Source of the DNA: an uncultured Acidobacteriota bacterium
GTDB taxonomy: Bacteria > Acidobacteriota > Vicinamibacteria > Vicinamibacterales > CAVVIG01
Assembly (NCBI GenBank): GCA_963814975.1
Contig: CAWFFB010000020.1
Span: forward strand, 29,202-93,201
Length of the DNA stretch: 64,000 bases
Direction of reading: 5' to 3'
Shown: one piece after another, positions 1 through 64,000 of the stretch
How the letters are laid out: each line of letters starts with the position of its first letter
Position numbering within the stretch: the first letter of the stretch is position 1
The notes under the pieces: generated by a model
Database searches by the model: none
Seen by the model: only the letters and a program-made list of their open reading frames with translations
Told to the model about the DNA's origin: nothing
Position numbers and translations under genes: made by a program

Positions 1-295
1 GATACTGCTGCAACGGCACACGGGCCCCGATGATCGCGATTCCCTCGGCCACGAGCAGCGCGCGCTTGAGCACCTCCCGACCGCCATAACCGCCCAACCG
101 TCCGCCAGCCGCGATCACGCGGTGGCACGGCACGTCAGGCCGGCTGCAGCCACGCATGATGTTCCCGACGGCTCGTGCCGCGCGCGGCCGCCCCGCGAGT
201 GCCGCCACGTCGCCGTACGTCGCCACCCGCCCCGGGGGAATCCGGCGCACGACGGACAAGACGCGGGCCGTGAATTCGTCGGTGGTTCTAGCCAC
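1..295 (-). CDS. MGMT-family methylated-DNA-protein-cysteine methyltransferase-like protein (3' end runs off the window)
   Basis: Absent from the ORF track. Manual translation from GTG at 295 gives MARTTDEFTARVLSVVRRIPPGRVATYGDVAALAGRPRAARAVGNIMRGCSRPDVPCHRVIAAGGRLGGYGG, with the TYG, RAVG and active-site PCHR motifs. Confidence 0.9.
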   Translation of the reverse strand, partial: MARTTDEFTARVLSVVRRIPPGRVATYGDVAALAGRPRAARAVGNIMRGCSRPDVPCHRVIAAGGRLGGYGGREVLKRALLVAEGIAIIGARVPLQQY

Positions 296-358
296 AGCGC
301 TACCAGCGGTGACTCGTCGAGAAAGCCGGCACGGTGAATCGACAAACAGGCTTGGTGT

Positions 359-2071
359 TCAGGGCACCGGCGAACGGTGGCCAGGAATCTGGCTCCGGGG
401 CGTCGTCACGAGCGCCGCGCGCAAGACGTGACCCTCGGCACGCGGCATGGCTATGCCCGACAACGCCGCGAGGGTCGGCGCGATGTCGGCAGGCGTCGCC
501 GCGTCGCGATATTCCCCCGGCTTCACCTGTGGTCCCATCAAAACAATCGGCACTTGCTGGTCGTACGGGTTAGCCGTACCGTGCGACGTGCCGAGGGCCG
601 CGAAGGTCCATCCAGGCTCCATTGCCAGCACCAGGTCCCCGCTCCGCTGCGGCACGTAGCTGAGCGCGGCGGCGCGAAGCAGCACATCGCGCGAGGCAGC
701 CGCGTCGCGAAGTTGATCGCGCGGGAAGACGCGGGCGACACCGGGCTGGCCATTGAGCAGCTTGATCAGGGACTTGAGAGCGGCCGGCTGCTTCTGCAGC
801 CGTTCGTACATTCCTGGCTCGAAATACACTTCGTTGGGTGCGCCGACGCGCATGACGTATTTGCCGGGTCCCGCGGCTTTCTGGGCGGCAGCTTCGACCA
901 AGTCCCGGAGCTTCGCCGAGCTCACTCGTCCCCCGTGCTGCCCCGAGCGGCGTCCCTGTTCCGGGATGATCCCCACGCCGTGGTCCGACGTCAGAGCCAC
1001 GATGTATTGGTTCCGCCCGACCAGGACATCCAGTCGATCGAGCAAGATGCCGATCGTTTCGTCCAGACGGGCATAGATGTCCTGCACTTCCCGGCTGCGC
1101 GGCCCAAAGGCGTGCCCGACGATGTCTGGGCTCGAGAATCCGACCCCGAGCACATCGGGGGCGGCGTGCCTGCCCAGTTGCAGCGATTCAACCAGCGCGG
1201 CTGCAAACCGGCCGAGATACGCGTCCGCGAACGGGCTCTGCCCCCATTGGTCGAGGAAGGCCTTGTCCGGGCTGCTGCCGGCGCCTTTCAAGACATGCGG
1301 GAACGAGGCCGTCCATCCTGCTGGCGGCTCCTCACTCTCGCCTGCGTCAGCGTCCAGGTACCGGGAAGCCGGGAGCAGAGGTATCCAGGTCTTCCCGTAA
1401 TCGAACGCGATCGGCACGGCATTCACGAACTGTTGCACGGCGCCAACCGGCGCCGAACTGAACGCGGACGAGGTCTGCCATCCATCGAGCGATGGGGTCA
1501 GCCACGTCACGGCGTCACCCGCGCGGCCGGCGAGCATGATGGCGCTCCTGGGCTTGAGTGAAAGCGTCACCACCCGTGAGCCCCGCTGCGTTCGCATCTC
1601 GTCGGCGAAGGTCGGCAGGAGCAGCCCATGACTGCTGTCACCGCCTTGGGGCCGGACACCATAGCCAATCGCCTCGACAGTCGAATCCTCAGTACACGTG
1701 ACCTGGCGCCCCGCTTCGCGATCGTACCAGGCGTTCTGGACGATGCCGTGGGTGCGCGGGAATGCGCCGGTCGATACGGTCGCATGGCCCGCGCACGTCA
1801 CCGTACTGAGGTATGGGTACGCGGCGCGCGAGAACCACGCGCCTTGGTCCAACAGTCGCTTGAGGCCTCGCGTCCAGTCGCTCCGGAAACGAGCAACATA
1901 GTCCGCGCGCATCTGATCGACGATCAGAAACACCACGAGTCTGGGTGGCTGCGACGGGGCACTGCCCGCCTGGCCGGCGCCGCCGCCGCGCTGCCCCGTT
2001 CCGCGGGCGTGGGAAACGCCCAGCGCCAGCATCGCAGCGATCGACATGGCCCTTGCCGTTGCGATTCTCAC
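359..2071 (-). CDS. Alkaline phosphatase family protein (PafA / nucleotide pyrophosphatase type), exported
   Basis: Motifs IVDQMR, TVTCAGHAT (Thr nucleophile), SSPDIVGH, TSDHG and SHG. Signal-like N-terminus. Start moved to GTG 2071, which has GGAG upstream. Confidence 0.9.
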   Translation of the reverse strand: MRIATARAMSIAAMLALGVSHARGTGQRGGGAGQAGSAPSQPPRLVVFLIVDQMRADYVARFRSDWTRGLKRLLDQGAWFSRAAYPYLSTVTCAGHATVSTGAFPRTHGIVQNAWYDREAGRQVTCTEDSTVEAIGYGVRPQGGDSSHGLLLPTFADEMRTQRGSRVVTLSLKPRSAIMLAGRAGDAVTWLTPSLDGWQTSSAFSSAPVGAVQQFVNAVPIAFDYGKTWIPLLPASRYLDADAGESEEPPAGWTASFPHVLKGAGSSPDKAFLDQWGQSPFADAYLGRFAAALVESLQLGRHAAPDVLGVGFSSPDIVGHAFGPRSREVQDIYARLDETIGILLDRLDVLVGRNQYIVALTSDHGVGIIPEQGRRSGQHGGRVSSAKLRDLVEAAAQKAAGPGKYVMRVGAPNEVYFEPGMYERLQKQPAALKSLIKLLNGQPGVARVFPRDQLRDAAASRDVLLRAAALSYVPQRSGDLVLAMEPGWTFAALGTSHGTANPYDQQVPIVLMGPQVKPGEYRDAATPADIAPTLAALSGIAMPRAEGHVLRAALVTTPRSQIPGHRSPVP

Positions 2072-2117
2072 GGTGTTGCTCTCCAGTGCAGATGTGAGGG
2101 AGTTGCGGTTTCGTATT

Positions 2118-3473
2118 TCATAGGAGCACGAGCGGATCGAAGCCGAGCTCGACGGAGTCGATTGCCCTCGCGACTGAGCTGGGCCGTCCTTCTTCGGACT
2201 GGTTTTCCCACAGGTTGACGTCGTACGGCACGGCGAGCCGCTCACCCATCCGATCGACGATGACGCGGACCTGCGGGCGGTGCGGATCGGGCGCATAGAT
2301 CTTCACCACCACCGCCAGTTCGCCCGTATCGAGCCGTACCGCGTTTCCCGCGGGGTAGATGCCCACCAACTGGACGAACCTGCGGACCAGGTGTCGATCG
2401 AACTGCAGTCCATCATTCCGCTTCAAGACTTCGAGGACCCGATCGCTCGGGAAGGACTGCTGGTAGCTTCGCTGCGATCGCATGGCGTCGTAGACATCGG
2501 CAATGCTGCAGAGCATCGTGCCGACGTTGAGCGTCGGCCGCTTCGCGGCGGTGGGGTAGCCGGTGCCGTCAATCCGCAGGTGGTGCTCGAAGGCCACGAC
2601 CGGCACCAGCGCCGGAATGTCTGGTGTGGCGCGGAGAATCTCCGCCCCGTCCACGGTGTGACGCTTCATGATGCTGAACTCGGCGTCCGTCAGTTTATCC
2701 GGCTTGTTGAGAACTTCGAGCGGCGTGCGTACCTTCCCGATGTCGTGCATGAGCGCGGCGAGCCCGAACTCGCGCAGCAGCGATCCGTCGATCGCGAGTG
2801 CCCGGGCCTGTCCCATGGTCAGAATCGACACGTTCACCATGTGTGTGAACGTGTAGTTGTCGTAGTTCTTCAGCGTGGTCAGCGCGAGCAGGGCCGTCCG
2901 ATTCTGGGATACCGCCTGGGCGAGACCGTCAACCATCGTGCGCGCAACGGTCGCATCAGGCTGCCCTTCGGTCCGCGCGCTGTCCCACACCGATTCGGCC
3001 GCCGACACCGCTTCGGTGTACAGCCGCTTGAACGCCGCCATGTCGACCGAGCCCTCGACTTTCTGCTGGACGGTCACGCGGCCGACGCGGATATGCGGCA
3101 GCGCGGGGAACGCCGGGAACTCGCCGTCGGGCCGCAGCTCGAGGGTTGTCACCGCTTCCACGAACTTCGCGATCTCCTCCTCCGTCACGCCCCGGTCGAT
3201 CGTGACGCGTTCGACGCCGAGCAGCTTCAGTCGACGGCTGATCGCGCCGAGGTTCTCCGCTTTGGAGATCGGCGTGTCGTCGACGATGATTTCGTCGCCG
3301 ACAATGCCGATCACGATGGCGGGCTCGAGCGCGTGGAGCGGTTGCACCGCGGCGGCCAGCGCGGCCATGTTCCGCACGATGATCGGATGGCCCTTCGAGT
3401 ACAGCTGGGCCGATCGCACGCTCGCGGCAAGGCGGCGGAGCAGTTCGTCGGCGAGATCCGTGCGCGGCGTCAT
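2118..3473 (-). CDS. HD-GYP domain protein (putative c-di-GMP phosphodiesterase)
   Basis: Motifs YTFTH, LMHDIGK, HHLRIDGTGYP (variant of HHExxDGxGYP) and IADVYDAM, plus a typical GIYPxG...LDTGELAVV C-terminal domain. Confidence 0.92.
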   Translation of the reverse strand: MTPRTDLADELLRRLAASVRSAQLYSKGHPIIVRNMAALAAAVQPLHALEPAIVIGIVGDEIIVDDTPISKAENLGAISRRLKLLGVERVTIDRGVTEEEIAKFVEAVTTLELRPDGEFPAFPALPHIRVGRVTVQQKVEGSVDMAAFKRLYTEAVSAAESVWDSARTEGQPDATVARTMVDGLAQAVSQNRTALLALTTLKNYDNYTFTHMVNVSILTMGQARALAIDGSLLREFGLAALMHDIGKVRTPLEVLNKPDKLTDAEFSIMKRHTVDGAEILRATPDIPALVPVVAFEHHLRIDGTGYPTAAKRPTLNVGTMLCSIADVYDAMRSQRSYQQSFPSDRVLEVLKRNDGLQFDRHLVRRFVQLVGIYPAGNAVRLDTGELAVVVKIYAPDPHRPQVRVIVDRMGERLAVPYDVNLWENQSEEGRPSSVARAIDSVELGFDPLVLL

Positions 3474-3483
3474 CCTCGCCCCT

Positions 3484-5719
3484 TCATCTCGGTGGCCGCT
3501 TCGCGCCGCTCAGCCGTGCACGGGCCACGCGGCGGACGCCGCGCGAGCCGGTGCGCGCCGCCTCTTCGAGGATCGCGTCCGCCTCGGGCGTGCCCATCCG
3601 GGCCAGTGCCGCCGCCGCCGCCGTGCGCAGGAGCCGTGTCCGCCCCGGCGCCCACCATTCGCCGCGGTGCAGCGCCGTCATCAGTTCAGGCACTCCGATC
3701 GGATCCTTCAGAGCGGCGAGCGCTTCGATCGCGCGCAGGTACACGGACCTGAGCTGTCCCCGGTGATCGACGTTGCGCAGAATGTACGCGAAGAGCGGAG
3801 CGGCGCGCTCGTCGCGTACGGCGCCGAGCGACTGCATGATCGCCTCGCGGAAGGTCGCTGTTCCGTTGACCAGCGCCTGTTGCAGGACCTGGAACGCCTG
3901 GTCGGTGCCGATGTTGAGAATCGCCCGCACCGCTTCGCGCTGCACCTGTTGCTCATCGTCGGCGAGCAGTTCCGTGAGCTCCGGCAGCGCGTCGCTGCCG
4001 CCGAAATTGCGCAGCAGATACACCGCGGTGCGACGCACCGCCGGATTCGGCGAGGTCTTCAGGCGTTCGACCTCCCCCCGGCCGATCGAACCGAATGTAA
4101 TCAGAATGGCGGTCAGACGCTCGCGCGGGCGCGTGCGGTCCTCGGCTAACAGTGCTTCGGCGAGCGGCCGGATCACCGCCTCGCCAACCGACACGCACAT
4201 CGTCTTGACCAGCTCGAACTGGGCGTCGTCGATGTGCGCGAGATGGGCGACGATGTGCTGCATCATCGAGCCGCCGACCAGCTCGTTGATGGCCTTCGCG
4301 GCCGTCTGGCTGCGCTCCTTCGAAGCGGTGTTGCGCGCCTGCTGGACGAGCACGTCGAGCAGTTCGTCCGCCGCCTGGAAGTCGCCGACGAGCAGAAGAT
4401 CCTCGATCAGCGTCACCACCGGCCGCATCAAGGCGGCCCAGCGGTCGGGATTCTCCTCGATGCGCAGCAAGTCGAACACCAGGCTCAGATCGAGTTTGCG
4501 CAGCTCGCTCGTCGACACCGTCCCCAGCCATGCCGCCACCCGCTCCGGGGGATCATCGCTGACATTCTCGACCTCGATCGCCTTCGTGCGTGCGCTCGAC
4601 AGCTCCCGGGCGTAGTCGTCCGGCACGTACGGCTTGTCCGAATAGCTGGAGAGGATCTTCTGCGCGACCTCGTCCCAGGCGCCCTCGAACCCTGACATCT
4701 TGCCGATCGACTCGGATGCCTCATCGTGGGCCATGGTCAGCAGACGCTCGCGATGATCGGCGTCCTGCACCAGGTTGTGAAATGCCTGGGAGACGCGGTC
4801 GATTGAGGTGCCTTCTGCGAGCGCATTGCGCGCGACGAAGCCGGCGATCGCGCCGTCCGACATGTGGCTGACGACGGTGTCCACCGTCGCCGGCGCCCCG
4901 GCGCTGGCGCCCCCGCGATGCGACAGCAGCGACACCATCATCTCGGGCGAGAGCCGCCCGATCGCCGCCGCCATGTTCTGCATCGCCGGTTCGAGCTGAT
5001 CGGGAGCCCTCGTCGAAACGGTTTCGATGATGCCTTGCAGCAGCCGGACGAGCGCCGCGGCCCGCTGCCCGACTCCCCGGCCTCCCCGCGTCGCGCTCGC
5101 GTCGACCGCGAGGATCAGCTCACCCAGCTTGTCGGAGTCGCCCGCGGCCTCGAGCAGGGCGCGCGCGGCGTCTTCGTCGAGGTCGAATGCGTCGTCCTGC
5201 AGGCAACTGGCAATGATCTGATCAAGGCCGGCTGCCGCACCGTCACGGCGCTCGCGCAGCACTTCCGCGTAGTCAATCTCGCGAAGCTCGACGTGCCGCC
5301 CGGCCATCGCCGTCCAGAGCCGCCCGATTCCGCCCTCGGCGCGGAGCATCCTCCGGCGACCGCCCAACCAGGAGCAGGAACTTGCGCCACGCTTCGACAT
5401 CTCCACCCGGATTCACGCTCAGCTCGCCGATCAGGTGATCGTGCAGTAACACCGCGAGCTCGGTGATCGCCGCATCCGGACGCAGCGGCGCCCGGCCGTC
5501 GAGCAGCAGCGCGTCCGCGAGCACGCTGATGCGCAATGGTCCTGGGAGGCTGGCTTCGGACGTGACCTGGACGATCCGGCCGAGGGTGGTGGCGATCGCC
5601 GGATGGCCGCCTGGATACAGCATCACCGCCCGGGCAGCTGCCTTGCAGGCGCGCGCGAAGTCGGTCAGGCGGGCCGTGTCCTCAGGTGCGAGCGGGCCAG
5701 GTACGTCGACGGCCATCAC
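3484..5719 (-). CDS. HEAT-repeat protein (frameshift near 5350)
   Basis: ORFs 5273-5719 and 3484-5406 join at ...GRSPED/RAEGGIGRLW. The C-terminal half has HEAT-like helical repeats (AVRRTAVYLL, QVQREAVRAI, RAIEALAAL). Confidence 0.85.
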
Positions 5720-6021
5720 ATGTACGTCAGCGGGTCGATGTCGAGCGCCTCGGGATCGAGGGCTTCGACCTCGTCTTTCTTGAGGGCGATCAGCGCCATC
5801 AGCGAGGTGCGATCCTCACTGACGAGCTTGGCGAGGCTGTCGATGATCATGCGCGCGGCGCCGGAGCCGGACTGGTCGCCAGCCTTCGCCGCGTTCGAGA
5901 GCGTCTCGGCGGTCTCGACAGCTGCGTCATGGACCCGGCGCACCGCGGTGCTTCCCGTCTCACCGTCGGCGATTTCCTCGAAGACAAACGTGTCAATCCT
6001 GATGGAGCGCACCCCGCTCAT
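5716..6021 (-). CDS. Small protein homologous to the flanks of the HD-GYP protein, lacking the catalytic domain
   Basis: AARMIIDSLAKLVSEDRTSLMALIALK aligns by eye with VARTMVDGLAQAVSQNRTALLALTTLK of 2118-3473. Its tail EALDPEALDIDPLTYM matches RAIDSVELGFDPLVLL. The stop overlaps the HEAT gene start. Confidence 0.75.
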   Translation of the reverse strand: MSGVRSIRIDTFVFEEIADGETGSTAVRRVHDAAVETAETLSNAAKAGDQSGSGAARMIIDSLAKLVSEDRTSLMALIALKKDEVEALDPEALDIDPLTYM

Positions 6022-6123
6022 GGTGTGTAAATTATCGTAGACGCAAGGGGCCAGCCCACACTAATCGTCACGACGGCAGCCGACCGATTCGCGGGGGCCG
6101 CGCGCGTCAACACGCCGCTGCGG

Positions 6124-6834
6124 CTATCCCGTGGAGAGCCCCGCGCGGCGACCCTGCGCATAGACGGACAGTTCCGCATTGGCGATCGTGATGACCTCGA
6201 GCGCATCAGCGATGTCAGGCACGTCCGCCCCTGGGATAGCGACGTAGAGGTCCTCTTCGCTGAGGCCGGTGTACACACGATTGCCGATACAGCCGAGACT
6301 CGTGACCGTGCCGTGCGCCAGCGCCGCGGGTAGCGCCATACAGGTCGGACGACCAAGCGGAGGCAACGCGCCCGGTTTGCCCGCCCGAATCGCCGCTTCG
6401 TGAAGACGCATGGCCGACGCCGGACGGCACGCGAACAGGATGACGCTCGGGGGCATCGGAGTGTCGGCCAGGGCAGAATAGAGCACCGCGGCCGGAGTCT
6501 GTGAAAGGCGCGGGATCCCGGCCACCTCTTCGGGCCGAATATAGTTCACGCGAAACATGAATTCGAGCGTCTGCGTCGTTTCGGTCGCCCGCTCCGGAGA
6601 CAGGTCGATGCTGTGCGTATAACTGCCGACCGCGCAGTTGAAGTGATCGGACGGTACCGTATAGAAGGTGCGGCCTTCGGCAGCCAGGCGCCAGAAACTG
6701 CAGCCTGACGGTTGGCTTCCCGTGAACCTCGCGACGCCTTCCGGCGCCGAGTCCAGAAATGTAACCGCCACCGGACGGCGGGTGAAGGGCGCGCACGCGC
6801 CGATGCGGTTTTCGAGACGACGCCAATCAGTCAT
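6124..6834 (-). CDS. DUF169 family protein
   Basis: Cys motifs GCSFW, HFNCAVG, PTC and SLGCIGNR are typical of DUF169. ATG 6834 has a GGAGG RBS. Confidence 0.8.
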   Translation of the reverse strand: MTDWRRLENRIGACAPFTRRPVAVTFLDSAPEGVARFTGSQPSGCSFWRLAAEGRTFYTVPSDHFNCAVGSYTHSIDLSPERATETTQTLEFMFRVNYIRPEEVAGIPRLSQTPAAVLYSALADTPMPPSVILFACRPASAMRLHEAAIRAGKPGALPPLGRPTCMALPAALAHGTVTSLGCIGNRVYTGLSEEDLYVAIPGADVPDIADALEVITIANAELSVYAQGRRAGLSTG

Positions 6835-6921
6835 GTTCCTCCATGCCAAGTCTGACCCACAATCACCGGATTGCCTACCGCCGGCAAGCTGGGCGGCACC
6901 GTTCCGTTATACTCGCGCCGG

Positions 6922-8226
6922 ATGCGCGCGGTCGACATCATCCTCAAGAAACGAGACGGCGGCCGACTGGCAGCGGAAGAAATTTCGTTCTTCGTCGACG
7001 GGGTGACGACCGGCACGGTGCCGGATTATCAGGCCTCGGCGCTGCTGATGGCAATTCTGCTGCGCGGAATGACGGACGACGAGACGGCGTCGCTCACGGC
7101 CGCGATGGTTGATTCCGGCGTCCGCCTCGATCTGAGCGGCATTTCCGGCGCGAAGGTGGACAAGCACAGCACGGGAGGGGTCGGCGATAAGACCTCGCTG
7201 GTGGTGGCGCCGATCGCCGCCGCGTGCGGCGTGATTGTGCCGATGATGTCGGGCCGCGGACTCGGATACACGGGCGGTACGCTCGACAAGCTCGAATCGA
7301 TTCCCGGCTTTCGCGTGAATCTGTCGTTCGATGAGATGAACGCCGCGCTGGCCAGCACCGGCTGCGCGATGATTGGCCAGTCGGCCGAGCTGGCGCCGGC
7401 CGACAAGAAGCTGTACGCGCTTCGCGACGTGTCGGGCACGATTGAGAGCATTCCGCTCATTACGGCGTCGATCCTGAGCAAGAAGGTGGCCGAAGGAATC
7501 GAGGGTCTGGTTCTCGATGTGAAGACCGGTCGCGGCGCGTTCATGAAGACGGAAGCCGACGCGCATGCCCTCGCCAAGTCGCTCGTGTCGATTGGCAAGG
7601 CGTCCGGCGTTCGAACGGAAGCGGTCATCACCTCCATGGACGCGCCGCTCGGTTGCGCCGTGGGCAATGCGCTCGAAGTGATCGAGAGTCTGGAAGTGCT
7701 GAAGGGACGTGGCTCCGGGGAGCTCATGGACCTCTCGATCGAGCTCGCCGCGCGCATGCTGCTCCTCGGAGGGGTCGCCGCGGACCGTCCCGATGCCGAG
7801 CGCCGCGTCCGCCACGCCATCGCGTCCGGCAGCGCACTGGCCCGCTTTCAGTCGATTGTCGAATCGCAGGGCGGCGACCCGCGCGTTGTCGAGGACTATG
7901 GAAGGTTGCCCACGGCGTCGGGGCAGCATCCTGTGCCGGCAGATCGATCCGGCTACGTCACGGGGCTCGATGCGGAACTGATAGGCCGCGCTTCGGTGGC
8001 GCTCGGGGCCGGCCGCGATCGAGTCGAAGATGTCGTGGACCCGGCCGTTGGAATCATGGTGGTCGCCCGCATCGGCCACCGTGTGTCCGGCGGCGATCCT
8101 GTGCTGATGCTTCATTACCGGTCGGAGGTCAGGCTCGACGCGGCCCTCGCGCTGGCCCGAAGCGCCATTCGCGTGGCCGACCGGCCGCCGCCCGCCCGGC
8201 CGTCTATACTGGCGAGCATCGACTGA
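6922..8226 (+). CDS. pdp: Pyrimidine-nucleoside (thymidine) phosphorylase
   Basis: MRAVDIILKKRDG start; motifs DKHSTGGVGDK, SGRGLGYTGGTLDKLESIPG and LDVKTGRGAFMK. Confidence 0.95.
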   Translation: MRAVDIILKKRDGGRLAAEEISFFVDGVTTGTVPDYQASALLMAILLRGMTDDETASLTAAMVDSGVRLDLSGISGAKVDKHSTGGVGDKTSLVVAPIAAACGVIVPMMSGRGLGYTGGTLDKLESIPGFRVNLSFDEMNAALASTGCAMIGQSAELAPADKKLYALRDVSGTIESIPLITASILSKKVAEGIEGLVLDVKTGRGAFMKTEADAHALAKSLVSIGKASGVRTEAVITSMDAPLGCAVGNALEVIESLEVLKGRGSGELMDLSIELAARMLLLGGVAADRPDAERRVRHAIASGSALARFQSIVESQGGDPRVVEDYGRLPTASGQHPVPADRSGYVTGLDAELIGRASVALGAGRDRVEDVVDPAVGIMVVARIGHRVSGGDPVLMLHYRSEVRLDAALALARSAIRVADRPPPARPSILASID

Positions 8227-8286
8227 GGCCGTGAGCCGCATGCCAGTCGCGGCGTCGATCAACGCTGCACCGCCGCGGGGCTGTGA

Positions 8287-9105
8287 ATGGACTATTACGA
8301 TCGGGTGCAGGAGGCGGCCGCGGCGATCCGCTCGAACTCCGGACAGGTGCCCTCGGTCGCGGTCGTCCTCGGATCCGGGCTCGGTGACTTTGCCGCCACG
8401 CTTGCCGAGCCGGTGTCGCTGTCGTACCGGCAACTGCCGCACTGGCCGGCGGTTCGCGTCGCCGGTCACGCGGGGCGACTGGTGGTTGGCACCCTTCAGG
8501 GCCGAACGGTCGCCGCCCTCGCCGGACGCAGCCACGCCTATGAGGGGCACGACCTCGGCACCGTCACGTTCGCCGTGCGCGTGCTCGGGTGCCTGGGCGT
8601 GAAGATTCTCATCCTCACCAATGCCGCTGGCGGCATCAATACCGCGTTTGCACAGGGGACGTTGATGGTGATCGACGACCACATCAATTTAACGGGTCTC
8701 AACCCGCTTGTCGGACCCAACGAGGATCGGTTCGGTCCCCGCTTTCCCGACATGACCGGCGTCTATGCCTCGCGGCTACGCGCGGTTGCCGACCAGGTGG
8801 GCGCCGCCCTGGAAATGCAGCTGTCGCACGGCGTCTATGCTGCGCTGACGGGGCCCAGCTACGAAACACCCGCCGAGATCCGGTACCTGCGAGCGATCGG
8901 AGCGGACGCGGTGGGAATGTCCACCGTGCCGGAGGCCATCGTCGCGCGCCACATGGGTCTCGAGGTGCTCGGCATCTCGTGCATCACCAACATGGCCGCC
9001 GGCCTACGGCCCGGCCCTCTGAGTCATGAAGAGGTGCTGGAAACCACGCGCCGGGTGCGCGGCCGGTTCATCGCGCTGCTGGAGGGAATCATTGGACGAC
9101 TCTGA
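8287..9105 (+). CDS. punA: Purine-nucleoside phosphorylase (trimeric type)
   Basis: Motifs VLGSGLG, GRSHAYEG, LTNAAGGIN, GPSYETPAE, GMSTVPE and ITNMAAG. Confidence 0.95.
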   Translation: MDYYDRVQEAAAAIRSNSGQVPSVAVVLGSGLGDFAATLAEPVSLSYRQLPHWPAVRVAGHAGRLVVGTLQGRTVAALAGRSHAYEGHDLGTVTFAVRVLGCLGVKILILTNAAGGINTAFAQGTLMVIDDHINLTGLNPLVGPNEDRFGPRFPDMTGVYASRLRAVADQVGAALEMQLSHGVYAALTGPSYETPAEIRYLRAIGADAVGMSTVPEAIVARHMGLEVLGISCITNMAAGLRPGPLSHEEVLETTRRVRGRFIALLEGIIGRL

Positions 9106-9934
9106 TCGCAGACGGCTGTCGGTCTCGACAGTCGATGTCGCCGAGGGTCGTGAAGCGGAATTCCACAATCTCTCGAATGCCTTCCAGGCGCTCTTCGGGC
9201 GCAAGGGCTACGGGCGTTTCGAGACATTTCGCGACGAGGGGGTGCCGACCCGCTATTACTCCGTCCGCGAATGGTCCGGTACCGCTGCGGCCGAGACTTG
9301 CCACGGCGATATCGAAGTGCAGGGGCTCACGTCGAAGCTGTACAGGATCGCGCGTGTGACTCACGTCGTGAACGGCGTGCGCCGCCCGGATCCGTTGCGG
9401 CTCGTGCTGGATGATCACCGGGCTGGCGTGGAATCCGATCGCCGTTCCGGCTTCGATCGGCGGGACGCGACCCGGAAGGAGCCAGTAGTCGAGCGCAGGC
9501 ACAATCGCGAGCGTCGGCTGGGTCCACGGCGGCTGCGGGCCCAGGCGGCCGCCGTCGATCTCGTGGCAGCCGCCCGCCGGGCGCGCGAACATGCCGACGC
9601 CGCGTTTTCGCGGTTCAAGGTCGGTGCCGCGCTCGAGGCGGGCGACGGCACGGTTATTACGGGCTGCAATATCGAGAATGCAACCTACGGCTTGACGATG
9701 TGTGCAGAGCGCGTGGCGATCTTCAAGGCGCTCTCTGAGGGGCACCGCGTCTTCAGCCGCATCGCCATCGTCGTCGACAGCGAACGACCCACACCACCGT
9801 GCGGGGCCTGCCGGCAGGTGCTGTGGGAGTTCGGCGGCAACCTCGAAGTGCAGCTGGCAAACCTGTCACAGGAGCAAGGCACCCATCAGCTCAAGGACCT
9901 GCTGCCGCTGCCTTTCGACGCGCGACTCCTGTGA
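9092..9934 (+). CDS. cdd: Cytidine deaminase with N-terminal ABM-like domain and DRR/ERR-repeat linker
   Basis: C-terminal FKVGAAL, GCNIENATYGLTMCAERVA and PCGACRQ. About 155 extra N-terminal residues are in frame. Probable TTG start at 9092 with GGAGG upstream. Confidence 0.88.
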   Translation: MDDSDRRRLSVSTVDVAEGREAEFHNLSNAFQALFGRKGYGRFETFRDEGVPTRYYSVREWSGTAAAETCHGDIEVQGLTSKLYRIARVTHVVNGVRRPDPLRLVLDDHRAGVESDRRSGFDRRDATRKEPVVERRHNRERRLGPRRLRAQAAAVDLVAAARRAREHADAAFSRFKVGAALEAGDGTVITGCNIENATYGLTMCAERVAIFKALSEGHRVFSRIAIVVDSERPTPPCGACRQVLWEFGGNLEVQLANLSQEQGTHQLKDLLPLPFDARLL

Positions 9935-9964
9935 TCCACGCAGTAGAGTTAGAATTTCTCATCC

Positions 9965-11026
9965 ATGCTGCCCACAATCGCCCGCGAAGACGACGCCGTC
10001 GTGATGATCGACCAGCGCAAGCTGCCGGCGAAGGAAGTGTTCGTGCGCTGCAAGACCGCCGCCGAGGTCGCGCGCGCCATCAAGACGATGGTGATCCGCG
10101 GCGCTCCGGCGATTGGCGTTGCCGCGGCGATGGGCATCGCGCTGGGAACCAGAAGAAGCAAGGCCACCGGCACCCAGAAGCTCGCGGCCGAGTTCTTCGA
10201 GATCTGCGAGCTCATGGCATCGACCCGTCCGACGGCTGTCAACCTGTTCTGGGCGATCGATCGTATGAAGCGGTCGTTTGCCGCGGCCGTCGAAGCGGGC
10301 GAATCGGTCGAACAGATCAAGGACCGTCTGGATCGCGAAGCGAATGCGATACACGACGAGGACGTCGCCAGTTGCCGGGCGATGGGCGCGTTCGGCGCCG
10401 CCGTGGTACCTCACGGTGCGCGCATCCTGACGCATTGCAATGCCGGAGCACTGGCGACTGCCGGCTACGGTACCGCGCTTGGCGTGGTCCGAGCCGCCGT
10501 CGAAGCTGGCAAGCAGATAACGGTCGTCGCCGACGAGACCAGGCCCTTTCTGCAAGGCGCGCGGCTCACCGCATGGGAGCTGGTTCGTGACGGCATCGAC
10601 ACCACCGTCATCACCGACAACATGGCGGGCGCGCTGATGAGCAGGGGCCAGCTTGATATCGTGGTGGTCGGAGCCGACCGGATCGCCGCAAACGGCGACA
10701 CCGCGAACAAGATCGGCACCTATACCGTCGCCGTCCTGGCCCGCGAGCACAACATCCCGTTCTACGTCGCCGCCCCGCTGTCGACCATCGATCTGAATAC
10801 CGTGGATGGCCGGGAGATCCCGATCGAGGAGCGCAATCCACGCGAGGTCAGCCATCTCGGCGGCAGTCAGCTGACGCCGAACGGTGCCCACATTCGCAAT
10901 CCTGCATTCGACGTGACACCGCACCACCTCATTGCCGGCATCATCACCGAGCGCGGCATCTGCCGTGCGCCCTACACCGAGTCGCTGAAGCAGGCCTGCG
11001 AAACCGAAGTGGCGCGCCTTACGTAA
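9965..11026 (+). CDS. mtnA: S-methyl-5-thioribose-1-phosphate isomerase
   Basis: Motifs [49 protein letters not shown] and NPAFDVTP. Confidence 0.96.
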
Positions 11027-11034
11027 GAGCTTTC

Positions 11035-11107
11035 ACCAGAAGACACGAAGCGTACGACACACTGAGGTCCTTGAACAGGTTGGCACCAAGCGCGTGTTCT
11101 TCGTGGT
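11035..11107. repeat. Intergenic imperfect palindrome, CACGAAG family
   Basis: ACCAGAAGACACG (11035-11047) versus CGTGTTCTTCGTGGT (11093-11107). Confidence 0.7.
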
Positions 11108-11124
11108 CTTGTGACTTGTTTGTC

Positions 11125-12192
11125 ATGCTGATCTTGGGCATCGAAACATCGTGCGATGAAACCGCGGCCGCCGTGGTCGAGGAGACCGGAGACGCCGCCC
11201 GGCCGTGGGCTATCCGGTCGAATGTCGTCGCATCGCAGGTGCCCATTCATCGCGAGTGGGGCGGCGTCGTCCCGGAACTCGCCTCGCGCCAGCATGTCCG
11301 AGACATCTGTGGCGTCGCCGCCCGCGCGCTCCAGGACGCCGGGACCACCTGGTCGGACCTCGGTGCCGTCGCCGTCACGCAAGGTCCGGGCCTCGTCGGC
11401 TCGCTGCTTGTCGGCGTGTCGTTTGCGAAGGCCGCGGCGGCTGCCACCGGCCTGCCGCTCGTCGCGGTCCATCATCTGGCCGGCCACGTCGAATCGCTGG
11501 TCCTCCAGAATGGTGAGTTGCCGTACCCCTCGGTGGTGCTGGTCGTGTCTGGCGGTCACACCAGCCTGTATCTCGTCGATGAACCTGGTCGCTATCAACT
11601 CCTCAGCCGCACACGCGACGATGCGGCGGGGGAGGCCTACGACAAGGTGGCGAAGTTGCTCGGCCTTGGGTATCCCGGTGGCCCGGTCATCGATCGCCTC
11701 GCCCGGACGGGGAACGACCGTGCGATCCGGTTGCCGACGACTCGATTGACCCATCCAGACCGGAATGCGCCGACGCTGAAAGGGGATCTCGATTTCAGCT
11801 TCAGCGGCCTGAAGACCGCGGTCCTGCGGCACGTGCGCACTCAGCAGCAGCTGCGGGGGGCTGCGGTGCCGCTGTTCACAGAGCACGAGATCGCTGACAT
11901 CTGCGCCAGTTTCCAGCGCGTGGTCATCGCGGCGCTCGTCGAGCGCACCTTTGATGCGGCGCGCCGACATCACGCGAAGAGCATCGGCGTCGCCGGCGGA
12001 GTGTCCGCAAACAGCCGTCTCCGGGAAGAGTTCGCGGCGCGCGGCAAGGCGCGTGAGATGCCGACGTTCGTGCCGAGCTTGCAGCTGTCTACCGATAATG
12101 CAGCGATGATTGCGGCCGCGGGGCTGCGCAAGCTGCGCGCCGGCGTGACGGCGCCGTTCGATCTCAACGCGGATGCAGGGCTGGTGCTCTAA
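11125..12192 (+). CDS. tsaD: tRNA N6-adenosine threonylcarbamoyltransferase subunit TsaD
   Basis: Motifs LGIETSCDET, GGVVPELASRQH, GPGLVGSL, HHLAGH, VSGGHT, DDAAGEAYDK, FSFSGLKT and TDNAAMI. Confidence 0.97.
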   Translation: MLILGIETSCDETAAAVVEETGDAARPWAIRSNVVASQVPIHREWGGVVPELASRQHVRDICGVAARALQDAGTTWSDLGAVAVTQGPGLVGSLLVGVSFAKAAAAATGLPLVAVHHLAGHVESLVLQNGELPYPSVVLVVSGGHTSLYLVDEPGRYQLLSRTRDDAAGEAYDKVAKLLGLGYPGGPVIDRLARTGNDRAIRLPTTRLTHPDRNAPTLKGDLDFSFSGLKTAVLRHVRTQQQLRGAAVPLFTEHEIADICASFQRVVIAALVERTFDAARRHHAKSIGVAGGVSANSRLREEFAARGKAREMPTFVPSLQLSTDNAAMIAAAGLRKLRAGVTAPFDLNADAGLVL

Positions 12193-12301
12193 GGCGCGAA
12201 AGGTGCTTAAGGTGCTAGGGGTGCGTATGGTGCTAAGGTGCTTGGGGTGTTTGGGTGCTTGGGGTGCTGGGGTGCTTGAGGTGCTCGGGCGCTTAGGTGC
12301 C
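12193..12301 (+). repeat. Array of 13 degenerate 8-9 bp units (GGTGCTnn(n)), left arm of an inverted pair
   Basis: GG(T/C)G cores start at 12193, 12202, 12211, 12220, 12229, 12237, 12246, 12254, 12263, 12271, 12280, 12288 and 12296. Confidence 0.9.
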
Positions 12302-12335
12302 AAAGTGCGGGCGTTATGTGCTTCGGTGAGTCGGT

Positions 12336-12705
12336 TTAGTTATCTGGGCTATTCCTGAGATATCGAATCAGGTGCGTAACCGCGGCGATTGCTCGATTAT
12401 AGAGAGGTTCTAGATCCCGAACCGTGTCTTGACTCCAGTATCTGCGAACTGCGCCATCCCGCAGGTGGTCGCGGAGCTCGAGCAGAGAGCCGCGAGCAAC
12501 ACTGGCGTACTGGGCGAACTCACGATGCCGATAGCGAACCAAATCCTTCGGCGATATTCCGAGTGACTGAGCTCGCATCGCGAACCTGATCGCGAAATCT
12601 GCGATCATGAATCGCAGGTCCTTGGGCGGTGATTGCATGCACCCTCTGGCGCAACTCGTCGCTAAGCTGCCAGACAATGAGATCTTCGACGCGGCGAGCT
12701 CCCAT
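12336..12705 (-). CDS. Four-helix-bundle protein (TIGR02436 / 23S rRNA IVS-protein family), one extra base near 12538
   Basis: MGARRVEDLIVWQLSDEL...FRDQVRDASSVTRNIAEGFG joins RYRHREFAQYASVARGSLLEL...LIRYL after removing one T (GGT T CGC). The EDLxVWQ, NIAEGxGR and ARGSLxE motifs are typical of the family. Confidence 0.88.
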
Positions 12706-12759
12706 TCGCGCCGGATCGAGCATCCACTGTGCCAGTACATTTCCGATCCAGCCTCTCGT

Positions 12760-12830
12760 GCGCCCGAAGCCCCGAAGCACTCAAAGCCCCGAAGCCCCCA
12801 AGCACCCGAAGCACCCAAGCACCTAAGCAC
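12760..12830 (-). repeat. Array of about 9 degenerate 7-9 bp units (nnAGCACC), right arm, inverted relative to 12193-12301
   Basis: GC(A/C/G)C(C/T) cores at 12760, 12769, 12777, 12786, 12794, 12801, 12810, 12818 and 12826. Confidence 0.88.
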
Positions 12831-12850
12831 CTTTACCCCCTAGCCACCCT

Positions 12851-13279
12851 ATGCTTGTGCATACCGACTACCTCTGGTTCAACACCAAGAAGCGGCAGGA
12901 ATTCATCCGCATCACCGACGAAGTGGCCGCGGTCGTCAGCAAGAGCGGCGTCACGGACGGGACCGTGCTGGTGTCCGCCATGCACATCACCTCCGGCGTG
13001 TACGTCAATGACTGGGAGGATGGACTGATCCACGACTTCCAGACCTGGCTCGAGACACTCGCGCCGGCGGGCCTCAATTATCGGCATCATCAGACAGGCG
13101 AGGACAACGCCGATGCGCACCTCAAACGGACGATCATGGGCCATCAGGTCGTCTTGCCCATAACCAGCGGTAAGCTCGATCTCGGGCCGTGGGAGCAGGT
13201 GTTCTACGCGGAATTCGACGGCCAGCGCAAGAAGCGGGTCGTGGTCAAGGTGATGGGCATCTCGGGCCTTGAAACATGA
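12851..13279 (+). CDS. yjbQ: YjbQ / UPF0047 family protein
   Basis: Motifs [28 protein letters not shown] and [18 protein letters not shown]. Confidence 0.92.
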
Positions 13280-13713
13280 CCGATCTCAGGCACTATCCGG
13301 CGCGACCGATCGTGGGCGTCGGGGCGGTCATCCTCGACGGCCCGCGCGTCCTCCTGGTCAGGCGCGCGCATGAGCCGCTCAAAGGCGAATGGAGTCTTCC
13401 GGGGGGCGCCGTAGAGCTCGGGGAAACGCTCGAAACCGCGCTGGCGCGCGAAGTGATCGAGGAGACGGGTCTCGAAGTCGTGGTCGGACCGGTCGTGGAG
13501 GTCATCGATCGCGTGCAGCGCGCTCCCGACGGTCGCGTCGAGTATCACTTCGTGATCGTCGATTACCTGTGCACCGTTCGGGCTGGCGTCGCGGCGCACG
13601 GTTCGGATGCGTCGGATGTACGCTGGGTGCCCGTTTCGGAGTTGGCCGCTCACCAGGTGACCAGCAAAGCGATCGAAGTCATTCTGAAGGCCGTTGACCT
13701 CCAGGGGCGGTAG
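13276..13713 (+). CDS. NUDIX hydrolase
   Basis: Nudix box [23 protein letters not shown]. Confidence 0.93.
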
Positions 13714-15178
13714 CTGGCTCACGGGTCCGCCAGGCGAAGTAGACGGGCACGCCCAGCAGCACGATGACCAACCCGGGCCATGTCGTCGCTGTCCGGTAGA
13801 TGAACAGGACGAGCAGGATGGTGCTCGCGCCCGCGATGTAGAGCGCCGGCAGGAGGGGGTACCCGAACGCACGATACGGCCGCTCGATGGCGGGCCGCGT
13901 CCGCCGCAACCGGAAGAGCCCGGCAATCGTGAGGATATAGAAAATCAGCGCGGCCGAGATGACGTAGTCGAGCAAATTGCTGTACAGGTTGCCGTAAGCC
14001 CGCGTCGCCGGATTGTAGGTCCGCGGCAGCACGAGAAGAACCGCCCAGAGCCCCTGCAACACCAGGCCCCACGCCGGTACTCTCGCGTGGTTCAAACGGC
14101 CGGCGGCGCGGAAGAACAGCCCGTCCCGAGCCATCGCATAGTACGCGCGCGCGCCCGCCAGGATCAGGCCGTTGTTGCACCCAAACGTCGAGACGACGAT
14201 CGCGACCGCCATCATCGCGGCGCCGGCGCCGGGAAAGACAGCGTCGAGAGTCGCCGTGGCGACGCGATCCGCCGGAGCGTGCTGAATCGCGGCGAAGGGC
14301 AGCGTCACCAGATAGGCGACGTTGACGAGCAGGTACAGGCCGATCACCGTCGAGGCCCCGAGCGCGAGCGACAGCGGGATGTTTCGCCTTGGATCCTTCA
14401 CTTCTCCGGCGGTGAACGTGATGTTGTTCCAGGCGTCGGCGGAGAAGAGCGACCCGGTCTGCGACACGCAGATCGCGACGAACAGGCCGACTGCGGTGAT
14501 GGCCGACAGGCCCGGCACGATGTCGATGACGCCGCGCGGCGTCCACATGTTGCCGAAGTTGTCGGACACCGCCGCTTGGTTCCAGCCAAGCAGCAGGCCG
14601 GCGAGGATCAACGCGATGACCGCGCCGGTCTTGGCGGTGGTGAACACATTCTGGATGACGCGCCCGTATTCGAGCCCCCGCGTGTTGGTCCAGGTGAGGA
14701 GCGCGATCAGCACGATGCCGACCAGTTGCGTGGTGGACAAGGAGAGCGCGTAGCCGGCGCTCAGGTGGATCGGCTCGAGCAGGTACCGATCGTCGGAGAT
14801 CCACGGGATCAGGACGCCGGAGTATCGGGCGAAGCCGACGGCAACCGCGGCAATGGTTCCGGTCTGGATGACCAGGAACAGCGTCCACCCGTACAGAAAA
14901 CCCCACAGCGGGGAAAATGCCTCGCGCAAGTACACGTATTGCCCACCGGCGCGCGGCATCATCGCGGCGAGCTCGCCGTAGGCGAGCGCGCCCACGACAG
15001 TGAGCACTCCCGCCACGAGCCAGGCCACCAGCAGCCAGCCGGCACTCCCGACGTTGCGGGCCATATCGGCCGACACGATGAAGATGCCGGAGCCGATCAT
15101 CGATCCGACGACGACCATCGTCGAGTCGTAGAGGCCGAGGCCACGATTGAATTCGGTGTCGAGCGCGGTTGCCGCCAT
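13679..15178 (-). CDS. APC-family amino acid permease
   Basis: Motifs VVGSMIGSGIF, YGELAAMMPRAGGQYVYLREAF and GEVKDPRRNIP; about 12 hydrophobic segments. Confidence 0.93.
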   Translation of the reverse strand: MAATALDTEFNRGLGLYDSTMVVVGSMIGSGIFIVSADMARNVGSAGWLLVAWLVAGVLTVVGALAYGELAAMMPRAGGQYVYLREAFSPLWGFLYGWTLFLVIQTGTIAAVAVGFARYSGVLIPWISDDRYLLEPIHLSAGYALSLSTTQLVGIVLIALLTWTNTRGLEYGRVIQNVFTTAKTGAVIALILAGLLLGWNQAAVSDNFGNMWTPRGVIDIVPGLSAITAVGLFVAICVSQTGSLFSADAWNNITFTAGEVKDPRRNIPLSLALGASTVIGLYLLVNVAYLVTLPFAAIQHAPADRVATATLDAVFPGAGAAMMAVAIVVSTFGCNNGLILAGARAYYAMARDGLFFRAAGRLNHARVPAWGLVLQGLWAVLLVLPRTYNPATRAYGNLYSNLLDYVISAALIFYILTIAGLFRLRRTRPAIERPYRAFGYPLLPALYIAGASTILLVLFIYRTATTWPGLVIVLLGVPVYFAWRTREPATAPGGQRPSE

Positions 15179-15300
15179 GCCGCGTGCCGACGGATTGGTC
15201 ATCAGCCGCTCCTGAACTAAGATTCTGAGACGCTCGACGTTACCTCAGGAGCAGCGGTTCGGCCAAACCGCCGGCGCCGCTTTTCGCGCTTGATGACGCC

Positions 15301-15870
15301 ATGGAATTGACGCGCGCCGCCGCATGGCAATTGCTGACCGAGTACACCCGAAGCGACAGCCTGTTGAAGCACGCGCTCGCCGTCGAGGCCGCGGTGCGCG
15401 GTTACGCGCGCCAGTTCGCCGAGAACGAAGAGGAATGGGGCATTGTCGGGCTCCTGCACGATTTCGACTACGAGCGCTGGCCCAGCCTGGAGGATCATCC
15501 CTTTCGCGGCGCCGAGATTCTCAAGGAGAAGGGCTATCCCGAATGGGTGGTTCGCGCCATCCTGTCCCACGCCGATTACAGCGGCGTGCCGCGCGAGGGA
15601 CGCCTCGAGAAGACGCTCTTCGCCTGCGACGAGATGGCGGGGTTCGTCACGGCGGCCTCGCTCGTGCGCCCGAGCAAGAGCGTGCTCGACCTCGAATCGT
15701 CTTCGGTCGTGAAGCGGATGAAGGACAAGGCATTCGCCAAGGGCGTGAAGCGCGACGATCTGCGTGCCGGCGCCGAACTGCTGGGGCTCCCGCTCGACGA
15801 GCACATCCGCAACGTCATCACCTTCCTGCGCGAGCGGGCGGACGACCTCGGACTGCGTGGCAGCCTGTAA
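15301..15870 (+). CDS. HDIG / HD-domain metal-dependent phosphohydrolase
   Basis: Motifs KHALAVE, GLLHDFDYE, AILSH and LFACDE. Confidence 0.9.
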   Translation: MELTRAAAWQLLTEYTRSDSLLKHALAVEAAVRGYARQFAENEEEWGIVGLLHDFDYERWPSLEDHPFRGAEILKEKGYPEWVVRAILSHADYSGVPREGRLEKTLFACDEMAGFVTAASLVRPSKSVLDLESSSVVKRMKDKAFAKGVKRDDLRAGAELLGLPLDEHIRNVITFLRERADDLGLRGSL

Positions 15871-15890
15871 CCGGATCCTTCGAGCCCCTG

Positions 15891-16862
15891 GTGCCAGACA
15901 CCGACACTGAAGTTTCCGTTCGCGACCCGGTGGTGACGCTCGATGCCGTCACCGTGGCGTATGGTCGGCAGCCGGCGCTGCAGGAGGTGACCGCGTCCTT
16001 CGCCGCCGGCGCCGTCGGGTTGCTCGGACCGAACGGGGCCGGCAAGAGCACCATGATCAAGGCGCTGCTCGGCTTCATGGTGCCGGCCCGGGGACGCATC
16101 CAGGTCCTCGGGCTCGACGTTGCGGTGTCGCCGCTCGAGATCCGGAGGCGGGTCGGCTACATGCCCGAGAGCGACGCGCACATTCCCGGCATGAACGCCG
16201 TCTCCTTCGTGGCGTATTGCGGCGAATTGTCAGGACTCCCGCGCGCCGATTCGATCCAGCGCGCGCACGAAGCGCTGTTCTACGTCGGTCTCGGGGAGGC
16301 ACGCTATCGCAACGTGGAAACGTATTCGACCGGGATGAAGCAGCGCATCAAGCTGGCGCAGGCCCTGGTGCACGACCCGGATCTGCTGTTTCTCGACGAG
16401 CCCACCAACGGCATGGACCCCAAGGGCCGGGACGAGATGCTCGACCTGGTGTGCGACCTCGTGCGCGAGAAGGGCATCAACCTGGTTCTCTCGTCTCATC
16501 TGATGCCCGACGTCGAACGCACGTGCGATCACGTGATCGTCATGGATAAAGGACGGATCGCGGCACAGGGTTCGATTGCGGCCCTCAAGCAGGCGCGCGG
16601 GCGCGTCTACGAGTTGCGGGTGAAGGCATCGGCGGATTCCGTGACGGTGCCGATCTTCGTCGAACAGCTGCACGCGGCCGGCTTCGAGTGTCACGCCACA
16701 GACGACGACGTGATGCGGGTCTTCGTTCCTGGCGAGGGCGGCGCCCGCCAGTTGTTCGTGCTCGCCGCCGCGGCCGGCGTGCAGGTTCGTCACCTCCGCC
16801 CGAGTGTTCCGACGCTCGAGGACGTGTTCGCGAAAGCGGTTGGAGAGGCACAGGGCGGCTAA
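15891..16862 (+). CDS. ABC transporter ATP-binding protein
   Basis: Walker A GPNGAGKS, signature YSTGMKQR and Walker B LLFLDEP. The start is approximate (GTG 15891); the longer ORF extension overlaps the upstream gene. Confidence 0.92.
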   Translation: MPDTDTEVSVRDPVVTLDAVTVAYGRQPALQEVTASFAAGAVGLLGPNGAGKSTMIKALLGFMVPARGRIQVLGLDVAVSPLEIRRRVGYMPESDAHIPGMNAVSFVAYCGELSGLPRADSIQRAHEALFYVGLGEARYRNVETYSTGMKQRIKLAQALVHDPDLLFLDEPTNGMDPKGRDEMLDLVCDLVREKGINLVLSSHLMPDVERTCDHVIVMDKGRIAAQGSIAALKQARGRVYELRVKASADSVTVPIFVEQLHAAGFECHATDDDVMRVFVPGEGGARQLFVLAAAAGVQVRHLRPSVPTLEDVFAKAVGEAQGG

Positions 16863-16936
16863 CCACGAAGATTCAAAGCGCACGAAGCCTCATCGGGACG
16901 AATCGGTGCTTCGCGTTCGCTGTGGCTTCATGGGTT
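16861..16936. repeat. Intergenic imperfect palindrome, CACGAAG family
   Basis: AACCACGAAG...GCGCACGAAGC versus GTGCTTCGCGTTCGC...CTTCATGGGTT. Confidence 0.7.
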
Positions 16937-16970
16937 GGAGTCGGTGCGTTGAAAAGGTGTTCGAAACCGT

Positions 16971-17810
16971 ATGCCCATTCATGATCAAGGCTACCGCCGG
17001 TACGGTGGACGCCGCGTTCCGCTTGGGCGTGCGTGGGCGGTGATTGCGTTGGCCGGCATCCGTACCGTGCTCGGCCAACGCCGGTTCATCGGGCTGCTCA
17101 TTCTCGCGTGGATTCCCTTCGTCGTCCGCGCGGTGCAGTTTTATTTCGCGGTCAACCTGCCGCAAGCGGCGTTCCTGACGCCGACGGCCGGGACCTTCCG
17201 CGAATTCCTCGATCAACAGCAGATCTTCGTATTCTTCATTACCGTATCGGTCGGCGCCGGGCTCATCGCGAACGACCGGCGCGCCAACGCGCTCCAGATC
17301 TACCTGTCCAGGCCGCTGTCGCGATGGGAATACGTGGCCGGCAAGCTGGCCATCCTGATGGCGTTTCTTCTCCTCGTCACGTGGGTGCCGGCCATTGCGC
17401 TGCTCCTCGTCCAGGTGCTCTTCGCCGGAAACTTCGGTTTCTTTCGGACCAATCTCTACCTGTTTCCCGCGATCACCCTCTTCTCGTTCATCGAGGCGAT
17501 CATGATCGCCACCTCGATGCTCGCCCTTTCCTCGCTGTCGAACAGCAGCCGGTACGTCAGCATTCTGTATACGGCGCTCATCTTTTTCACGCCGGCGCTG
17601 TTCGGCGTCCTGCGGCTGGTCACTGGCAGCTCGGCGATCTCGTTGATGTCGTTCCCGGCGAACCTGCGTCAGGTCGGCAACGCCATTTTTCGTCTTCCCT
17701 TGCCGTACGACACACCGTGGGAGGTGTCGCTGCTGATGATCGTCGGCCTGATCGTCGGCTCCGTACTGATCCTCGAGCGTCGCGTCCGCGGCGTAGAGGT
17801 GATCGTGTGA
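16971..17810 (+). CDS. ABC-2 type transporter permease
   Basis: About 6 TM segments; motif GLIANDRRANALQIYLSRPLSRWEYVAGK. Confidence 0.88.
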   Translation: MPIHDQGYRRYGGRRVPLGRAWAVIALAGIRTVLGQRRFIGLLILAWIPFVVRAVQFYFAVNLPQAAFLTPTAGTFREFLDQQQIFVFFITVSVGAGLIANDRRANALQIYLSRPLSRWEYVAGKLAILMAFLLLVTWVPAIALLLVQVLFAGNFGFFRTNLYLFPAITLFSFIEAIMIATSMLALSSLSNSSRYVSILYTALIFFTPALFGVLRLVTGSSAISLMSFPANLRQVGNAIFRLPLPYDTPWEVSLLMIVGLIVGSVLILERRVRGVEVIV

Positions 17811-18736
17811 GCGAAGAGCGAGGGATCATCGAGGCGCAGAATGTCTCCAAATGGTACGGTCAGGTCATCGGTCTGAACGACGTCTCGATGAGCGTGCCCG
17901 CGGGTATCACCGGCCTTCTCGGGCCGAACGGCGCGGGCAAGTCGACGCTGATGAAGCTGATGACGGGCCAGCTGAAGCCGAGCCAGGGCCAGATCACCGT
18001 CCTCGGCGAGCGCATCTGGCAGAACCCCACCCTGTACTTCCGCATCGGGTTCTGCCCCGAGCAGGACGGGTTCTACGAGCGCATGACCGGCCTCGAGTGG
18101 CTGACGGCGCTGGTCCGGCTCAATGGCGCCGGCGACCGTGAGGCAGCCGAGATGGCCGCCCGCGCTCTCGAGCTCGTCGACCTCACCCCTGCCGCCGGAA
18201 AAAAGATCGGCGCGTACAGCAAAGGCATGCGGCAGCGTGTGAAGCTGGCGCAGGCGCTCGCGCACGATCCGGAGCTCCTGATCCTGGATGAGCCACTGGC
18301 GGGCATGGATCCGATCGCGCGCCGCAAGGCGATTCGGTTGATCAGGGACTGGGGCCGGTCGGGTAAGAGCGTCGTGGTCTCGAGCCACGTCCTTCACGAG
18401 ATTGAGTCGATGACGTCCAGTATCCTGCTGATGAATCAAGGACGGATCCTGGCCGAGGGGAACGTCCATCAGATTCGGGACCTCATCGACAGGCATCCCC
18501 ACACCGTCCACATCAAAGCGGACGAGACGCGCGCGCTGGCCCGAGAGTTTCTCGCCGCCGCCGACGTGCTCAGTCTGAAATTCGAGGATCAGGCGCTCGT
18601 GATTCAGACCTCGCGGCCTGACGCGTTCTATGCGCGGCTCACCGCCTATGCCGCCTCCGGTGAGTTCGGCGCAATTCATGAGATCACCTCGCCCGACGAC
18701 AACCTGCAGGCGGTCTTCCAGTATCTGGTGAAATGA
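17807..18736 (+). CDS. ABC transporter ATP-binding protein
   Basis: GPNGAGKS, YSKGMRQR and LILDEP. GTG start overlaps the previous stop (GTGA). Confidence 0.92.
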   Translation: MSEERGIIEAQNVSKWYGQVIGLNDVSMSVPAGITGLLGPNGAGKSTLMKLMTGQLKPSQGQITVLGERIWQNPTLYFRIGFCPEQDGFYERMTGLEWLTALVRLNGAGDREAAEMAARALELVDLTPAAGKKIGAYSKGMRQRVKLAQALAHDPELLILDEPLAGMDPIARRKAIRLIRDWGRSGKSVVVSSHVLHEIESMTSSILLMNQGRILAEGNVHQIRDLIDRHPHTVHIKADETRALAREFLAAADVLSLKFEDQALVIQTSRPDAFYARLTAYAASGEFGAIHEITSPDDNLQAVFQYLVK

Positions 18737-19581
18737 TGGCTCCGTCCCCGCCAGGCCGACCTGGCGTCCTGACGTCAGCGCTCAGGATTTTCGATCTGTC
18801 ACTCAACCAGATGCTCTGGTCGCGCCGGTCGGTGTTCCTGGCGCTCCTGGTTGGCGGGCCGGTACTTCTCGCCGCGGCCATCAGGCTGGCGACGGATCTG
18901 GCGCCCCTCTTTCTCCACGCCCGCAGGGATCCACCGATCGAGGGCGCGACGCTGTTTGGGATGATGATCTGGCTGCTGTACGTCCGCATCATCGTCCCGG
19001 TGCTGGGCGTCTTCTACGGCACGGCACTGATCGCGGACGAAGTCGACGACAAGACGATTACGTATCTGTTCACCCGTCCGATTCCGCGGCGCGCGGTCCT
19101 AATCGGTAAATACCTCTCGTACCTGGCGTGCACGACGCTGCTGCTGCTGCCATCGGTGGTCGCGGTGTATTTCCTCATCGTGCCCATCAACGAAGGCAGC
19201 ATTGGTCGATCATTCCCATTGCTGGTCGCGGATCTCGGGGTGCTCGTAGCCGGCTTGATTGCATACGGCGCGGTGTTCGCGCTGGTGGGCGCCAGGCTCA
19301 AGCGACCGTTGGTCCTCGGGCTGGTATTCGCATTCGGCTGGGAGCCGGGCGTCCTGCTGGTACCGGGCTACCTGAAGCGGGCCACCGTGGCGTATTATCT
19401 TCAGGCACTCCTCCCGCATGAGATGCCGCTGGACCCGGGGACGATCGGCGTCTTGACGCAGATGTTCGACCGATTTCCCTCCGCAACCGAGAGCCTCGCC
19501 TGGCTGGCGGCGGCGACCGTGAGTGCGCTCTGGCGGGCGAGCAGGGCCGTTGAGAATCGGGAATACGTGCTGGAACAGTAG
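18733..19581 (+). CDS. ABC-2 type transporter permease
   Basis: TM-rich; motif IADEVDDKTITYLFTRPIPRRAVLIGKY. Confidence 0.88.
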   Translation: MMAPSPPGRPGVLTSALRIFDLSLNQMLWSRRSVFLALLVGGPVLLAAAIRLATDLAPLFLHARRDPPIEGATLFGMMIWLLYVRIIVPVLGVFYGTALIADEVDDKTITYLFTRPIPRRAVLIGKYLSYLACTTLLLLPSVVAVYFLIVPINEGSIGRSFPLLVADLGVLVAGLIAYGAVFALVGARLKRPLVLGLVFAFGWEPGVLLVPGYLKRATVAYYLQALLPHEMPLDPGTIGVLTQMFDRFPSATESLAWLAAATVSALWRASRAVENREYVLEQ

Positions 19582-19615
19582 CGATCGCTGCATCGTCCAA
19601 GAACCTCGAGACCTC

Positions 19616-20605
19616 ATGACGTCCCGAACTCGAAATGTCGTGATCGCTTCGCTGCTGGTGGTGCTGGTCGGCCTGGGTACCGGTCTGGTCGCATATTATG
19701 TGGGCTTCCCGACCAGCGCGTTCTTCGCCGATGAAGGTCCCGATGAGCTCCGCTTCGTGCCGGCGGATGCGACCCTTGTCGCATTCGGGAACGTGCACGA
19801 GATCATGACCTCCGACGTGCGCGAGCGCGCCCGGCGCGCGTTGCCGCGTCTGCCAAGAGGTCAGGAACAGTTTCGCGCCGAAACAGGGATCGACGTCGAA
19901 ACGGATATCGACCGCGTGGTCGCGTGCCTCAGTCGTCCCGGCGTGGACGCCCCGACCGCTGGCCTGGTCCTCGCCCGCGGGCGGTTCGATGCGGGCAAGA
20001 TCGAGTCGCTGATGCGGGATCATGGCGCGACCGTCGTCGACTATCGAGACGTGCGCCTCATCACGGGCGCTGCGTCGTCGGCTCATCCCGGCGGTCTGTC
20101 TCTCGGGTTCATCGAACCAGGTCTCGTCGCGGTCGGCAGCGCGGCGTTGGTCCGGAGCGCCATCGACCTGAAACACGGCGGCAGGGGCATCACGACCAAC
20201 GACGACATCATGAATCGCGTCAGGTCGCTCGACGCCGGCGATGCCTGGGTCGTTGGCCGGTTCGAGGCGCTTTCCTCCCAGGCGAACCTTCCGCGCGGCC
20301 TGGCCGCGCAGCTGCTCCCCATTACATGGGTTTCGGCAACCGCCCACCTCAATGGCGGGTTGCAGGGCGTATTGCGTGCGGAGACGAGTGACGAGGCGTC
20401 CGCGACCACCCTGCGAGACCTGGTACGCGGGTTCCTGGCGTTCGCGAAGCTGAAGGCGGGTTCGAGGCCAGAGATCCAGACCCTTGTGCAGTCGGTGAAC
20501 CTCGGTGGTACCGGGACCACTGTGACACTCTCGTTCAGCCTCCCCTTGGAGATCTTCGACCTGTTAGGGACCGCGATGGGTCACGATATCGTGAAACCGC
20601 GCTGA
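19616..20605 (+). CDS. Membrane-anchored hypothetical protein (DUF3352-like by appearance)
   Basis: N-terminal TM helix (VVIASLLVVLVGLGTGLVAYY) followed by a soluble alpha/beta domain; co-oriented with the ABC genes. Confidence 0.7.
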   Translation: MTSRTRNVVIASLLVVLVGLGTGLVAYYVGFPTSAFFADEGPDELRFVPADATLVAFGNVHEIMTSDVRERARRALPRLPRGQEQFRAETGIDVETDIDRVVACLSRPGVDAPTAGLVLARGRFDAGKIESLMRDHGATVVDYRDVRLITGAASSAHPGGLSLGFIEPGLVAVGSAALVRSAIDLKHGGRGITTNDDIMNRVRSLDAGDAWVVGRFEALSSQANLPRGLAAQLLPITWVSATAHLNGGLQGVLRAETSDEASATTLRDLVRGFLAFAKLKAGSRPEIQTLVQSVNLGGTGTTVTLSFSLPLEIFDLLGTAMGHDIVKPR

Positions 20606-20716
20606 CGCGGGCGGCTGCCGACAGCCTCGCTTCGTAGTTTTTCTCTCTCCGGAACCTTCGCCACTTCTTCTCTCCGGTAAATGGAAGCGCCCCCCAATCC
20701 GTAATTCGGAATACCG

Positions 20717-21118
20717 ATGACAGACCTGGTGTTCTTTTACGGCACTCTCATGAGCGGCTTCAGCCGGCCCGGCCGCTCGACCCTCGATCGGATCCTGGTG
20801 CCCGTGGGCCGCGGGTGGATCGGCGCCGCACTGTTCGATCTCGGTATCTATCCCGCCGCTATCCCTGCGAGCGACAGCCGTGTTTGGGGCGAGGTGTATC
20901 AGATGCTGGATGCCGACGCCGTTCTAAGCTCGACCGATGAGCTCGAAGGAGTCAATCCTACCGAGTCCGACTCCAGCCTCTACACCCGCGCGGAAACCCT
21001 CGTCACGTTGGAGGATGGGCGTGCGATCACCGCTTGGGTCTACTTCTACAATGCCCCCCTGGGACGGGCCGAGCGTATTGCCTCCGGCGATTACCGCGAG
21101 CATCTGAAGGCAAAATAG
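20717..21118 (+). CDS. Gamma-glutamylcyclotransferase (AIG2-like) family protein
   Basis: Motifs VFFYGTLM, YPA, VWGEVY, DELEG and AWVYFY. Confidence 0.9.
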   Translation: MTDLVFFYGTLMSGFSRPGRSTLDRILVPVGRGWIGAALFDLGIYPAAIPASDSRVWGEVYQMLDADAVLSSTDELEGVNPTESDSSLYTRAETLVTLEDGRAITAWVYFYNAPLGRAERIASGDYREHLKAK

Positions 21119-21358
21119 CCACACTCCGCCACGTCGAAAGCCGCGCGATAGCCGGATAGGATAGGAAGGAAGTACGTCGTCACTGCGGTGAAAACCGCTG
21201 TAGGGGGAACTTCTGCGGTCGCCTGCCCAACTTCAGATAGGCTCCGGACGAATGTGCAGATGCGCCGATGACGCGGACGAGGGAGGTCCAGCGGACGCGG
21301 CATGCCCAGCTGCCTGCACTCGCCGATCTTTTCCATGCTTGCCGGGTGTGAACGATCT

Positions 21359-21742
21359 CTAGCCGGTGCGGCGGCCGTCCTTGATGGCGTCGATGAACTC
21401 GGCAATCACCGAGTAAACTCGGTCCGACAACTCGATGAATTCGACGCCGGAACGGTAAGTGACGAACTCCTGGTCGACGTCGCTGATGCTGCAATGGACG
21501 ACCCGGCCCTTGACGACGATAGAGCGGTCGCCCAGGGTAAGCCGCAGTTCGTGCAGTGAGTCCAGCTGGAGGCGAAACGCGGTCTCGACCTGGGCGCCTC
21601 CGCAGCCCAGCTCCTTGATGGCCATTGGCTCGAACACCATGACCTCGCCGTGGAGCTCCCCCAGAATCTCGAGGCGCTCGCTGTCGCGTGTGTTGTCGAG
21701 ATCTGGCTTGGAATCTCCCGGCGTCGCCGGGTCGCGCACCAT
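21359..21742 (-). CDS. PilZ domain protein
   Basis: RDSER (RxxxR) followed by IKELGCGGAQVE and VKGRVVH beta-barrel pattern. Confidence 0.82.
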   Translation of the reverse strand: MVRDPATPGDSKPDLDNTRDSERLEILGELHGEVMVFEPMAIKELGCGGAQVETAFRLQLDSLHELRLTLGDRSIVVKGRVVHCSISDVDQEFVTYRSGVEFIELSDRVYSVIAEFIDAIKDGRRTG

Positions 21743-21788
21743 GCGACCCGGACTATATCACGAGGGGATTCGGCGAGCCGGTCGCCGG

Positions 21789-22203
21789 TCAGTTCATGCG
21801 TAGAGCAGGCTTGGGGGTAAACATCTCGCCATCCGAGAAATCCGTGGACGTCCCCATCGGCGTCGTGGCCTTCATGCTCGTTCGCGTAGGTCAGGACAGG
21901 GATCCCGCGCGTTTCGTCGTCCAGCTTCAACATCGACAGAACCTGGAAGCCGTCCATCTCCTCGATCCGCACGCAAAGGATGACGAGGTTTGGCTGCACA
22001 CGCTTGATTTGCGAGTAGGCGTGGTCGTTGGATTCCACGAACACGATGTCGTAGCGCCCGGCGTCGAGCGCCGTCTCGAGCAACTCCAGGATTTCGGAGC
22101 TGCCGTTGACGATGACTACCTTCTGGGCGCTGGCTCCCGGCGCGATACCAGACCCTCGAAGGTTTGAAAGTGTGACGCCTGTAGTTACGCCATTCGTCAG
22201 CAT
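21789..22203 (-). CDS. Atypical single-domain response regulator receiver (frameshifts in the 3' tail)
   Basis: KVVIVNGS...NLVILCVRIEEMDGFQVLSMLKLDDETRGIPVLTY is a receiver fold. An alternative frame gives ...TDFSDGEMF..KPALRMN-stop at 21789. Confidence 0.78.
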
Positions 22204-22237
22204 CTCTAGTCCGTCTCCATCGGACGCTGACAGGTAA

Positions 22238-22253
22238 TTCAGGAACCGTGCCA
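22238..22253 (-). promoter_or_regulatory. Possible sigma54-type -24/-12 promoter variant
   Basis: TGGCACG-GTTC-CTGAA on the minus strand about 35 nt upstream of the receiver gene. The -12 element deviates from the TTGC consensus. Confidence 0.3.
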
Positions 22254-22427
22254 GGCAGGCGGCATCAGAATGTCCATGTTTTCAGGAGTTCGTGAAGGCG
22301 GGGGAGCAGGCTTCGGGCTGATGACCACGGAAGGGGGCACTAGTGACGATGACGGAACCTGTTCTGCGGCAGAGGTTTCGACACACGGTTGCGCGCCGTG
22401 TCTGCAGTACGGCAATCTCGGTGACAT

Positions 22428-23918
22428 ATGTCTGCCTACCACAACTTCGTCGATGGCGCGTGGGTGACCTCGGTTTCGGGCGAGGTGTTCGAAAACAGAA
22501 ACCCTGCCGATCCCGACGATCTCATAGGGACGTTTCAGCAATCCATCGCGGCGGACGCCGAACGCGCCATAGACGCTGCCCGCCGGGCGTATGCGACCTG
22601 GCGGCTGGTACCCGCGCCACGCCGCGCCGAAGTGCTTTTCCGCGCCGGCCAGCTTTTGAGCGCTTGCAAGGAATCGCTCGCTCGAGACATGACGCGCGAG
22701 ATGGGCAAGGTACTCGCCGAGACGCGCGGCGACGTTCAGGAAGCGATTGACATGACGTTCTTCATGGCGGGTGAGGGACGGCGTCAATACGGGCAGACCG
22801 TTCCCTCGGAGCTCCGGGACAAGTTCGCGATGTCGGTCCGCCAGCCGGTCGGGGTCTGCGCCGTGATCACGCCGTGGAATTTTCCAATGGCCATCCCATC
22901 CTGGAAAATCATGCCGGCGCTCGTCTGCGGCAATACTGTCGTGTTCAAGCCGGCGACGCTGACGCCTCTCTCCGCGGTCAACTTCGTCAAGATCCTGGCA
23001 GAGGCGGGTGTTCCCAGGGGTGTCGTCAATCTCGTCACCGGGGGCGGCGACGCCGTGGGTACGGCGATGACGGCGGCCGATGCGGTGCGCGTGGTGTCGT
23101 TTACCGGCTCGACCGAGGTGGGCCGGACCGTGTCCGTGAAGGCGGCGCCCTTATTCAAGAAGGTGCACCTCGAGATGGGTGGCAAGAACGTGATCATGGT
23201 CATGGACGACGCCAATCTCGAGTTGGCGGTCGAAGGGTGCCTGTGGGGAGGCTTCGGAACGACCGGGCAGCGCTGCACCGCCGCAAGCCGGATTGTCGTT
23301 CATCATGAAGTGTACCGGGCATTCCTGGATCGCTTCGTCCAACGGGCGGCGGCATTACGTGTAGGGGAGGGCCTCGACCCGGCCGTCCAGATGGGACCAC
23401 TCGTCAGCGAGGGCCAGCGAGAAACCGTGATCAACTACATCGGCATCGGCCGGCGCGAGGGGGCGACGCTCGTGTGCGGCGGGCACGCGCTCACAGACGG
23501 TCCGTACGCGAAGGGACATTTTCACGAGCCGACGATCTTCGCCGACGTCGCTCCGTCGATGCGCATCGCGCAGGAGGAGATCTTCGGACCCGTTGTCTCC
23601 GTCATCCCCTGCCGATCGCTTGATGAGGCGGTCGAAATCGGCAACAACGTTCAATACGGGCTGTCGGCGTCAATCTATACTCAGGATGTGAACGCGGCGT
23701 TCGCCGCCATGCGTGATCTCGATACCGGCATCTTCTACGTGAATGCGCCGACGATCGGCGCGGAAGTGCATCTGCCGTTTGGCGGCACCAAGGCGACCGG
23801 CAACGGCCACCGTGAAGCGGGGACCGCCGCACTCGACGTCTTCTCGGAATGGAAGTCGATCTACGTCGACTTCAGCGGCCGGCTGCAGCGCGCGCAGATC
23901 GATCCGATGGAGATATAG
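22428..23918 (+). CDS. Aldehyde dehydrogenase family protein
   Basis: Motifs [32 protein letters not shown] and PFGG. Confidence 0.96.
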
Positions 23919-23945
23919 GTCAGTCGACTGTGAACCTCATCCTCC

Positions 23946-24992
23946 ATGCGCATAGCAGTCATCCCTGGTGACGGGATCGGCGTCGAGGTGACGGCGGAAG
24001 CCTTGAAGGTGCTTCGCGCGGCGGCCGAGGTCTTCGGCCGCAGCCCCGAGTTCGAGATCCTGCCATGGGGCGCTGAGCATTTTCTTCAGACGGGGGTCAC
24101 GATTCCACACGATGGTTACGCACGGCTGCGTGAGCACGATGCCATCTTCGTCGGCGCCCTTGGCGATCCGCGGGTGCCCGACAACCGCCACGCACGCGAC
24201 ATCCTGCTCGGGACGCGGTTCGAGCTTGATCTATACGTCAACTATCGCCCGGTGCGTCTCCTCGACGAGCGCTTATGCCCGCTCAAGGGCCGAACGAGAG
24301 ATGAGGTCGACTTCATCGTGTTTCGGGAGAATACCGAAGGGATCTACGTGGGCGTCGGCGGCCGGTTCAAGGCCGGAACCGACGACGAGGTGGCCATACA
24401 GGAGGAGCTGAACACGTACAAGGGCGTCCACCGGATCGTCCGCTACGCCTTCGAGTACGCCAGGACGAGCGGGCGTTCACGCGTCTGCATGGCCGACAAG
24501 AGCAACGTCATGCAGGACGGGCACGCGCTATGGCAGCGAGTGTTCCGCGAGGTGGCGGCGGATTACCCGGGAATCGAGCCGCGCCATCTCTATATCGACA
24601 CGCTGGCGCTGTTGATGGTGCAGAATCCGTCCGAATTCGAGGTGATCGTCACGAACAACTTGTTCGGCGACATCATCACGGATCTGGGCGCGGCTCTCCA
24701 GGGTGGTCTTGGCGTGGCTCCGTCCGGCAACCTGCACCCGGGACGAACCTCGATGTTCGAGCCCGTGCACGGGTCGGCGCCGCCGCTGGCCGGGAAGAAC
24801 CTTGCCAACCCGATGGGCGCGATCCTGTCGGCGGCGCTGATGCTCGAGTATCTCGGTCTGTCCGAGGAGGCGCAGGCGATCGAAGCCGCGGTGCAACAGG
24901 CCGTGACCGGCCATCAGGGGACGGCTGATATCGGCGGCGTGCTCGGCACGCGGGAAACGGGGGACTACATTGCGGGCGCGATTCGTGGGTGA
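23946..24992 (+). CDS. Isocitrate/isopropylmalate dehydrogenase family protein (LeuB / tartrate dehydrogenase-like)
   Basis: Motifs IPGDGIGVEV, FRENTEG, DKSNV, NLFGDIITD and FEPVHGSAP. Confidence 0.92.
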   Translation: MRIAVIPGDGIGVEVTAEALKVLRAAAEVFGRSPEFEILPWGAEHFLQTGVTIPHDGYARLREHDAIFVGALGDPRVPDNRHARDILLGTRFELDLYVNYRPVRLLDERLCPLKGRTRDEVDFIVFRENTEGIYVGVGGRFKAGTDDEVAIQEELNTYKGVHRIVRYAFEYARTSGRSRVCMADKSNVMQDGHALWQRVFREVAADYPGIEPRHLYIDTLALLMVQNPSEFEVIVTNNLFGDIITDLGAALQGGLGVAPSGNLHPGRTSMFEPVHGSAPPLAGKNLANPMGAILSAALMLEYLGLSEEAQAIEAAVQQAVTGHQGTADIGGVLGTRETGDYIAGAIRG

Positions 24993-25023
24993 CATCATCG
25001 GCACGGAAACACGGACGAACGGA

Positions 25024-25165
25024 ACCACGAAGACAGGAAGATCACGAATGCAAGACCGCACCTTTTGGCATTCGCGTCGTGGAGCTTCGGTCCCTTCGTG
25101 CCTTCGTGGTCAAGAAGCGGGAGCTTCGTCCGTCGCGGCATGAAACAGCCACGAAAACACGAAAT
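25024..25165. repeat. Intergenic CACGAA-family palindrome plus an orphan arm
   Basis: ACCACGAAG (25024) and CTTCGTGGT (25102) are perfect inverted arms with 8-9 bp periodicity. AACAGCCACGAAAACACGAAA follows at 25144-25164. Confidence 0.75.
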
Positions 25166-25226
25166 GTGAAACGCCGCCCGCCGAAAACGGGAAGACGAAC
25201 TCACCGGCAGTCTGATCGGAACTGGC

Positions 25227-26411
25227 ATGACGAAACCGGATGTCTTGATTGTGGGCGGCGCGCGGACGCCGATGACCGACTATGTGGGCGCGTTGAAGGA
25301 TGTGTCGGCGCTGGCTCTTGGGGCGATCGCCGCTCGCGGAGCGTTCCAGAAGACCGGGGTCAAACCGGAATGGATCGACCACGTGGTGATCGGCAACGTC
25401 CTCCAAACGAGCGCGGATGCGATTTACGGTGCACGGCACGTCGCCCTGAAGGCGGGCATGCCCGTCGACGTCCCGGCGCTGACGGTGAACCGGCTCTGTG
25501 GGTCGGGGATACAGGCGGCCGTGAGTGGCGCGCAGCTGATTCAGCTCGGAGAAGCGGGCGTTGTCCTCACCGGCGGTGTCGAGAGCATGAGCCAGGCGCC
25601 GCACGTCATTCGTGGCCTCCGCAGCGGCCTCAAGCTTGGACAGGGCAAGCTCGAGGACTCGCTCTGGGACGCACTGCTGGACACGCACTGCGGCTGCACG
25701 ATGGCGGCCACCGCCGAGAACTGCGCGGTCAAATACGGCGTGTCGCGGCAAGACCAGGACCGGTTCGCACTGCGGAGCCAGCAGCTGGCCGATAAGGCCT
25801 GGCGCGAGGGGAGGTTCGCCGGCGAGGTCGTGCCGGTTGAGATCGAGACGCGAAAAGGCGTGACGGCGATCAGCGAAGACGATCACATGCGTCCGGAGAC
25901 GACGCTGGAGATCCTGGCCGCATTGCCTGCGGCCTTCAAGAAGGACGGGTGTGTGACCGCCGGCAATGCCAGCGGTATCGTCGACGGCGGCGCGGCGTTG
26001 ATTCTCGCGTCCCGCGAGTCGGTTGATCGGCACGGGCTCAAGCCGCTCGGCCGACTCATCGACTGGGCGGCCGTGGGCGTAGAGCCCGCGTTCATGGGCA
26101 TGGGACCGGCGCCTGCCACCCGAGCGGTGCTCGCCCGCACCGGTCTGACCCTTGCGGATCTGGATCTCATCGAGGTCAACGAGGCCTTTGCCGCGCAGTA
26201 TCTATCCGTCGAGAAGGAACTCGGACTCGATCGCGAACGGGTGAACGTCAACGGCGGCGCGATCGCGCTGGGCCATCCGCTTGGCATGACCGGCACGCGC
26301 CTGCTGCTGACGTTGCTGCTGGAACTCCGGCGCCGTGGAAAGCGTCGCGGCCTCGCTACCGCCTGCATCGGCGGTGGTCAGGGCATCGCGGCAATCGTCG
26401 AGACGGTGTGA
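25227..26411 (+). CDS. Acetyl-CoA C-acyltransferase (thiolase)
   Basis: Motifs NRLCGSG, TAGNASG, NEAF, GHPLG and CIGGGQG. Confidence 0.96.
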   Translation: MTKPDVLIVGGARTPMTDYVGALKDVSALALGAIAARGAFQKTGVKPEWIDHVVIGNVLQTSADAIYGARHVALKAGMPVDVPALTVNRLCGSGIQAAVSGAQLIQLGEAGVVLTGGVESMSQAPHVIRGLRSGLKLGQGKLEDSLWDALLDTHCGCTMAATAENCAVKYGVSRQDQDRFALRSQQLADKAWREGRFAGEVVPVEIETRKGVTAISEDDHMRPETTLEILAALPAAFKKDGCVTAGNASGIVDGGAALILASRESVDRHGLKPLGRLIDWAAVGVEPAFMGMGPAPATRAVLARTGLTLADLDLIEVNEAFAAQYLSVEKELGLDRERVNVNGGAIALGHPLGMTGTRLLLTLLLELRRRGKRRGLATACIGGGQGIAAIVETV

Positions 26412-26431
26412 ATCGGCGCCATTCCTGTTCA

Positions 26432-26575
26432 CGTTTTTGGTGTTTTCGTGGTCGGCCGTGTGGATTGTCCCAGTTCGTTGGCTGAGGTTTCGTCGCCCGC
26501 TCGTCGCTCGTCGCTCGTCGCTCGTCGCGTCGTCGTGCCGTCGTGGCCGTCTCTTTCTCTTCTTTCGTGGCTGTT
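26432..26575. repeat. Intergenic repeats: two TTTCGTGG arms and a (TCGTCGC)4 heptamer tandem
   Basis: GTGTTTTCGTGG at 26440-26451, TCGTCGC x4 at 26501-26528 and TTTCGTGGCTGTT at 26563-26575. Confidence 0.8.
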
Positions 26576-26592
26576 TGTGAGAGCCCAACTGT

Positions 26593-27447
26593 ATGCAGAT
26601 AAAGACTGTGGGCGTCGTGGGTTGCGGCCTCATGGGCTCCGGCATCGCCCAGGTTTGCGCGGCGTCCGGCTATACGACGATCGTTCGCGAAGTCGACGAG
26701 ACGCTGCTGCGGCAGGGCTTGGGCCGGATCACGACATTCCTCGACGCCGGCGTCAGCAAGGGGAAAGTGACCTCCGCGGTCCGGGACGCAACGCTCGGGA
26801 ACCTCAAGGGGACGACGAACCTCGAGGATCTCGGGGCTTGCGATCTGATCGTCGAGGCGATCGTCGAACAGCTGGAGGCGAAGCGGGCGACCTACACCGC
26901 GCTGGAGCAGGTCGTGAAAGACCACACGGTGTTTCTCTCGAACACCTCGTCGCTCTGCATCACCGAGCTGGCTGCGGCGACCATGCGGCCCGATCGGTTC
27001 GGCGGGCTGCACTTCTTCAACCCCGTTCCGCTGATGAAGCTCGTGGAGGTGATTCGCGGGCTGTCGACGAGCGAGGAGACGTACCGGCAAGCATTCGCTT
27101 TCGCGCAATCCCTCGGGAAGGACCCCATCACGGCGCCAGACCGGCCCGGCTTCATCGTCAACCGGTTGCTCGTCCCCTATCTGCTCGATGCCGTACGCGC
27201 GTACGAGAACGGCCTGGGCACGATCGAAGACATCGACCAGGGCATGAAACTGGGGTGCGGGTATCCGATGGGCCCGTTCACGCTCCTCGATTTCGTCGGC
27301 CTCGACACGACCTACTACATCGCGAACATCATGTTTGAGGAGTTTCGCGAGCCTGCGTACGCTGCGCCGCCGCTCTTGAAGCGGATGGTGCTCGCGGGAC
27401 GGCTCGGGCGAAAGAGCGGGCAGGGGTTTTACAAGTACGAGGTCTAA
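26593..27447 (+). CDS. hbd: 3-hydroxybutyryl-CoA dehydrogenase
   Basis: Motifs GCGLMGSGIA, EAIVE, SNTSS, HFFNPVP, PGFIVNRLL and GYPMGPF. Confidence 0.94.
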   Translation: MQIKTVGVVGCGLMGSGIAQVCAASGYTTIVREVDETLLRQGLGRITTFLDAGVSKGKVTSAVRDATLGNLKGTTNLEDLGACDLIVEAIVEQLEAKRATYTALEQVVKDHTVFLSNTSSLCITELAAATMRPDRFGGLHFFNPVPLMKLVEVIRGLSTSEETYRQAFAFAQSLGKDPITAPDRPGFIVNRLLVPYLLDAVRAYENGLGTIEDIDQGMKLGCGYPMGPFTLLDFVGLDTTYYIANIMFEEFREPAYAAPPLLKRMVLAGRLGRKSGQGFYKYEV

Positions 27448-27560
27448 AGTCTCAAGGCCCAGTCTCAAGTTTCAAGACTGGAACCCAAGCCCACAGCCCA
27501 AAGTCTCAACGTTCAAGGTGTGTGCGCTTCCTGAGACGTGAGCCCTGACACTTGAGAGTT
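27448..27560. repeat. Heptamer-periodic intergenic element (TCTCAAG-like)
   Basis: GTCTCAAG, GTTTCAAG and GCCCAAG-type units on the left; CTGAGAC, GTGAGCC and CTTGAG inverted units on the right. Confidence 0.65.
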
Positions 27561-27575
27561 TGTACAATATGCAAT

Positions 27576-28181
27576 ATGAAAGATCTCATCACGCGTCTCC
27601 TCGTGGAGCTTGGCGAAGACCCGAATCGGGAGGGGCTGCTCAGGACGCCGGTCCGGGTCGAGAAGGCACTCCGATTCCTGACGAGCGGGTACGGCGCGAA
27701 CGTCGACGCCGTGCTCAACGATGCCCTGTTCACCGTCGACTACAGCGAGATGGTGATCGTCAAGGATATCGACTTCTACAGCCTGTGCGAGCATCACCTG
27801 CTACCGTTCTTCGGCAAGTGTCACATCGCTTATATCCCCAGCACTCACGTGATCGGACTGAGCAAGATCCCCCGGCTGGTGGATGTATTCAGCCGACGCC
27901 TGCAGATCCAGGAGCGGCTGACGAACCAGATCGCGGACACCATCCGCGAGAAGATCTCGCCGATCGGCGTCGCCGTCGTCATGGAGGCCACTCATCTCTG
28001 TATGTCGATGCGCGGCGTCGAGAAGCAGAACTCCTTCGCGGTGACGAGTGCCATGCTCGGTGCGTTCCGCAGTAATGCGCGGACACGCATCGAGTTTCTC
28101 GAGCTCATCAAGCTCCGCAGCGCCATCCCCGGCCTCCGCGGCGACACCGCGGCGAGCCTGGCCTGTGTCGGCGAGGATTAG
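27576..28181 (+). CDS. folE: GTP cyclohydrolase I
   Basis: Motifs [38 protein letters not shown] and HLCMSMRGV. Confidence 0.97.
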
Positions 28182-28182
28182 A

Positions 28183-28243
28183 CGTTCTGCGTTCTGCGTT
28201 CTGCGTTCTCCGTTCGGCGTTCTCCGTTCGGCGTTCGGCGTTT
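28183..28243 (+). repeat. Heptamer tandem array CGTT(CTG/CTC/CGG) x9
   Basis: Units at 28183, 28190, 28197, 28204, 28211, 28218, 28225, 28232 and 28239. Confidence 0.9.
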
Positions 28244-28306
28244 GCGTGCACGAAGGCTGAACGAAGGGCGCCGCACGTCGCACGGAAAAGTACTATACTG
28301 AGAGTG

Positions 28307-28996
28307 ATGCGCCGCGTGCTTCTCGTTGTGCTGGCGTCGCTGCTGGCGGTACCGCTCGTCGCGCCCGCCCAGACGCGACGGCCGCCGGCGAAGCGCACGC
28401 CGCCACCGCCGCCTCCTCCTCCTGCGCCACCGACGAAGACCGTCCCCGAGATCAAGTGCCCGACGCCCCTGGGCGTTGGTGTCAGTTCGAAGCGCGACTA
28501 CTGCGATGTGATGAGCGGCCGCGATCCCGCGGAGGGTGTCCTGATTGTGCTGCCGCCGCATCAAGGACCGGTGACGCTCACCTTCGACCTGCACAATCGC
28601 CATACCTATTCAGAAGAGCAAGTGAAGGCCAATCGCGCATCCGCGCGCTATACTGCGGTAATCGGCGCGCTGACGATGGATAACACGCTGATCAGCCGGG
28701 CGGCGGTGCAAAGCGAGTTCAGGAAGGCGTCGGACCTGGTCGAGCGCATCGGCGGCGGGGCCGGCCCCGGCGGGGTCAAGGCGGTCGCGCCGACCGGCAC
28801 CGAAGCCATCACCATCACGATTCCGGAGGAGGAAACACAGGTCAGTCTTCTGGGCGAAAAGCTGATCATCGACCGCCCGGATGGCACCGCCGCGTACACG
28901 TCGCCAGGACGTCCGATCGCCGTCATCAGCAACGTGGCGATCGAATACCGGCCCCCGCCTCCTCCGCGCCCTGCCCGGGGACGAACGTCGCGCTGA
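28307..28996 (+). CDS. Exported proline-rich hypothetical protein
   Basis: Signal peptide (MRRVLLVVLASLLAVPLVAPA), poly-Pro linker and a beta-rich domain with two Cys. Confidence 0.75.
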   Translation: MRRVLLVVLASLLAVPLVAPAQTRRPPAKRTPPPPPPPPAPPTKTVPEIKCPTPLGVGVSSKRDYCDVMSGRDPAEGVLIVLPPHQGPVTLTFDLHNRHTYSEEQVKANRASARYTAVIGALTMDNTLISRAAVQSEFRKASDLVERIGGGAGPGGVKAVAPTGTEAITITIPEEETQVSLLGEKLIIDRPDGTAAYTSPGRPIAVISNVAIEYRPPPPPRPARGRTSR

Positions 28997-29025
28997 AGGA
29001 CAGGATCCCCATCCGGGCCGGAAAT

Positions 29026-29054
29026 GAAAAGGGCCGGCGGTTTCCCGCCGGCCC
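29026..29054 (-). terminator. Rho-independent terminator of the radical SAM gene
   Basis: Perfect 10-bp stem GGGCCGGCGG / CCGCCGGCCC with a 4-nt loop, followed on the minus strand by TTTTC; lies between convergent genes. Confidence 0.8.
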
Positions 29055-29084
29055 CTGATCCCTGATCGCAAACGTGGCGGCTGA

Positions 29085-31199
29085 CTACACCTCAGGCTTG
29101 TGCAGCACGGGCTGAACGTCCGTCTTTTTCTTGGGCCCACCGAGTCCCTGAATCTTCAGCGTGGGCTGCTCCTTGAGCACGTGCTGGGCGTACAGCTTCG
29201 CCATCTCGGCGTTGTAGGCGGCTTCCTTCGCGAGATCCTCCGCCGACTTGTGCTTGCGCGCCGCCAGCTTTTCTTCGCGGGCGTTCTTCGCGATGCCGAG
29301 AGCGTCGAGGTCCGTCTGGGCGCCGGCGCGCACCGCTTCCTCGTTCAGCTTCAGCGAATGTGCCGTTGACGGCAGATCCACCGCCTTGCCGCCGGCGAAG
29401 ATCTCGTGGCGGCCGTGCTCGTCGTACCACTTGGTGAGCGTCGCCGTCATGTGCATCTTCTCGATGATGTTTCGCCACCCGATGCCGGTGTTGTAGGCGC
29501 AGAAGGAGATCTCGCCCTGCTGCGTGGCATAGGGGATGATGCACATTTCGGTGCGGCGGAAATCGTAGTTGAACAGATCCTGGAACCACATGCCGGCGAT
29601 GAAGAGGAAATTCCAGCGATCGGCCCGGCGCTTGGCAATGTCGTCGATCGTCCGATCTCCCTCGACCCTGCCGTATTTGCCCTTCTCGGCGGACTTGGTC
29701 GCGCCGAAGGTCTTGTCGAACTTCTTCAGCAGATCCGACAGCTTGAAATGCGTGGGCGACTTGAACGAGTCGTAGTTCCGGACGACCGCAAGCGCCATGC
29801 CCAGGACCGAGAGGAATCGGCCGCGGCCGGCGTCGCTGACCGCAGCCACGTCCTTGGCGAGCTGCTCGGCCTTCAGGAATGCGGTAACCGGCACCGCTTC
29901 CTTCGTTTCCTTGTCGATCATGATGGCCATGCCGACACCGCAGTTGGGGTGGCAGCCACAGGTCAGTTGTCCGAATTCCTTCTCGGCGCCGTGCGTCACG
30001 TCCGCCCAGTCGGTGAAGCTGCCCATGAAGGAAATCGGGAACCAGTCGCGGATCGGCTCGCCGATGCCGGTCTGGTTCTTCACGTCGTGCGCCAGGTGCG
30101 ACAGCGTATAGCGCTGCGCGGCCCGGCGCTCAGGCGTCACCTCCTCGTCCCGCCCCGTGAACGACACCGGCTGGAACGAGAGGAAGTTGATCTTCTTGGG
30201 GTTGTCGAGCGCGAACTCGATGATGCGCCCGACCTGCTCGTTGTTGACGCCGTTCACGATGGTGACGACCGGCACGATGTCGACGCCCGCGCTGTACAGG
30301 TTCTCGATGGCGCGAAGCTTGACGTCGAAGAGGTTGCCGACACGGCGGTGGGCGTTGGCGGCGTTTCCGATGCCGTCAAACTGCAGATACGCGTAGCGGA
30401 GTCCGGCTTCGGCAGCCGCCCGGGCGAAGTCCGGGCTCTTGGCGAATTCGATGCCGTTGGTCGCCGCCTGGACGCTGTTGTACCCGACCTTGCGCGCGTA
30501 TCTCACCGCGTCGAGAAAGTGCGGCGAAATCGTCGGCTCGCCTCCCGAGAACTGCACCGACATCTGCCGTCTGGGCTTGATGCTGATGGCGTTGTCCAGC
30601 ACCGTCTTGATGTCGTCCCAGGTGAGCTCGTGGACGAACCCGACCTGGTTCGCATCCATGAAACAGGGGTCGCACATCATGTTGCAACGGTTCGTCAGAT
30701 CGACCGTGAGCACCGATCCGCGGCCGTGCTTGATGGTGCTGCTGCCGTGGTTGTGCAGCTTCTCGTCGTTGTGCGCGCGGATGTCGCGTCCCGGGAACAC
30801 CTCTTCGAGATGCTTGAAGAAGGCCGGGTCGATCGCCATCACGTCCTCGAAATGACCGTGAATGGGGCAGTCCTTGACCATCAGGATCTTGCCGTCGCGC
30901 TCGAGAATCGTGGCTTTGATCTCGCCGACTTTCTCGTTCAACAGCACGCTGACGTCTTTCTTGCCGTCGAGAATCGCCTGCCGCGCCTCGCGCGTGCAGG
31001 TCGGGCAGAGCGAGTCGGTCTCGCGCGGCCAGCCGAGCGGTGGCTTCGTCTTCTGATATGACTTGAGCAGCGGCTTGTCGGACCATTTCGGTGTGAACGA
31101 GGGCCGCTGATTGATCTTGTTCAACCCGCTGAAGACGACCCAGGCGCCATTGGCGGCTACCGCTAGACCCTTTTCGACGTATTTGATAGGCGCGTGCAT
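29085..31199 (-). CDS. Radical SAM protein, tetraether synthase (Tes / MJ0619, GDGT-MAS) homologue
   Basis: SLCPTC...KDCPIHG rubredoxin-like site, DLTNRCNMMCDPCF, QFSGGEPT, ATNG, YLQFDG, FQPVSFTGR, CGCHPNC and CIIPYAT...FCAYN. ATG 31199 has a GGAGG RBS. Confidence 0.88.
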   Translation of the reverse strand: MHAPIKYVEKGLAVAANGAWVVFSGLNKINQRPSFTPKWSDKPLLKSYQKTKPPLGWPRETDSLCPTCTREARQAILDGKKDVSVLLNEKVGEIKATILERDGKILMVKDCPIHGHFEDVMAIDPAFFKHLEEVFPGRDIRAHNDEKLHNHGSSTIKHGRGSVLTVDLTNRCNMMCDPCFMDANQVGFVHELTWDDIKTVLDNAISIKPRRQMSVQFSGGEPTISPHFLDAVRYARKVGYNSVQAATNGIEFAKSPDFARAAAEAGLRYAYLQFDGIGNAANAHRRVGNLFDVKLRAIENLYSAGVDIVPVVTIVNGVNNEQVGRIIEFALDNPKKINFLSFQPVSFTGRDEEVTPERRAAQRYTLSHLAHDVKNQTGIGEPIRDWFPISFMGSFTDWADVTHGAEKEFGQLTCGCHPNCGVGMAIMIDKETKEAVPVTAFLKAEQLAKDVAAVSDAGRGRFLSVLGMALAVVRNYDSFKSPTHFKLSDLLKKFDKTFGATKSAEKGKYGRVEGDRTIDDIAKRRADRWNFLFIAGMWFQDLFNYDFRRTEMCIIPYATQQGEISFCAYNTGIGWRNIIEKMHMTATLTKWYDEHGRHEIFAGGKAVDLPSTAHSLKLNEEAVRAGAQTDLDALGIAKNAREEKLAARKHKSAEDLAKEAAYNAEMAKLYAQHVLKEQPTLKIQGLGGPKKKTDVQPVLHKPEV

Positions 31200-31563
31200 T
31201 CGTGTCGCCTCCTGTACAAGTGCGCCCGGGCGCGAAGCGCCCACGCGACTTTGACGCCAAATCATAGATGAGAAAAGAAATGCCGGGCACGATTTTCGGC
31301 CAACGGGCGATCGAGGCCGGTGAGCGGGCAGATACGAGGTTGGATGGCCCGCTCATCCGAGGGCGGCGCAACCCCGCGCCGGATCCGATCCCGATGGCGG
31401 CGGCACGCGATCGACATCCACCGGGTAAGGATCGACAAGCGCATGGAGCCCGCTGCGTCGGCGTGAGTGAAAGCCAAGCCTCGCGTCCCGATTGTGAACG
31501 CCCGGCGGCGCTGAGTGGCTGGTCATGCAGACGAATCTCCGTCGCGGACACTAGAATGGCTCA

Positions 31564-32568
31564 ATGTCGGTACGCGATCTGATCATCGTCGGCGCGGGGC
31601 CGTCGGGCCTCTCCGCCGCGATTGCCGCTAAGCGGCGCGGTCTGGATTACCAGGTTCTGGAGCAGGGCATCCTGGTCAACTCGATCCATCGATTTCCGCC
31701 CCAGATGGTCTTTTTCACGACACCGGAACTGCTGGAGGTGGGCGGTCTCCCCTTCGTGTCTCCCTACGAGAAGCCGACGCGGATCGAGGCGTTGCGCTAT
31801 TACCGGCGCGTGGTCGATACCTTCGATCTGCAGATCGCGTTCGGGGAGACAGTGCTCTCGATCCAGGCGGAAGAGGACCCGGAGAGCGGCGGGGGCGGCG
31901 CTGACCGCCGGGTGTTCGCGATCGAGACCGGGTCGGGCGGCGGTCGCCGGATCCGGCATGCGCGTACCGTCGTGCTCGCGATTGGCTACTTCGATCGGCC
32001 CAACCTGCTGAACGTGCCTGGCGAGGACCTCCCGCATGTTCATCATTTCTATGGTGAGCCGCATCCGTACTACCGGCGGCGCGCGATCGTGGTTGGCGGC
32101 GGCAACTCGGCGGCGGAATCGGCGCTCGACCTGTACCGCGCCGGCGCCGCGGTGACGCTCGTCCACCGCCGGGCGGAACTCAAATCCACGATCAAGTACT
32201 GGGTCCGGCCGGACATCGAGAACCGGATCAGGGAGGGGTCGATCGCCGCGCGGTTCAACTCATGCGTGACGGAAATCAAGGCGGCTGCGGTCGTGGTGAG
32301 GACGGAAACGGGCCTGGAGGAGCTGGCTGCGGACGAGGTGTTTCTGCTCGTCGGCTACCACGCGGACTGGGAGTTGATGGCCGCTGCCGGTGTCGCGATG
32401 AACGAGCGACGTGCGCCCGTCTTCGATCCATCGACCTTCGAGACCAACGTGTCCGGCCTCTTCGTGGCCGGCGGCGCGCTCGCCGGCATGGACACGGGCA
32501 ACATCTTCATCGAAAACGGCAGGTTTCACGGCGAAAAGATCGTCGAGGTGATCGGCGCCCGCCTGTGA
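31564..32568 (+). CDS. ypdA: YpdA-family flavin disulfide reductase (putative bacillithiol disulfide reductase)
   Basis: Motifs GAGPSG, FFTTPELLEVGG, KPTRIEALRYY, GGGNSA, WVRPDIENRI and FIENGRFHG; no CxxC. Confidence 0.88.
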   Translation: MSVRDLIIVGAGPSGLSAAIAAKRRGLDYQVLEQGILVNSIHRFPPQMVFFTTPELLEVGGLPFVSPYEKPTRIEALRYYRRVVDTFDLQIAFGETVLSIQAEEDPESGGGGADRRVFAIETGSGGGRRIRHARTVVLAIGYFDRPNLLNVPGEDLPHVHHFYGEPHPYYRRRAIVVGGGNSAAESALDLYRAGAAVTLVHRRAELKSTIKYWVRPDIENRIREGSIAARFNSCVTEIKAAAVVVRTETGLEELAADEVFLLVGYHADWELMAAAGVAMNERRAPVFDPSTFETNVSGLFVAGGALAGMDTGNIFIENGRFHGEKIVEVIGARL

Positions 32569-32574
32569 TCGGCG

Positions 32575-32636
32575 TATGACAATCTCAGGGCTGAGGTCTC
32601 AAGGCTGATCGCCCTTCAGGTTTCAGATTTTCCAGC
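32575..32636. repeat. Heptamer-periodic intergenic element
   Basis: ATCTCAG GGCTGAG GTCTCAA GGCTGAT ... CCTTCAG GTTTCAG between convergent genes. Confidence 0.55.
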
Positions 32637-32651
32637 GTGCCGTCGTTTCCT

Positions 32652-33284
32652 CTAGTGGGCGACGTTGGAGACCCCCGGCGTGCGGGCGATCATGATTTTC
32701 ATCTCGAGGAGTTCGACCAGCGCTTCGGCGCGTGTTCGCAGGCTGTCGTGTTCGAGCAGCGCCTGCTTTTCGAGCGGATCGAGGTCGAGATACTGGCCGA
32801 GCGCGTTGATCAGATCTTCGTCGGCCAGCGCCGCGGTGGTGTTCGGATCGGCGCCGGCTTTTTCGACGGCGGGCGCCAGCAGCGCTTCGAGCTTCGATCG
32901 CTGCCTGCTGATGGCGTCGCGATCTTCGGGCCGCAGCGGTGCCTGCGTCAACGACTCGACCTGGGCGCGACGGTAGCGCCGCGCGTGATCCTCCCGTACG
33001 ATGCGGACACGCTCGACGCCTCGCAAGACGATGTTGTAGCGGCCGTCGTCAAGGCGGTCCACGTGAGTGATGACGCCGCTGCACCCGATCGGATAGACCG
33101 GCGGCCGTCCCTCGTAACTTCCCTCCCATTTCGGCTGGAGCAGGACCATCGCAATCAACCGGTCGCTCTTCAGGGCGTCTGCGATCATCTCGCGATAGCG
33201 CGGCTCGAAGATGTGCAGCGGCAGAAATACGTTCGGGAAGAGCACAACGTTCGGGAGCGGGAACAGGGGCAGCAGGTCGGACAT
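32652..33284 (-). CDS. LON peptidase substrate-binding (N-terminal) domain protein
   Basis: Motifs LPLFPLPNVVLFP, LHIFEPRY and DGRYNIVLRG; no ATPase or protease domain. Confidence 0.92.
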   Translation of the reverse strand: MSDLLPLFPLPNVVLFPNVFLPLHIFEPRYREMIADALKSDRLIAMVLLQPKWEGSYEGRPPVYPIGCSGVITHVDRLDDGRYNIVLRGVERVRIVREDHARRYRRAQVESLTQAPLRPEDRDAISRQRSKLEALLAPAVEKAGADPNTTAALADEDLINALGQYLDLDPLEKQALLEHDSLRTRAEALVELLEMKIMIARTPGVSNVAH

Positions 33285-33367
33285 ATCTGCGATTTCGTGA
33301 CTTGGTGATCGACGACCTCTCAGTGGATTCGGGGATAGATTGGGATCACCAAATCGTCGATTGAAGA

Positions 33368-34651
33368 TCAGTGGATCGTCTTCGTCTTCTTGTCCATGTA
33401 GTCCATGAGCACGTATTGACCGAGCGTGTACGGCGTCGTGAAATAGGCCTTCCCCTTGCAGATCTCGGCGACGCGGCGCACGAAGCTGACCAGATCGTAA
33501 TCGCGCGCCAGCATGAACGTATTGATCATGATGCCGCTCTTGCGGCACGCGGCCACCTCGGCGCAGGTTTCAGCGACGATGAAGGGATCGAGGCCGAAGG
33601 CGTTCTTGTAAATCCGGCCATCGGGCTGGGTGAGCGCGGAGGGCTTGCCGTCGGTGATCATGATGATCTGCCGCATGTCCTTGCGCTGTCGATCGAGGAT
33701 ACGCCGCGCCAGCCGGAGTCCCTCGCGCGTGTTGGTGTAGTAGGGACCGACCCGGACGCGGCCGAGCTCGGCGAGCGGAATCTCTTCCGCCGAATCGTGG
33801 AAGAGCACCACCTTCAGCGCGTCGCCGGGGTACTGATGCTTGATCAGCTGCGCCAGCGCCAGCGCGACCCGTTTGGCGGGCGTAAAGCGATCCTCGCCGT
33901 ACAGAATCATGCTGTGGCTGCAGTCCAGCATCAGGACCGTCGCGCACGAGCTCTGATACTCGCCTTGGACGACCATCAGATCCTGATGGGTGACCCGAAT
34001 CCGGCTGGGAGCCGGCGGATCCGCGCCCGCCTCGCGCGCCTCGCGTGCCTCACGCTGTACCGCATTCAACAGCGTGCTTGCCGGATCGAGATTGAGCGTG
34101 TCTCCGAAGTGGTACGCCTTCGGGGCGCCGGTGGTCTCGATGCCTGTCGCCTGCTCGCGGGTGTCGTGGCGGCCGAAGCTGCTCTTGCCGAGTGAGCCCA
34201 GCAGGTCGCGCAGGGCGCGGTAACCAAGGAAATCGAGTGTCTTGTCGGTGACTTCGAAATGCACCGGCGGCTGTTCACGACCGTCGCCGCGGTTGCCGCG
34301 GTGCTCGCGCTCGGCGTCGAGGTCCGGCGGTGCGGTGATGTATCCCTGCTCGCCCATGCGCTCGATGATTTGCTGGATCAGCTCTTCGAGCTTCGATCGG
34401 GCGTCCGCCTGATCGCCGTCGGCGGGGTCGCCGAGCAGCTTCTCAATCGTTTCCTCCGGCAGCACCCCGCCGTTGAAGAGCGCGTCGAGGATCGCGTCGT
34501 GCAGCGCCTGCATGGTCCGCTCGTCGTCGTCCATCGCGTACGGGCTGCCGAACCCGCTCGACAGCAGCAGGTCGGACAGCTTCGCGACCAGATCTTCGAG
34601 ATCCAGCTCATCGAGCGCATCGCCGGTGAATCTGGTGTAGCGGTATTTCAT
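33368..34651 (-). CDS. VWA domain-containing protein
   Basis: MIDAS-like DCSHSM, plus YTNTREGL and MITDGKPS. Confidence 0.92.
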
Positions 34652-34716
34652 GTCGAGTGCTCGACGGATCGATTCAGGCTGTCGACGTCAGCAGCCGAGA
34701 CCCTGAAGCCCATCAC

Positions 34717-36216
34717 CTAGTTGTAGTACTTCTTCTTGCCGCCAGGCAGCCGGATCTCTTCCTCGACCGTCTGGTCCTCGCGGCGCGAGGGGCGGCGCGC
34801 CGCAGGCTCGGTGCCGGCGGCGTAACCGCGTTCGTCGCTGCGGCTGATCTTCTTCTGCGCGTACAGGCCTTCGAGGATGAAATCAATCGCCGAGGCGACG
34901 GCCGGAGCGGGCGCGCCCGCGCCGATCCCGAGGTGTCTGAGCAATTCGGGGAGGCCCTGCAGACCCCGCGTCAAATTGATCACCTCGTCTGCCGACGTCA
35001 CGTCGCTCAGCGGGAGAGAGCCGCCCAGGTCGAACCATTCGACGACCGTCCGGGGGTCGACGCCGTCGAAGGTGCCGGTGAAGATGGCACCGACGGCTGA
35101 GCGGATGAGATCGCGGGCCACCTGCTCCGCGCCGCGCAGCTCCCCTTCGTACTCGAGCTCGAACTTGCCCGTGATGGACGGCAGCGCCGCGTACAGATCG
35201 GTCACGCGCGGCACGACGGCCTGCTCGCCAAGGGCCAGCGCGCGGCGTTCGGCGTTCGAGACCACGAGTTCCAGCGTCGTGATGGGCAGACGCTGGCTCA
35301 CGCCCGACCGCTTGTCGATCTTGCGGTCGGCGCGGGCCTGGAACGCCACCTCTTCGACGACCTCGCGGACGTAGGCCGGAATGTCAATCGGCGGCCCCCC
35401 GGCGCGCGCCGTCCACGCCTCTTGCGCCGTGATCGCGAGGGCGTGCTGCCGCGTGACCGGGTAGTGCGTCCGGATCTCCGATCCAATGCGGTCCTTGAGC
35501 GGCGTGATGATCTTGCCCCGCGCCGTGTAGTCCTCCGGATTCGCCGTGAACACCAGCATCACGTCGAGTCTCAATCGGATGGGATACCCCTTGATCTGGA
35601 CGTCCCCTTCCTGCAGGATGTTGAACAGTCCAACCTGAATCTTGCCAGCGAGATCGGGCAGCTCGTTGATCGCGAAGATGCCGCGATTCGCCCGTGGCAG
35701 CAGGCCGTAGTGCATCGTGAGCTCGTCAGCCAGGTTCAGGCCCGCCTGGGCGGCCTTGATCGGATCGATGTCGCCGACCATGTCGGCGATCGTCACGTCG
35801 GGCGTTGCCAGCTTCTCCACGAATCGGTCCTCGCGGCGCAGCCAGCCGATCGGCAACCGGTCGCCTTCCTTCGCAATCCGGCCGCGGCAGGCGCCGCAGA
35901 TCGGCGCCATCGGATCGTCGTGGATCTCGCAGCCCGGTACGATCGGGATCTGTTCATCGAGCAGATCGATCAGCCCGCGGAGGATGCGGCTCTTCGCCTG
36001 GCCGCGGAGACCGAGCAGGATGAAATTGTGCCGCGAGAGGATGGCGTTCACGAGCTGCGGGATGACGGTGTCGTCGTAACCGATGATGCCGGGGAACAGC
36101 GGCTCTCCCGACCGCAGCTTCCGAACGAGGTTGTCGCGAATTTCCTGCCTGACCGGTCGCGACCCGGCGCCGCGCTGCTTGCGCAGGTCGCCGAGCGTCT
36201 TGATGGGATCCGCCAT
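34717..36216 (-). CDS. Magnesium-chelatase-like AAA+ ATPase
   Basis: Walker A variant GLRGQAKSR; motifs [30 protein letters not shown] and GVSQRL. Confidence 0.92.
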
Positions 36217-36248
36217 AACGTCGATTCTATCAAGTTAGACTGACGCGT

Positions 36249-37052
36249 GTGGGGCATCCTTTCTTCGAGTCGAGGCGTCCGCTGGTCTTCGCCCACCGCG
36301 GCGGCGCCGCGCTCGCGCCGGAAAACACCCTCGCGGCGTTCGACCACGGCGTGGCGTCCGGTGCCGACGGCCTCGAGCTCGACGTCCGCCTCTCGCGCGA
36401 CGGAGTCGTGGTCGTGCACCACGATCGCACGCTGGAGCGGACGACGAACCTTCGCGGGACGGTGGCGAACGCCACCGCCGCCGAGCTCGCCCGGGCCGAC
36501 GCCGCGCATCATTTCACGCGTGGCGGTACCCGGCCGTTCCGTGGTCTGGGCTTTGGAGTGCCGACCCTGGCGTCCGTGCTCGCGCGGTACAAGGACCATC
36601 GTCTGATCGTCGAGATGAAGGAAGACAGCTCCGAGCTGGCGCGCGCCGTAGTCGAGACCATCCGGTGCGCGGACGCGATCGACCGCGTATGTCTCGGGTC
36701 GTTTGGCCTGCGCGCGCTGCGCGCGGCCCGCTCGCTGGATGCGGCTGTCGCGACCAGCGCCGCGCGCGAAGAGGTTCGCTGGGCGCTGTATCGATCCTGG
36801 TGCCGCTGGCCGGTGTCGCGCGTCGCCTATGCGGGCTATCAGGTTCCCGAAACCTCCGGGGTCACGCGTCTCGTCTCCCCTCGGTTCGTGGAGCATGCGC
36901 ACCGCTCGAACCTTGGGGTCCAGGTCTGGACCGTGAACGCCGAGCGTGACGCCCGCCGGCTGCTGGGCTGGGGTGTTGACGCGTTGATTACCGACAGACC
37001 TGACGTGATGGTGCCGCTGATCCGGCCGGGGGGCTCGAGACCTGAAACCTGA
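36249..37052 (+). CDS. Glycerophosphodiester phosphodiesterase
   Basis: Motifs FAHRGG, PENT, ELDVRLSRDG, VHHD, WTVN and ITDRPD. Confidence 0.94.
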   Translation: MGHPFFESRRPLVFAHRGGAALAPENTLAAFDHGVASGADGLELDVRLSRDGVVVVHHDRTLERTTNLRGTVANATAAELARADAAHHFTRGGTRPFRGLGFGVPTLASVLARYKDHRLIVEMKEDSSELARAVVETIRCADAIDRVCLGSFGLRALRAARSLDAAVATSAAREEVRWALYRSWCRWPVSRVAYAGYQVPETSGVTRLVSPRFVEHAHRSNLGVQVWTVNAERDARRLLGWGVDALITDRPDVMVPLIRPGGSRPET

Positions 37053-37102
37053 GATGTGAAGTCTGGACGAACCGTCTCAGACCGCAGACTTCAGCTTTCA
37101 GA
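37042..37102. repeat. Inverted heptamer-periodic element spanning the stops of two convergent genes
   Basis: CTGAAAC CTGAGAT GTGAAGT CTG versus CTCAGAC CGCAGAC TTCAGCT TTCAG. Confidence 0.75.
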
Positions 37103-37816
37103 TTTTCTGTCGCAAGCGGAGCCGAGCGCCCGGTTTGCCGCCCTGAACACGTCGTCTGCCATTCGAGCGGTCAACTTGCCGGTGTTGGTGTTCTGCCGGC
37201 TCGGGTGAAAGCATCCGATCAAGATGTGTCCGGTCGGCAGCCGATCGATCGATCCGTGCCCGAACCGCGGCCGCGGGCGCAGCGTGACGCCGCGCCGCTT
37301 GAACAGCTGAAGACACGCGTCGAAGCCGATCCGCCCGAGCGCGATGATCACGCGGACGCGGGGAAGGGCGTCGAGCTCGGCGTCGAGGTGGGCCAGGCAG
37401 GTGGCGATTTCCTCCGGGTTCGGCTTGTTGTCAGGCGGCGCGCACCGGACCGCGGCGGCGATGAACGCGTCGCCGAGCTTCAGGCCGTCGCCGGCGTGGT
37501 GGGAGGTGGGGAGATTCGCGAATCCGGCGCGATGAAGCGCGGCCATCAGGAAATCGCCCGACCCGCCGGCGCCGTCACCGGTGAAGACGCGCCCGGTCCG
37601 GTTGGCGCCGTGCGCCGCCGGCGCCAGTCCGACGATCAGCAGGCGCGCCCGCGGGTCGCCGAAGCCGGGCACCGGTCTCGCCCAGTAGGTTTCGTCGCGA
37701 AAGGCCCGGCGCTTTTCGCGGCCGATCCGCCGGCAATACTCGCGCAGCCGAGGGCATCGATCGCACGACACGATCTCGGCATGGACATCGCGCAGGGAGG
37801 GGAGGAATCGGGTCAT
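37091..37816 (-). CDS. Uracil-DNA glycosylase, family 5 (UdgB-like)
   Basis: Motifs CDRCPRL, GLAPAAHGANRTGRVFTGD, RCAPPDNKP and FHPSRQN. Confidence 0.93.
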   Translation of the reverse strand: MTRFLPSLRDVHAEIVSCDRCPRLREYCRRIGREKRRAFRDETYWARPVPGFGDPRARLLIVGLAPAAHGANRTGRVFTGDGAGGSGDFLMAALHRAGFANLPTSHHAGDGLKLGDAFIAAAVRCAPPDNKPNPEEIATCLAHLDAELDALPRVRVIIALGRIGFDACLQLFKRRGVTLRPRPRFGHGSIDRLPTGHILIGCFHPSRQNTNTGKLTARMADDVFRAANRALGSACDRKSES

Positions 37817-37922
37817 CTGATCTTCGAATCATCTCGTCATTGAGTGGCCGATTCAACTATCAATGATCCGCTGTCCAAACGCTCGTAATGACCCAAATGA
37901 CCCAGTGACCAGATGACGACCG

Positions 37923-39998
37923 TCACCACACGCGACACGCGTTCACCCGGACCATCGGTGCATCCGGCTGGCACGAAAACGCCTTCTGGAACTCCGGCAT
38001 GTTCGACACCACTCCGTTCACGCGATAGCGGCCGGGCGAGTGCGGGTTGGTCTGCGCCTGCAGGCGTTCGAACTCCGGGCGGCGGTTCTCGCACCAGATC
38101 TGGCCCCACCCGAGAAAGACGCGCTGTTCTGGCGTGAACCCGTCGAGCGTCCCGCCTTTCCACCCAGCCGACGCCACGTAGGCCATCAGCGCGATCCGCA
38201 GCCCGCCATTGTCGGCGGTGTTCTCGCCGAGCGTCAGCTTCCCATTCAGCTGGACGTCGTCGACCGCGGTGTAGCCGCCGTATTGATCGACGAAGCAGGC
38301 GGCACGTTCCTCGAAGGCCTTCGCGTCGGCGGCCGTCCACCAGTCGTTCAGGTTCCCTTGTGCATCGAACTGGCGGCCCTGGTCGTCGAAGCCGTGGGTC
38401 AGCTCGTGGCCGATCACGGCGCCGATGCCTCCGAAGTTGACCGCCGGCATCGGCCGAGGCGCCGTAGAAGGGCGGCTGGAGGATGCCGGCAGGGAAGTTG
38501 ATGTTGTTCTCGAGCGGGTGGTAGTACGCATTCACCGTCGGCGGCGTCATGCTCCATTCGCTCTTGTCGACCGGCTTGCCGATTTTGTTCACCTGCCGGC
38601 GGAACTCGAAGGCGTTAGCCCGATGGGCGTTCCCGACGGCGTCGCCGCGGACGATCCGCACGGCTCCGTAGTCGCGCCAGCGATCCGGATAGCCGATCTT
38701 GTTCGAGATCGCATGCAGCTTCGCCAATGCCTGTTTCTTGGTCGTCTCGGTCATCCACGGCAGCGTCGTGATGTCGCGTTCCAGCGCCGACTCGAGGTCG
38801 CGGACCATCTCGAGCATGTCGGCCTTCTGAGCGGGGCCGAAGGTCTCCTTGACGAACGCCTGGCCGAGCGATTCGCCGAGGTGCGAGTCGGCGTACTGCA
38901 CGCATCGCCTCCATCGCGGCGGCAGCTCGGTCGTGCCCCGCAACGTTTCCCTGTAGAAGCGGAAGTTTTCGTCGACGAACGCCGCCGACAGAATCGGCGC
39001 GTCGGCGTGGACCAGTTGCCACCGAAGATAGGTCTTGATGTCGTCCAGCGAGCGTTGCCGGCGAGCAGCTGGTCGAACGCCTTGAAGAAGTCCGGCTCGG
39101 TGACGTTGATCGCCTGGAGCGGCGGCGCCCCGGCGCGCGCGGAAGTAGCGCGGCCAGTCGAAGGACGGGGTGAGGGCCTGGAGCTCGCCTGGCGTGAGGC
39201 GATGGTAGACCTTCGACGGATCCCGCCGCGACACGTTGTCGAGCGCCCCTTTCGCCAGCGCGTTCCTCGACCCGCACCACCGTCTGCGCCGCTGCGGCGG
39301 GCGGCGAACCGGTGCCGCCAAGCAGCCGGGCGATCGCCGCGACGTGCTCCACGTACCGGGCGCGAATGGCGGCCGACCGCGCATCGTCTCGGAAGTAGTA
39401 ATCGCGATCCGGGAGGCCGAGTCCTCCCTGGTCGACGACGGCGATCACGGTCTTCGCGTCCCGGAAATCGGCTTCGGCGCCAAATGTGAAGAATGCGGCG
39501 ACGCCGATTCGGTGAAGGTCGGCGAGGAGCCCGGGCAGATCCGCCAGGCGGCTGAGCGCTGCGAATTGCCCTGAGGTCCTCCTCGAGCGGCGCCGCTCCC
39601 CGTCTCTCGCTCAGCGCGCTGTTCATGCAGGCCGCGTAGTAATCGCCGATCTTTTTTGTCGCGGCTTCGCCGCCCGATGCCGCCGTCTCGAGCACGCGGC
39701 GCAGCATCTCGTAGTTTCGTTCCTGCAGCTCGTCGAAGCGCCCCCAGCGCGGCCGATCCGGCGGAAGCGGATTCCCCGCGAGCCAGGCGCCGCAGGCAAA
39801 CTGGAAGAAGTCAGTGCAGGGATCGACTGCGCGGTTTATCGCGGAGAGGTCGAGTCCCGTCTCGCTTGACGCGCCAGAAGCGGGGCCCGCAGCGCTCTGC
39901 TTGGCGGCGAGTCCGGCCAGGAAGACCGGGACGGCGGCCAGCGGCACCGCGGCGAGGACGAGAAAAAGCAGGAGTGTCGGGCGTAAATGCCTCAGCAT
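37923..39998 (-). CDS. M13 family metallopeptidase (about five frame switches)
   Basis: Fragments DPCTDFFQFACG, GLGLPDRDYY, KIGYPD, VNAYY, FPAGILQPPF, GHELTHGFD and GENTADNGG are spread over four overlapping ORFs. Confidence 0.88.
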
Positions 39999-40096
39999 GT
40001 TCCCCTTCTCCGGCGGGCGCGATACAATGAGTGGTTGACCGACAGCCGGGGCACCGGCCAGCCGATACAATCGACGCGCCTCCATGATGTTCCTGC

Positions 40097-42840
<2,744 letters not shown>

Positions 42841-42882
42841 CCTCATTTTCCTTCGTGTCCGCCGACTGAGAGGTTGCTGGTC

Positions 42883-44297
42883 GTGATCGACTTCACACTG
42901 CCCGAGCTGGGCGAAAACATCACTGCAGGCGACGTGCTGCGCGTCCTGGTCAAGCCCGGCGACACGCTGGCGAAGGATCAGCCCGTTCTGGAGCTTGAAA
43001 CCGACAAAGCCACCATCGAAGTACCGTCGTCGGTCGCCGGCCAGATCAAGGACGTCAAGGTCAAAGCCGGCGACACAGTCAGCGTCGGCCAGGCGATTCT
43101 GAGCGTGGACGATTCGGGCGCGTCCGCCCCGCAGCCGCCGGCGAAGAAGGGCGGCGCACCCGCTGCCGCCGCGAAGGCGGCCGTGCCGGCGGCGTCCCCC
43201 CCGACAATCCCTCGCCAGAGGATGCAGGCGCGAAGCCCAGTGCGGAAGCCGCGGTCGCCGATGGTCCCGAGCGGACGCGCGACGAGCCTCCGACCGAGGG
43301 ACGCGGAGCCGCGGCGCATGGTGGGGACAAGGTCGTCGACATCAGCCGCGGGGCGCGCGCGAGCACCGAGCCGGCGGCGCCCGAGTTGCCGGTCGCACCC
43401 GCCGCACCCTCGGTGCGCCGGATGGCGCGCGAGCTCGGCATCAACATCGATCAGGTCGGCGGCAGCGGCCCCCACGGGCGTATTTCAGTGGACGACGTCA
43501 AGGCACAGGCGAAGCGGCTGGTCGCCGGGGGCGCAGGCGGCGGGACCGGCGCCGTGGCGGCGGCCGAGCCGCTTCCCGATTTCACGCGCTGGGGCGAAGT
43601 CGAGAGGCAACCGATGAAGGCGGTGCGCCGCAAGACCGCGCAGCACGTGGCCCTGGCGTGGACGACCATTCCGCACGTCACGCAGCACGACGTCGCCGAC
43701 ATCACGGGTCTCGAGGAGCTGCGCAAGCGCCACGGGGCGCAAGCGGAAAGGGCGGGCGGAAGTCTCACCATCACCGCGATTGCCGCCAAGGTCGCGGCGA
43801 CGGCGCTGCGAGTGTTTCCGCAGTTCAACGTCTCGATTGATATGGCCGCCAGCGAGCTGATCTACAAGAAATATGTGAACGTCGGGATCGCCGTTGACAC
43901 CGATCACGGTCTGCTGGTCCCGGTCATCCGCGACGTGGATACGAAGAACATCCTGCAGATCTCGGTGGAGCTCGTCCAGCTGTCTGAAAAGGCCCGCTCG
44001 CGAAAGATCGCACTCGACGACATGCAAGGCGGCTGCTTCAGTATCTCGAACCTCGGCGGTATCGGCGGCACGTCATTCACCCCGATTGTCAACGCGCCGG
44101 AAGTCGCCATCCTGGGCATCTCCCGCGCCCGTCTGGAGCCGGTCTACAACCACGCCGGCGGGCTCGCGCCGCGCCTGATGCTGCCGCTGTCCTTGTCCTA
44201 CGATCATCGCGCGATCGACGGCGCGGCCGGCGCGCGCTTTCTGCGCTGGATCGTGGAAGCGCTCGAGCAGCCGTTCCTGCTGGCGTTCCAGGGATGA
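42883..44297 (+). CDS. aceF: Dihydrolipoamide acetyltransferase E2 (frameshifted in the linker)
   Basis: Lipoyl domain LETDKAT, E3-binding APSVRRMARELG...GSGPHGRI and catalytic SYDHRAIDG. Confidence 0.93.
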
Positions 44298-44489
44298 CGT
44301 GTTGTTCACAGCCACGAAAACGCGAAAACACGCGAACGATCTGTTGGGTTTCAAGAGGCTCTGGACGTCAGGCTCCAGGCTCCGGCACGTTCGTGCTGAA
44401 GCCCAAGGCCCGAAGCCTCAAGCAGAGGAAAGCCCCCCAGGGAATTCGTGCGTTCGCGCTTTCGAGGCGGGATCCGGGTTCCTAGTCCC
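44298..44489. repeat. Nested intergenic element: CACGAAAA/TTCGCG outer arms with heptamer inner arms
   Basis: ACAGCCACGAAAACGCGAAAACACGCGAA ... GGCTCTG/GGCTCCA/GGCTCCG ... AGCCCAA/GGCCCGA/AGCCTCA ... TTCGTGCGTTCGCGCTTTCG. Confidence 0.7.
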
Positions 44490-45908
44490 ATGACTTCTGT
44501 CCAGCTTGTTGTCGTCGGCGGCGGGCCAGGCGGGTACGCCGCCGCATTTCTCGCCGCCGATCTCGGGCTCAGCGTGGCGCTCGTCGATCCCGAGGTGAAC
44601 CCCGGCGGTGTCTGTGTCTATCGTGGCTGCATTCCCTCGAAGGCGCTGTTGCACGTCGCCAACGTGCTGGAAGAGGGGCGCCGGGCGAAGGCGTGGGGCA
44701 TCGAGTTCGGCGAGCCGCGGATCGACCTCGCGAAGCTCCGCGCGTTCAAGAACGACGTGGTCAAGCGGCTGACGAGCGGCACCGGCCAGCTCGTGAAGCA
44801 CCGCAAAGTCCAGTACATCCAGGGCCTCGCGACGATCGTCGATCCCCACACGCTGGAGATCCAGAAAACAGGCGGCGGCAAGGAGTCCCTGCACTTCGAT
44901 CACGCGATTCTCGCGACCGGCTCGATGCCCGCGAAGCCGCCGGCGCTCGCGATCGACGATGCGCGCGTGATGGACTCGACGGCCGCGCTCGATCTGCCCG
45001 ATGTCCCAAAGTCGCTGCTGGTGGTCGGCGGCGGCTATATCGGCCTCGAGCTCGGATCGGTGTACGCGGCCCTCGGCAGTGCCGTCAGCATCGTCGAGAT
45101 GACCGACGGCCTTTTGCCCGGCGCCGACCGTGATCTGGTGGACGTGCTCGCCAAGCGGATCAACCGGATGATGAAAGGCGTGCTGCTCAACACGCGTGTG
45201 GTCAAGATGGCGGCCGAGTCCAAGGGCATCCGCGTCACGCTGGATGGGCCCGGGCTGAAAGACGACGCCCGATACCTGTTGTTCGATCGCGTCCTGGTCG
45301 CGGTCGGACGGCAGCCGAATTCGGCGATTCCGGGGCTCGACGGCACCCGCGTCAACGTCAACGAGCGCGGATTCGTGCAGGTCGACCACCAGATGCGGAC
45401 CGACGAGCCCTCGATTTTCGCAATCGGCGACCTGGTCGGCGAGCCGATGCTCGCGCACAAGGCGTCCCATGAGGGCCGCGTTGCAGTCGAGGTGATTGCC
45501 GGCGAGAACGTGGCGTTCGAGGCGCGCGCGATCCCCGCCGTCGTGTTCACCGATCCGGAGCTGGCCTGGGCCGGCCTGACCGAGACCCAGGCGCAGAAGG
45601 ACGGCCGCGCCGTCGTTGTCGCGAAGTTTCCGTGGGGTGCCTCGGGGCGCGCGATCACGCTGGACCGGACGGACGGGATCACGAAGCTGATTCTCGACCC
45701 CGAAACCGAGACCGTGCTCGGCGTCGGCCTCGTCGGCCCCGGCGCCGGCGAGTTGATTGCGGAAGGTGTTCTCGCGATTGAAATGGGCGCGAACGCGACC
45801 GATCTGAAACTGTCGATCCATCCCCACCCGACCCTCACCGAGACGCTGATGGAATCGGCTGAGGTGTTCTTCGGGCAAGCGACTCACGTGTATCGTCCAC
45901 GGCGGTAG
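44490..45908 (+). CDS. lpdA: Dihydrolipoyl dehydrogenase E3
   Basis: Motifs GGGPGGY, GGVCVYRGCIPSK, GGGYIGLE, MLAHKA and HPHPTLTE. Confidence 0.97.
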   Translation: MTSVQLVVVGGGPGGYAAAFLAADLGLSVALVDPEVNPGGVCVYRGCIPSKALLHVANVLEEGRRAKAWGIEFGEPRIDLAKLRAFKNDVVKRLTSGTGQLVKHRKVQYIQGLATIVDPHTLEIQKTGGGKESLHFDHAILATGSMPAKPPALAIDDARVMDSTAALDLPDVPKSLLVVGGGYIGLELGSVYAALGSAVSIVEMTDGLLPGADRDLVDVLAKRINRMMKGVLLNTRVVKMAAESKGIRVTLDGPGLKDDARYLLFDRVLVAVGRQPNSAIPGLDGTRVNVNERGFVQVDHQMRTDEPSIFAIGDLVGEPMLAHKASHEGRVAVEVIAGENVAFEARAIPAVVFTDPELAWAGLTETQAQKDGRAVVVAKFPWGASGRAITLDRTDGITKLILDPETETVLGVGLVGPGAGELIAEGVLAIEMGANATDLKLSIHPHPTLTETLMESAEVFFGQATHVYRPRR

Positions 45909-46105
45909 GCCCCACCTTCTGGATCCGTGGGATTGCAGATGTATTGCCGGTTGAATCGCCGCGTCACACTCTGATTCCCCGGGCAGCTGCAACCAATTCC
46001 CTGGAGCTCACGTCTTTACTGTCAGGCGGATGGATTGCTCTGGAAAACCCTACCTCGAGTCGAGTAAACCGGGTAAGGTATCACAGCCATTCAAGAGGAC
46101 ACATC

Positions 46106-48948
46106 ATGAAGCGCATGGCGGCGGTCTTGGCCGCCCTTCTCAGCACGGGCGTTGTGCCGGCCTGCAACAGGGCCCCGCAGACGGCGCCCCCGGCGACGCA
46201 GACGGCGACAGCTGACATTCCAACGGTCGAGTTCGAGAAGTACACGACTGGCCAACGGCCTCGAGGTGATCCTGTCTGAAAACCACCGGCTGCCGCTTGT
46301 CGCGGTGAATCTGTGGTACCACGTCGGTCCCGCGAACGAGGACCCGGGACGAACCGGCTTCGCCCACCTGTTCGAACACATGATGTTCCAGGGCTCGAAG
46401 CACGCCGAGGGTGACTCTCACTTCCGGTTACTGGAGGGCGCCGGCGGCAGCGATCTGAACGGCACCACCGACTTCGATCGGACCAACTACTTCGAGACCG
46501 TGCCGGCCGATCGCCTCGAGCTCGCGCTCTGGCTCGAATCGGATCGAATGGGTTATCTGCTCGACAAGGTCGATCAGGCGAATCTTTCCAACCAGCAGGA
46601 TGTGGTCCGCAACGAGCGCCGCCAGAGCGTCGAGAACCAGCCCTACGGGATCGTCGAGGAGGAGCTGTTCCATCAGCTGTTCCCCGCCACGCATCCGTAC
46701 TACGCGAACGTCATCGGATCGCACGCGGACATTCAGGCCGTCAAGCTCGAAGACGTGAGGAACTTCTTCAAGTTGTACTACGCGCCCAACAACGCCAGCC
46801 TCGTCATCGTCGGCGACTTCGACAAGGCGGCGACGCGCGCGATGGTGGAGAAGTACTTCGGCCCCTTGAAACAAGGTGAGCCGGTGCCCAAGCCGGCCGT
46901 GCAAACGCCGCCAATCACGGCACCGCGGCGGGCGGTGGTGCAGGATCGCGTCGAGCTTCCGCGAGTCTACGTCGCGTGGCTGACGTCGCCGATCTTCACG
47001 CCGGGAGACGCGGATGGCGACATCGCCGCCACCGCCCTCGGCGGCGGGCGGTCGAGCCGCCTGTACAAGAAGCTGGTCTACGAGAAGCAGATCGCGCAGG
47101 ACGTTTCCGCACAGCAGTACTCGCTCACGCTCGGCTCGGTGTTTCAGATTGAGGCGACGGCGCGGCCCGGACATTCCGCCGATGAACTGGAGAAGGCGAT
47201 CGACGAGGAGCTGGCCCTCTTTCGCCAGTCCGGGCCGGACAAGACGGAGGTCGAGCGCGCACGCAACGTGATCGAGACGCGAATGGTTCAGGGCCTCGAG
47301 ACGCTTGGAGGTTTCTCCGGCCTTGCGAACCGCTTGAACAGCTACAACCATTTCCTCGGCGACCCGGGTTACCTCGCCAAGGACATTCAGCGCTACCGCG
47401 ACGTCACCCCCGAGTCGGTGAAGGCCTTCGCCGGACGGGAACTCGCGCCGACCGCGCGCGTCGTGGTTCAAGGAGTGCCCGGCACACCGAATCTCGGCGC
47501 GCCGGTCCCGACGCCCAAGCAGGCGGCGACACCGTCAGGCGCGGCCGCCGAGTCGATCAACGCCGATGAAGCGTGGCGCAGCCAGCCGCCCGCCCCTGGG
47601 TTGGCGCGCGCGCTGCAGCTCCCGGTCCCGACCTCGTTTCAGCTCGCGAACGGCTTGACCGTGCTCCTGAACGAACGGCCGGGTTTGCCGATCGTGTCGG
47701 CCAGCCTCGTGGTCAAGACCGGCAGCGACGCCAACCCCGCGGACAAGCCGGGGCTCGCAAACTTCACTGCCGCAATGCTCGACGAGGGGACGGCCACGCG
47801 GTCCGCGCTCCAGATCGCCGACCAGATCGCCTACCTGGGCGGATCCCTTGTCACGGGATCGACGATGGATGCGACGCAGGTGAGCGCCGGATCGCTGCGG
47901 CGGACGTTCCCTGCGCTGCTCGAGGTGATGGCGGACGTCATACGGCATCCGAGCTTTCCGGCGGCGGAGATCGATCGCCAACGCGCCAGCCGGCTCGCGA
48001 GTCTCGTGCAGCAGCGCGAGAATCCCGGCCAGGTGGCCAATACCGCGATGGCCGTCGCTCTCTACGGGTCGTCGCACCCGTACGGCTTCACGGAGCTCGG
48101 TACCGAGGCAGCAAACAAGGCGATCACACGCGACGACATGCAGAAGTTCTGGGCGCAGAATTTCGTGCCGAACAACGCGGCGCTCATCGTGTCGGGCCAG
48201 ATCTCGGCGGCCGATCTCCGTCCCCTGGTCGAGAAGGCCTTTGGCGACTGGGCCCGCGGAACACCAGCGCAGCCAGCGCTCGGCGCGCCGGCGACCACCA
48301 GCGCGCGCGTCGTACTGGTCGACAAGCCCGGGGCGCCGCAGACGCAGGTGCGGGTTGCCTCGGTCGGCGTTGCCCGCGCCACCCCTGATTACGAGGCGCT
48401 GAACGTCATGAACGAGACGCTCGGCGGCTTGTTCTCGAGCCGCATCAACCTGAATCTCCGGGAGCAGCACGGCTACACCTACGGAGCGAGATCGCAGTTT
48501 GTGTTCCGGCGATCGGCGGGCCCGTTTTTCGTCGCCTCAGGTGTGCGCACCGACGTCACTGCGCCGGCGGTCGCCGAGATCTTCAAGGAAGTGCGGCGCA
48601 TCCGCGAGTCGCCTTCTCACGCCCGACGAGCTCAACCTGGCCAAGGACTCGATCGTTCGGTCGTTGCCGAGCGAGTTCGAGACCAGCTCGCGCATGACCA
48701 GCAGCACCGCAGCGATCTACATCTACGATCTCGGGCTCGATTACTACACAAAGGCTCCGGCGCGTCTCTCGGCGGTGACGGCCGAGCAGGTGAAGGCATC
48801 CGCGGAGAAATATCTCGTGCCTGGAAATCTGCTGGTCGTCGCCGTCGGCGATCGGGCAAGGATCGGTGCGGAGCTCGCGAAGCTGAACCTGGGAGCGGTC
48901 GAGGTGAGGAATGCGGACGGGGCGCCCGCACCCACACCGTCACAATAG
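46106..48948 (+). CDS. M16 family zinc protease (pitrilysin/PqqL-like), probable lipoprotein; frameshifts near 46250 and 48620
   Basis: Signal MKRMAAVLAALLSTGVVPAC, inverted Zn motif HLFEH, NGTTDFDRTNY, and LREQHGYTYG in the second half. Confidence 0.92.
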
Positions 48949-50313
48949 CGCGAGCCGCTTCGCCTCTTCGATCGCTCCGTCCAGCGACGTGATCGTGCCG
49001 TCGAGTTGCTGTTCGTAGACGGCTTTCAGAATCTCTCCGACCCGCCGGCCGGGTCTGACGCCCAGCGCCAGCACGTGCCGGCCGAGCAGCATCGGGGCCG
49101 GCGGGCGGTGCTCGACGCCCAGCCCGCGTGCCCGCGCCAGAAACCAATCCATGGCGTCGCAGTTGAAGCGGCCCGGGGCGCGGCCCAGACAGTCGGCTTT
49201 CGCCAGCCGCGCGAGCAGCTCAAGGTCCACTTTCTGAGCGAGGCGCCGGAACGCGCCGTCCCCGACCTCGTCGCGCACCTTGAACCACATTCCAGGTTTA
49301 AGGTGCTGGGCGACCATGCCGAGCACCTGCGTGCGGACGTCGTAGCCGTCGATGGATTGGACGCGAAGGCGGTCCAGAAATGACGTCGCGGGCGCCACCC
49401 CCTGCTCCTCGTGATCCATCGATCTGATCCGTCCATCGAGGAATGCCGTGGTCGCCGGCTTTCCCACGTCGTGACAGATCGCCCCGAGCATGACGGCGAT
49501 CTGCTGCGGCCGCGGCAGATCGTCGATGCGCAGGCGCGCCTGGTCTATGACCTGTAGGGTATGGACCCAAACATCACCCTCCGGATGCCACTCAGGCTCC
49601 TGCGGGCATCCGACCAGGGCGCTCAGCTCGGGAAAGAGCTGGCGGATGGCGCCGAGATCCAGTGCCAGTGCAAAGCCGACTGACGGTCGCGGGGCGAACA
49701 GCAGCTTCGCGATCTCTCCCCAGATACGCTCGGCCGCCAGATCGTCGAGCGGGATCGCCCGACACAAGGCGCGGGTGCGCTCGTCGAGCTCGAAGTCGAA
49801 TCGCGCGGCGAACTGCACGGCGCGCAGCACGCGCAAGCTGTCTTCTGGGAATGTGGCCGGGTCGACGGCGCGGAGGCGACGCCTGATGAGATCGGCGCGG
49901 CCGTCAAACGGGTCGAGGTACTCGTCATCGAGTGGATCCCAGGCGATCGCATTCACCGTGAAATCGCGACGGCGCGCGGCGTCGGCGACCGTCATGGATG
50001 GATCGCCAGTCACGTCGAAGCCGCGGTGGCCGGGTCCTGCCTTCGATTCCCTGCGGGGCAACGAGACGTCGATCTCGCCTGTCTTGTAGACCTGAAAGCT
50101 TTCGCCGACCGCTTCCACGCGGCCGAGGGTCTCAAGAAGCGAGCGGAGGGAACCGGCCGCAAGACCGAAGACCTCGATGTCGATGTCCTTGGAGTCGCGC
50201 GCGAGCAGCCTGTCGCGCACCCACCCGCCAACGATCAGCGCGCGCCCGCCGGCCTGCTTGACCGCTCGGGCGATCTCGAGCGCGCGCTCGAGCGTGGGTG
50301 ATTCGTTGGTCAT
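48940..50313 (-). CDS. cca: CCA tRNA nucleotidyltransferase with HD domain
   Basis: Motifs VGGWVRD, DIDIEV, RRDFTVNA, EDSLRVLR, WHPEGDVWVH and CHDVGKP. Confidence 0.93.
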   Translation of the reverse strand: MTNESPTLERALEIARAVKQAGGRALIVGGWVRDRLLARDSKDIDIEVFGLAAGSLRSLLETLGRVEAVGESFQVYKTGEIDVSLPRRESKAGPGHRGFDVTGDPSMTVADAARRRDFTVNAIAWDPLDDEYLDPFDGRADLIRRRLRAVDPATFPEDSLRVLRAVQFAARFDFELDERTRALCRAIPLDDLAAERIWGEIAKLLFAPRPSVGFALALDLGAIRQLFPELSALVGCPQEPEWHPEGDVWVHTLQVIDQARLRIDDLPRPQQIAVMLGAICHDVGKPATTAFLDGRIRSMDHEEQGVAPATSFLDRLRVQSIDGYDVRTQVLGMVAQHLKPGMWFKVRDEVGDGAFRRLAQKVDLELLARLAKADCLGRAPGRFNCDAMDWFLARARGLGVEHRPPAPMLLGRHVLALGVRPGRRVGEILKAVYEQQLDGTITSLDGAIEEAKRLALL

Positions 50314-50387
50314 CGGCGGCACTTCGCCCCGGCTGAGCGTGGGCCTATTTAATCACGCGGCCAAGGCGTGCCGTGTGGCGACAGGGA

Positions 50388-50566
50388 CCCTGGCGTCCAC
50401 TTTCGCGGATTGCTGACAGGTAGGTTTCCCGGAGAACGAGTCGGGTTCGCCCCTCCATCGGGTAGTGACGAAGACGCGGCGAATCCAGCGTGTCTTCGGT
50501 CACTCGAACCTTCGCTAACTGCTGTACCCAGGCAGTTTAACTGAGAGCGGTCGGATTACTTGCCGG
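50388..50566 (+). ncRNA. Rod-like structured RNA of about 180 nt, possibly 6S RNA (strand uncertain)
   Basis: Nested pairings: CTGGC/GCCGG, CCACTTTC/GAGAGCGG, CTGACAGGTA/TACCCAGGCAG, GGTTCG/CGAACC and AGTGACGAAGACGC/GCGTGTCTTCGGTCACT, with internal bubbles. No credible ORF. Confidence 0.45.
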
Positions 50567-50581
50567 TGCTGTACAAAATCG

Positions 50582-50878
50582 CTACGCGATACGTCTGACG
50601 CCGACGAGCCGCCGCGAGAGCGCGTGGCGTCGGGCATTGTCGCGGGTCTTGACGACCAGCGGCGTCTTGTCGAGCGTCCAGCCAGGCGACTCGTGCCCGC
50701 AGGACACGCATCTCAGAAACATGCGTTCGTGTTCGAACTGCACCATGGAGTCGTGTCCATGCATACCGCAGAAGGATTGCCGTACCTGATTCAACACCCT
50801 CTTGGCCAAGCCATCGTCCGCCTGGTGCGCGTCGTTTCCCTGTCGTGACGCCACCTGATGGGGACAGTAAGTCGCCAT
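50582..50878 (-). CDS. Small hypothetical protein with a putative Zn-binding site
   Basis: 98 aa from MATYC; FCGMHGHD...LRCVSCGHESPGW; GGAG-containing upstream region. Confidence 0.65.
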   Translation of the reverse strand: MATYCPHQVASRQGNDAHQADDGLAKRVLNQVRQSFCGMHGHDSMVQFEHERMFLRCVSCGHESPGWTLDKTPLVVKTRDNARRHALSRRLVGVRRIA

Positions 50879-50964
50879 GACCGAAGTCTCCTCTCGCTCC
50901 CGGTTCCGAGCCTTCTTGGCGGTTGTCCACAAACATGACAAGCCGCCATCATTGCCTGGCTGAC

Positions 50965-50980
50965 TTCAAGAGGCGTGCCG
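50965..50980 (-). promoter_or_regulatory. Possible sigma54-type -24/-12 promoter variant
   Basis: CGGCACG-CCTC-TTGAA on the minus strand about 87 nt upstream of the small Zn protein gene. Confidence 0.3.
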
Positions 50981-51062
50981 AACTGATGACAGACTAAGTG
51001 GTGGCTGAGTTGTACCTATGGTCGAGCCATCGCGCGGGGTGCTGGAAAGGCATTTCTAGCGG

Positions 51063-52013
51063 CTACCCATTTTCTCTGCTTATGGCGCGTTCCCCGGTCA
51101 GGCCGCGGAGCACGAACGAGATGTTGGCAGGACGCTCCCCGAGGCGTCGCATGAAATACGGAAACCACTGACGGCCAAACGGGATGTACACGCGCACGCG
51201 ATAACCCTGCTTGAGCAGTGTCGCCTGAAGGTCGCGGCGAATGCCGTACAGCATCTGGAATTCAAAAGCTTCGGGCCGAATCTGGTGCTCGGACGCAAAC
51301 TGACGGGCGAGGTCGAGCATCGCCGGGTCGTGTGTCGCGACGGCCGGATAGTGACCTTCGGTCAGGAGCAACTGGAGCAGGCGCGCATACGCGGCGTTCA
51401 CGTCGCTCTTCTTCTGATACGCGATCGACTTCGGCTCCTTGTAGGCGCCTTTCACCAACCGGATTCGCGCACCAAGGGCCAGCATCCGTCGCGCGTCCTG
51501 TTCGGTCCTGTAAAGGTCGGCCTGCAGCACGACCCCCATGTGGCGATAGTCCTGCTGCCAGAGCGTTTCGAAGATATCGAGTGTGACATCGGTGTAGCGC
51601 GACTTTTCCATGTCGATCCGGACGAAGAACCCCTCGGCGCGGTCGAGGATCCGGCGAAGGTTGTCGACGGCGCTCGCGCGGTCGACGTCGAGTCCCAGCT
51701 GGGTGAGCTTCAACGAAAGGTTCCGGCCTATGGCAGCCTGAATGATCGTGTCGATGATCTGCAGGTACTCGCGGGTGGCGGCATCGGCTTGGGCCAGGCT
51801 GGTGACGCCCTCGCCGAGGAAATCGAGCGTGTGCAGGAAGCCACGGCTCTCGACCGCGCGCGCCGCGTCAATCGCTTCGGCGACCGTCTCGCCGGCGATG
51901 AACCGTCGCGCGAAACTGGTCGGCTTCTGCATGCCGTAACGGGATGCGAGGGTCTTCAGGAGACTGCTGGCTGCGAGGACGTGAAAAAAAGCCTTGGCGG
52001 CCTGGTCGATCAT
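51063..52013 (-). CDS. Proline dehydrogenase (monofunctional)
   Basis: Motifs SLKLTQLG, RIDME, LQADLYRT, RLVKGAYKE, ATHD, FQMLYGIR and YFMRRLGERPAN. Confidence 0.95.
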   Translation of the reverse strand: MIDQAAKAFFHVLAASSLLKTLASRYGMQKPTSFARRFIAGETVAEAIDAARAVESRGFLHTLDFLGEGVTSLAQADAATREYLQIIDTIIQAAIGRNLSLKLTQLGLDVDRASAVDNLRRILDRAEGFFVRIDMEKSRYTDVTLDIFETLWQQDYRHMGVVLQADLYRTEQDARRMLALGARIRLVKGAYKEPKSIAYQKKSDVNAAYARLLQLLLTEGHYPAVATHDPAMLDLARQFASEHQIRPEAFEFQMLYGIRRDLQATLLKQGYRVRVYIPFGRQWFPYFMRRLGERPANISFVLRGLTGERAISRENG

Positions 52014-52022
52014 CCAGAGCGG

Positions 52023-53141
52023 TCAATGCGGGCGGCCGGTCGTGACGAGCAGGTGCTCGATCGTCCGCGCGTAGTATCGGAGCACCGAGCGGTCGCGTAC
52101 GCGAAACCGGCCGCGTTCGAGAACGACGATTCCGCGCGTCTCGAGCGGTTCGGCGGCTTCCTCGACGGCTTCGCGCCCGCTGGTCACCCCGAGGTTCGCG
52201 CGCCTGACGGCGAGCTCCTCGATCAGCTGATCGATGCGGTTTTCGAGATCGCGCCGGGTGATTGACGGCCGCATCGCGGCGGCAAAGAGGGCGGTCGGCA
52301 GCACCTTGTACAGCGCGCCGATTCTCGCGCGGATCTGGCGGGTGAGCGCCAGCAGGTCGCCGCGCGATTGCGGATCGACATCCCCCACCGGCATCGGCGC
52401 CCCGAAGGTCACGAACGCCCGCGAGCGGTAGCCGACCGCGTAGCGCACCATTTCGGCCAGCTCCCGCGTGAAGGGCCGCTGGCGCTTCTTCACCCGCTGC
52501 CGGGCGAGGACGTGATCTTCGAGCACGAGGTCGTAAGCGATCGCGGTCGGAATGATGACCAGATCACGCCGCTCCGCCGTCAGCGCGGCATGAATCAGTC
52601 CAATCCGGGTCGGCTTCAGCTCACCGCTGTAGCTCCGGCCGCCTTCGGGATAGAAGAGCAGATCGTGCTTCTTGATGATCTCGGCGACGTACGCCTTGAG
52701 GGTGACCAGGTACGCCGGGTCCTTGGTGTTGCGGCGGATGGGAATCGCCCCGGTGACGTGGCGGTGGAGGAGTCCCAGGGGGCCGCCGAACAGGTTGATG
52801 CCGGCCGCGATGAGCGGCGGGCGGATGCCGTTGTCGTCGAGCACCAGCGGTTCGACGAGGTAGTCGGTATGACTCTTGTGATTCGACGCGTAGATGATCC
52901 GATGCGAGCCGGTCGCCCCGGCGACATGGTGCAGGTGCTCGTGCTTGCGCTCGATCTTGCGCAGAATCGGGTAGAGCGGATGCTGCAGCGCCCGGTAGAT
53001 CGGATATCGCTGCTTGGTCTGCAGCTCATCGAGATATCCGTGAATCCGATCGCGGGCGTCGTCGCGGCGTTCGCCCCCGTTCCGGAGGTACTTGACGACC
53101 TCTTCGCGGGCCAGCACAGCCTGAGCGATATCATCGAGCAT
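52023..53141 (-). CDS. Glycerol-3-phosphate acyltransferase family protein (PlsB/PlsC-like)
   Basis: HxxxxD motif NHKSHTDY, IAAGINL, GAIPIRR and FYPEGGRSYSG. Confidence 0.88.
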   Translation of the reverse strand: MLDDIAQAVLAREEVVKYLRNGGERRDDARDRIHGYLDELQTKQRYPIYRALQHPLYPILRKIERKHEHLHHVAGATGSHRIIYASNHKSHTDYLVEPLVLDDNGIRPPLIAAGINLFGGPLGLLHRHVTGAIPIRRNTKDPAYLVTLKAYVAEIIKKHDLLFYPEGGRSYSGELKPTRIGLIHAALTAERRDLVIIPTAIAYDLVLEDHVLARQRVKKRQRPFTRELAEMVRYAVGYRSRAFVTFGAPMPVGDVDPQSRGDLLALTRQIRARIGALYKVLPTALFAAAMRPSITRRDLENRIDQLIEELAVRRANLGVTSGREAVEEAAEPLETRGIVVLERGRFRVRDRSVLRYYARTIEHLLVTTGRPH

Positions 53142-53255
53142 GCGGCGCCACGGAATATAGCACGGCAGCCCGTCGCCATTCACCGGGGAATCCGCGGAAG
53201 ATACCGAGTCCGAAGGGGATTTCTGCGATACCGGCCCGGTCCTCCGTGATCGCCG

Positions 53256-54263
53256 TCACCTCCGCTCCATCGAACGGCATACCGCGTCCGCGAATTCCGA
53301 GGTCGACGCGACGCCGCCCAGATCGCGGGTCCGTACTTCGCCGGCCGCAAGGACAGCGCGGAGCGCGGTCATGACGGCGTCGGCCGCCGCCCGCTCGTCG
53401 ATGTGCACGAGCATCATCACCGCCGACAGCAGCAGCGCGGTCGGGTTCGCCACGTTCTGTCCCGCGATGTCCGGCGCGCTTCCGTGCACCGCCTCGAAGA
53501 CGCCTATCTCGGTGCCCAAGTTCGCCGCACCGACGACGCCGAGACCTCCGACGAGGCCGGCGCACAAATCCGACACGATGTCGCCGTACAGGTTCGGCAT
53601 CACCAGCACGTCGAACTGCCCGGGGTTCATCACCAGGTGCATGCACGCCGCATCGACGATTTTTTCCTCGTAGGTCATGTCCGGGAAGCGGCGGGCGACG
53701 GCGCGGACGCTCTCGAGAAACAGGCCGTCGCCGAGCTTCATGATGTTCGCCTTGTGGATGGCCGTGACCTTCCTGCGGCCGTGACGGTGGGCGTGCCCAA
53801 AGGCGAACTCGGCGATCCGGGTAGACGCGCGCTCGGTGATGATTTTCAGGCTCTCGACCACACCCGGCACGACCTCGTGCTCGAGGCCCGCGTAGAGGTC
53901 CTCGGTGTTCTCGCGCACGATCACGAGATCGACCCCCGCCCACCGGGCCGGCACGCCCGGCAAGTTCCACACCGGCCGCAGGTTCGCGTACAGATCGAGC
54001 GCCTTGCGCAGGCCCACGTTGACGCTGGTGAAGCCCTCTCCGATTGGCGTGCCGACCGGGCCCTTGAGCGCGATCTTGTTGCGCCGCACTGAGGCGATGA
54101 GCTCGGCCGGCAGCGCCTCGCCTGTCTGCTCGAAGGCGGCGACGCCCGCCAGCTGCCGCTCCCAGGTAATCGAGACTCCCGACGCGTCGAGGATGCGCAG
54201 AACCGCGTCGGTCACCTCCGGTCCGATGCCGTCGCCGGGGATGAGGGTGATCGGATGGGGCAT
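53256..54263 (-). CDS. NAD-dependent isocitrate dehydrogenase-like protein (isocitrate/isopropylmalate family)
   Basis: Motifs GDGIGPEV, KGPVGTPIGEGFTSVNV, RENTEDLY, HKANIMK, NLYGDIVSD and EAVHGSAPD. Confidence 0.92.
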   Translation of the reverse strand: MPHPITLIPGDGIGPEVTDAVLRILDASGVSITWERQLAGVAAFEQTGEALPAELIASVRRNKIALKGPVGTPIGEGFTSVNVGLRKALDLYANLRPVWNLPGVPARWAGVDLVIVRENTEDLYAGLEHEVVPGVVESLKIITERASTRIAEFAFGHAHRHGRRKVTAIHKANIMKLGDGLFLESVRAVARRFPDMTYEEKIVDAACMHLVMNPGQFDVLVMPNLYGDIVSDLCAGLVGGLGVVGAANLGTEIGVFEAVHGSAPDIAGQNVANPTALLLSAVMMLVHIDERAAADAVMTALRAVLAAGEVRTRDLGGVASTSEFADAVCRSMERR

Positions 54264-54382
54264 TCGGGTGATCGGACTAGTTCGCGGTTGAGGGTTTACG
54301 GGTCACAGGGAAGACCGATTGTTCGAACGCGACCCCACGACCTGTCAACTGTTCAGCCGTCAACTGGTGACCGCGAGCGTCG

Positions 54383-54868
54383 TCACTCACGCACGTACCA
54401 GAAGAGCAGGACGAGGCCCAGGCCCATGTTCATCGTCATGAGCATCGTTGACGTTCGGTGCAACCGGTCGAATTCGACGCGGCGAGGATCCTCGTTCGGC
54501 AGCTGGCTGATCGGCCCGGACACCTGCGATTGCACGTGCGCCAGCTGTCGCGTGACCGGCACGCCCGAGTAGAGGGCGAGCGCCAGCATGAGGACAACCA
54601 GCGCGACCCTGGCGACGAACGCGGGGGGCGGGCCGAGGAACTTCATGACGAAGAGGCACACGAGAAGGACGACGCCGCAGGCATAGGCGACGAAGTGAAA
54701 TTGCCGCAGAATGGCACCGAAGAGAGCGCCGGCGAGCAGACGGCCGTCCGCGGGATTCCACGCCTGCAGGACCCGGAACGTCTGCGGGGCGACGAGGAGT
54801 CCGAGAATCACCATCCCGCCAACCCACACGACCAGCGCCGCCAGCGCGAGGTACCGGATGAGGAGCAT
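54383..54868 (-). CDS. DUF4149 family membrane protein
   Basis: Four TM helices; VWVGGM...VAP and FDRLHRTS are typical of the family. Confidence 0.82.
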   Translation of the reverse strand: MLLIRYLALAALVVWVGGMVILGLLVAPQTFRVLQAWNPADGRLLAGALFGAILRQFHFVAYACGVVLLVCLFVMKFLGPPPAFVARVALVVLMLALALYSGVPVTRQLAHVQSQVSGPISQLPNEDPRRVEFDRLHRTSTMLMTMNMGLGLVLLFWYVRE

Positions 54869-54874
54869 CTCGTC

Positions 54875-54882
54875 ATTATAAT
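54875..54882. promoter_or_regulatory. Palindromic ATTATAAT giving a perfect -10 (TATAAT) on both strands
   Basis: Each TATAAT lies 6 nt from a start codon (54868 on minus, 54889 on plus). No SD sequence on either side. Confidence 0.6.
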
Positions 54883-54888
54883 TGCCGC

Positions 54889-55752
54889 GTGGACGATGCC
54901 ACCATCGACCGGCTCATCGGGAGAGTGCTGGAGTCGCTGGCGCGGAATGAGCGGATCACTCCGGCGTCCTTGACGTTCCTGTTGCGCTGCTATACCACGA
55001 CAGGCGCGGAGGTGGTCAGCGCGCCGCTTGGGTCTGCGCTGGCCGCGGTACTCGACGGCGCGGCGGAAATGGAGGATCCGCGCGAGCGCGCCGAATGGCT
55101 GACGCTGTTCGTGGAAGCCGCCGCCATCTCGGAAGATGACCGGCTGAGAGATGCGGCGGCTGGTCTCGTCTCTCAACTGCGCCGAGAGTGGCCTGCGCGG
55201 GGTGAACTGGAGCCGGCCGTCCGGTCGGTCGAAGCCTGCCTGAGCGCCGCGAGCATTCTTCCGGGTCGGTTCAATCCGCGCGAGCTGGTCCCGGCCGCCA
55301 TCGACGAGCTCGAGCACGTGGTTCGTGTTGTCTATCAGCCCGGCGGCGGCCTCGCGCACACGCTCAGCGAACCCAAGGGAGCGCGCGGCACTCTCAGGGA
55401 TCACGTGGCGACGGCATCGGCGCTCCTGACCGCGTACGCGATCACGGGACGGTTGCCTTACTCGATGCTGGCGGAAGAACTGACGCAGTTCGCGCAACGC
55501 ACCAGTCCTGAGGCGGGAGCCTCGGAACGGGAGCGCTTCATCACTCGCTCCGAGGCGGCTCGGGTCCTGTGCCGCCTGGCCAAGCTGCACGAAGACGCCG
55601 ACTATCGGCAGGTCGCCGTGATCGCCGTCAGCTCCGACTACGCGGCCGATGCGAAGCGTGCGCTGGCCGACCTCGCGCGCACCTATGCCGACCACGGCGC
55701 GCACGCGGCGATCTTCGGCATCGCGCTCGGTGAGCTCCAGGGCTTGCGTTGA
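54889..55752 (+). CDS. Hypothetical alpha-helical protein (resembles the C-terminal toroid of YyaL/Ssp411-type proteins)
   Basis: GTLRDHVATASALLTAYAITGRLPYSMLAEEL resembles the YyaL G-x-L-x-D repeat; no thioredoxin domain seen. Confidence 0.6.
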   Translation: MDDATIDRLIGRVLESLARNERITPASLTFLLRCYTTTGAEVVSAPLGSALAAVLDGAAEMEDPRERAEWLTLFVEAAAISEDDRLRDAAAGLVSQLRREWPARGELEPAVRSVEACLSAASILPGRFNPRELVPAAIDELEHVVRVVYQPGGGLAHTLSEPKGARGTLRDHVATASALLTAYAITGRLPYSMLAEELTQFAQRTSPEAGASERERFITRSEAARVLCRLAKLHEDADYRQVAVIAVSSDYAADAKRALADLARTYADHGAHAAIFGIALGELQGLR

Positions 55753-55767
55753 AATGATGAAGTTGTC

Positions 55768-55855
55768 GATTGCAGATTTCAGAATGCAGATTGCATTTCA
55801 GAATTGCCGACAATTTGCAATACAATCTGCACTCTGAAATCAACAATCTGCAATC
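55768..55855. repeat. AT-rich inverted heptamer-periodic element
   Basis: GATTGCAGATT (55768) and AATCTGCAATC (55845) are perfect inverted arms. TTCAGAATGCAGATTG (55778) and CAATCTGCACTCTGAA (55823) differ by one mismatch. Confidence 0.88.
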
Positions 55856-55867
55856 TGATGGGTCCCC

Positions 55868-57760
55868 ATGTCGCTTGATCGTTCATTGCTCGTCCCCGCC
55901 CTCAACAATATCGCGACGCGCCTTCGCATCGACGCGGTCCGGTCGACGTCCGCCGCGGGCAGCGGACATCCGACCAGCTGTTGCTCGGCGGCGGACCTCG
56001 TGGCCGCGCTGTTCTTCGCTGAAATGCGTTTCGACCCGAAGGAGCCGCAGCACCCTGGCAGCGATCGCTTCGTGCTCTCCAAGGGTCACGCCGCGCCGCT
56101 GTTGTACGCCGCCTGGGCCGAGGCGGGCGCGTTCGATCCGGCCGAGTTGCTGAAGCTGCGTCAACTCGATTCCGACCTGGAGGGACACCCCACGCCGCGA
56201 TTGCCGTTCGTGGACGTCGCCACGGGCTCGCTCGGCCAGGGGATCTGCGCGGCCGTCGGCATCGCGATGAATGCACGCCGCATTCAGTCGGACTACCGGA
56301 CGTACTGTCTCATCGGCGATGGCGAGTCGGCCGAGGGCTCGGTCTGGGAGGCGGCGAACGTCGCCGCGATCGACTCGCTCGACAATCTGTGCGGGATCAC
56401 CGACGTCAACGCGCTCGGCCAGAGCCGGCCGACGATGTGGCAGCACGACCTCGACCAATTCGCCCGGCGCTGGCGCGCGTTTGGCTGGCATGCCATCGTG
56501 ATTGACGGCCACGACATGAACGCGATTCTGGACGCGTACGTCGAGGCGCGGGCGACCAGGGGACGGCCTTCGATGATCGTCGCCCGGACGGTCAAGGGCA
56601 AAGGGGTCTCGTTTGCGGAGGGGAAGGACGGCTGGCACGGCAGGGCTTTCAAACCAGGGGAGGAGCTCGACCGGGCCCTTGCCGAGCTCGAGGCGCAGTA
56701 CGTGCCCGTGCCGGCGGACGTCGATCTGTCCGGGCAGATCCCGAAGCCAGCCTCGCGGCCGCGTCCCCCGGCCGCCCCCAAACCGATCGCACCGCCCGCA
56801 TACAAGACCGGCGAGCAGGTGGCGACCCGCGAAGCGTACGGCACCGCCCTGGCCAAGCTGGCTGTAGCGGATGAGCGAGTCGTCGCGCTCGATGCCGACG
56901 TGAAGAACTCGACCTTCAGCGACCGGTTCGAGAAGGTCGTGCCGGAGCGCTTTTTCCAGAACTTCATTGCCGAGCAGATCATGATCGGGTCCGCGATGGG
57001 TCTCGCGGCGCGAGGCGCCATTCCGTTCCCGTCGACCTTCGCGTGCTTCCTCAGCCGCGCCGCGGATTTCATCCGCATGGCGGCGATCAGCAACGTCGGC
57101 ATCAAGATGGCTGGCTCGCACGCGGGCGTCTCGATCGGCGAGGACGGCCCCTCGCAGATGGCGCTCGAGGACCTCGCCATGTGCCGGGCACAACCGAACA
57201 TCGCGGTGCTGTACCCGTGCGACGGTGTAAGCGCCGAGCGCTTGGTGGCGCTCGCCGCGTATCACGCCGGCCCCGTGTACATCCGCACGAGCCGGCCGAA
57301 GACGCCGTTGGTGTACTCGGCCGAGGAAACCTTCGAGGTGGGCGGGTTGAAGGTGCTCCGAGAAAGCGCCGCCGATTTGGCAACCGTGGTCGCGGCGGGC
57401 GTGACGGTCTTCGAGGCGCTGAAGGCCTGCGACGCGCTCCAGTCCGCCGGTACGTCAGTGCGAGTGATCGATCTGTATTCGGTGGCGCCCGTGGATCGCC
57501 AGGCGCTCATCGCGGCGGGGACGGCGGCCGGCGGCCGCATCGTGACCGTCGAGGATCACTATGCGGCAGGGGGCATTGGAGATGCGGTCGCGGAGGCCGT
57601 CGCCGACACCGCCATCAGAGTCCATCGGGTTGCGGTCCGCGAAATTCCCCGCAGCGGCAAACCCGATGAGCTGCTCGACCGCTACGGCATCTCCGCCCGT
57701 CACATCGTCGAAGCGGTACGAGCCGTGCTGAGGGAAAAACCCGTCGGCGCGTCTGCCTGA
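55868..57760 (+). CDS. tkt: Transketolase (single chain, about 630 aa)
   Basis: Motifs SGHPTSC, SKGHAAP, LEGHPTP, GSLGQG, GDGESAEG, IAEQ and HAGVSIGEDGPSQ. Confidence 0.95.
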   Translation: MSLDRSLLVPALNNIATRLRIDAVRSTSAAGSGHPTSCCSAADLVAALFFAEMRFDPKEPQHPGSDRFVLSKGHAAPLLYAAWAEAGAFDPAELLKLRQLDSDLEGHPTPRLPFVDVATGSLGQGICAAVGIAMNARRIQSDYRTYCLIGDGESAEGSVWEAANVAAIDSLDNLCGITDVNALGQSRPTMWQHDLDQFARRWRAFGWHAIVIDGHDMNAILDAYVEARATRGRPSMIVARTVKGKGVSFAEGKDGWHGRAFKPGEELDRALAELEAQYVPVPADVDLSGQIPKPASRPRPPAAPKPIAPPAYKTGEQVATREAYGTALAKLAVADERVVALDADVKNSTFSDRFEKVVPERFFQNFIAEQIMIGSAMGLAARGAIPFPSTFACFLSRAADFIRMAAISNVGIKMAGSHAGVSIGEDGPSQMALEDLAMCRAQPNIAVLYPCDGVSAERLVALAAYHAGPVYIRTSRPKTPLVYSAEETFEVGGLKVLRESAADLATVVAAGVTVFEALKACDALQSAGTSVRVIDLYSVAPVDRQALIAAGTAAGGRIVTVEDHYAAGGIGDAVAEAVADTAIRVHRVAVREIPRSGKPDELLDRYGISARHIVEAVRAVLREKPVGASA

Positions 57761-57765
57761 CAGAG

Positions 57766-57846
57766 GGCCACCGGAATCGATTGTCCCGGCGAGAACCGGT
57801 GGCCAAACCACGAGACACGAGAAGAATGCCTGGTTCTTCCCGTGTC
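57766..57846. repeat. Two adjacent hairpins between convergent genes; the second is CACGAG family
   Basis: GGCCACCGG/CCGGTGGCC (57766-57804), and ACCACGAGACACGAGAAGAA/TTCTTCCCGTGTC (57807-57846). Confidence 0.65.
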
Positions 57847-57862
57847 CCGTCTGTCGCCTGTT

Positions 57863-58386
57863 CTACTGGCCTCGAGGGTCGCGCATCGGGGTGCGATCGC
57901 GCCGGTTACCCTGCCGTTGTTGCATCTGTGCCTGCGCCTCCTTCGCTCGCGCCTGCTGTTCGGGCGTCAGGATCCGGAACACTTCGGCGTGAATCCGGGC
58001 GTGAGCGACCGCCAGATCTGACTCGATCGTCGCGAGGTCCGCTGCTCGTGTCCGAATCAGCCCTTCATCCAGCGCGTCGGCCATAACCGAGGCCTGTAAG
58101 CTCTGGCGTGCCGTCATCGCACGGTCGCCGAGCCCCTTCAGTTCGTCGCGGTGCGAATCCATAAGGCCCTTCAGTTGATCCTTCTGGGCGTCGGACAAGT
58201 CCAGGTGCGCGATCACCGCGCCCATCGGCCCGCCGGGACCCCTGAATCCACCGGGGCCGCCACGCCGGTCGGCCGACGGACCGCGCGCTCCATCCATGTT
58301 CTGCGCAGAGACATAGACGCCGGTAGCGAGTCCAACGGTCACTGCGATGGCGCTGATGCCAACTCCAATCGTGTCAGGGTGTTCAT
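57863..58386 (-). CDS. Spy/CpxP family periplasmic chaperone (frameshift in the signal peptide)
   Basis: Motifs LDLSDAQKDQL and ILTPEQQ. ATG 58386 has a GGAGG RBS and joins the main frame if one G is added at TTG GAG TTG. Confidence 0.85.
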
Positions 58387-58504
58387 CGTGCTGTCCTCCA
58401 GAAACGGCCCGGTCGGTATTGCCCGGTTGCCGCATGTTCTGTCTAATTTGACGGAGGAGTCGTGACCCGACTGTGAATCAGCTGTGAAAACACTGTGACG
58501 GGAG

Positions 58505-58580
58505 CTGATCCCAGGCAATCTGAAATCCCACACCTGAAATCTGGAAAACCAGACTTTCAGACTTCAGGTTTCAGACGTGA
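58505..58580. repeat. Inverted periodic element (CTGAAA/TTTCAG)
   Basis: CTGAAATC, CTGAAATC, CTGG versus CCAGA, CTTTCAGA, CTTCAGG, TTTCAGA between divergent genes. Confidence 0.7.
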
Positions 58581-58598
58581 GGTTCATAAGTAACAGTC

Positions 58599-59127
58599 GT
58601 GACTGTGCGTGTACTAGTCGTGGAGGATGAGACCAACATCCGCGAGCTCATCTGCCTTCATCTCGGTCATGAGGGCTATGCGTGTGAGGCCGTCGCCGAA
58701 GGGCAACGCGCCCTGGCGCGCGCCGAACAGGACCGCTTCGACCTGCGCGTCCTCGACGTGATGATCCCCGGCCTCGACGGCCTGTCGCTGTGCCGTGCCG
58801 TGCGGAACGGCCGCGTCAACCCTGACGTGCCGATCCTGATGCTGACGGCGCGAAAAGAGGAGGCGGATAAAGTCCTCGGTCTTGAAAGCGGCGCAGACGA
58901 CTACCTGACCAAGCCATTCGGCGTCCGCGAACTGGTCGCCCGGGCGCGCGCGCTGCTGCGGAGGCCTCGTCAGCGCGCGGATCGGCTGGCGGCTGACGCC
59001 GGGGCCGCGACGGACGGCAGCAGTCCAGCGGTCGTCCGCATCCACGGCATCGAGATTGACGAGCTTTCTGCTGACCGTCTGGGGTGTCGGGTACAAGTTT
59101 GCCGACTTCAAACATCCGGAAACCTGA
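58599..59127 (+). pseudogene. OmpR-family response regulator with an internal out-of-frame deletion of the winged-helix domain
   Basis: The receiver is intact (VVEDE, VLDVMIPG, MLTARK, YLTKPF). After IHGIEID (59060) another frame reads FLLTVWGVGYKFAD...-stop at 59127, the normal OmpR C-terminus. Confidence 0.8.
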
Positions 59128-59390
59128 AACCTGAACCTGAGTGTGCCGGTTTCGCAGCTGAGAGCAAGATCCCATAAACGGCTGAGCCGCTGGCGTTTAC
59201 ATTTACATTCATCGTGCGCTCGTGTAAGATTCTCAGTGCGTTTCCGCTTCCCCGGCGGAGATTCCTCTTACAACTGATGTGGCCGTGCGGCTGATAGGCA
59301 GGGCGCTAGGTCGGACCTTGGCCCGCGACAGCTGCAAGACCCAACGGAGTGTTCGCCTCTCGCGGCGGACTGATCGAAACGGAGCGTCAC

Positions 59391-61181
59391 TTGGCGTCTC
59401 GCAAATGGTTCCGCCACCGGAATGTCTGGATTGCGACGGTCGCCGCCGTCGCCTTTCTCTCCACCGCGGTTGTCGTGATGCGTTCACGTCAGGCTGCCGA
59501 CGCCCCGCGGGTGCCCTTTTCCGATCTGCTGCGCGATCTCAATCGCGGTACGGTCTCGGAAGTCGTCGTCGACGGCGACCAGTTGCGGATTACGCTGAAC
59601 GACGGGCGCGCGATGCGGACCACGACGCCGGCCAACTACGTGACGGCGAATCCTTCGTTCGTCGCCGACCTCGTCAGCAAAGGCGTGCGGATCGACGTGC
59701 GGAGGGGGTCCGAGCAGACGGCGTACAGCTATGGCGCGCTTCTGCTTGGTCTCTCGTTCGTCCTTGTCCTCGGGTTTGCGCTGTATCGCGTCACGACCGG
59801 TCGTATTCCGGCTCTCGAGAGCCGGACGCGTGAGGCCGACAAGGAAGCCACCGTCACGACGTTCGCCGACGTCGCCGGTGTGGACGAAGCGAAGGAAGAG
59901 GTCAAGGAGATCGTCGATTTCCTTCGCGAGCCCGGCCGCTTTTCCGCCATCGGCGGGCGCATTCCGAAGGGTGTCCTGCTGGTCGGGCCGCCGGGCACCG
60001 GCAAGACGCTTCTCGCCCGCTCGATCGCCGGTGAAGCGAAAGTGCCGTTTCTGTTTTCGAGCGGATCCGACTTCGTCGAGATGTACGCGGGCGTCGGCGC
60101 GTCGCGCATCCGCAGGTTGTTCCGCGACGCCCGGCGTCATCCTTCGTGCATCATCTTCATCGACGAGCTCGACGCCGTTGGCCGCAGCCGCGGCGGCAAC
60201 TCGCTCAGCCATGAGGAGCGCGAACAGACACTCAACCAGCTTCTCGTGGAAATGGACGGCTTCGTGGCGAACGATGGGATCGTCGTCATCGCGGCCACCA
60301 ACCGGCCGGATATCCTCGACCCGGCGCTGTTACGCCCCGGGCGCTTCGACAGACAAGTGACGGTGGGCGCACCCGACGTGAAGGGCCGCCTCCAGATTCT
60401 CGAGATTCACTCGAAGAAGGTCGCCCTCGGCCCCGATGTCGACCTGCGGCAGATCGCGCGCGGCACGCCTGGCTTCTCGGGCGCCGAGCTCGCCAACCTG
60501 ATGAACGAGTCCGCCCTGTTGGCGGTCCGCGGCGGCCGCCAGCAGGTCTCGGCCGGGGATCTCGATCAGGCGCGTGACAAGGTGCTGATGGGACCGGAAC
60601 GGCGCTCGCTGACGATGACCGAGCGCGAACGCATCACATGCGCGTACCACGAATCCGGCCACGCAGTCGTCGCGGCGCTGCTTCCGGATGCGGATCCGCT
60701 CCACAAGGTGACCATCATTCCGCGCGGCCGGGCGCTGGGCGTCACGATGCAGTTGCCCGAGGGCGACCGCCACACGCATTCGCGCGAATTTCTCGAGGCC
60801 CAGATCGCCATCCTGATGGGCGGGCGCGTGGCCGAAGAGATGTTCCTCCGACAGACGACGAGCGGCGCCGGCAGCGACATCGAGCGAGCCACCGAGATCG
60901 CCCGCCGCATGGTCTGCGAGTTCGGCATGTCCTCGCTCGGACCCCTGGCGTACCGCACCCCTGGCAACCCGTGGGAAACGGACAAGGGCGTCGGCATCAG
61001 CGAAGCGACCGCGCAGCGCGTCGACGAGGAAGTACGCGAACTCGTGATGCGCGGCTATGAAACCGCGCGGCAGGTGGTCGGCAAGCACCGTGGCGCGGTG
61101 CGCGCGATGGCCGAGGAGCTCTTGCTGGTCGAGTCGCTCGATGCCGAGGGCATCAAAGCCATCATGGCGTCCGCGGCGTAG
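59391..61181 (+). CDS. ftsH: ATP-dependent zinc metalloprotease FtsH (paralogue)
   Basis: Two TM helices, [41 protein letters not shown] and GAGSD. Probable TTG start with GGAG upstream. Confidence 0.95.
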
Positions 61182-62184
61182 CGCCGCCCAGCGCTTCAGC
61201 CGCGGGTGAGTCCGGCCAGATCGGCCTCGCCGCTGCCGCGTATCCCGCATGGGCAAGGCGGCCCTGAAAAAGGGCGGTCTCCGACGCCCAGAAGACGAGC
61301 TTCACCCACAGCCGCGCCAGCACGTAGAGCTGTCCGATCGCAAATCCCAGCCACATCGACCAGCCGGTTGAACTCGCGAGGGGGGCGACCGCCGCATACG
61401 CGGCCAGCACGGCAGCGAACATCAGGGCACCGGACAGATACAAGGCGGCCGCGGCGGTTCCGTTGCGGCGGAGAAATCGTCCCGCGCCGCTCAGCGCGCC
61501 GAGAATGCTGCGTCGATCCTCGACCACCGTCCGCACCTTCGCGTAATCGAGCACCAGGTTGCATGCGGCGAGCGCGACCGCGAAGACGCCGTATAGCGCG
61601 AGGCGCACCGCAAATGCCGAGCGCTCCGCCGTCAGATCGCGCGTGAGATCGCGGAAGAACGTGCCGAACATCCAGGGATGGAGGACACGGAACAGCAGTC
61701 CGTACGCGAGCGCCGCCACGATGCCGAGCCGTAACAAGCGCACGCCGTACACCCCCGAGGCCCATAGGAAGCCTTCTACGTGGGTGGCCCGGTCTCTTGC
61801 GTATCGATCGATGACGCCGCCCGCCACGAGGGTCCACAGCGCCAGATACAGGACCACGGCGGCGACGATGAGCAGCGGCCGCCGCTCCTGGTCGACGAAC
61901 GCGCTCAGATTGTCCAAGGGCGCGGCGAAACCGATGACAGCCGGAGAGAACGTCGTTCCCACCCCGCTCGCCTGTCCACGGAACTCCTGCATCCAGTCAT
62001 GATTCACGCCGCGGGCCGCCGCGTTCGCCTCGTGGCTCGCGTCGAGGTGCGCGGCGATCTGGCCGCCCATCTCGAGGGTCAGCGGCACGCTGACGAGCAG
62101 GGTCATCATCCAGACGCCGAGGAGGAGCGCCGGAGCGCTGTTCACCCGGTGAATCCCGTCCCGGAGCGCTTGGAGAGCAGTCAT
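61162..62184 (-). CDS. Hypothetical integral membrane protein
   Basis: Several TM segments; co-oriented downstream of the M1 peptidase. Confidence 0.75.
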   Translation of the reverse strand: MTALQALRDGIHRVNSAPALLLGVWMMTLLVSVPLTLEMGGQIAAHLDASHEANAAARGVNHDWMQEFRGQASGVGTTFSPAVIGFAAPLDNLSAFVDQERRPLLIVAAVVLYLALWTLVAGGVIDRYARDRATHVEGFLWASGVYGVRLLRLGIVAALAYGLLFRVLHPWMFGTFFRDLTRDLTAERSAFAVRLALYGVFAVALAACNLVLDYAKVRTVVEDRRSILGALSGAGRFLRRNGTAAAALYLSGALMFAAVLAAYAAVAPLASSTGWSMWLGFAIGQLYVLARLWVKLVFWASETALFQGRLAHAGYAAAARPIWPDSPAAEALGGATPRTP

Positions 62185-62235
62185 CGTTCCCCGGCGGGCA
62201 GGCCTAAAGTTCCGCATGACCTTCGAGTGCGAAAG

Positions 62236-62366
62236 GGGCTGCGAGCAGCCCTCCCGCCTTCGCTCGAGCTGTGAGCGGGCACTGGCGAGGCTCGCTGTCC
62301 GCCTTCGTTCGCCGATACTTCTGACGCACTTCGGCGTGACCTCGCCGAAGCCTTGGCTGAGGCGGG
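62236..62366. repeat. REP/MITE-like GC-rich palindromic element
   Basis: CCGCCTTCG twice (62254, 62299), hairpin CTTCGGC/GCCGAAG (62329-62350), closing GAGGCGG (62359-62365) and hairpin GGGCTGC/GCAGCCC (62236-62251). Confidence 0.6.
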
Positions 62367-62394
62367 AAGCGGGGAAAGCGGGGCGCCGGTCGGC

Positions 62395-64000
62395 TCATGC
62401 GAGAAACGCCCACGAGAGCAGCGCGTCCTGCAGCCAGATCATCCACTTGAGCGACCATCTGGCGGCTGCCGATCGTCCCTGAGGCGCCAACGATTTCGAG
62501 TTGTTCGTGTAGTCGACGTCGAGGAGCAGCACGCGCTCCGGATCGACCTGGCCCGAAACCGCCTGCGATTCACTGGTGTAGGTGTAACGGTTCCACCGGC
62601 CGCGCCCGTCCCAGTGCTCCCGGATCTGCTTGCCGTCCTTGAACGTCACAACCACGTCGACCGGGAAAATCGCCTCGCCATAACGGCGGACGACGACGGT
62701 CGTTCGGAACCGGTGGTCTTCCTCGACGCTCTTGAGATCCTGGACGCCGTAGTCGAACACGTTCGAGGTCCGATAGACCTGTTCGAAAAACCAGTCGAGG
62801 CTGGTGCCAGCGACTTCGTTGGCGACGTCGAAGAAGTCCTCCGGCTTCGGATGCTTGAACCGCCAGCGGGAATAGAACGTCTGGAGAATGCGTTGCAACG
62901 TTTCCCAGCCGAGCCGGCGTTCCAGCGTATTCAGCCACAACGCGGTCTTGTTGTACGAAATGACGCGTCCAGACACAGGATTGAACCGATAGGCCGCATC
63001 AGCGAGGACGTCGCTCTTCGCCTCTCGCCGGTATCCCGGAAGCCGGTTCCAGAACGTTTCCCGCCTCAGCCAGACATCCCGAAACACCCACGGAACAAAA
63101 CCGCCGAAGAAGTACCGCTCGTCATAGGTCCGCGGAGAGTCCTGTTCAATCGCGCGCGCGGTGGCGTAGGTATTGATCCCCTCGTCGAGCCAGGCATACT
63201 CGAACTCGTTGTTGCCGACGATGCCGTACCACCACTGGTGCCCGGTTTCGTGGATGACGACTTCCTCCGGACCGCTGGACGTCACCTCGCGAGGCAGCAG
63301 CCATCTGGTCCCCGCTGTAATGAGCGTGGGGTACTCCATGCCATCCACATCGCTCTGGTAGGCCGGATCGACGATGGTGAGGTGGCCGTATGGATAGGGA
63401 CCGAACCATTCACCGTAGTACTTGAGCGCGGTGCGTGCCGCGTTGAGGTGACGCTCCGCCTGGTCGCTGTGCTCCGGTTGAAGAAGGAGTCGCAGCGCGA
63501 CTGGCGGGAGGGTCGGATGTTCGAAGCGAGCGGTTCGCTCCAGGTACTCCGGGCTCGTCGTCCATGCGAAGTCGTGAACGTCTTCCTGGTAGTACTGGTG
63601 GGTGGTGGTGCGGTCCGCGTTGTCCGAGATGTTGCGACGGACACCGGTGGCGCCAACCGGCCAGCCGCGCGGCACGGTGAGCCGCACATCGTAGACGCCG
63701 TAATCGGAAAAGAACTCGGTGCTCGAGTGGAACTGGTGGCAGTTCCACCCCTGTTCCTCGAGAACGCCGAGCTTCGGAAACCACTGGGCGATGAAAAAGA
63801 AGTTTCCGATGGCGCCGGTGCGCGCGAAGGTCCGCGGCACCCGTGCCGTCCATGTCAGCTCGATCGTCAGGGTCCCGCCGGGCGGCACCGGCTCTGGCAG
63901 AGGCACCGCCATCACGGTCTCGTCGTCGGGATTGCCGTCGTCTGGCGCGATAAAGCGTTTCGCCGATGTGAGATCGAGCGGCGCTTCGGCACCCAAGCTC
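62395..64000 (-). CDS. M1 family metallopeptidase (5' end outside the window)
   Basis: Motifs QWFPK, GMEYPT, IHETGHQWW and WLDEGIN (HExxH-x18-E). Confidence 0.93.
   Translation of the reverse strand, partial: SLGAEAPLDLTSAKRFIAPDDGNPDDETVMAVPLPEPVPPGGTLTIELTWTARVPRTFARTGAIGNFFFIAQWFPKLGVLEEQGWNCHQFHSSTEFFSDYGVYDVRLTVPRGWPVGATGVRRNISDNADRTTTHQYYQEDVHDFAWTTSPEYLERTARFEHPTLPPVALRLLLQPEHSDQAERHLNAARTALKYYGEWFGPYPYGHLTIVDPAYQSDVDGMEYPTLITAGTRWLLPREVTSSGPEEVVIHETGHQWWYGIVGNNEFEYAWLDEGINTYATARAIEQDSPRTYDERYFFGGFVPWVFRDVWLRRETFWNRLPGYRREAKSDVLADAAYRFNPVSGRVISYNKTALWLNTLERRLGWETLQRILQTFYSRWRFKHPKPEDFFDVANEVAGTSLDWFFEQVYRTSNVFDYGVQDLKSVEEDHRFRTTVVVRRYGEAIFPVDVVVTFKDGKQIREHWDGRGRWNRYTYTSESQAVSGQVDPERVLLLDVDYTNNSKSLAPQGRSAAARWSLKWMIWLQDALLSWAFLA

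Follow-up and report, generated by a model that had tools for sequence, protein, structure and literature searches.

Tetrameric cytidine deaminases (T-CDAs) are textbook single-domain enzymes, and we know of no regulatory appendage on any bacterial member. Arginine-enriched, mixed-charge disordered regions that bind nucleic acids are familiar from other proteins, such as the RD/RE region of U1-70K, the ARMs of lambda N and HIV Rev, and the insertions of actinobacterial Rho. The ABM proteins (PF03992), among them LsrG (2GFF/3QMQ), SnoaB (3KG0), DR_2100 (3E8O), and PA0709, share a ferredoxin-like beta-alpha-beta-beta-alpha-beta fold of ~95 amino acids, two copies of which make up a 10-strand barrel. 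A short disordered arginine-rich segment on a folded domain is also found in Caulobacter CleD (PMC5677366, PMC7382256). [quoted passage not shown]

The locus described here, from a soil acidobacterium, joins an ABM-fold domain, an arginine-rich segment, and a cytidine deaminase in a single open frame. The window, that is, the whole 64,000-nucleotide stretch that was analyzed, contains a fused cdd gene in a nucleoside salvage operon (Table 1). Its translation begins with LDDSDRRRLSVSTVDVAEGREAEF..., continues with ...ESDRRSGFDRRDATRKEPVVERRHNRERRLGPRR..., and ends in a full Cdd, as the initial annotation had quoted it. The frame is uninterrupted further upstream to an ATG at 9026. The TTG start given in Table 1 is kept in 20/20 full-length relatives, and so is the surrounding arrangement ..GGAG(G/A)..TC(A/G)TTG...TCTGA. 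The stop codon of punA (TGA, 9103 to 9105) lies inside the first cdd codons, giving an overlap of 14 nucleotides, and as read from this layout the fused cdd is translationally coupled to punA. The first gene of the operon, deoA, is found upstream in most related loci, and mtnA is directly 3' of cdd in most of them, whatever the architecture of the deaminase. Four genes of the genome match PF00383, namely, the fused Cdd, TadA, a TadA/dCMP-deaminase-like gene, and a 382-amino-acid open frame that, judged from its length, is taken to be a putative RibD; the fused gene is the only Cdd-type deaminase. No RNA element or riboswitch was detected by an Rfam scan of positions 6500 to 12500 (no match at E ≤ 1), and no DNA tandem repeat underlies the arginine-rich stretch in the window.

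Table 1. Positions of the fused cdd gene, its parts, and its operon partners in the window
Feature	Coordinates	Strand	Remarks
deoA, pyrimidine-nucleoside/thymidine phosphorylase	6871..8226	+	NCBIfam NF004490, 560.8 bits; TIGR02644, 547 bits
punA, purine nucleoside phosphorylase	8287..9105	+	NCBIfam NF006054, 367 bits; Pfam PNP_UDP_1, 1.2e-53
Shine-Dalgarno sequence and start of fused cdd	9081..9094	+	GGAGG 9081-9085, 6-nt spacer, TTG 9092-9094; read from the sequence
Fused cdd, whole open frame	9092..9934	+	280 residues
ABM-fold domain, residues ~8-96	9113..9379	+	strand-helix-strand-strand-helix-strand; dimeric alpha+beta-barrel type
Arginine-pair (RR) segment, residues 97-155	9380..9556	+	predicted disordered, mixed charge, net positive
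Homotetramer-type Zn cytidine deaminase, residues 156-280 and stop codon	9557..9934	+	complete
C204-A205-E206, first Zn ligand and catalytic Glu	9701..9709	+	invariant in alignment A1; aligns with CAER of solved CDAs
P236-C237-G238-A239-C240, second and third Zn ligands	9797..9811	+	invariant in alignment A1; aligns with PCGACRQ
mtnA-family sugar-phosphate isomerase	9965..11026	+	TIGR00512, 440 bits; downstream operon partner

The C-terminal domain scored 124.3 bits against TIGR01354 (cyt_deam_tetra; cut-off, 113.65; profile positions 3 to 124 of 126) and 132.4 bits against NF004064 (cut-off, 74), and matched the solved tetrameric CDAs 2d30, 3dmo, and 1jtk over its whole length with E values of 4e-32 to 1e-28. 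Residues 156 to 280 align end to end with the T-CDAs of B. subtilis (Cdd, 1JTK) and B. anthracis (2D30), with which they have in common the catalytic Glu, the CN(I/V)ENA motif, the LLP..F tail at the C terminus, and a Cys-Cys-Cys zinc site, where dimeric CDA has H/C/C. The ribose-binding motif F-x-V-G-A-A...C-N-x-E-N-A is present in conserved form as FKVGAAL and GCNIENATYG. We infer that this domain performs the ordinary salvage reaction, from cytidine/deoxycytidine to uridine/deoxyuridine. What distinguishes the protein from known T-CDAs, which are ~130 to 150 amino acids long and have one domain, is an N-terminal appendage of 155 residues added directly after the start codon. Plain relatives start with LSDSD-LIAAARRAR, and in the window the ABM domain and the RR segment are inserted between those two pieces.

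The initial annotation had proposed this three-part fusion and had named separate genes in relatives, with a read error behind the fusion, as one finding that would overturn it. A homologue search returned more than 3800 matches, the top 120 of which were all 268 to 285 amino acids long with 95 to 100% coverage. The full-length fused gene occurs in 20 species genomes, and over 100 protein clusters contain the single ABM+RR+Cdd frame, as do 40/301 sampled Vicinamibacterales genomes, always as a single copy. It follows that the fusion did not arise from a read error. Translation of all three parts in this frame is seen in the differences per site among 21 species, which at codon positions 1/2/3 were 0.25/0.22/0.45 in the ABM part, 0.31/0.24/0.53 in the linker, and 0.11/0.07/0.37 in the Cdd part. 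That the gene is an artifact, with two genes fused by an error of sequencing or assembly or with an untranslated chance ORF upstream, is scarcely credible. At 64.5% G+C, long spurious ORFs do arise often, and one relative (L085) does have a frameshift, but the uninterrupted frame recurs in independent assemblies from many studies, every part carries the codon-position signal, and the start context is conserved, so that comparison with relatives has already refuted this reading. A minus-strand ORF at 9089..9745 was discarded as a real gene, as it has no family match and the codon-position signal favors the plus frame. As for the earlier remark that there is no obvious internal start, none is conserved, although the window does have a GTG at V158 (9563 to 9565). 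A start codon occurs in that column in 3/21 species, and columns near the domain boundary never exceed 5/21; production of a free Cdd from an internal start was rejected, since the GTG is not conserved. The fusion is thus real and widespread in the order Vicinamibacterales, and it is undescribed.

Among relatives, the slot between punA and mtnA is occupied by plain Cdd, RR+Cdd, ABM+Cdd, or ABM+RR+Cdd. Since four architectures share one operon slot, the two add-ons are separable, and the appendage is inferred from this comparison to be an accessory module that catalysis does not need. On the Cdd tree the architectures are clustered, with 12 changes compared to 37.8 for shuffled labels, and the plain genes L024 and L028 are nested within the ABM+RR clade, indicating that the appendage was lost secondarily and is dispensable in some lineages. 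These losses, the lack of the appendage in most relatives, the patchy spread of the fused architecture (15/120 genera), and the variable repeat number in the RR segment would all agree with neutral accretion, i.e., a captured ABM gene and low-complexity sequence that are merely tolerated. We nevertheless consider this improbable. The appendage has been retained across families at 45 to 50% identity, and internal starts by which it could be bypassed are not conserved in any member. Moreover, the third-position excess seen in both add-ons, together with invariant arginines encoded by varied codons, indicates that the ABM domain and the RR segment are both under purifying selection.

The RR segment had been regarded as an arginine-rich linker. 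Its (D/E)RR pairs are real, but it is not a passive linker, given that nothing outside the deaminase is better conserved than the RR pairs. There are five of them (117-118, 123-124, 135-136, 141-142, and 146-147), falling within the motifs DRR(S/T)GFDRR and (D/E)RRLGPRR. In an alignment of 36 sequences reaching down to 45% identity (A1), Arg 117, 118, 123, 124, 141, 142, 146, and 147 are invariant, each of these positions being encoded by 2 to 5 different codons, and conservation reaches at least 90% at D116, G120, R135, R136, and G144. Because these pairs are invariant at 45% identity, versus only four invariant residues in the ABM domain of the same alignment, and because their codons vary, this comparison indicates that the RR segment is functional and not a spacer. 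AlphaFold assigned a pLDDT below 50 across residues 95 to 153, and 15 of the 55 residues of the arginine-rich stretch are Arg, for a net charge of +7. Relatives differ in how many (D/E)RR units they have, from 3 to more than 10, which fits multivalent binding of a polyanion and also fits weak constraint.

No Pfam family covers the RR segment; its single Pfam match, to the arginine-rich DNA-binding N terminus of TT-virus ORF1, is weak and compositional. A search of the literature for DRRSG repeats found nothing relevant. In a six-frame scan of the genome, no other real gene had a dense (D/E)RR cluster, and a mobile RR tag was rejected for this genome, as the remaining matches were ERRTPNA short-repeat arrays read in frame. 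A region-restricted search with the RR segment of the window gave its own family only, with no other domain partners. When a repeat-rich RR-only relative was used as the query, the matches outside Cdd (PilZ, REC, HK, and DnaJ) were nonsignificant (E ≥ 0.016), those to PilZ, REC, and HK having E values above 1.

With the arginine-rich nucleic acid-binding regions mentioned above, the segment shares the alternation of acidic residues and arginine pairs, predicted disorder, positive charge, and a variable repeat number; the likeness is one of composition without homology, and in the window family the RR positions are specifically invariant. An arginine-rich, ARM-like, disordered segment with a weak compositional resemblance to a DNA-binding N terminus could in principle bring RNA or single-stranded DNA to a deaminase acting on cytosines in nucleic acid. 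Such an editing role is very improbable. The domain passes the equivalog cut-off for nucleoside CDA and has retained the motifs for free nucleosides (CNIENATYG, CAER, and PCGACRQ). It is 65 to 86% identical to the plain Cdd of sister lineages in the same operon slot, and it belongs to the sole Cdd of its genome.

The ABM-like barrel that the initial annotation had suspected at the N terminus was borne out by structure prediction. The AlphaFold2 model of the domain (pLDDT, 91; pTM, 0.81) gave 53 Foldseek matches in the PDB at E ≤ 1e-3, with TM scores of 0.72 to 0.82 at the top ranks, and the best 50 of these 53 were all ABM-type or related dimeric ferredoxin-like proteins, e.g., NIPSNAP. In a PDB profile search, the top matches were likewise all of ABM type (SnoaB, PA3566, LsrG, and HmoB). 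Against the Pfam ABM model, the window protein itself scores 16.8 to 19.2 bits, under the gathering cut-off of 23.1, whereas 20/23 aligned relatives match (best, 7.5e-7) and L086, a relative with ABM and Cdd, reaches 25.8 bits. The aromatic W-x9-10-H stretch typical of the family is present. Sequence identity to the solved ABM proteins is just 7 to 20%, and unlike them the domain is fused to a deaminase; our literature search for ABM-Cdd fusions found nothing relevant. The N-domain family is small, with 74 representatives among 1.84 billion proteins. Among stand-alone ABM relatives, the nearest (P0169) follows rnpA-yidD-yidC-jag, and P0185 lies on a short, uninformative contig. No cdd is adjacent to either, so their gene contexts provide no Rosetta-stone clue.

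Conserved residues of the ABM domain include S10, D48, Y56, W61, C70, H71, and D73. This wealth of conserved polar residues, along with the enzymes LsrG, SnoaB, and RslO4 among the closest folds, raises the question of a bifunctional protein. The ABM domain would then contribute a catalysis of its own, as a cofactor-free enzyme (oxygenase or isomerase) in the manner of SnoaB or LsrG; its substrate would come from the pathway that the operon serves, and the RR segment would be no more than a tether. The mtnA pathway has diketo-pentyl-phosphate intermediates that are chemically akin to the LsrG substrate, and L086 combines ABM and Cdd without any RR segment. Even so, this explanation is quite unlikely, considering that the polar residues are not conserved in that more distant ABM+Cdd form or in the stand-alone relatives, that no catalytic signature is common to the whole ABM superfamily, and that the nearest stand-alone relative sits in the unrelated rnpA-yidC-jag context. 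A passive tether would also leave the invariance of the RR pairs unexplained.

We lean, with modest confidence, toward an ordinary salvage deaminase carrying a selected regulatory or tethering appendage, with RNA, some other polyanion, or a guanine nucleotide as its candidate ligand. The uridine or deoxyuridine produced by Cdd would feed DeoA. The ABM domains probably pair, as ABM domains usually do, and the pairs would then clamp or cross-link the Cdd tetramer; by analogy, the ABM domain may bind a small ligand, much like ACT-like regulatory domains. The RR segment probably folds on an anionic partner, and this binding would regulate or localize the enzyme. As a guess at the partner, we favor RNA or some other polyanion over a guanine nucleotide.

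The second of these partners relates to the initial annotation, which had linked the protein to c-di-GMP on account of its arginine motifs and of an HD-GYP gene ~6 kb away. The specific link is not supported. Neither the whole protein nor residues 1 to 155 matched PilZ (PF07238) at E ≤ 1, nor was there a match to another c-di-GMP-binding family; an RRxxxR string is present (RRDATR), but the D/NxSxxG beta-barrel domain that comes after RxxxR in PilZ is absent. The HD-GYP gene (2118 to 3470) belongs to a different operon, on the opposite strand. The HEAT gene next to it adjoins plain-Cdd, RR-only, and ABM+RR loci alike, which makes the proximity uninformative. The window segment and that of Cle both have (D/E)RR triads, G-(P/F)-(D)-R-R units, and ~11 to 12 residues between successive RR pairs, but the window lacks the defining tandem and DRR-x11 motifs and the stacking Tyr pair. 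The Cle ARR, which binds an intercalated c-di-GMP dimer, is C terminal to a receiver domain in Alphaproteobacteria, while the window segment is N terminal to an enzyme in Acidobacteriota.

It is conceivable, although we consider it unlikely, that c-di-GMP, or a different guanine nucleotide such as (p)ppGpp, is recognized by the RR segment as a linear receptor, which folds on binding, as the Caulobacter Cle region does, and switches the deaminase, coupling pyrimidine salvage to second-messenger levels. The (D/E)RR triads are the exact guanine-reading unit of the CleD peptide (PMC7382256), the segment is disordered like apo-CSP1, and GFDRR and GPRRLRD bear a loose resemblance to GPDRR and GPRRRKAD. 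Single exact units occur in the sister clade (FNGPDRR in L088, FSGPERR in P0180, and YAGPERR in P0161), and DRRSGx repeats are also found on a PilZ protein (P0265) and a receiver-domain protein (P0262). On the other hand, the PilZ, REC, and HK matches are those with E values above 1, and the tandem Cle motif was found in 0/189 family members, a single exact [Y/F]xGP[D/E][R/K]R unit being present in 2/189 (P0161 and P0180) and not in the window. Strict DRR-x11-[R/K]RxxD was found in 7/189 and is absent from the window, which reads DRR-x10-RRxxRE. The window's clade has no aromatic pair for base stacking, and a defined pocket would not usually go with the wide spread of repeat numbers seen among RR-only relatives. 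A more general proposal, to which we assign a similarly low probability, is that the (D/E)RR segment represents a new linear fold-on-binding receptor for guanine-containing signals (c-di-GMP, (p)ppGpp, or G-rich RNA) that gates or localizes the sole Cdd; this receptor class would extend to the DRRSGx hexapeptide repeats on PilZ, receiver, kinase, and DnaJ proteins.

Whatever the partner, the plain, RR-only, ABM-only, and ABM+RR forms that share an operon position within this order of abundant, mostly uncultured soil bacteria amount to a natural deletion series, which makes the function of each add-on directly testable. Binding of RNA or a nucleotide signal by the RR segment would make it a new short linear receptor motif and would tie pyrimidine salvage to signaling or RNA turnover. 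Under the receptor proposal, second messengers or RNA turnover would control nucleoside salvage by a new route. If the RR segment has no measurable effect, the case would show that arginine-rich low-complexity sequence and a small barrel can be held by selection on a housekeeping enzyme. Current annotation names such proteins plain "cytidine deaminase," a label under which the extra 155 residues are hidden.

The plus-strand frame of the fused cytidine deaminase (Cdd) gene runs uninterrupted from 9026 up to its stop codon at 9932–9934, and its 280-residue translation from the TTG at 9092 exactly matches the reading quoted in the initial annotation. A GGAGG at 9081–9085 lies 6 nt ahead of this TTG, and the stop codon of punA falls within the first codons of cdd. 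Given that GGAG(G/A), a short spacer, the TTG, and the punA stop are kept in all 20 full-length relatives from species genomes, we regard the start as a conserved, translationally coupled TTG. The operon order is deoA-punA-cdd-mtnA. The mtnA-family isomerase gene directly follows cdd in nearly all loci, whatever the architecture; neither mtnP nor mtnK was seen in the operon, and a PunA-type phosphorylase may be the source of the isomerase's substrate.

Coordinates of the fused cdd gene and of nearby genes in the window
Feature	Position	Strand	Context
Type I phosphodiesterase/nucleotide pyrophosphatase family protein, 644 aa	359–2293	−	adjoins the HD-GYP operon; a further nucleotide-handling gene nearby
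HD-GYP gene	2118–3470	−	own operon with a HEAT-repeat gene
punA, purine nucleoside phosphorylase	8287–9105	+	directly upstream of fused cdd; TGA at 9103–9105
Fused cdd	9092–9934	+	280 residues
mtnA-family isomerase	9965–11026		

In a codon-by-codon alignment of 21 orthologous genes, the differences per site at codon positions 1, 2, and 3 were 0.25, 0.22, and 0.45 in the N-terminal domain, 0.31, 0.24, and 0.53 in the Arg-rich segment, and 0.11, 0.07, and 0.37 in the deaminase, showing that all three parts evolve as coding sequence in this frame. This signal, together with full-length relatives in Vicinamibacterales metagenome-assembled genomes (MAGs), confirms the proposed one-frame fusion. Start codons near the domain boundary occur in at most 5 of the 21 species in any alignment column, suggesting that the deaminase is not generally producible alone. 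The statement that there is no obvious internal start therefore holds across the family, but the window itself has a GTG at V158, a start codon in 3 of the 21 species. The minus-strand open reading frame at 9089–9745 had no family match, no Rfam family was found at E ≤ 1 in 6500–12500, and no DNA tandem repeat was found in 9000–10000.

Residues 156 to 280 match TIGR01354 (124.3 bits; cutoff, 113.65) over profile positions 3 to 124 of 126, NF004064 (132.4 bits; cutoff, 74), and solved tetrameric cytidine deaminases (E values of 4e-32 to 1e-28), and the motifs CAER, PCGACRQ, CNIENATYG, and FKVGAA are all present. Judged by these matches, this part is a complete cytidine deaminase, as first annotated, of the homotetramer class, and its nucleoside-type core appears competent. 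Three further PF00383 genes were found in the genome, namely TadA, a TadA/dCMP-deaminase-like gene, and a 382-aa open frame taken as RibD from its length, so that the fused gene is the organism's only Cdd.

AlphaFold2 predicted a beta-alpha-beta-beta-alpha-beta domain for residues ∼8 to 96 (pLDDT, 91; pTM, 0.81). Foldseek returned 53 PDB matches at E ≤ 1e-3; each of the 50 best is an ABM-type or a related dimeric ferredoxin-like (NIPSNAP) protein, with DR_2100, LsrG, PA0709, SnoaB, RslO4, and the NE putative ABM in the lead (TM scores of 0.72 to 0.82). Both predictions agree with the ABM/dimeric alpha-beta barrel pattern noted initially. The window protein scores 17 to 19 bits against Pfam ABM, below the 23.1-bit cutoff; 20 of 23 relatives match this model (best E value, 7.5e-7), and with a family profile, the leading PDB matches are exclusively ABM proteins. 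Only S10, D48, Y56, and W61 are invariant among 36 aligned members. A second enzymatic activity of this domain would rank third among the candidate functions, behind two concerning the Arg-rich segment.

This segment (residues 97 to 155) is predicted to be disordered (pLDDT of <50 for residues 95 to 153) and contains 15 Arg in 55 residues, with a net charge of +7. Nevertheless, among the 36 members of the family alignment (identity down to 45%), Arg 117, 118, 123, 124, 141, 142, 146, and 147 are invariant, and D116, G120, R135, R136, and G144 show 90% conservation or higher, giving the clade consensus ..RLLLDDRRARvEaDRRtGFDRR-x10-(G)ERR-x3-(D/E)RRLGPRRLRD. The invariant Arg positions use 2 to 5 different codons across 21 species, indicating that the constraint acts on the protein. 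On this conservation, we infer that the segment is not a passive linker.

Across lineages, the orthologous position that separates punA from mtnA is occupied by one of four architectures. Plain Cdd (41 loci) begins LSDSD-LIAAARRAR, in the same start context as the fused cdd. RR+Cdd (12 loci) carries 3 to 8 (D/E)RR units, often as DRRSGx hexapeptides, flanked by W-P-x-x-ERR and DRR-x-E-x-x-W-x-P-V. ABM+Cdd (L086) lacks RR units and joins its two domains by a linker of 12 residues, and ABM+RR+Cdd is found at 23 loci, including the window. By this series, the appendage is an insertion directly behind the start codon, and its two modules are separable. The architectures cluster strongly in a maximum-likelihood tree built from the deaminase core, with 12 changes versus a shuffled mean of 37.8 (none of 200 shuffles was as low). 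The RR-only loci form one clade (support, 100/96), and the ABM+RR genes of family f1 group together with two plain genes (L024 and L028) nested among them, suggesting secondary loss; with 124 columns of a short domain, many forks are unresolved, and the tree does not fix the number of gains. Both add-ons are under selection, and they are separable and dispensable in sister lineages. The four architectures amount to a set of natural deletions on which the appendage could be tested. The neighbor of L086, L085 (genome G022), has an ABM+Cdd gene with a frameshift in the deaminase at about 3400–3700, the remainder continuing in another frame, to be explained either by misassembly or by decay to a pseudogene. 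Two other Vicinamibacterales cdd genes (L041 and L068) have a different short N-terminal extension, with RDPGSGIRDPK-like repeats in place of RR units.

A word-indexed search with the fused protein gave more than 3,800 matches, of which the best 120 are all 268 to 285 aa long (68 to 99% identity, 95 to 100% coverage), and originate for the most part in soil metagenomes; those that have a name are annotated simply as "cytidine deaminase." Among species genomes, MAGs of uncultured Vicinamibacterales (Acidobacteria subdivision 6) carry the full-length form. The initial annotation had proposed looking for this architecture elsewhere, and of 301 genomes sampled from the order, 40 (from 15 of 120 genera) had the N-terminal domain in a profile search, never in more than one copy and with few exceptions within an open frame of about 280 to 300 aa. 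A search of 1.84 billion representative proteins gave only 74 relatives of the N-terminal 155 residues, mostly fragments or full-length copies of this fusion, along with a few stand-alone proteins of ∼100 aa (26 to 35% identity). The closest of the latter, P0169 (98 aa; L090, 4001–4297; also L091 to L093), is encoded immediately downstream of rnpA-yidD-yidC-jag(R3H), a conserved gene cluster for the biogenesis of RNA and membrane proteins. Acidobacterial-type punA-cdd contigs filed under MAGs labeled Bifidobacterium breve (L047), Gemmataceae (L044), and Methylomirabilota (L029) probably reflect binning contamination. A search of the accessible literature found no mention of an ABM-Cdd fusion, which thus appears to be a so far undescribed variant of a familiar enzyme.

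The initial annotation had further proposed a possible link to c-di-GMP through the Arg-rich segment. The fused protein has no PilZ match. Two features define the arginine-rich region of the Caulobacter c-di-GMP-binding protein Cle, namely, a tandem [Y/F]xGP[D/E][R/K]R (PMC5677366) and DRR-x11-[R/K]RxxD plus a pair of stacking tyrosines (PMC7382256). This region resembles the RR segment in its (D/E)RR triads, G-(P/F)-(D)-R-R units, disorder, and 11- to 12-residue RR spacing. However, the tandem motif is absent from all 189 family members examined that carry an RR-bearing extension, and the strict spacing occurs in 7, the window protein not among them. The RR segment thus falls outside the Cle family despite a real resemblance. 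A single exact Cle unit occurs in two of the 189 (YAGPERR in P0161 and FSGPERR in P0180), and locus L088 has FNGPDRR. The nearby HD-GYP gene, cited as support, is on the opposite strand in its own operon, separated from the salvage operon by a DUF169 gene. The HEAT gene adjoins 20 of 23 ABM+RR, 21 of 41 plain, and 7 of 12 RR-only loci, showing that this neighborhood is not tied to architecture. Of the overall reading, the fusion and its nontrivial linker stand, whereas the c-di-GMP link is unsupported.

In the mechanism that we propose, the Cdd core would perform the normal salvage reaction, the ABM domain would dimerize as its relatives do and may stabilize the tetramer, cross-link it, or serve as a sensor of a small ligand, and the arginine-pair segment would fold on an anionic partner. 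We rank RNA or another polyanion first as this putative partner because of the variable repeat number, mixed-charge composition, and disorder, and a guanine nucleotide second, on the basis of the (D/E)RR chemistry and of a layout that is fixed within the window's clade.

When restricted to the Arg-rich segment of the window protein, a search retrieved the same family only. With a repeat-rich RR-only relative as the query, nearly all matches were Cdd proteins of ∼200 aa; the non-Cdd matches, which were nonsignificant (E values of 0.016 or higher), were DRRSGx runs attached to other proteins. Such DRRSGx/ERRSGx hexapeptide runs form tails or heads on unrelated proteins with a PilZ-like domain (P0265), a receiver domain (P0262), a histidine kinase domain (P0274), or DnaJ/CbpA (P0250), on unknowns, and on a family with repeated YANDGWxGWGDWLG modules (P0242, P0259, and P0269). 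They may represent an undescribed class of short linear repeat; a literature search found no mention of DRRSGx repeats. No other real gene in the window's own genome has such repeats, the remaining dense ERR clusters being short-repeat arrays read in frame. Arrays of these short 8- to 9-bp repeats, reading ERRTPNAERRTPNA in frame, lie on several contigs, among them C21 (near aa position 20880) and C22 (near 89504), and one of them heads a 348-aa open reading frame with coding-like GC3. On the minus strand of contig C14 (about aa position 192049 of frame 0), a 182-aa open frame with a hydrophobic N terminus followed by ERRDRYEDRWDRREDRRDRQEDRAERREDRWDRREDRYD encodes an RD/W-rich repeat protein.

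Follow-up and report, generated by a model that had tools for sequence, protein, structure and literature searches.

A broken PF05635 gene between inverted repeat arrays at a tsaD-yjbQ junction, and the dispersed arrays that accompany its family in the Vicinamibacterales

Between tsaD and yjbQ, in a run of genes read from one strand, an uncultured acidobacterium carries a single gene on the opposite strand, closed in on both sides by inverted arrays of short repeats. What kind of element is this, and do the gene and the repeats belong together? We addressed these questions in the window, i.e., the whole stretch of 64,000 nucleotides that was analyzed, and in related genomes of the order Vicinamibacterales. 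Below, G000 denotes the window's own genome, and FHB denotes the PF05635 four-helix-bundle family.

Layout of the tsaD-yjbQ junction

The neighbors at this locus, comprising an IF-2B family gene, tsaD (11071-12192; Pfam TsaD, 5.3e-90; stop codon TAA at 12190-12192), UPF0047/yjbQ (12851-13279; Pfam UPF0047, 1.8e-37), and a NUDIX gene, are all on the plus strand. A preliminary description had placed a minus-strand gene amid plus-strand genes, and profile matches to all flanks bear this out. The left arm, delimited by TRF, repeat families, and the sequence itself, runs from 12183 to about 12310, with the repeat fading toward 12334. It contains about 13 to 14 GGTGC(T)NN(N) units of period 8/9 (17), counted with the one-mismatch variants GGCGCG, GGTGCG, GGTGTT, GGCGCT, and GGTGCC, and TRF reported both a period of 9 with 11.7 copies (12183-12285) and a period of 17 with 5.8 copies (12202-12300; score, 98). 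Read directly, the first GGTGCT unit falls inside the last tsaD codons. The right arm (12763-12834; TRF and inverted pairs) is the reverse complement of the left arm and holds 8 to 9 AGCACC/AGCCCC units, for which TRF gave a period of 8 with 8.2 copies (12764-12831) and also a period of 25 (score, 89). This array stops at 12831, 19 nt short of the yjbQ ATG (12851). Direct reading thereby confirmed the counts given at the outset, namely, about 13 GGTGCT-type units after the tsaD stop and about 9 AGCACC-type units before yjbQ.

A repeat search paired the inverted arms over 64 nt at 75% complementarity (12229-12292 with 12760-12823). The outermost perfect inverted repeat, evident in the sequence and among the inverted pairs, is the 11-bp pair AAAGGTGCTTA (12199-12209) and TAAGCACCTTT (12824-12834), which we took to bound the element, i.e., 12199-12834. 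A gapped alignment of the arms yielded 74 Watson-Crick pairs, in agreement with the earlier proposal of a stem of about 70 bp, and both RNA strands are predicted to fold with the arms paired (z = -7.3 for the operon strand and -6.6 for the other, versus dinucleotide shuffles). The window locus thus has terminal inverted repeats forming a long stem around an open reading frame, the arrangement by which an intervening sequence (IVS) is recognized. Its arm score, a measure applied to all loci, was 29.5, compared to a 99th percentile of 14.7 among 240 shifted controls and a top control of 18 in either set. There was no target-site duplication, as the flanks outside the element, TAAGGCGCG and ACCCCCTAG, share no direct repeat. 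A search of 11800-13200 against Rfam (E <= 1) returned no RNA family, and scans of the locus for sigma-70 promoters and intrinsic terminators gave no match. The sequencing runs that hold this sequence are all soil and rhizosphere DNA metagenomes, at a depth of 2-4x, with no RNA-seq run among them.

Between the arms lie roughly 460 nt with a single PF05635 gene on the minus strand (12336-12705; ATG at 12705-12703, beginning MGARRVEDL; stop at 12338-12336), which is broken over two frames. The N-terminal half (12520-12780) matches profile positions 1-53 at 36.9 bits, against a Pfam cutoff of 33.8, and the C-terminal half, in the other frame within 12336-12830, matches positions 52-101 at 20.8 bits. 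Together, the two half matches span the PF05635/TIGR02436 profile, and the family assignment made in the preliminary description stands. As the sole gene of the cassette, it would specify a helical bundle of about 122 amino acids without a known catalytic fold. A +1 frameshift arises from an extra base at 12537/12538, where the minus strand reads GGT-T-CGC versus GGT CGC in the G003 ortholog, and this one-base insertion leaves the window copy without an intact reading frame. The frameshift had initially been put down to a read error; however, Logan contigs from two different samples span the site with identical sequence. It is therefore probably genuine, and the window gene is probably a pseudogene. 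The ortholog L007 has an intact 165-amino-acid reading frame. The intact G003 ortholog aligns to PDB 2GSC (XCC0516) at 8.7e-06, and GGTGCNNN is its candidate cognate unit.

A match to the sigma-54-like -24/-12 consensus, GGCACAGTGGATGC, preceded by a T (12720-12733, minus strand), sits 14 nt upstream of the ATG, within the loop and downstream of the gene's 5' arm. Of 108 family loci, 19 have the pattern GGCA[CT]-N5-NTGC at 27 to 69 nt upstream, with about 0.0075 expected per scanned interval, and rpoN is encoded in G000.

Recurrence of the layout and history of the junction

All three FHB genes of G000 have one arm on each side, built of different units (GGTGC; AAGTCTC; CAGTTGA/CTGTCAC). Across 23 genomes of the Vicinamibacterales, 37 of 40 PF05635 loci scored above the threshold, versus 2 of 80 controls; flanking inverted arrays around other family members were the point on which the preliminary description had staked its reading. 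Among relatives in the window gene's own subfamily, 47 of 66 exceeded the 99th percentile of controls. In contrast, ordinary small genes such as cutA and eutN are flanked on each side by a whole hairpin and not by one arm. Larger cargo inside inverted arrays was also considered and rejected, as pairs lying 280 to 460 nt apart enclose ordinary genes (cutA, eutN, and the start of a dnaE2-like gene) with separate complete hairpins on each side.

Antisense placement within an operon, originally presented as part of the architecture, did not hold as a rule. It was seen in 21 of 58 relatives, the gene lying between co-oriented flanks; in the others it was in the sense direction (12), between convergent genes (20), or between divergent genes (5), which rules out a fixed antisense orientation. 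Close homologs at other genomic sites have GGTNC arms, protein similarity correlated with the 6-mers of the arms (Mantel test, r = 0.36, p <= 5e-4), and the arms track the gene lineage, not the insertion site. Of 47 cassettes in the window gene's subfamily, 45 have a 5' arm rich in G+T, a bias not seen among gene-less hairpins of G000 (29 of 55). We drew no conclusion on such chirality as an orientation signal; it cannot mirror gene orientation, because an inverted repeat is identical read from either strand.

The tsaD-yjbQ adjacency is kept in about 21 relatives, with a gap of 0 to 150 nt where the cassette is absent; in relatives without an insert, the two genes overlap or lie <=40 nt apart. 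Depending on the relative, the junction may be empty, hold arrays alone, or be filled, and arrays at the junction were confined to FHB-positive genomes (11 of 11, versus 0 of 5 FHB-less ones). Orthologous cassettes with GGTGC/GGTTC arms and the same antisense orientation are present at G003/L035, L036, and L038. The same-genus genome G001, whose tsaD is 97% identical, provides the relative lacking the cassette that the preliminary description had called for, with a 108-nt spacer of CTTCAGA arrays and no gene. The orthologous site is thus polymorphic for presence, being filled in G000, G003, L036, and L038 and replaced in G001. These comparisons indicate that the window cassette is old and decaying and was inherited from an ancestor common to at least three other lineages, and that in the sister species the entire spacer was swapped for a hairpin of another repeat family.

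Gene-less arrays and what links them to FHB genes

The arrays had been regarded as peculiar to the cassette, but G000 has about 210 gene-less ones of like kind. We counted 426 arrays of period 7-9 in this genome, or 213 by a strict definition, and 210 of the 213 lie outside FHB arms. Head-to-tail units of 5 to 11 nt thus occur at many intergenic loci of G000, as in LSSR/STRR arrays. Many of its arrays are single and unpaired; where inverted pairs occur (matched at <=1 mismatch), 45 of 53 have a gap of <=134 nt. The loop sequences of gene-less hairpins show no relation to one another, and an irregular unit, GCAGATTGAATTTCAGATTG, is common to 8-16 dispersed hairpins, a pattern of copy-like spread.

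Within this one order, FHB genes and arrays vary together: presence with presence, gene number with array density, and subfamily with unit type. In the stretches sampled, 15 FHB-less genomes yielded 1 array in 1.12 Mb and 16 FHB-positive genomes yielded 88 in 1.20 Mb. Array density differed between the two groups (Mann-Whitney p = 2e-5) and rose with FHB count (Spearman rho = 0.87), both statistics ignoring kinship; the within-family contrasts, only four in number (f1, f3, f4, and f7), agree in direction. Gene-less arrays matched FHB arms of their own genome exactly in 17% of cases versus 2% for the arms of other genomes (p ~2e-4). In G000, 95 of 210 gene-less arrays match arms of its three FHB genes, while 115, among them the ATTGCAG and GAACG families, have no exact counterpart in any of the three, and array families outnumber FHB genes. 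Matches to the GGTGC-array pattern had a median of 34 in genomes with a subfamily member (>=42% identity) versus 1 in those without (p = 0.004), and a reversed control pattern showed no correlation with subfamily presence. By genome, there were 281 matches in G003, which has the intact gene, 35 in G000, and 0 in G001. Exceptions occur in both directions: G086 and G085 are FHB-positive yet had 0 arrays in the sample, G025 has 47 GGTGC pattern matches and no subfamily member at E <= 1e-8, and GGTGC arrays are few in G002, G008, and G034, each with a subfamily member.

Starting from these observations, that is, the anatomy of the locus, the wide recurrence of its layout, orthology and loss at the junction, and the genome-level associations, we put a probability of roughly 0.55 on the reading that 12199-12834 is a decaying IVS-type cassette of a two-part system, in which a pentameric FHB protein acts on cognate periodic repeats. 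In this system FHB genes sit in hairpins of their own repeat type, and the same units recur, dozens to hundreds of times, as gene-less intergenic arrays, which are confined to genomes encoding FHB proteins. The pentamer may recognize cognate periodic units, roughly one unit per protomer, and its binding would promote the maintenance and spread of cognate arrays. Gene-less hairpins would then be nonautonomous derivatives, comparable to MITEs or foldback elements beside an autonomous copy. Where a host transcript crosses the hairpin, RNase III would be expected to cut the stem, as in 23S rRNA IVSs, a consequence in our view and not the selected function. The genome comparisons indirectly favor two of the earlier suggestions, namely, that the arrays are binding sites for the oligomeric protein or that they are the termini of a mobile unit. 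What counts against the two-part reading is that binding, cleavage, and movement, like the form of nucleic acid bound and the means of spread, are inferred and not observed; that the cassette encodes no enzyme and has no target-site duplication; and that the window gene is broken while its arms are intact.

Could the association arise without any action of the protein? The arrays might be independent, slippage-born REP-like hairpins in whose loops FHB genes insert or survive, with no functional link. Hundreds of gene-less arrays against three FHB genes, unit families in excess of those genes, and the mutually unrelated loops of gene-less hairpins are what one would expect under such independence, and rRNA IVSs likewise substitute the tetraloops of pre-existing helices (PMC4990558). 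Nonetheless, we hold this to be unlikely, given that arrays are essentially absent from the 15 FHB-less genomes of the same order, that gene-less arrays and FHB arms of the same genome have units in common, that the arms go with the protein lineage over different sites, and that GGTGC arrays track the GGTGC-type subfamily. A second idea is that gene-less arrays are remains of former FHB cassettes whose arms outlast their genes, the protein being inactive on the arms: decayed cassettes would equally produce the FHB-array correlation, along with the within-genome matching of units, and the window locus is itself a decayed gene with intact arms. However, G000 would require about 70 gene losses per surviving gene, no intermediate loops with gene remnants were found, the gap of most inverted pairs is short (<=134 nt in 45 of 53), many arrays are single and unpaired, and the shared irregular units suggest copying of the gene-less forms themselves. 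We rate this remnant scenario lower still than independent hairpins.

The selected function might instead lie in RNA: as an RNase III processing site, in effect an mRNA-level IVS, the stem would uncouple or tune the expression of tsaD and yjbQ, with the gene as incidental cargo. This is consistent with the strong stem predicted for the operon strand (z = -7.3), with the overlap or close spacing (<=40 nt) of tsaD and yjbQ in insert-free relatives, and with the RNase III excision demonstrated for the homologous Coxiella IVS (PMC4990558); furthermore, a sigma-54-like promoter in the loop would leave both arms only on host read-through transcripts. On the other hand, the complementarity is strand-neutral, with one G.U against one A.C mismatch between the arms of the window locus, and of 37 gene-less hairpins flanked by co-oriented genes, 17 fold better on the sense strand and 20 on the antisense strand (p = 0.65), a lack of transcribed-strand preference that argues against selection maintaining RNA pairing. 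The junction is, moreover, empty, array-only, or filled depending on the relative, and the genome-level FHB link is left unexplained. The mRNA-level IVS of the preliminary description accordingly survives as a plausible analogy that the strand counts (17 versus 20) speak against, and as an account of the locus it seems to us no likelier than independent hairpins. Far less probable than any of these is that the window gene is an Avd-type accessory gene of a diversity-generating retroelement (DGR). PF05635 is homologous to Avd (PMC10053308), but none of the three FHB genes has a reverse transcriptase nearby, the only one in the genome (RVT_1) is on another contig (C16), and there is no template/variable repeat pair; with both the adjacent reverse transcriptase and the repeats absent, DGR membership was rejected.

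Returning to the two-part reading, we tentatively extend it, while thinking the extension more apt to fail than to hold: FHB pentamers may be sequence-specific readers of short periodic repeats and form with them a transposase-free self-propagating system. The gene-bearing hairpin would be its autonomous form and the dispersed 7-9-nt arrays and hairpins its progeny, including the heptamers of Xanthomonas, cyanobacteria, Beggiatoaceae, and Bacteroidota, and 23S IVSs would be copies that landed in rRNA. If so, FHB subfamilies would specify repeat families, and loss of the gene would freeze or erode the arrays.

Significance and comparison with known systems

Knowledge of PF05635/S23p proteins dates back to the first rRNA intervening sequences, and one was crystallized in 2006. 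Their role and the abundance of intergenic repeats of about 7 nt are two old puzzles that could have one answer. According to published work, heptamer repeats are sporadic in phylogenetic distribution, with no mechanism evident (PMC4679880, PMC4692102). As FHB genes and arrays co-vary within one order, the link is directly testable. Cultivable carriers include Anabaena, Bacteroides thetaiotaomicron, and Xanthomonas; Escherichia coli K-12 has neither FHB genes nor arrays. Recognizing such cassettes is also of practical use in genome annotation, where it accounts for many unusual spacers, interrupted operons, and repeat insertions that stay in frame. Our search of openly accessible literature found no published system of a PF05635 gene with repeat arrays, in keeping with the initial judgment that the architecture had not been described as one.

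The bAvd protein of DGRs (PDB 4DWL) is a homologous pentameric four-helix bundle that binds nucleic acid and reverse transcriptase; the window locus, unlike bAvd, has no adjacent reverse transcriptase or template/variable repeats. Like foldback elements and MITEs, the FHB-associated elements have long inverted termini made of short tandem repeats, a gene-bearing minority and a gene-less hairpin majority, and multiple related copies with shared irregular units. They differ from these in having neither a transposase fold nor a target-site duplication and in that the arms differ among the gene-bearing copies of one genome, and their transposition is inferred only. TRAP and similar ring-shaped oligomers read evenly spaced short repeats. 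The likeness to TRAP is an analogy only, set by typically 4-5 or more units per arm beside a pentameric protein, and the fold differs.

The ORF-bearing 23S IVSs of Coxiella burnetii and Leptospira are similar in having S23p/PF05635 in a loop, closed by a long stem of terminal inverted repeats. The C. burnetii IVS has an S23p/PF05635 gene, a 28-bp stem, tandem heptamers, and an RNase III cut (Warrier et al. 2016, PMC4990558); its heptamers (GACAGAT x3) are strain-variable and adjoin the ORF, which is decaying, and the element was proposed to be selfish or mobile (PMC4990558). In contrast, the window host is a protein-coding operon spacer and not a 23S rRNA helix, the arms consist wholly of 8-9-nt arrays of about 70-110 nt, the gene runs antisense to the transcript of its host, G000 also holds hundreds of gene-less arrays, and RNase III excision, shown for the IVS, is predicted here.

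Dispersed heptamer arrays, or LSSRs, have been described as GGGAATC in Xanthomonas and GGGGA(C/T)T in Nostoc (Rehm 2015, PMC4692102) and as TAACTGA in Beggiatoaceae, Cyanobacteria, and Bacteroidetes (MacGregor 2015, PMC4679880). Like these and the cyanobacterial STRR arrays, those studied here have a period of 7-9 nt, lie in spacers beside stop or start codons, form many convergent inverted pairs (70-75 in Xanthomonas), are depleted between divergent genes, and are sporadic in distribution. The LSSR papers propose G-quadruplexes or RNA-binding regulators and do not mention PF05635, whereas here the arrays are tied to FHB. XCC0516 (PDB 2GSC), the FHB relative that was crystallized, assembles five four-helix bundles into a pentamer, and in Xanthomonas campestris it directly adjoins one of the 186 GGGAATC arrays, array #15, at the gene start (Rehm 2015 S2 table, PMC4692102).

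The tsaD-yjbQ cassette and the history of its site

A minus-strand gene of the PF05635 four-helix-bundle (FHB) family, split over two frames, lies between inverted arrays of short periodic units (arms) in the interval from tsaD (end, 12192; Pfam TsaD, 5e-90) to UPF0047/yjbQ. The left arm (12183 to ~12310) contains 13 to 14 GGTGC(T) units at 8- to 9-nt spacing, which TRF resolved as period 9 with 11.7 copies and period 17 with 5.8 copies (score 98). The right arm (12763-12831), composed of 8 to 9 AGCACC/AGCCCC units complementary to left-arm units, stops 19 nt short of the yjbQ ATG. Complementarity between the arms is 75% over 64 nt ungapped, gapped alignment yields 74 Watson-Crick pairs, and the arms pair in predicted folds of both RNA strands (z = -7.3 and -6.6). 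The outermost inverted repeat without mismatches pairs AAAGGTGCTTA (12199-12209) with TAAGCACCTTT (12824-12834), and no direct repeat was found in the sequence flanking it. Using one inverted-repeat score across all loci, we obtained 29.5 for this cassette, versus a 99th percentile of 14.7 for 240 shifted controls. The layout given in the preliminary description, GGTGCT-type and AGCACC-type arrays around a minus-strand gene, was present on direct reading of the sequence; the window cassette is real and not an artefact.

The limits and the defect of the FHB gene were established by comparing it to its intact ortholog from a related genome, G003. The gene starts at an ATG at 12705 (MGARRVEDL...) and stops at 12336, both on the minus strand, with one extra base at 12537/8 (minus strand GGT-T-CGC versus GGT CGC in the ortholog). 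The frameshift had earlier been put down to a probable read error; however, Logan contigs of two different rhizosphere samples cover 12537/8 and agree with the assembly, although at a depth of only 2-4x and with one sample possibly being the assembly source. Because contigs of both samples show the same sequence, the frameshift is probably real and the window gene a pseudogene.

Adjacency of tsaD and yjbQ is kept in ~21 relatives, in several of which the two genes overlap or lie ≤40 nt apart; spacers of others carry an array or hairpin of AAATGACC, TTCACCAA, GGACTGG, AGCACCC or CAGGCTG. Three other lineages (G003, locus L035, and loci L036 and L038) have an orthologous FHB gene at the same junction, antisense as in the window and with GGTGC or mixed GGTGC/GGTTC arms; these FHB proteins are 52-78% identical to the window copy by halves, and tsaD is 79-82% identical. 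In G001, a genome of the same genus with 97% identical tsaD, the gene is absent, the 108-nt spacer carries CTTCAGA arrays, and no sequence is shared with the genome of the window (G000) from the tsaD stop to the yjbQ start. The search for an empty allele was thus answered in part: the cassette is missing in G001, but the spacer is occupied by another repeat family. Comparison of relatives demonstrates gain, loss or replacement at this site; the most parsimonious history has the cassette present ancestrally, with loss or overwriting in G001. In contigs of other organisms from the same soils, the conserved yjbQ start (window 12850-12863) is joined to differing upstream sequences, including heptamer arrays TGCAGAATTCAGAATTCA and TCAGAACGCAGCAG; the junction is therefore variable in the community.

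FHB genes in the loops of repeat hairpins

G000, a 6.27-Mb Vicinamibacterales (Acidobacteriota) MAG of 64.5% G+C, encodes two further PF05635 genes, each with an inverted array arm per side. Arm units are AAGTCTC/TGAGACT at the gene on contig C17 and of the CAGTTGA/CTGTCAC types at that on C1, and the three FHB proteins are highly divergent. A check of other PF05635 loci for flanking inverted arrays, as proposed in the preliminary description, was positive: in 23 genomes of the order, inverted periodic arms were found at 37 of 40 loci, the highest-scoring among the matches listed in the order-wide PF05635 search, versus 2 of 80 shifted controls. Likewise, 47/66 loci of relatives of the window FHB subfamily, and 16/18 of the nearest subfamily loci, scored above the 99th percentile of controls. 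These data place the FHB gene in the loop of a repeat hairpin. Its orientation relative to the neighbors is not fixed (antisense between co-oriented genes at 21 loci, sense at 12, between convergent genes at 20 and between divergent genes at 5). At L037 (JBGPJH010000054.1, 2501-3100), a different genomic site, the FHB gene is adjacent to a complete GGTGC/GCACC hairpin instead of being enclosed by it, and it resembles the window gene (64%/55% identity by halves) nearly as much as L035, the same-site ortholog, does (70%/55%).

Similarly close homologs at unrelated sites (L037, L039-L052) have the arm core GGTNC, as GGTGC, GGTTC, GGTCC or CGTTC, and in distant Bacteroidota relatives the arm units are GTTGTTC, GATTGTT or GTTATTGG. 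Across 82 armed loci, protein similarity correlated with common arm 6-mers (Mantel r = 0.36, p ≤ 5e-4), a signal partly due to base composition differing between phyla. At least 20% of arm 6-mers were in common in 34% of closely related pairs, compared to 1% of distant pairs. As judged from these sequence comparisons, the arms go with the FHB gene and not with the genomic site, and gene and arms have been inherited together across sites.

Gene-less arrays and their association with FHB genes

Arrays are not special to the FHB cassette. Whole-genome TRF of G000 listed 426 arrays of period 7-9 with ≥3.5 copies, 213 of which meet strict criteria; the dominant families are AAGTCTC (65), AATCTGC (36), AAATCTG (27) and AAGTCTG (26). 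The window itself has gene-less arrays at 28183-28247 (CGTTCTG, 9.4 copies), 37888-37917 (ATGACCCAG, 3.6 copies) and 58550-58576 (CAGACTT, 3.6 copies) and a GATTGCA/CAATCTG hairpin at 55768-55857. Allowing ≤1 mismatch between units, we found 53 inverted pairs in G000; the gap is ≤134 nt in 45, which are therefore gene-less hairpins. A typical hairpin has 4-5 units per arm, and loop sequences are unrelated. Gene-less GGTGC-type arrays occur at C6:5954, C10:191676 (hairpin), C21:10898, C30:55001 and C35:338680 (hairpin). Copies of the ATTGCAG family, which forms the arms of none of the three FHB genes of G000, have a common irregular 8-nt unit, GCAGATTGAATTTCAGATTG, near the loop (8 loci at ≤1 mismatch, 16 at ≤2; for example, C14:478004, C17:44150, C22:86117, C23:2048 and C35:372535), which suggests copying from one source and not independent slippage. 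Where the ordinary small genes cutA and eutN lie between arrays, each flank holds a full hairpin, whereas FHB genes have a single arm per side; in these regions (cutA and eutN/ccmL, C12:155292-155765 and C17:44100-44572), a hairpin is present in every gap of operon-like stretches. Outside the window, an AAGTCTC-type hairpin (C11:36590-36710) is apparently in frame within a DnaE2-like (PHP domain) ORF reading ...IIGAELTLTGNLKSQVSSPKK...SDFRLETSDFRWTLPVLCESQEGYRNL, so the repeat is seemingly translated through.

Array density was sampled in 20-kb segments not centered on FHB genes in 31 genomes of the order. The 15 genomes without a PF05635 match had 1 strict array in 1.12 Mb, whereas 88 were counted in 1.20 Mb of the 16 with 2-14 FHB genes (p = 2e-5, Mann-Whitney test; FHB count versus density, Spearman rho = 0.87; both uncorrected for phylogeny). 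The contrast has the same direction inside each of families f1, f3, f4 and f7, which provide four contrasts only. At the tsaD-yjbQ junction, all 11 array-bearing genomes were FHB positive, and none of 5 FHB-less genomes had arrays. Moreover, 15/88 (17%) gene-less arrays were exact k-mer matches to FHB arms of their own genome, versus 2.0% to those of other genomes (permutation p ~2e-4), in a test that drew on only ~1/4 of those genomes' FHB genes. In G000, 95/210 gene-less arrays match arms of its three FHB genes (67 for C17, 16 for C1 and 12 for C20).

For the window subfamily (members at ≥42% identity), the pattern GGTGC-N2-4-GGTGC-N2-4-GGTGC had a median of 34 matches in 13 relatives with a member and 1 in 28 without (p = 0.004; p = 0.016 without G000 and G003), and a reversed control pattern showed no correlation. 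The genome with the intact ortholog, G003, is 64% complete and yielded 281 matches; 35 were found in G000, whose copy is frameshifted, and 0 in G001, where the only relative is interrupted by an internal stop. Exceptions were G025, with 47 matches and no subfamily member, and G002, G008 and G034, with a member yet few matches; some repeat families also have no obvious cognate FHB gene. G002 encodes a 54%-identical member and has no GGTGC arrays. The control pattern (CGTGG-N2-4 three times, GGTGC backwards) matched 130 times in G002, versus 0-20 times in each of the remaining 40 genomes, so an abundant CGTGG/CCACG family of its own is present in G002. Altogether, our data demonstrate a genome-level co-occurrence of FHB genes with gene-less arrays of cognate units, a quantitative link between this gene family and dispersed short-period repeats that is of wider interest.

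Possible mechanism and published precedents

An FHB pentamer may recognize the periodic units, as DNA or RNA, typical arms having at least 4-5 units; such an interaction would lead to upkeep and spread of the arrays, with gene-less hairpins as putative non-autonomous derivatives. More permissive pairing of units (≤2 mismatches, with adjacent arrays at most 150 nt apart) yielded 55 gene-less hairpins in G000; for the 37 gene-less hairpins between co-oriented genes, sense and antisense folds were equally stable. G.U and A.C mismatches in the window cassette arms number 1 and 1. Such strand-neutral complementarity is more in line with pairing or copying of DNA than with selection acting on a single transcript.

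By consensus match, a sigma-54-like -24/-12 motif, GGCA[CT]-N5-NTGC, was found 27-69 nt upstream of the FHB start at 19/108 loci, where ~0.8 would be expected (~0.0075 per searched interval). The window copy (12720-12733, minus strand) is one of these, with the motif in the loop, downstream of the 5' arm; G003 and a further 10 near relatives are others, and the loci besides the window copy are L035-L049, L081, L221, L223, L226, L227, L236, L241 and L248. G000 has rpoN at C7:161740-162213. If the motif is real, FHB mRNA would begin inside the loop without the 5' arm; both arms would then occur only in host read-through transcripts, as an RNase III substrate. By analogy, the tsaD-yjbQ transcript would be expected to be cleaved between ancestrally tightly coupled cistrons.

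In the Coxiella 23S IVS, a 28-bp stem encloses an S23p (PF05635) ORF, and the heptamer GACAGAT occurs in three tandem copies, a number that varies between strains; the stem is cut by RNase III, the ORF is in decay, and mobility of the element was proposed in older work (Warrier et al. 2016, PMC4990558). The window locus is a decaying member of the IVS-type cassette family at a non-rRNA host site. In Xanthomonas campestris, 186 GGGAATC arrays, 70 convergent pairs among them, lie mostly beside stop/start codons and were read as G-quadruplexes (Rehm et al. 2015, PMC4692102), and for sporadically distributed TAACTGA repeats "no mechanism is evident" (MacGregor 2015, PMC4679880). A link to the FHB family is unmentioned in these three papers, and our literature searches for an FHB-repeat link found no paper. 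Among solved structures, the one closest to the window subfamily is that of X. campestris XCC0516, which crystallized as a pentamer (2GSC, five chains) and has been described as "five four-helix bundles" (Lin 2006, as cited in PMC10053308). GGGAATC array #15 (Xcc 622956-622983; PMC4692102, S2 File Table A), flanked by bccP (XCC0517) and XCC0516, extends over the annotated XCC0516 start, an overlap on which that paper does not comment. Thus, the gene for the crystallized protein neighbors an array of the heptamer that dominates its genome, and the FHB-array association has an independent example in print.

Follow-up and report, generated by a model that had tools for sequence, protein, structure and literature searches.

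A conserved relative of archaeal tetraether synthase in Vicinamibacterales is a candidate maker of membrane-spanning lipids

[quoted passage not shown] Sequence, fold and catalytic residues all make the protein a genuine member of the MJ0619/Tes superfamily, though no equivalog of characterised Tes: it scores 310 bits against a curated cut-off of 450, lacks all three cysteines of the N-terminal cluster and lies across a 100/100 split from the characterised enzyme. The window gene is an unremarkable representative of a very large group of orthologues, called type B here; acidobacterial homologues above the cut-off are called type A.

Branched GDGTs (brGDGTs) are among the most used terrestrial proxies for palaeotemperature and pH. 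The type B family is a concrete, testable candidate, having the right chemistry, being under very strong constraint and occurring in subdivisions reported to make iso-diabolic acid. The subdivisions with type B include Vicinamibacterales, flagged by Chen et al. as possible sources of 6-methyl brGDGTs. The hypothesis that Tes homologues account for acidobacterial membrane-spanning lipids has been in print since 2022 (PMC8941075, PMC10087280, 10.1101/2022.04.07.487437). If the proposed function is true, the type B gene would be a marker of producers in soil metagenomes, and Tes chemistry would be shown to operate in aerobes and in the absence of the N-terminal cluster.

The open reading frame claimed at 29085-31199 exists on the minus strand, inside a longer frame in the ORF list (29085..31265). 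Its start at 31199 is correct, since AGGAGG, a strong Shine-Dalgarno sequence, lies 8 nt upstream and all close homologues share the N-terminus MHAPIKY. A scan for sigma-70 promoters found nothing, and terminator-like hairpins, one of which follows the gene (Table 1), were no more numerous than in shuffled sequence. The best matches are named Vicinamibacterales or Acidobacteriota, in agreement with the sequence-only reading, which had taken the host for a probable acidobacterium.

Table 1. Features of the type B gene and its flanks in the window
Feature	Position	Strand	Basis
Shine-Dalgarno AGGAGG	31208..31213	-	8 nt (31200-31207) ahead of the ATG at 31199; read from sequence
Entire coding sequence of the type B (Tes-like) radical SAM enzyme, 704 aa and stop codon	29085..31199	-	ORF translation; Pfam, NCBIfam and PDB matches; homologues share the start Met
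N-terminal helix, residues 3-27, moderately hydrophobic, amphipathic	31119..31193	-	AF2 secondary structure, pLDDT 87-94; hydrophobic moment 1.0
Rubredoxin-like zinc-ribbon domain, residues 58-122 (C65, C68, C111, H114)	30834..31028	-	Pfam PF23545 and alignment
His-rich segment NDEKLHNHGSSTIKHGRGS, residues 144-162, no cysteines	30714..30770	-	Alignments; low model confidence here
Radical SAM core, residues 163-355, CX3CX2C (C172/C176/C179)	30135..30713	-	Pfam PF04055
SAM-lid motif FQPVSFTGR, residues 342-350	30150-30176	-	Q343/S346/R350 = MJ0619 Gln268/Ser271/Arg275
Predicted C-terminal lipid-binding/auxiliary [4Fe-4S]C domain, residues 356-590	29430..30134	-	Residue mapping, 100% conservation, fold against 7TOM/7TOL over ~560 columns
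Type-B-specific C-terminal tail, residues 591-704	29088..29429	-	Conservation profile; AF2 helices 640-673, low confidence
Terminator-like hairpin, 12-bp stem (10 G-C), then T-run	29029..29056	-	29 nt past the stop codon; pattern match only

The best match of the protein was the NCBIfam Tes model (NF045702, 2.6e-92), and in the PDB its sequence matched GDGT-MAS (7TOL, E 1.7e-63). An AF2 model (pLDDT 80.9, pTM 0.84) aligned by Foldseek to 7TOM/7TOL with E 1e-35 and a target-normalised TM of 0.86 over ~560 columns, showing that the fold is shared along the whole chain. Only GDGT-MAS matched the model at full length; the next match, MoaA (TM 0.51), covered the radical SAM core only. The model for the TrsS radical SAM (seleno)protein (NF045646) gave 211 bits against a cut-off of 490, and only over the N-terminal ~290 residues. 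In the final maximum-likelihood tree, from which L129 (a mis-extracted ORF) and P0240 (a frameshifted representative) were left out, the window clade did not fall among non-lipid radical SAM proteins, a grouping that the sequence-only reading had named beforehand as refuting its Tes-like interpretation. Nor did it group with the characterised enzymes, as a branch with 100/100 support parts it from MJ0619 and type A.

All the motifs on which that interpretation was built are in the translation: CPTC (65-68), CPIH (111-114), CNMMCDPC (172-179), FQPVSFTGR (342-350), MCIIPYAT (552-559) and FCAYN (566-570). Together with the profile and PDB matches, they are no chance resemblance. [quoted passage not shown] Overall, the Tes-like interpretation is supported in part.

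MJ0619 (GDGT-MAS/Tes of Methanocaldococcus jannaschii; 7TOL, 7TOM; NF045702) and the window protein are 32% identical over 458 columns and have in common the four-domain fold (TM 0.86), the rubredoxin CX2C...CX2H, CX3CX2C, FQPVSFTGR, the cysteines of the C-terminal cluster, Met439 and Tyr459. The rubredoxin domain (Zn_ribbon_HMPTM, PF23545, 1.6e-13) carries the ligands of a mononuclear Fe site (C65, C68, C111, H114), which are kept in 78/78 orthologues, and differs from that of MJ0619 and type A by a 23-residue insertion. The radical SAM match (PF04055, 1.5e-18) is well above its cut-off (68 against 29.5 bits), placing the protein in that superfamily, and C172/C176/C179, F180 (the equivalent of Phe106), Q343, S346 and R350, which mark the radical SAM and SAM-binding sites, are present in all 78. 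In the lipid-binding domain, which is present and confidently modelled by AF2, C420, C553, C567, M537 (= Met439) and Y557 (= Tyr459) are likewise found in 78/78, so that, by alignment, the ligands of the C-terminal cluster are retained. Lloyd et al. tied catalysis to the three radical SAM cysteines, Phe106, Gln268/Ser271/Arg275, the [4Fe-4S]C cysteines, Met439 and Tyr459; every one of these is 100% conserved in the alignment of 78 type B orthologues.

The window protein differs from MJ0619 in having no N-terminal auxiliary [4Fe-4S] cluster. Where type A and MJ0619 have the [4Fe-4S]N motif CPxxCGxCxxH, the alignments place the Cys-free, His-rich loop, and the MJ0619 ligands (C73, C77, C80 and a conserved His) align to a gap, a gap, Ser154 and Lys157. 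The cysteine ligands of this cluster are found in 139/139 type A proteins and in 0/78 type B orthologues. In MJ0619 the cluster is on the surface and has no catalytic role assigned to it (PMC9433317), and by analogy we count it as a cofactor that the proposed reaction could dispense with.

At its ends, the window protein is longer than MJ0619. Some 57 additional N-terminal residues include a helix, seen in the AF2 model, that has no MJ0619 counterpart and may be a membrane-surface anchor. About 115 residues are added at the C-terminus, and the C-terminal domain has an extra invariant cysteine, C414, specific to type B. A conserved block (MHMTATLTKWYxxHGRHEIFAG, residues 582-603) straddles the start of the tail; further on, the tail is helical, rich in Ala, Lys and Glu, and not as well conserved. 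Among the best 80 matches of the named-genome scan, the tail was also present in orthologues from other classes.

Type B is found in ~195 of the 401 Acidobacteriota genomes sampled, and within the window's order orthologue-level matches occur in 36 of the 38 other genomes. Type A is found in 45 genomes, and 151 have no homologue at all. Scores on NF045702 across the phylum leave a clean gap between type A (455-619 bits) and type B (≤ 352 bits). Both types occur together in nine genomes, type A by itself in 36 and type B by itself in 186, so that they coincide less often than expected (odds ratio 0.23, uncorrected for phylogeny). This mutual avoidance fits a shared functional niche. Where both are present in one Terriglobales genus they lie 4-6 kb apart; an operon was considered there and rejected because a BNR-repeat gene on the opposite strand separates them.

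The two types share phylum, family and catalytic residues, and both have been proposed as synthases of brGDGTs or membrane-spanning lipids; type A retains all four cofactor sites, whereas type B is without the N-terminal cluster. NCBI gives the name 'tetraether lipid synthase Tes' to type A proteins of Terriglobales and Ca. Korobacteraceae. Judging by score, the Ca. Koribacter and S. usitatus homologues highlighted by Zeng 2022 and Chen 2022 are probably of the type A kind.

Among the best 80 matches of the named-genome scan, all of them MAGs, type B orthologues come from Vicinamibacteria, Terriglobia and Blastocatellia. Production of iso-diabolic acid has been reported by acidobacterial subdivision, and the classes with type B correspond to subdivisions reported to make it (PMC13159169). 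Identity of type B across acidobacterial classes is 74.5-80.3%. For the 164 flanking genes the median is 44% and the highest value 74.4%; thus, type B is more conserved than any of them.

The most likely reading, and a somewhat probable one, is that by analogy with the archaeal enzyme type B is a three-cofactor variant of Tes/GDGT-MAS that would couple iso-C15 acyl tails into membrane-spanning lipids of the iso-diabolic acid type. We infer the substrate, the product and the reaction as a whole. As in MJ0619, SAM would be cleaved by the radical SAM [4Fe-4S] cluster, and the resulting 5'-deoxyadenosyl radical would abstract hydrogen at the terminal (iso-propyl) carbon of a lipid tail lodged in a presumed hydrophobic pocket. 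The C-terminal auxiliary [4Fe-4S] cluster might then hold the substrate radical as a C-S adduct until another tail has been activated by a second SAM; the attack of this tail on the held carbon would form the C(sp3)-C(sp3) bond. The host of the window protein, unlike that of MJ0619, is a bacterium with ester-linked fatty-acid lipids, and the tails would presumably be the iso-C15 acyl chains of its ordinary phospholipids. The product would be membrane-spanning lipids of the iso-diabolic acid type, the core of brGDGTs.

Mss of Thermotoga and Thermoanaerobacter, a radical SAM enzyme linking pairs of fatty-acyl tails, has the function proposed here for type B, and its coupling to diabolic or iso-diabolic acids has been shown experimentally (Sahonero-Canavesi 2022). 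It is a remote relative of Tes, known from anaerobes only and reported absent from Acidobacteria. Against the proposal for type B, Sahonero-Canavesi et al., under stringent criteria, found Tes homologues in three of 14 Acidobacteria that produce iso-diabolic acid, and favoured an alternative pathway. Type B, at 32% identity to MJ0619, may lie below their filter (30%, 1e-50).

A wider form of the proposal, which we hold tentatively and would sooner doubt than adopt, is that type B is the iso-diabolic acid synthase of Acidobacteria. It would be a streamlined Tes (two [4Fe-4S] clusters and a rubredoxin Fe) of aerobic soil bacteria, with iso-C15 phospholipids in ester linkage as its substrate. It would supply the C30 spanning core of brGDGTs in roughly half of the phylum, among them the abundant subdivision 6 of neutral-alkaline soils, with type A as its equivalent in mostly non-overlapping lineages. 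A point against is that the literature records no demonstrated activity for Tes homologues from bacteria, whatever their type (PMC11868695). That this organism may make membrane-spanning lipids, as the sequence-only reading proposed, is plausible, but the claim as worded goes beyond its support, which consists of homology, phyletic pattern and chemical analogy.

As type B scores below the equivalog cut-off and is missing one cofactor, its chemistry could differ from that of Tes. It might carry out another radical reaction on a hydrophobic substrate, such as intramolecular macrocyclisation, cross-linking or C-S chemistry, with some other lipid or a polyprenyl compound; its likeness to Tes would then stop short of making membrane-spanning lipids. 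The split from all characterised members is the deepest in the family; one cluster has been lost, and C414, the 582-603 block and the tail have been gained. Lloyd et al. point to bacterial homologues in organisms without known biphytanyl chains, and no lipid genes are near the window copy. We consider such a reaction unlikely, though by no means negligible, as the residues for SAM cleavage and for the cluster bearing the C-S adduct are all invariant and the distribution matches that of taxa making iso-diabolic acid. It partly overlaps with acyl-tail coupling, because MJ0619 forms macrocyclic and spanning products at one active site (Lloyd et al.).

Alternatively, type B could be a true tetraether synthase, coupling the tails of pre-formed iso-C15 diethers to give brGDGTs, with subdivision 6 as a soil source (for example, of 6-methyl isomers in neutral-alkaline soils). 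Its fold and catalytic residues are those of Tes, a route by diether condensation through Tes homologues has been proposed by Halamka et al., and Chen et al. named the Tes-bearing subdivisions 4 and 6 as candidate sources of 6-methyl brGDGTs. In addition, several B12-binding radical SAM proteins, potential lipid methylases, are encoded in the genome. However, it has no recognisable ether-forming enzyme, and the partner genes looked for were not there: neither a PlsA/Ger (DUF2229) homologue, for which the Thermotoga control was positive, nor an NAD_binding_4 protein of ElbD size was found in it. It also has no Tes above the equivalog cut-off (450 bits), and on that model all genomes of the window's order fall short of E 1e-100. 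Chen et al. drew attention to S. usitatus, a prolific producer of brGDGTs, for a homologue much more similar to archaeal Tes (40%, 1e-139), which by its score appears type A-like. A tetraether synthase is therefore improbable. Since no known ether-lipid genes were found, production of ether-linked brGDGTs in particular is unsupported.

One further reading starts from the old annotation and from a neighbouring gene, to which type B would be functionally linked. Many homologues are named by JGI as 7,8-dihydro-6-hydroxymethylpterin dimethyltransferase, the original annotation of MJ0619, and folE (GTP cyclohydrolase I) lies at 27552-28181, ~0.9 kb past the 3' end of the type B gene. A nearby folE is also seen beside an orthologue of 63% identity and at 9/80 related loci. 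It is very improbable that type B is a pterin-modifying enzyme, as Lloyd et al. were unable to confirm methylase activity and described a hydrophobic pocket for lipid with which a pterin is not compatible, and the protein has no methyl-donor (B12) domain. Moreover, folE is convergent with the type B gene, stands behind another gene and is syntenic in the closest lineages only. The same restriction applies to a Pro-rich secreted protein (12/80) and ypdA (4/80), so the neighbourhood was regarded as incidental synteny and rejected as a guide to what the window copy does. Unbiased clustering of flanking ORFs gave no family in more than 11 of the 80 loci, and the convergent gene downstream is an unrelated one in a relative of 88% identity.

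The genome also encodes a second paralogue, 61% identical to the window protein and scoring 321 bits on NF045702, which sits in a lipid-type gene cluster and in this way speaks for the coupling of lipid tails. P0122 was considered as a stand-in for this paralogue (C30) and rejected, its context marking it as the positional orthologue of the window gene. Next to the paralogue are genes for an LpxL-type acyltransferase, an acyl-activating enzyme, a GT2 and a B12 radical SAM protein resembling HpnR, and this context is partly kept in three other genomes.

The Tes-like gene lies in an ORF that runs without interruption through 29085..31265 on the minus strand, and the ATG at 31199 is its true start, with AGGAGG 8 nt 5' of it and MHAPIKY as the N-terminus of all close homologues. 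The coordinates and start given in the sequence-only reading were thus borne out, and all of its motifs are present in the 704-aa translation, in which Pfam recognizes a HMPTM zinc ribbon and a Radical_SAM domain. The stop codon is followed after 29 nt by a G+C-rich hairpin of 12 bp and a T-run. The closest database proteins (85 to 92% identity) come from Vicinamibacterales/Acidobacteriota, which confirms the "probable acidobacterium" of that reading.

The label Tes/GDGT-MAS-like also held, as the top NCBIfam model is tetraether lipid synthase Tes and the top solved-structure match is the GDGT-MAS of M. jannaschii, MJ0619 (7TOL, E 1.7e-63). On the Tes equivalog model the protein reaches 310 bits, short of the curated cut-off of 450, and its overall identity to MJ0619 is 32%. 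Alignment of full-length family representatives revealed two architectures. In type A, to which MJ0619 conforms, the rubredoxin linker is short and the motif CPxxCGxCxxH is present; in MJ0619 this motif supplies C73, C77, C80 and a His as ligands of the N-terminal auxiliary [4Fe-4S] cluster (Lloyd et al., PMC9433317). In type B, the window protein among them, the rubredoxin domain carries a 23-residue insertion and the cluster site, in contrast to MJ0619, is occupied by a His-rich loop without cysteine (NDEKLHNHGSSTIKHGRGS). In a larger alignment the three cysteines were present in 139/139 type A proteins and missing from 78/78 orthologues of the window protein. The cluster lost in type B sits at the surface of MJ0619, without an assigned role in the reaction (PMC9433317).

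In a maximum-likelihood tree (IQ-TREE, LG+C20), as proposed earlier, a branch with 100/100 support divided the two types, and those acidobacterial proteins that exceed the Tes cut-off fell with MJ0619 on the type A side. The window protein grouped with acidobacterial orthologues (100/100, very short branches), apart from MJ0619. Naming by the NCBI pipeline follows the split, type A being "tetraether lipid synthase Tes" and the window's type just "radical SAM protein".

Every residue linked to catalysis in MJ0619 aligned with an identical residue in the window protein and was invariant across 78 orthologues. An AlphaFold2 model built from a mixed type A/B alignment was confident (pLDDT 80.9, pTM 0.84) and resembled GDGT-MAS (7TOM/7TOL) with a target-normalized TM of 0.86 over about 560 superposed columns; the next match, MoaA (TM 0.51), covered the radical SAM core only.

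Positions of genes and of residues in the window protein
Feature	Position	Strand	Remark
folE (GTP cyclohydrolase I) and 230-aa Pro-rich, Pfam-less secreted protein	27552-28996	+	co-directional pair converging on Tes-like gene
Tes-like gene	29085-31199	-	
YpdA-family putative bacillithiol disulfide reductase	31564-32568	+	390 bits, above NCBIfam cut-off; divergent from Tes-like gene
Chelatase/MoxR-like AAA ATPase, VWA-domain protein, LON substrate-binding-domain protein	32652-36216	-	same-strand three-gene run
Glycerophosphodiester phosphodiesterase	36249-37052	+	after the three-gene run
Paralogue cluster, own-genome contig C30	~9600-22300		locus L008 7626-20000
CPTC...CPIH	C65, C68, C111, H114		
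CNMMCDPC	C172, C176, C179		= MJ0619 radical SAM cysteines
Counterpart of MJ0619 Phe106	F180		
FQPVSFTGR	342-350		Q343, S346, R350 = MJ0619 SAM-lid Gln268, Ser271, Arg275
MCIIPYAT and FCAYN	C553, C567		
Counterparts of MJ0619 C-terminal cluster cysteines	C420, C553, C567		
Counterpart of MJ0619 labile Met439	M537		
Counterpart of MJ0619 invariant Tyr459	Y557		
Type-B-specific N-terminal helix	3-27		
Type-B-specific extra cysteine	C414		invariant
Type-B-specific block MHMTATLTKWYxxHGRHEIFAG	582-603		strongly conserved
Type-B-specific tail			Ala/Lys/Glu-rich, helical, conservation lower

On balance, the probable function of the window gene is Tes-type tail-to-tail coupling of iso-branched acyl chains, which would yield membrane-spanning lipids of the iso-diabolic acid type. 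This is argued for by the intact catalytic apparatus, by the identical iso-propyl terminus of phytanyl and iso-C15 chains and by the finding that MJ0619 can bind ester-linked phosphatidic acid (PMC9433317). In addition, the taxa with the orthologue match subdivisions reported to make iso-diabolic acid (PMC13159169), conservation is extreme, type A is partly mutually exclusive and a paralogue has a lipid context. Against coupling, the protein lacks one cofactor, the gene neighbourhood gives no clue and, under stringent thresholds, Tes homologues occurred in only 3/14 Acidobacteria producing iso-diabolic acid (PMC13159169), although type B may fall narrowly below those thresholds. It is less probable that the enzyme carries out some other radical reaction on a hydrophobic substrate, a reading with the lost cluster on its side and the conserved catalytic residues against it.

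The search for partner genes suggested by the sequence-only reading came out negative for ger: the window's own genome has no PlsA/Ger-type gene (Pfam DUF2229; the Thermotoga control was positive), nor were an ElbD-sized NAD_binding_4 protein or a Tes above the equivalog cut-off found there. Thus it has no known ether-bond route, which, barring some unknown ether pathway, makes ester-bound spanning lipids more likely than brGDGTs proper. A true diether-to-tetraether synthase is accordingly improbable. The gene mss is reported absent from Acidobacteria (PMC13159169), and none of the genome's five B12-binding radical SAM ORFs exceeded any Grs- or HpnR-specific cut-off. The genome also encodes a CUAEP/CCAEP-tail radical SAM (seleno)protein (C14:558472-559920; 624 bits, NCBIfam cut-off 500) with the C-terminus ...WYCCAEPNPEQVALV.

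In effect the window copy stands alone: the genes around it (divergent ypdA, the convergent Pro-rich protein gene and folE, a thiolase and a 3-hydroxyacyl-CoA dehydrogenase) stay with it in the nearest relatives only, and no neighbour family recurred in more than 11 of 80 loci. The folE/Pro-rich/Tes-like trio is kept within Vicinamibacteria as far as a 63%-identical orthologue (L089), and the ypdA pairing in only 4/80 related loci. The nearby folE recalls the old family annotation as a pterin methyltransferase; it was judged incidental, and that function is very improbable. BchI/CobN-type matches of the nearby AAA ATPase were weak.

The only context evidence tying type B enzymes to lipid metabolism is that of a second type B paralogue in the genome (641 aa, 61% identical), on contig C30 outside the window. 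It lies immediately 3' of an AMP-forming acyl-activating enzyme gene and near genes for a YdjM membrane protein, an LpxL-family acyltransferase, a GT2 glycosyltransferase and a Crp-family regulator; an HpnR-like B12-binding radical SAM gene (218 bits, short of the HpnR cut-off) is 9 kb away. The arrangement is partly kept in three of four other genomes with the paralogue or a related copy (G425, G447, G436): the acyl-activating enzyme adjoins it in two, and the third has the acyltransferase, GT2 and HpnR-like genes. The cluster may be an island devoted to lipid modification, bringing together coupling, methylation and glycosylation.

The group of orthologues to which the window gene belongs is very large, and the gene is an ordinary member of it. 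At least 597 relatives were found among species-representative genomes, the best 80 being 75 to 96% identical over the full 700 residues and coming from MAGs named Vicinamibacterales, Bryobacterales, Terriglobales/Acidobacteriaceae, Terracidiphilus, Ca. Angelobacter, Ca. Sulfopaludibacter, Ca. Acidiferrales and Blastocatellia. In 401 evenly drawn Acidobacteriota genomes, a homologue occurred in 250, the conserved type B orthologue in about 195 (best E ≤ 1e-190, tallied from the table) and type A above the Tes cut-off in 45. Both types were present in only nine genomes, with A alone in 36 and B alone in 186 (odds ratio 0.23, Fisher P = 5e-5, a statistic ignoring phylogeny). Within the window's order, 37/38 other genomes had a match, 36 of these at orthologue level, and no genome of that order reached E 1e-100 on the Tes equivalog model.

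Purifying selection on the type B gene is unusually strong, since at 59 loci from other classes it was 74.5 to 80.3% identical to the window protein, while the 164 genes flanking it for which the window's genome has a counterpart reached at most 74.4% identity (median 44%). A recent spread through the phylum would explain this less parsimoniously because single-copy presence is near-universal within orders.

Acidobacterial Tes homologues have already been proposed as makers of brGDGT-type lipids (Zeng 2022, PMC8941075; Halamka 2022, PMC10087280; Chen 2022), with subdivisions 4 and 6 singled out by Chen 2022 (10.1101/2022.04.07.487437). Neither the split between cluster-less, hyper-conserved type B and archaeal-type type A nor their largely complementary distribution was found in the literature searched.

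In three genomes of one genus (the Terriglobales genome G369, L134 5097-7262 and 10879-12579, as well as G234 and G145) the conserved type B orthologue and a type A Tes above the cut-off are on the same strand 4 to 6 kb apart, with an opposite-strand BNR/sortilin-repeat gene between them. Copies 82 to 96% identical occurred in MAGs labelled Betaproteobacteria, "uncultured proteobacterium" and Bifidobacteriaceae (L014, L015, L021), the first two also keeping Vicinamibacterales-type synteny; mis-binning or mislabelling, not horizontal transfer, most likely accounts for these contigs. A divergent type B homologue of Terriglobus roseus DSM 18391 (WP_014786616.1, L090/L091 9001-10875; 42% identical) sits inside a conjugative/integrative element with a TrwC relaxase, two integrases, a TraG/TrwB coupling protein, ParA and a replication protein; thus mobile DNA carries some family members.
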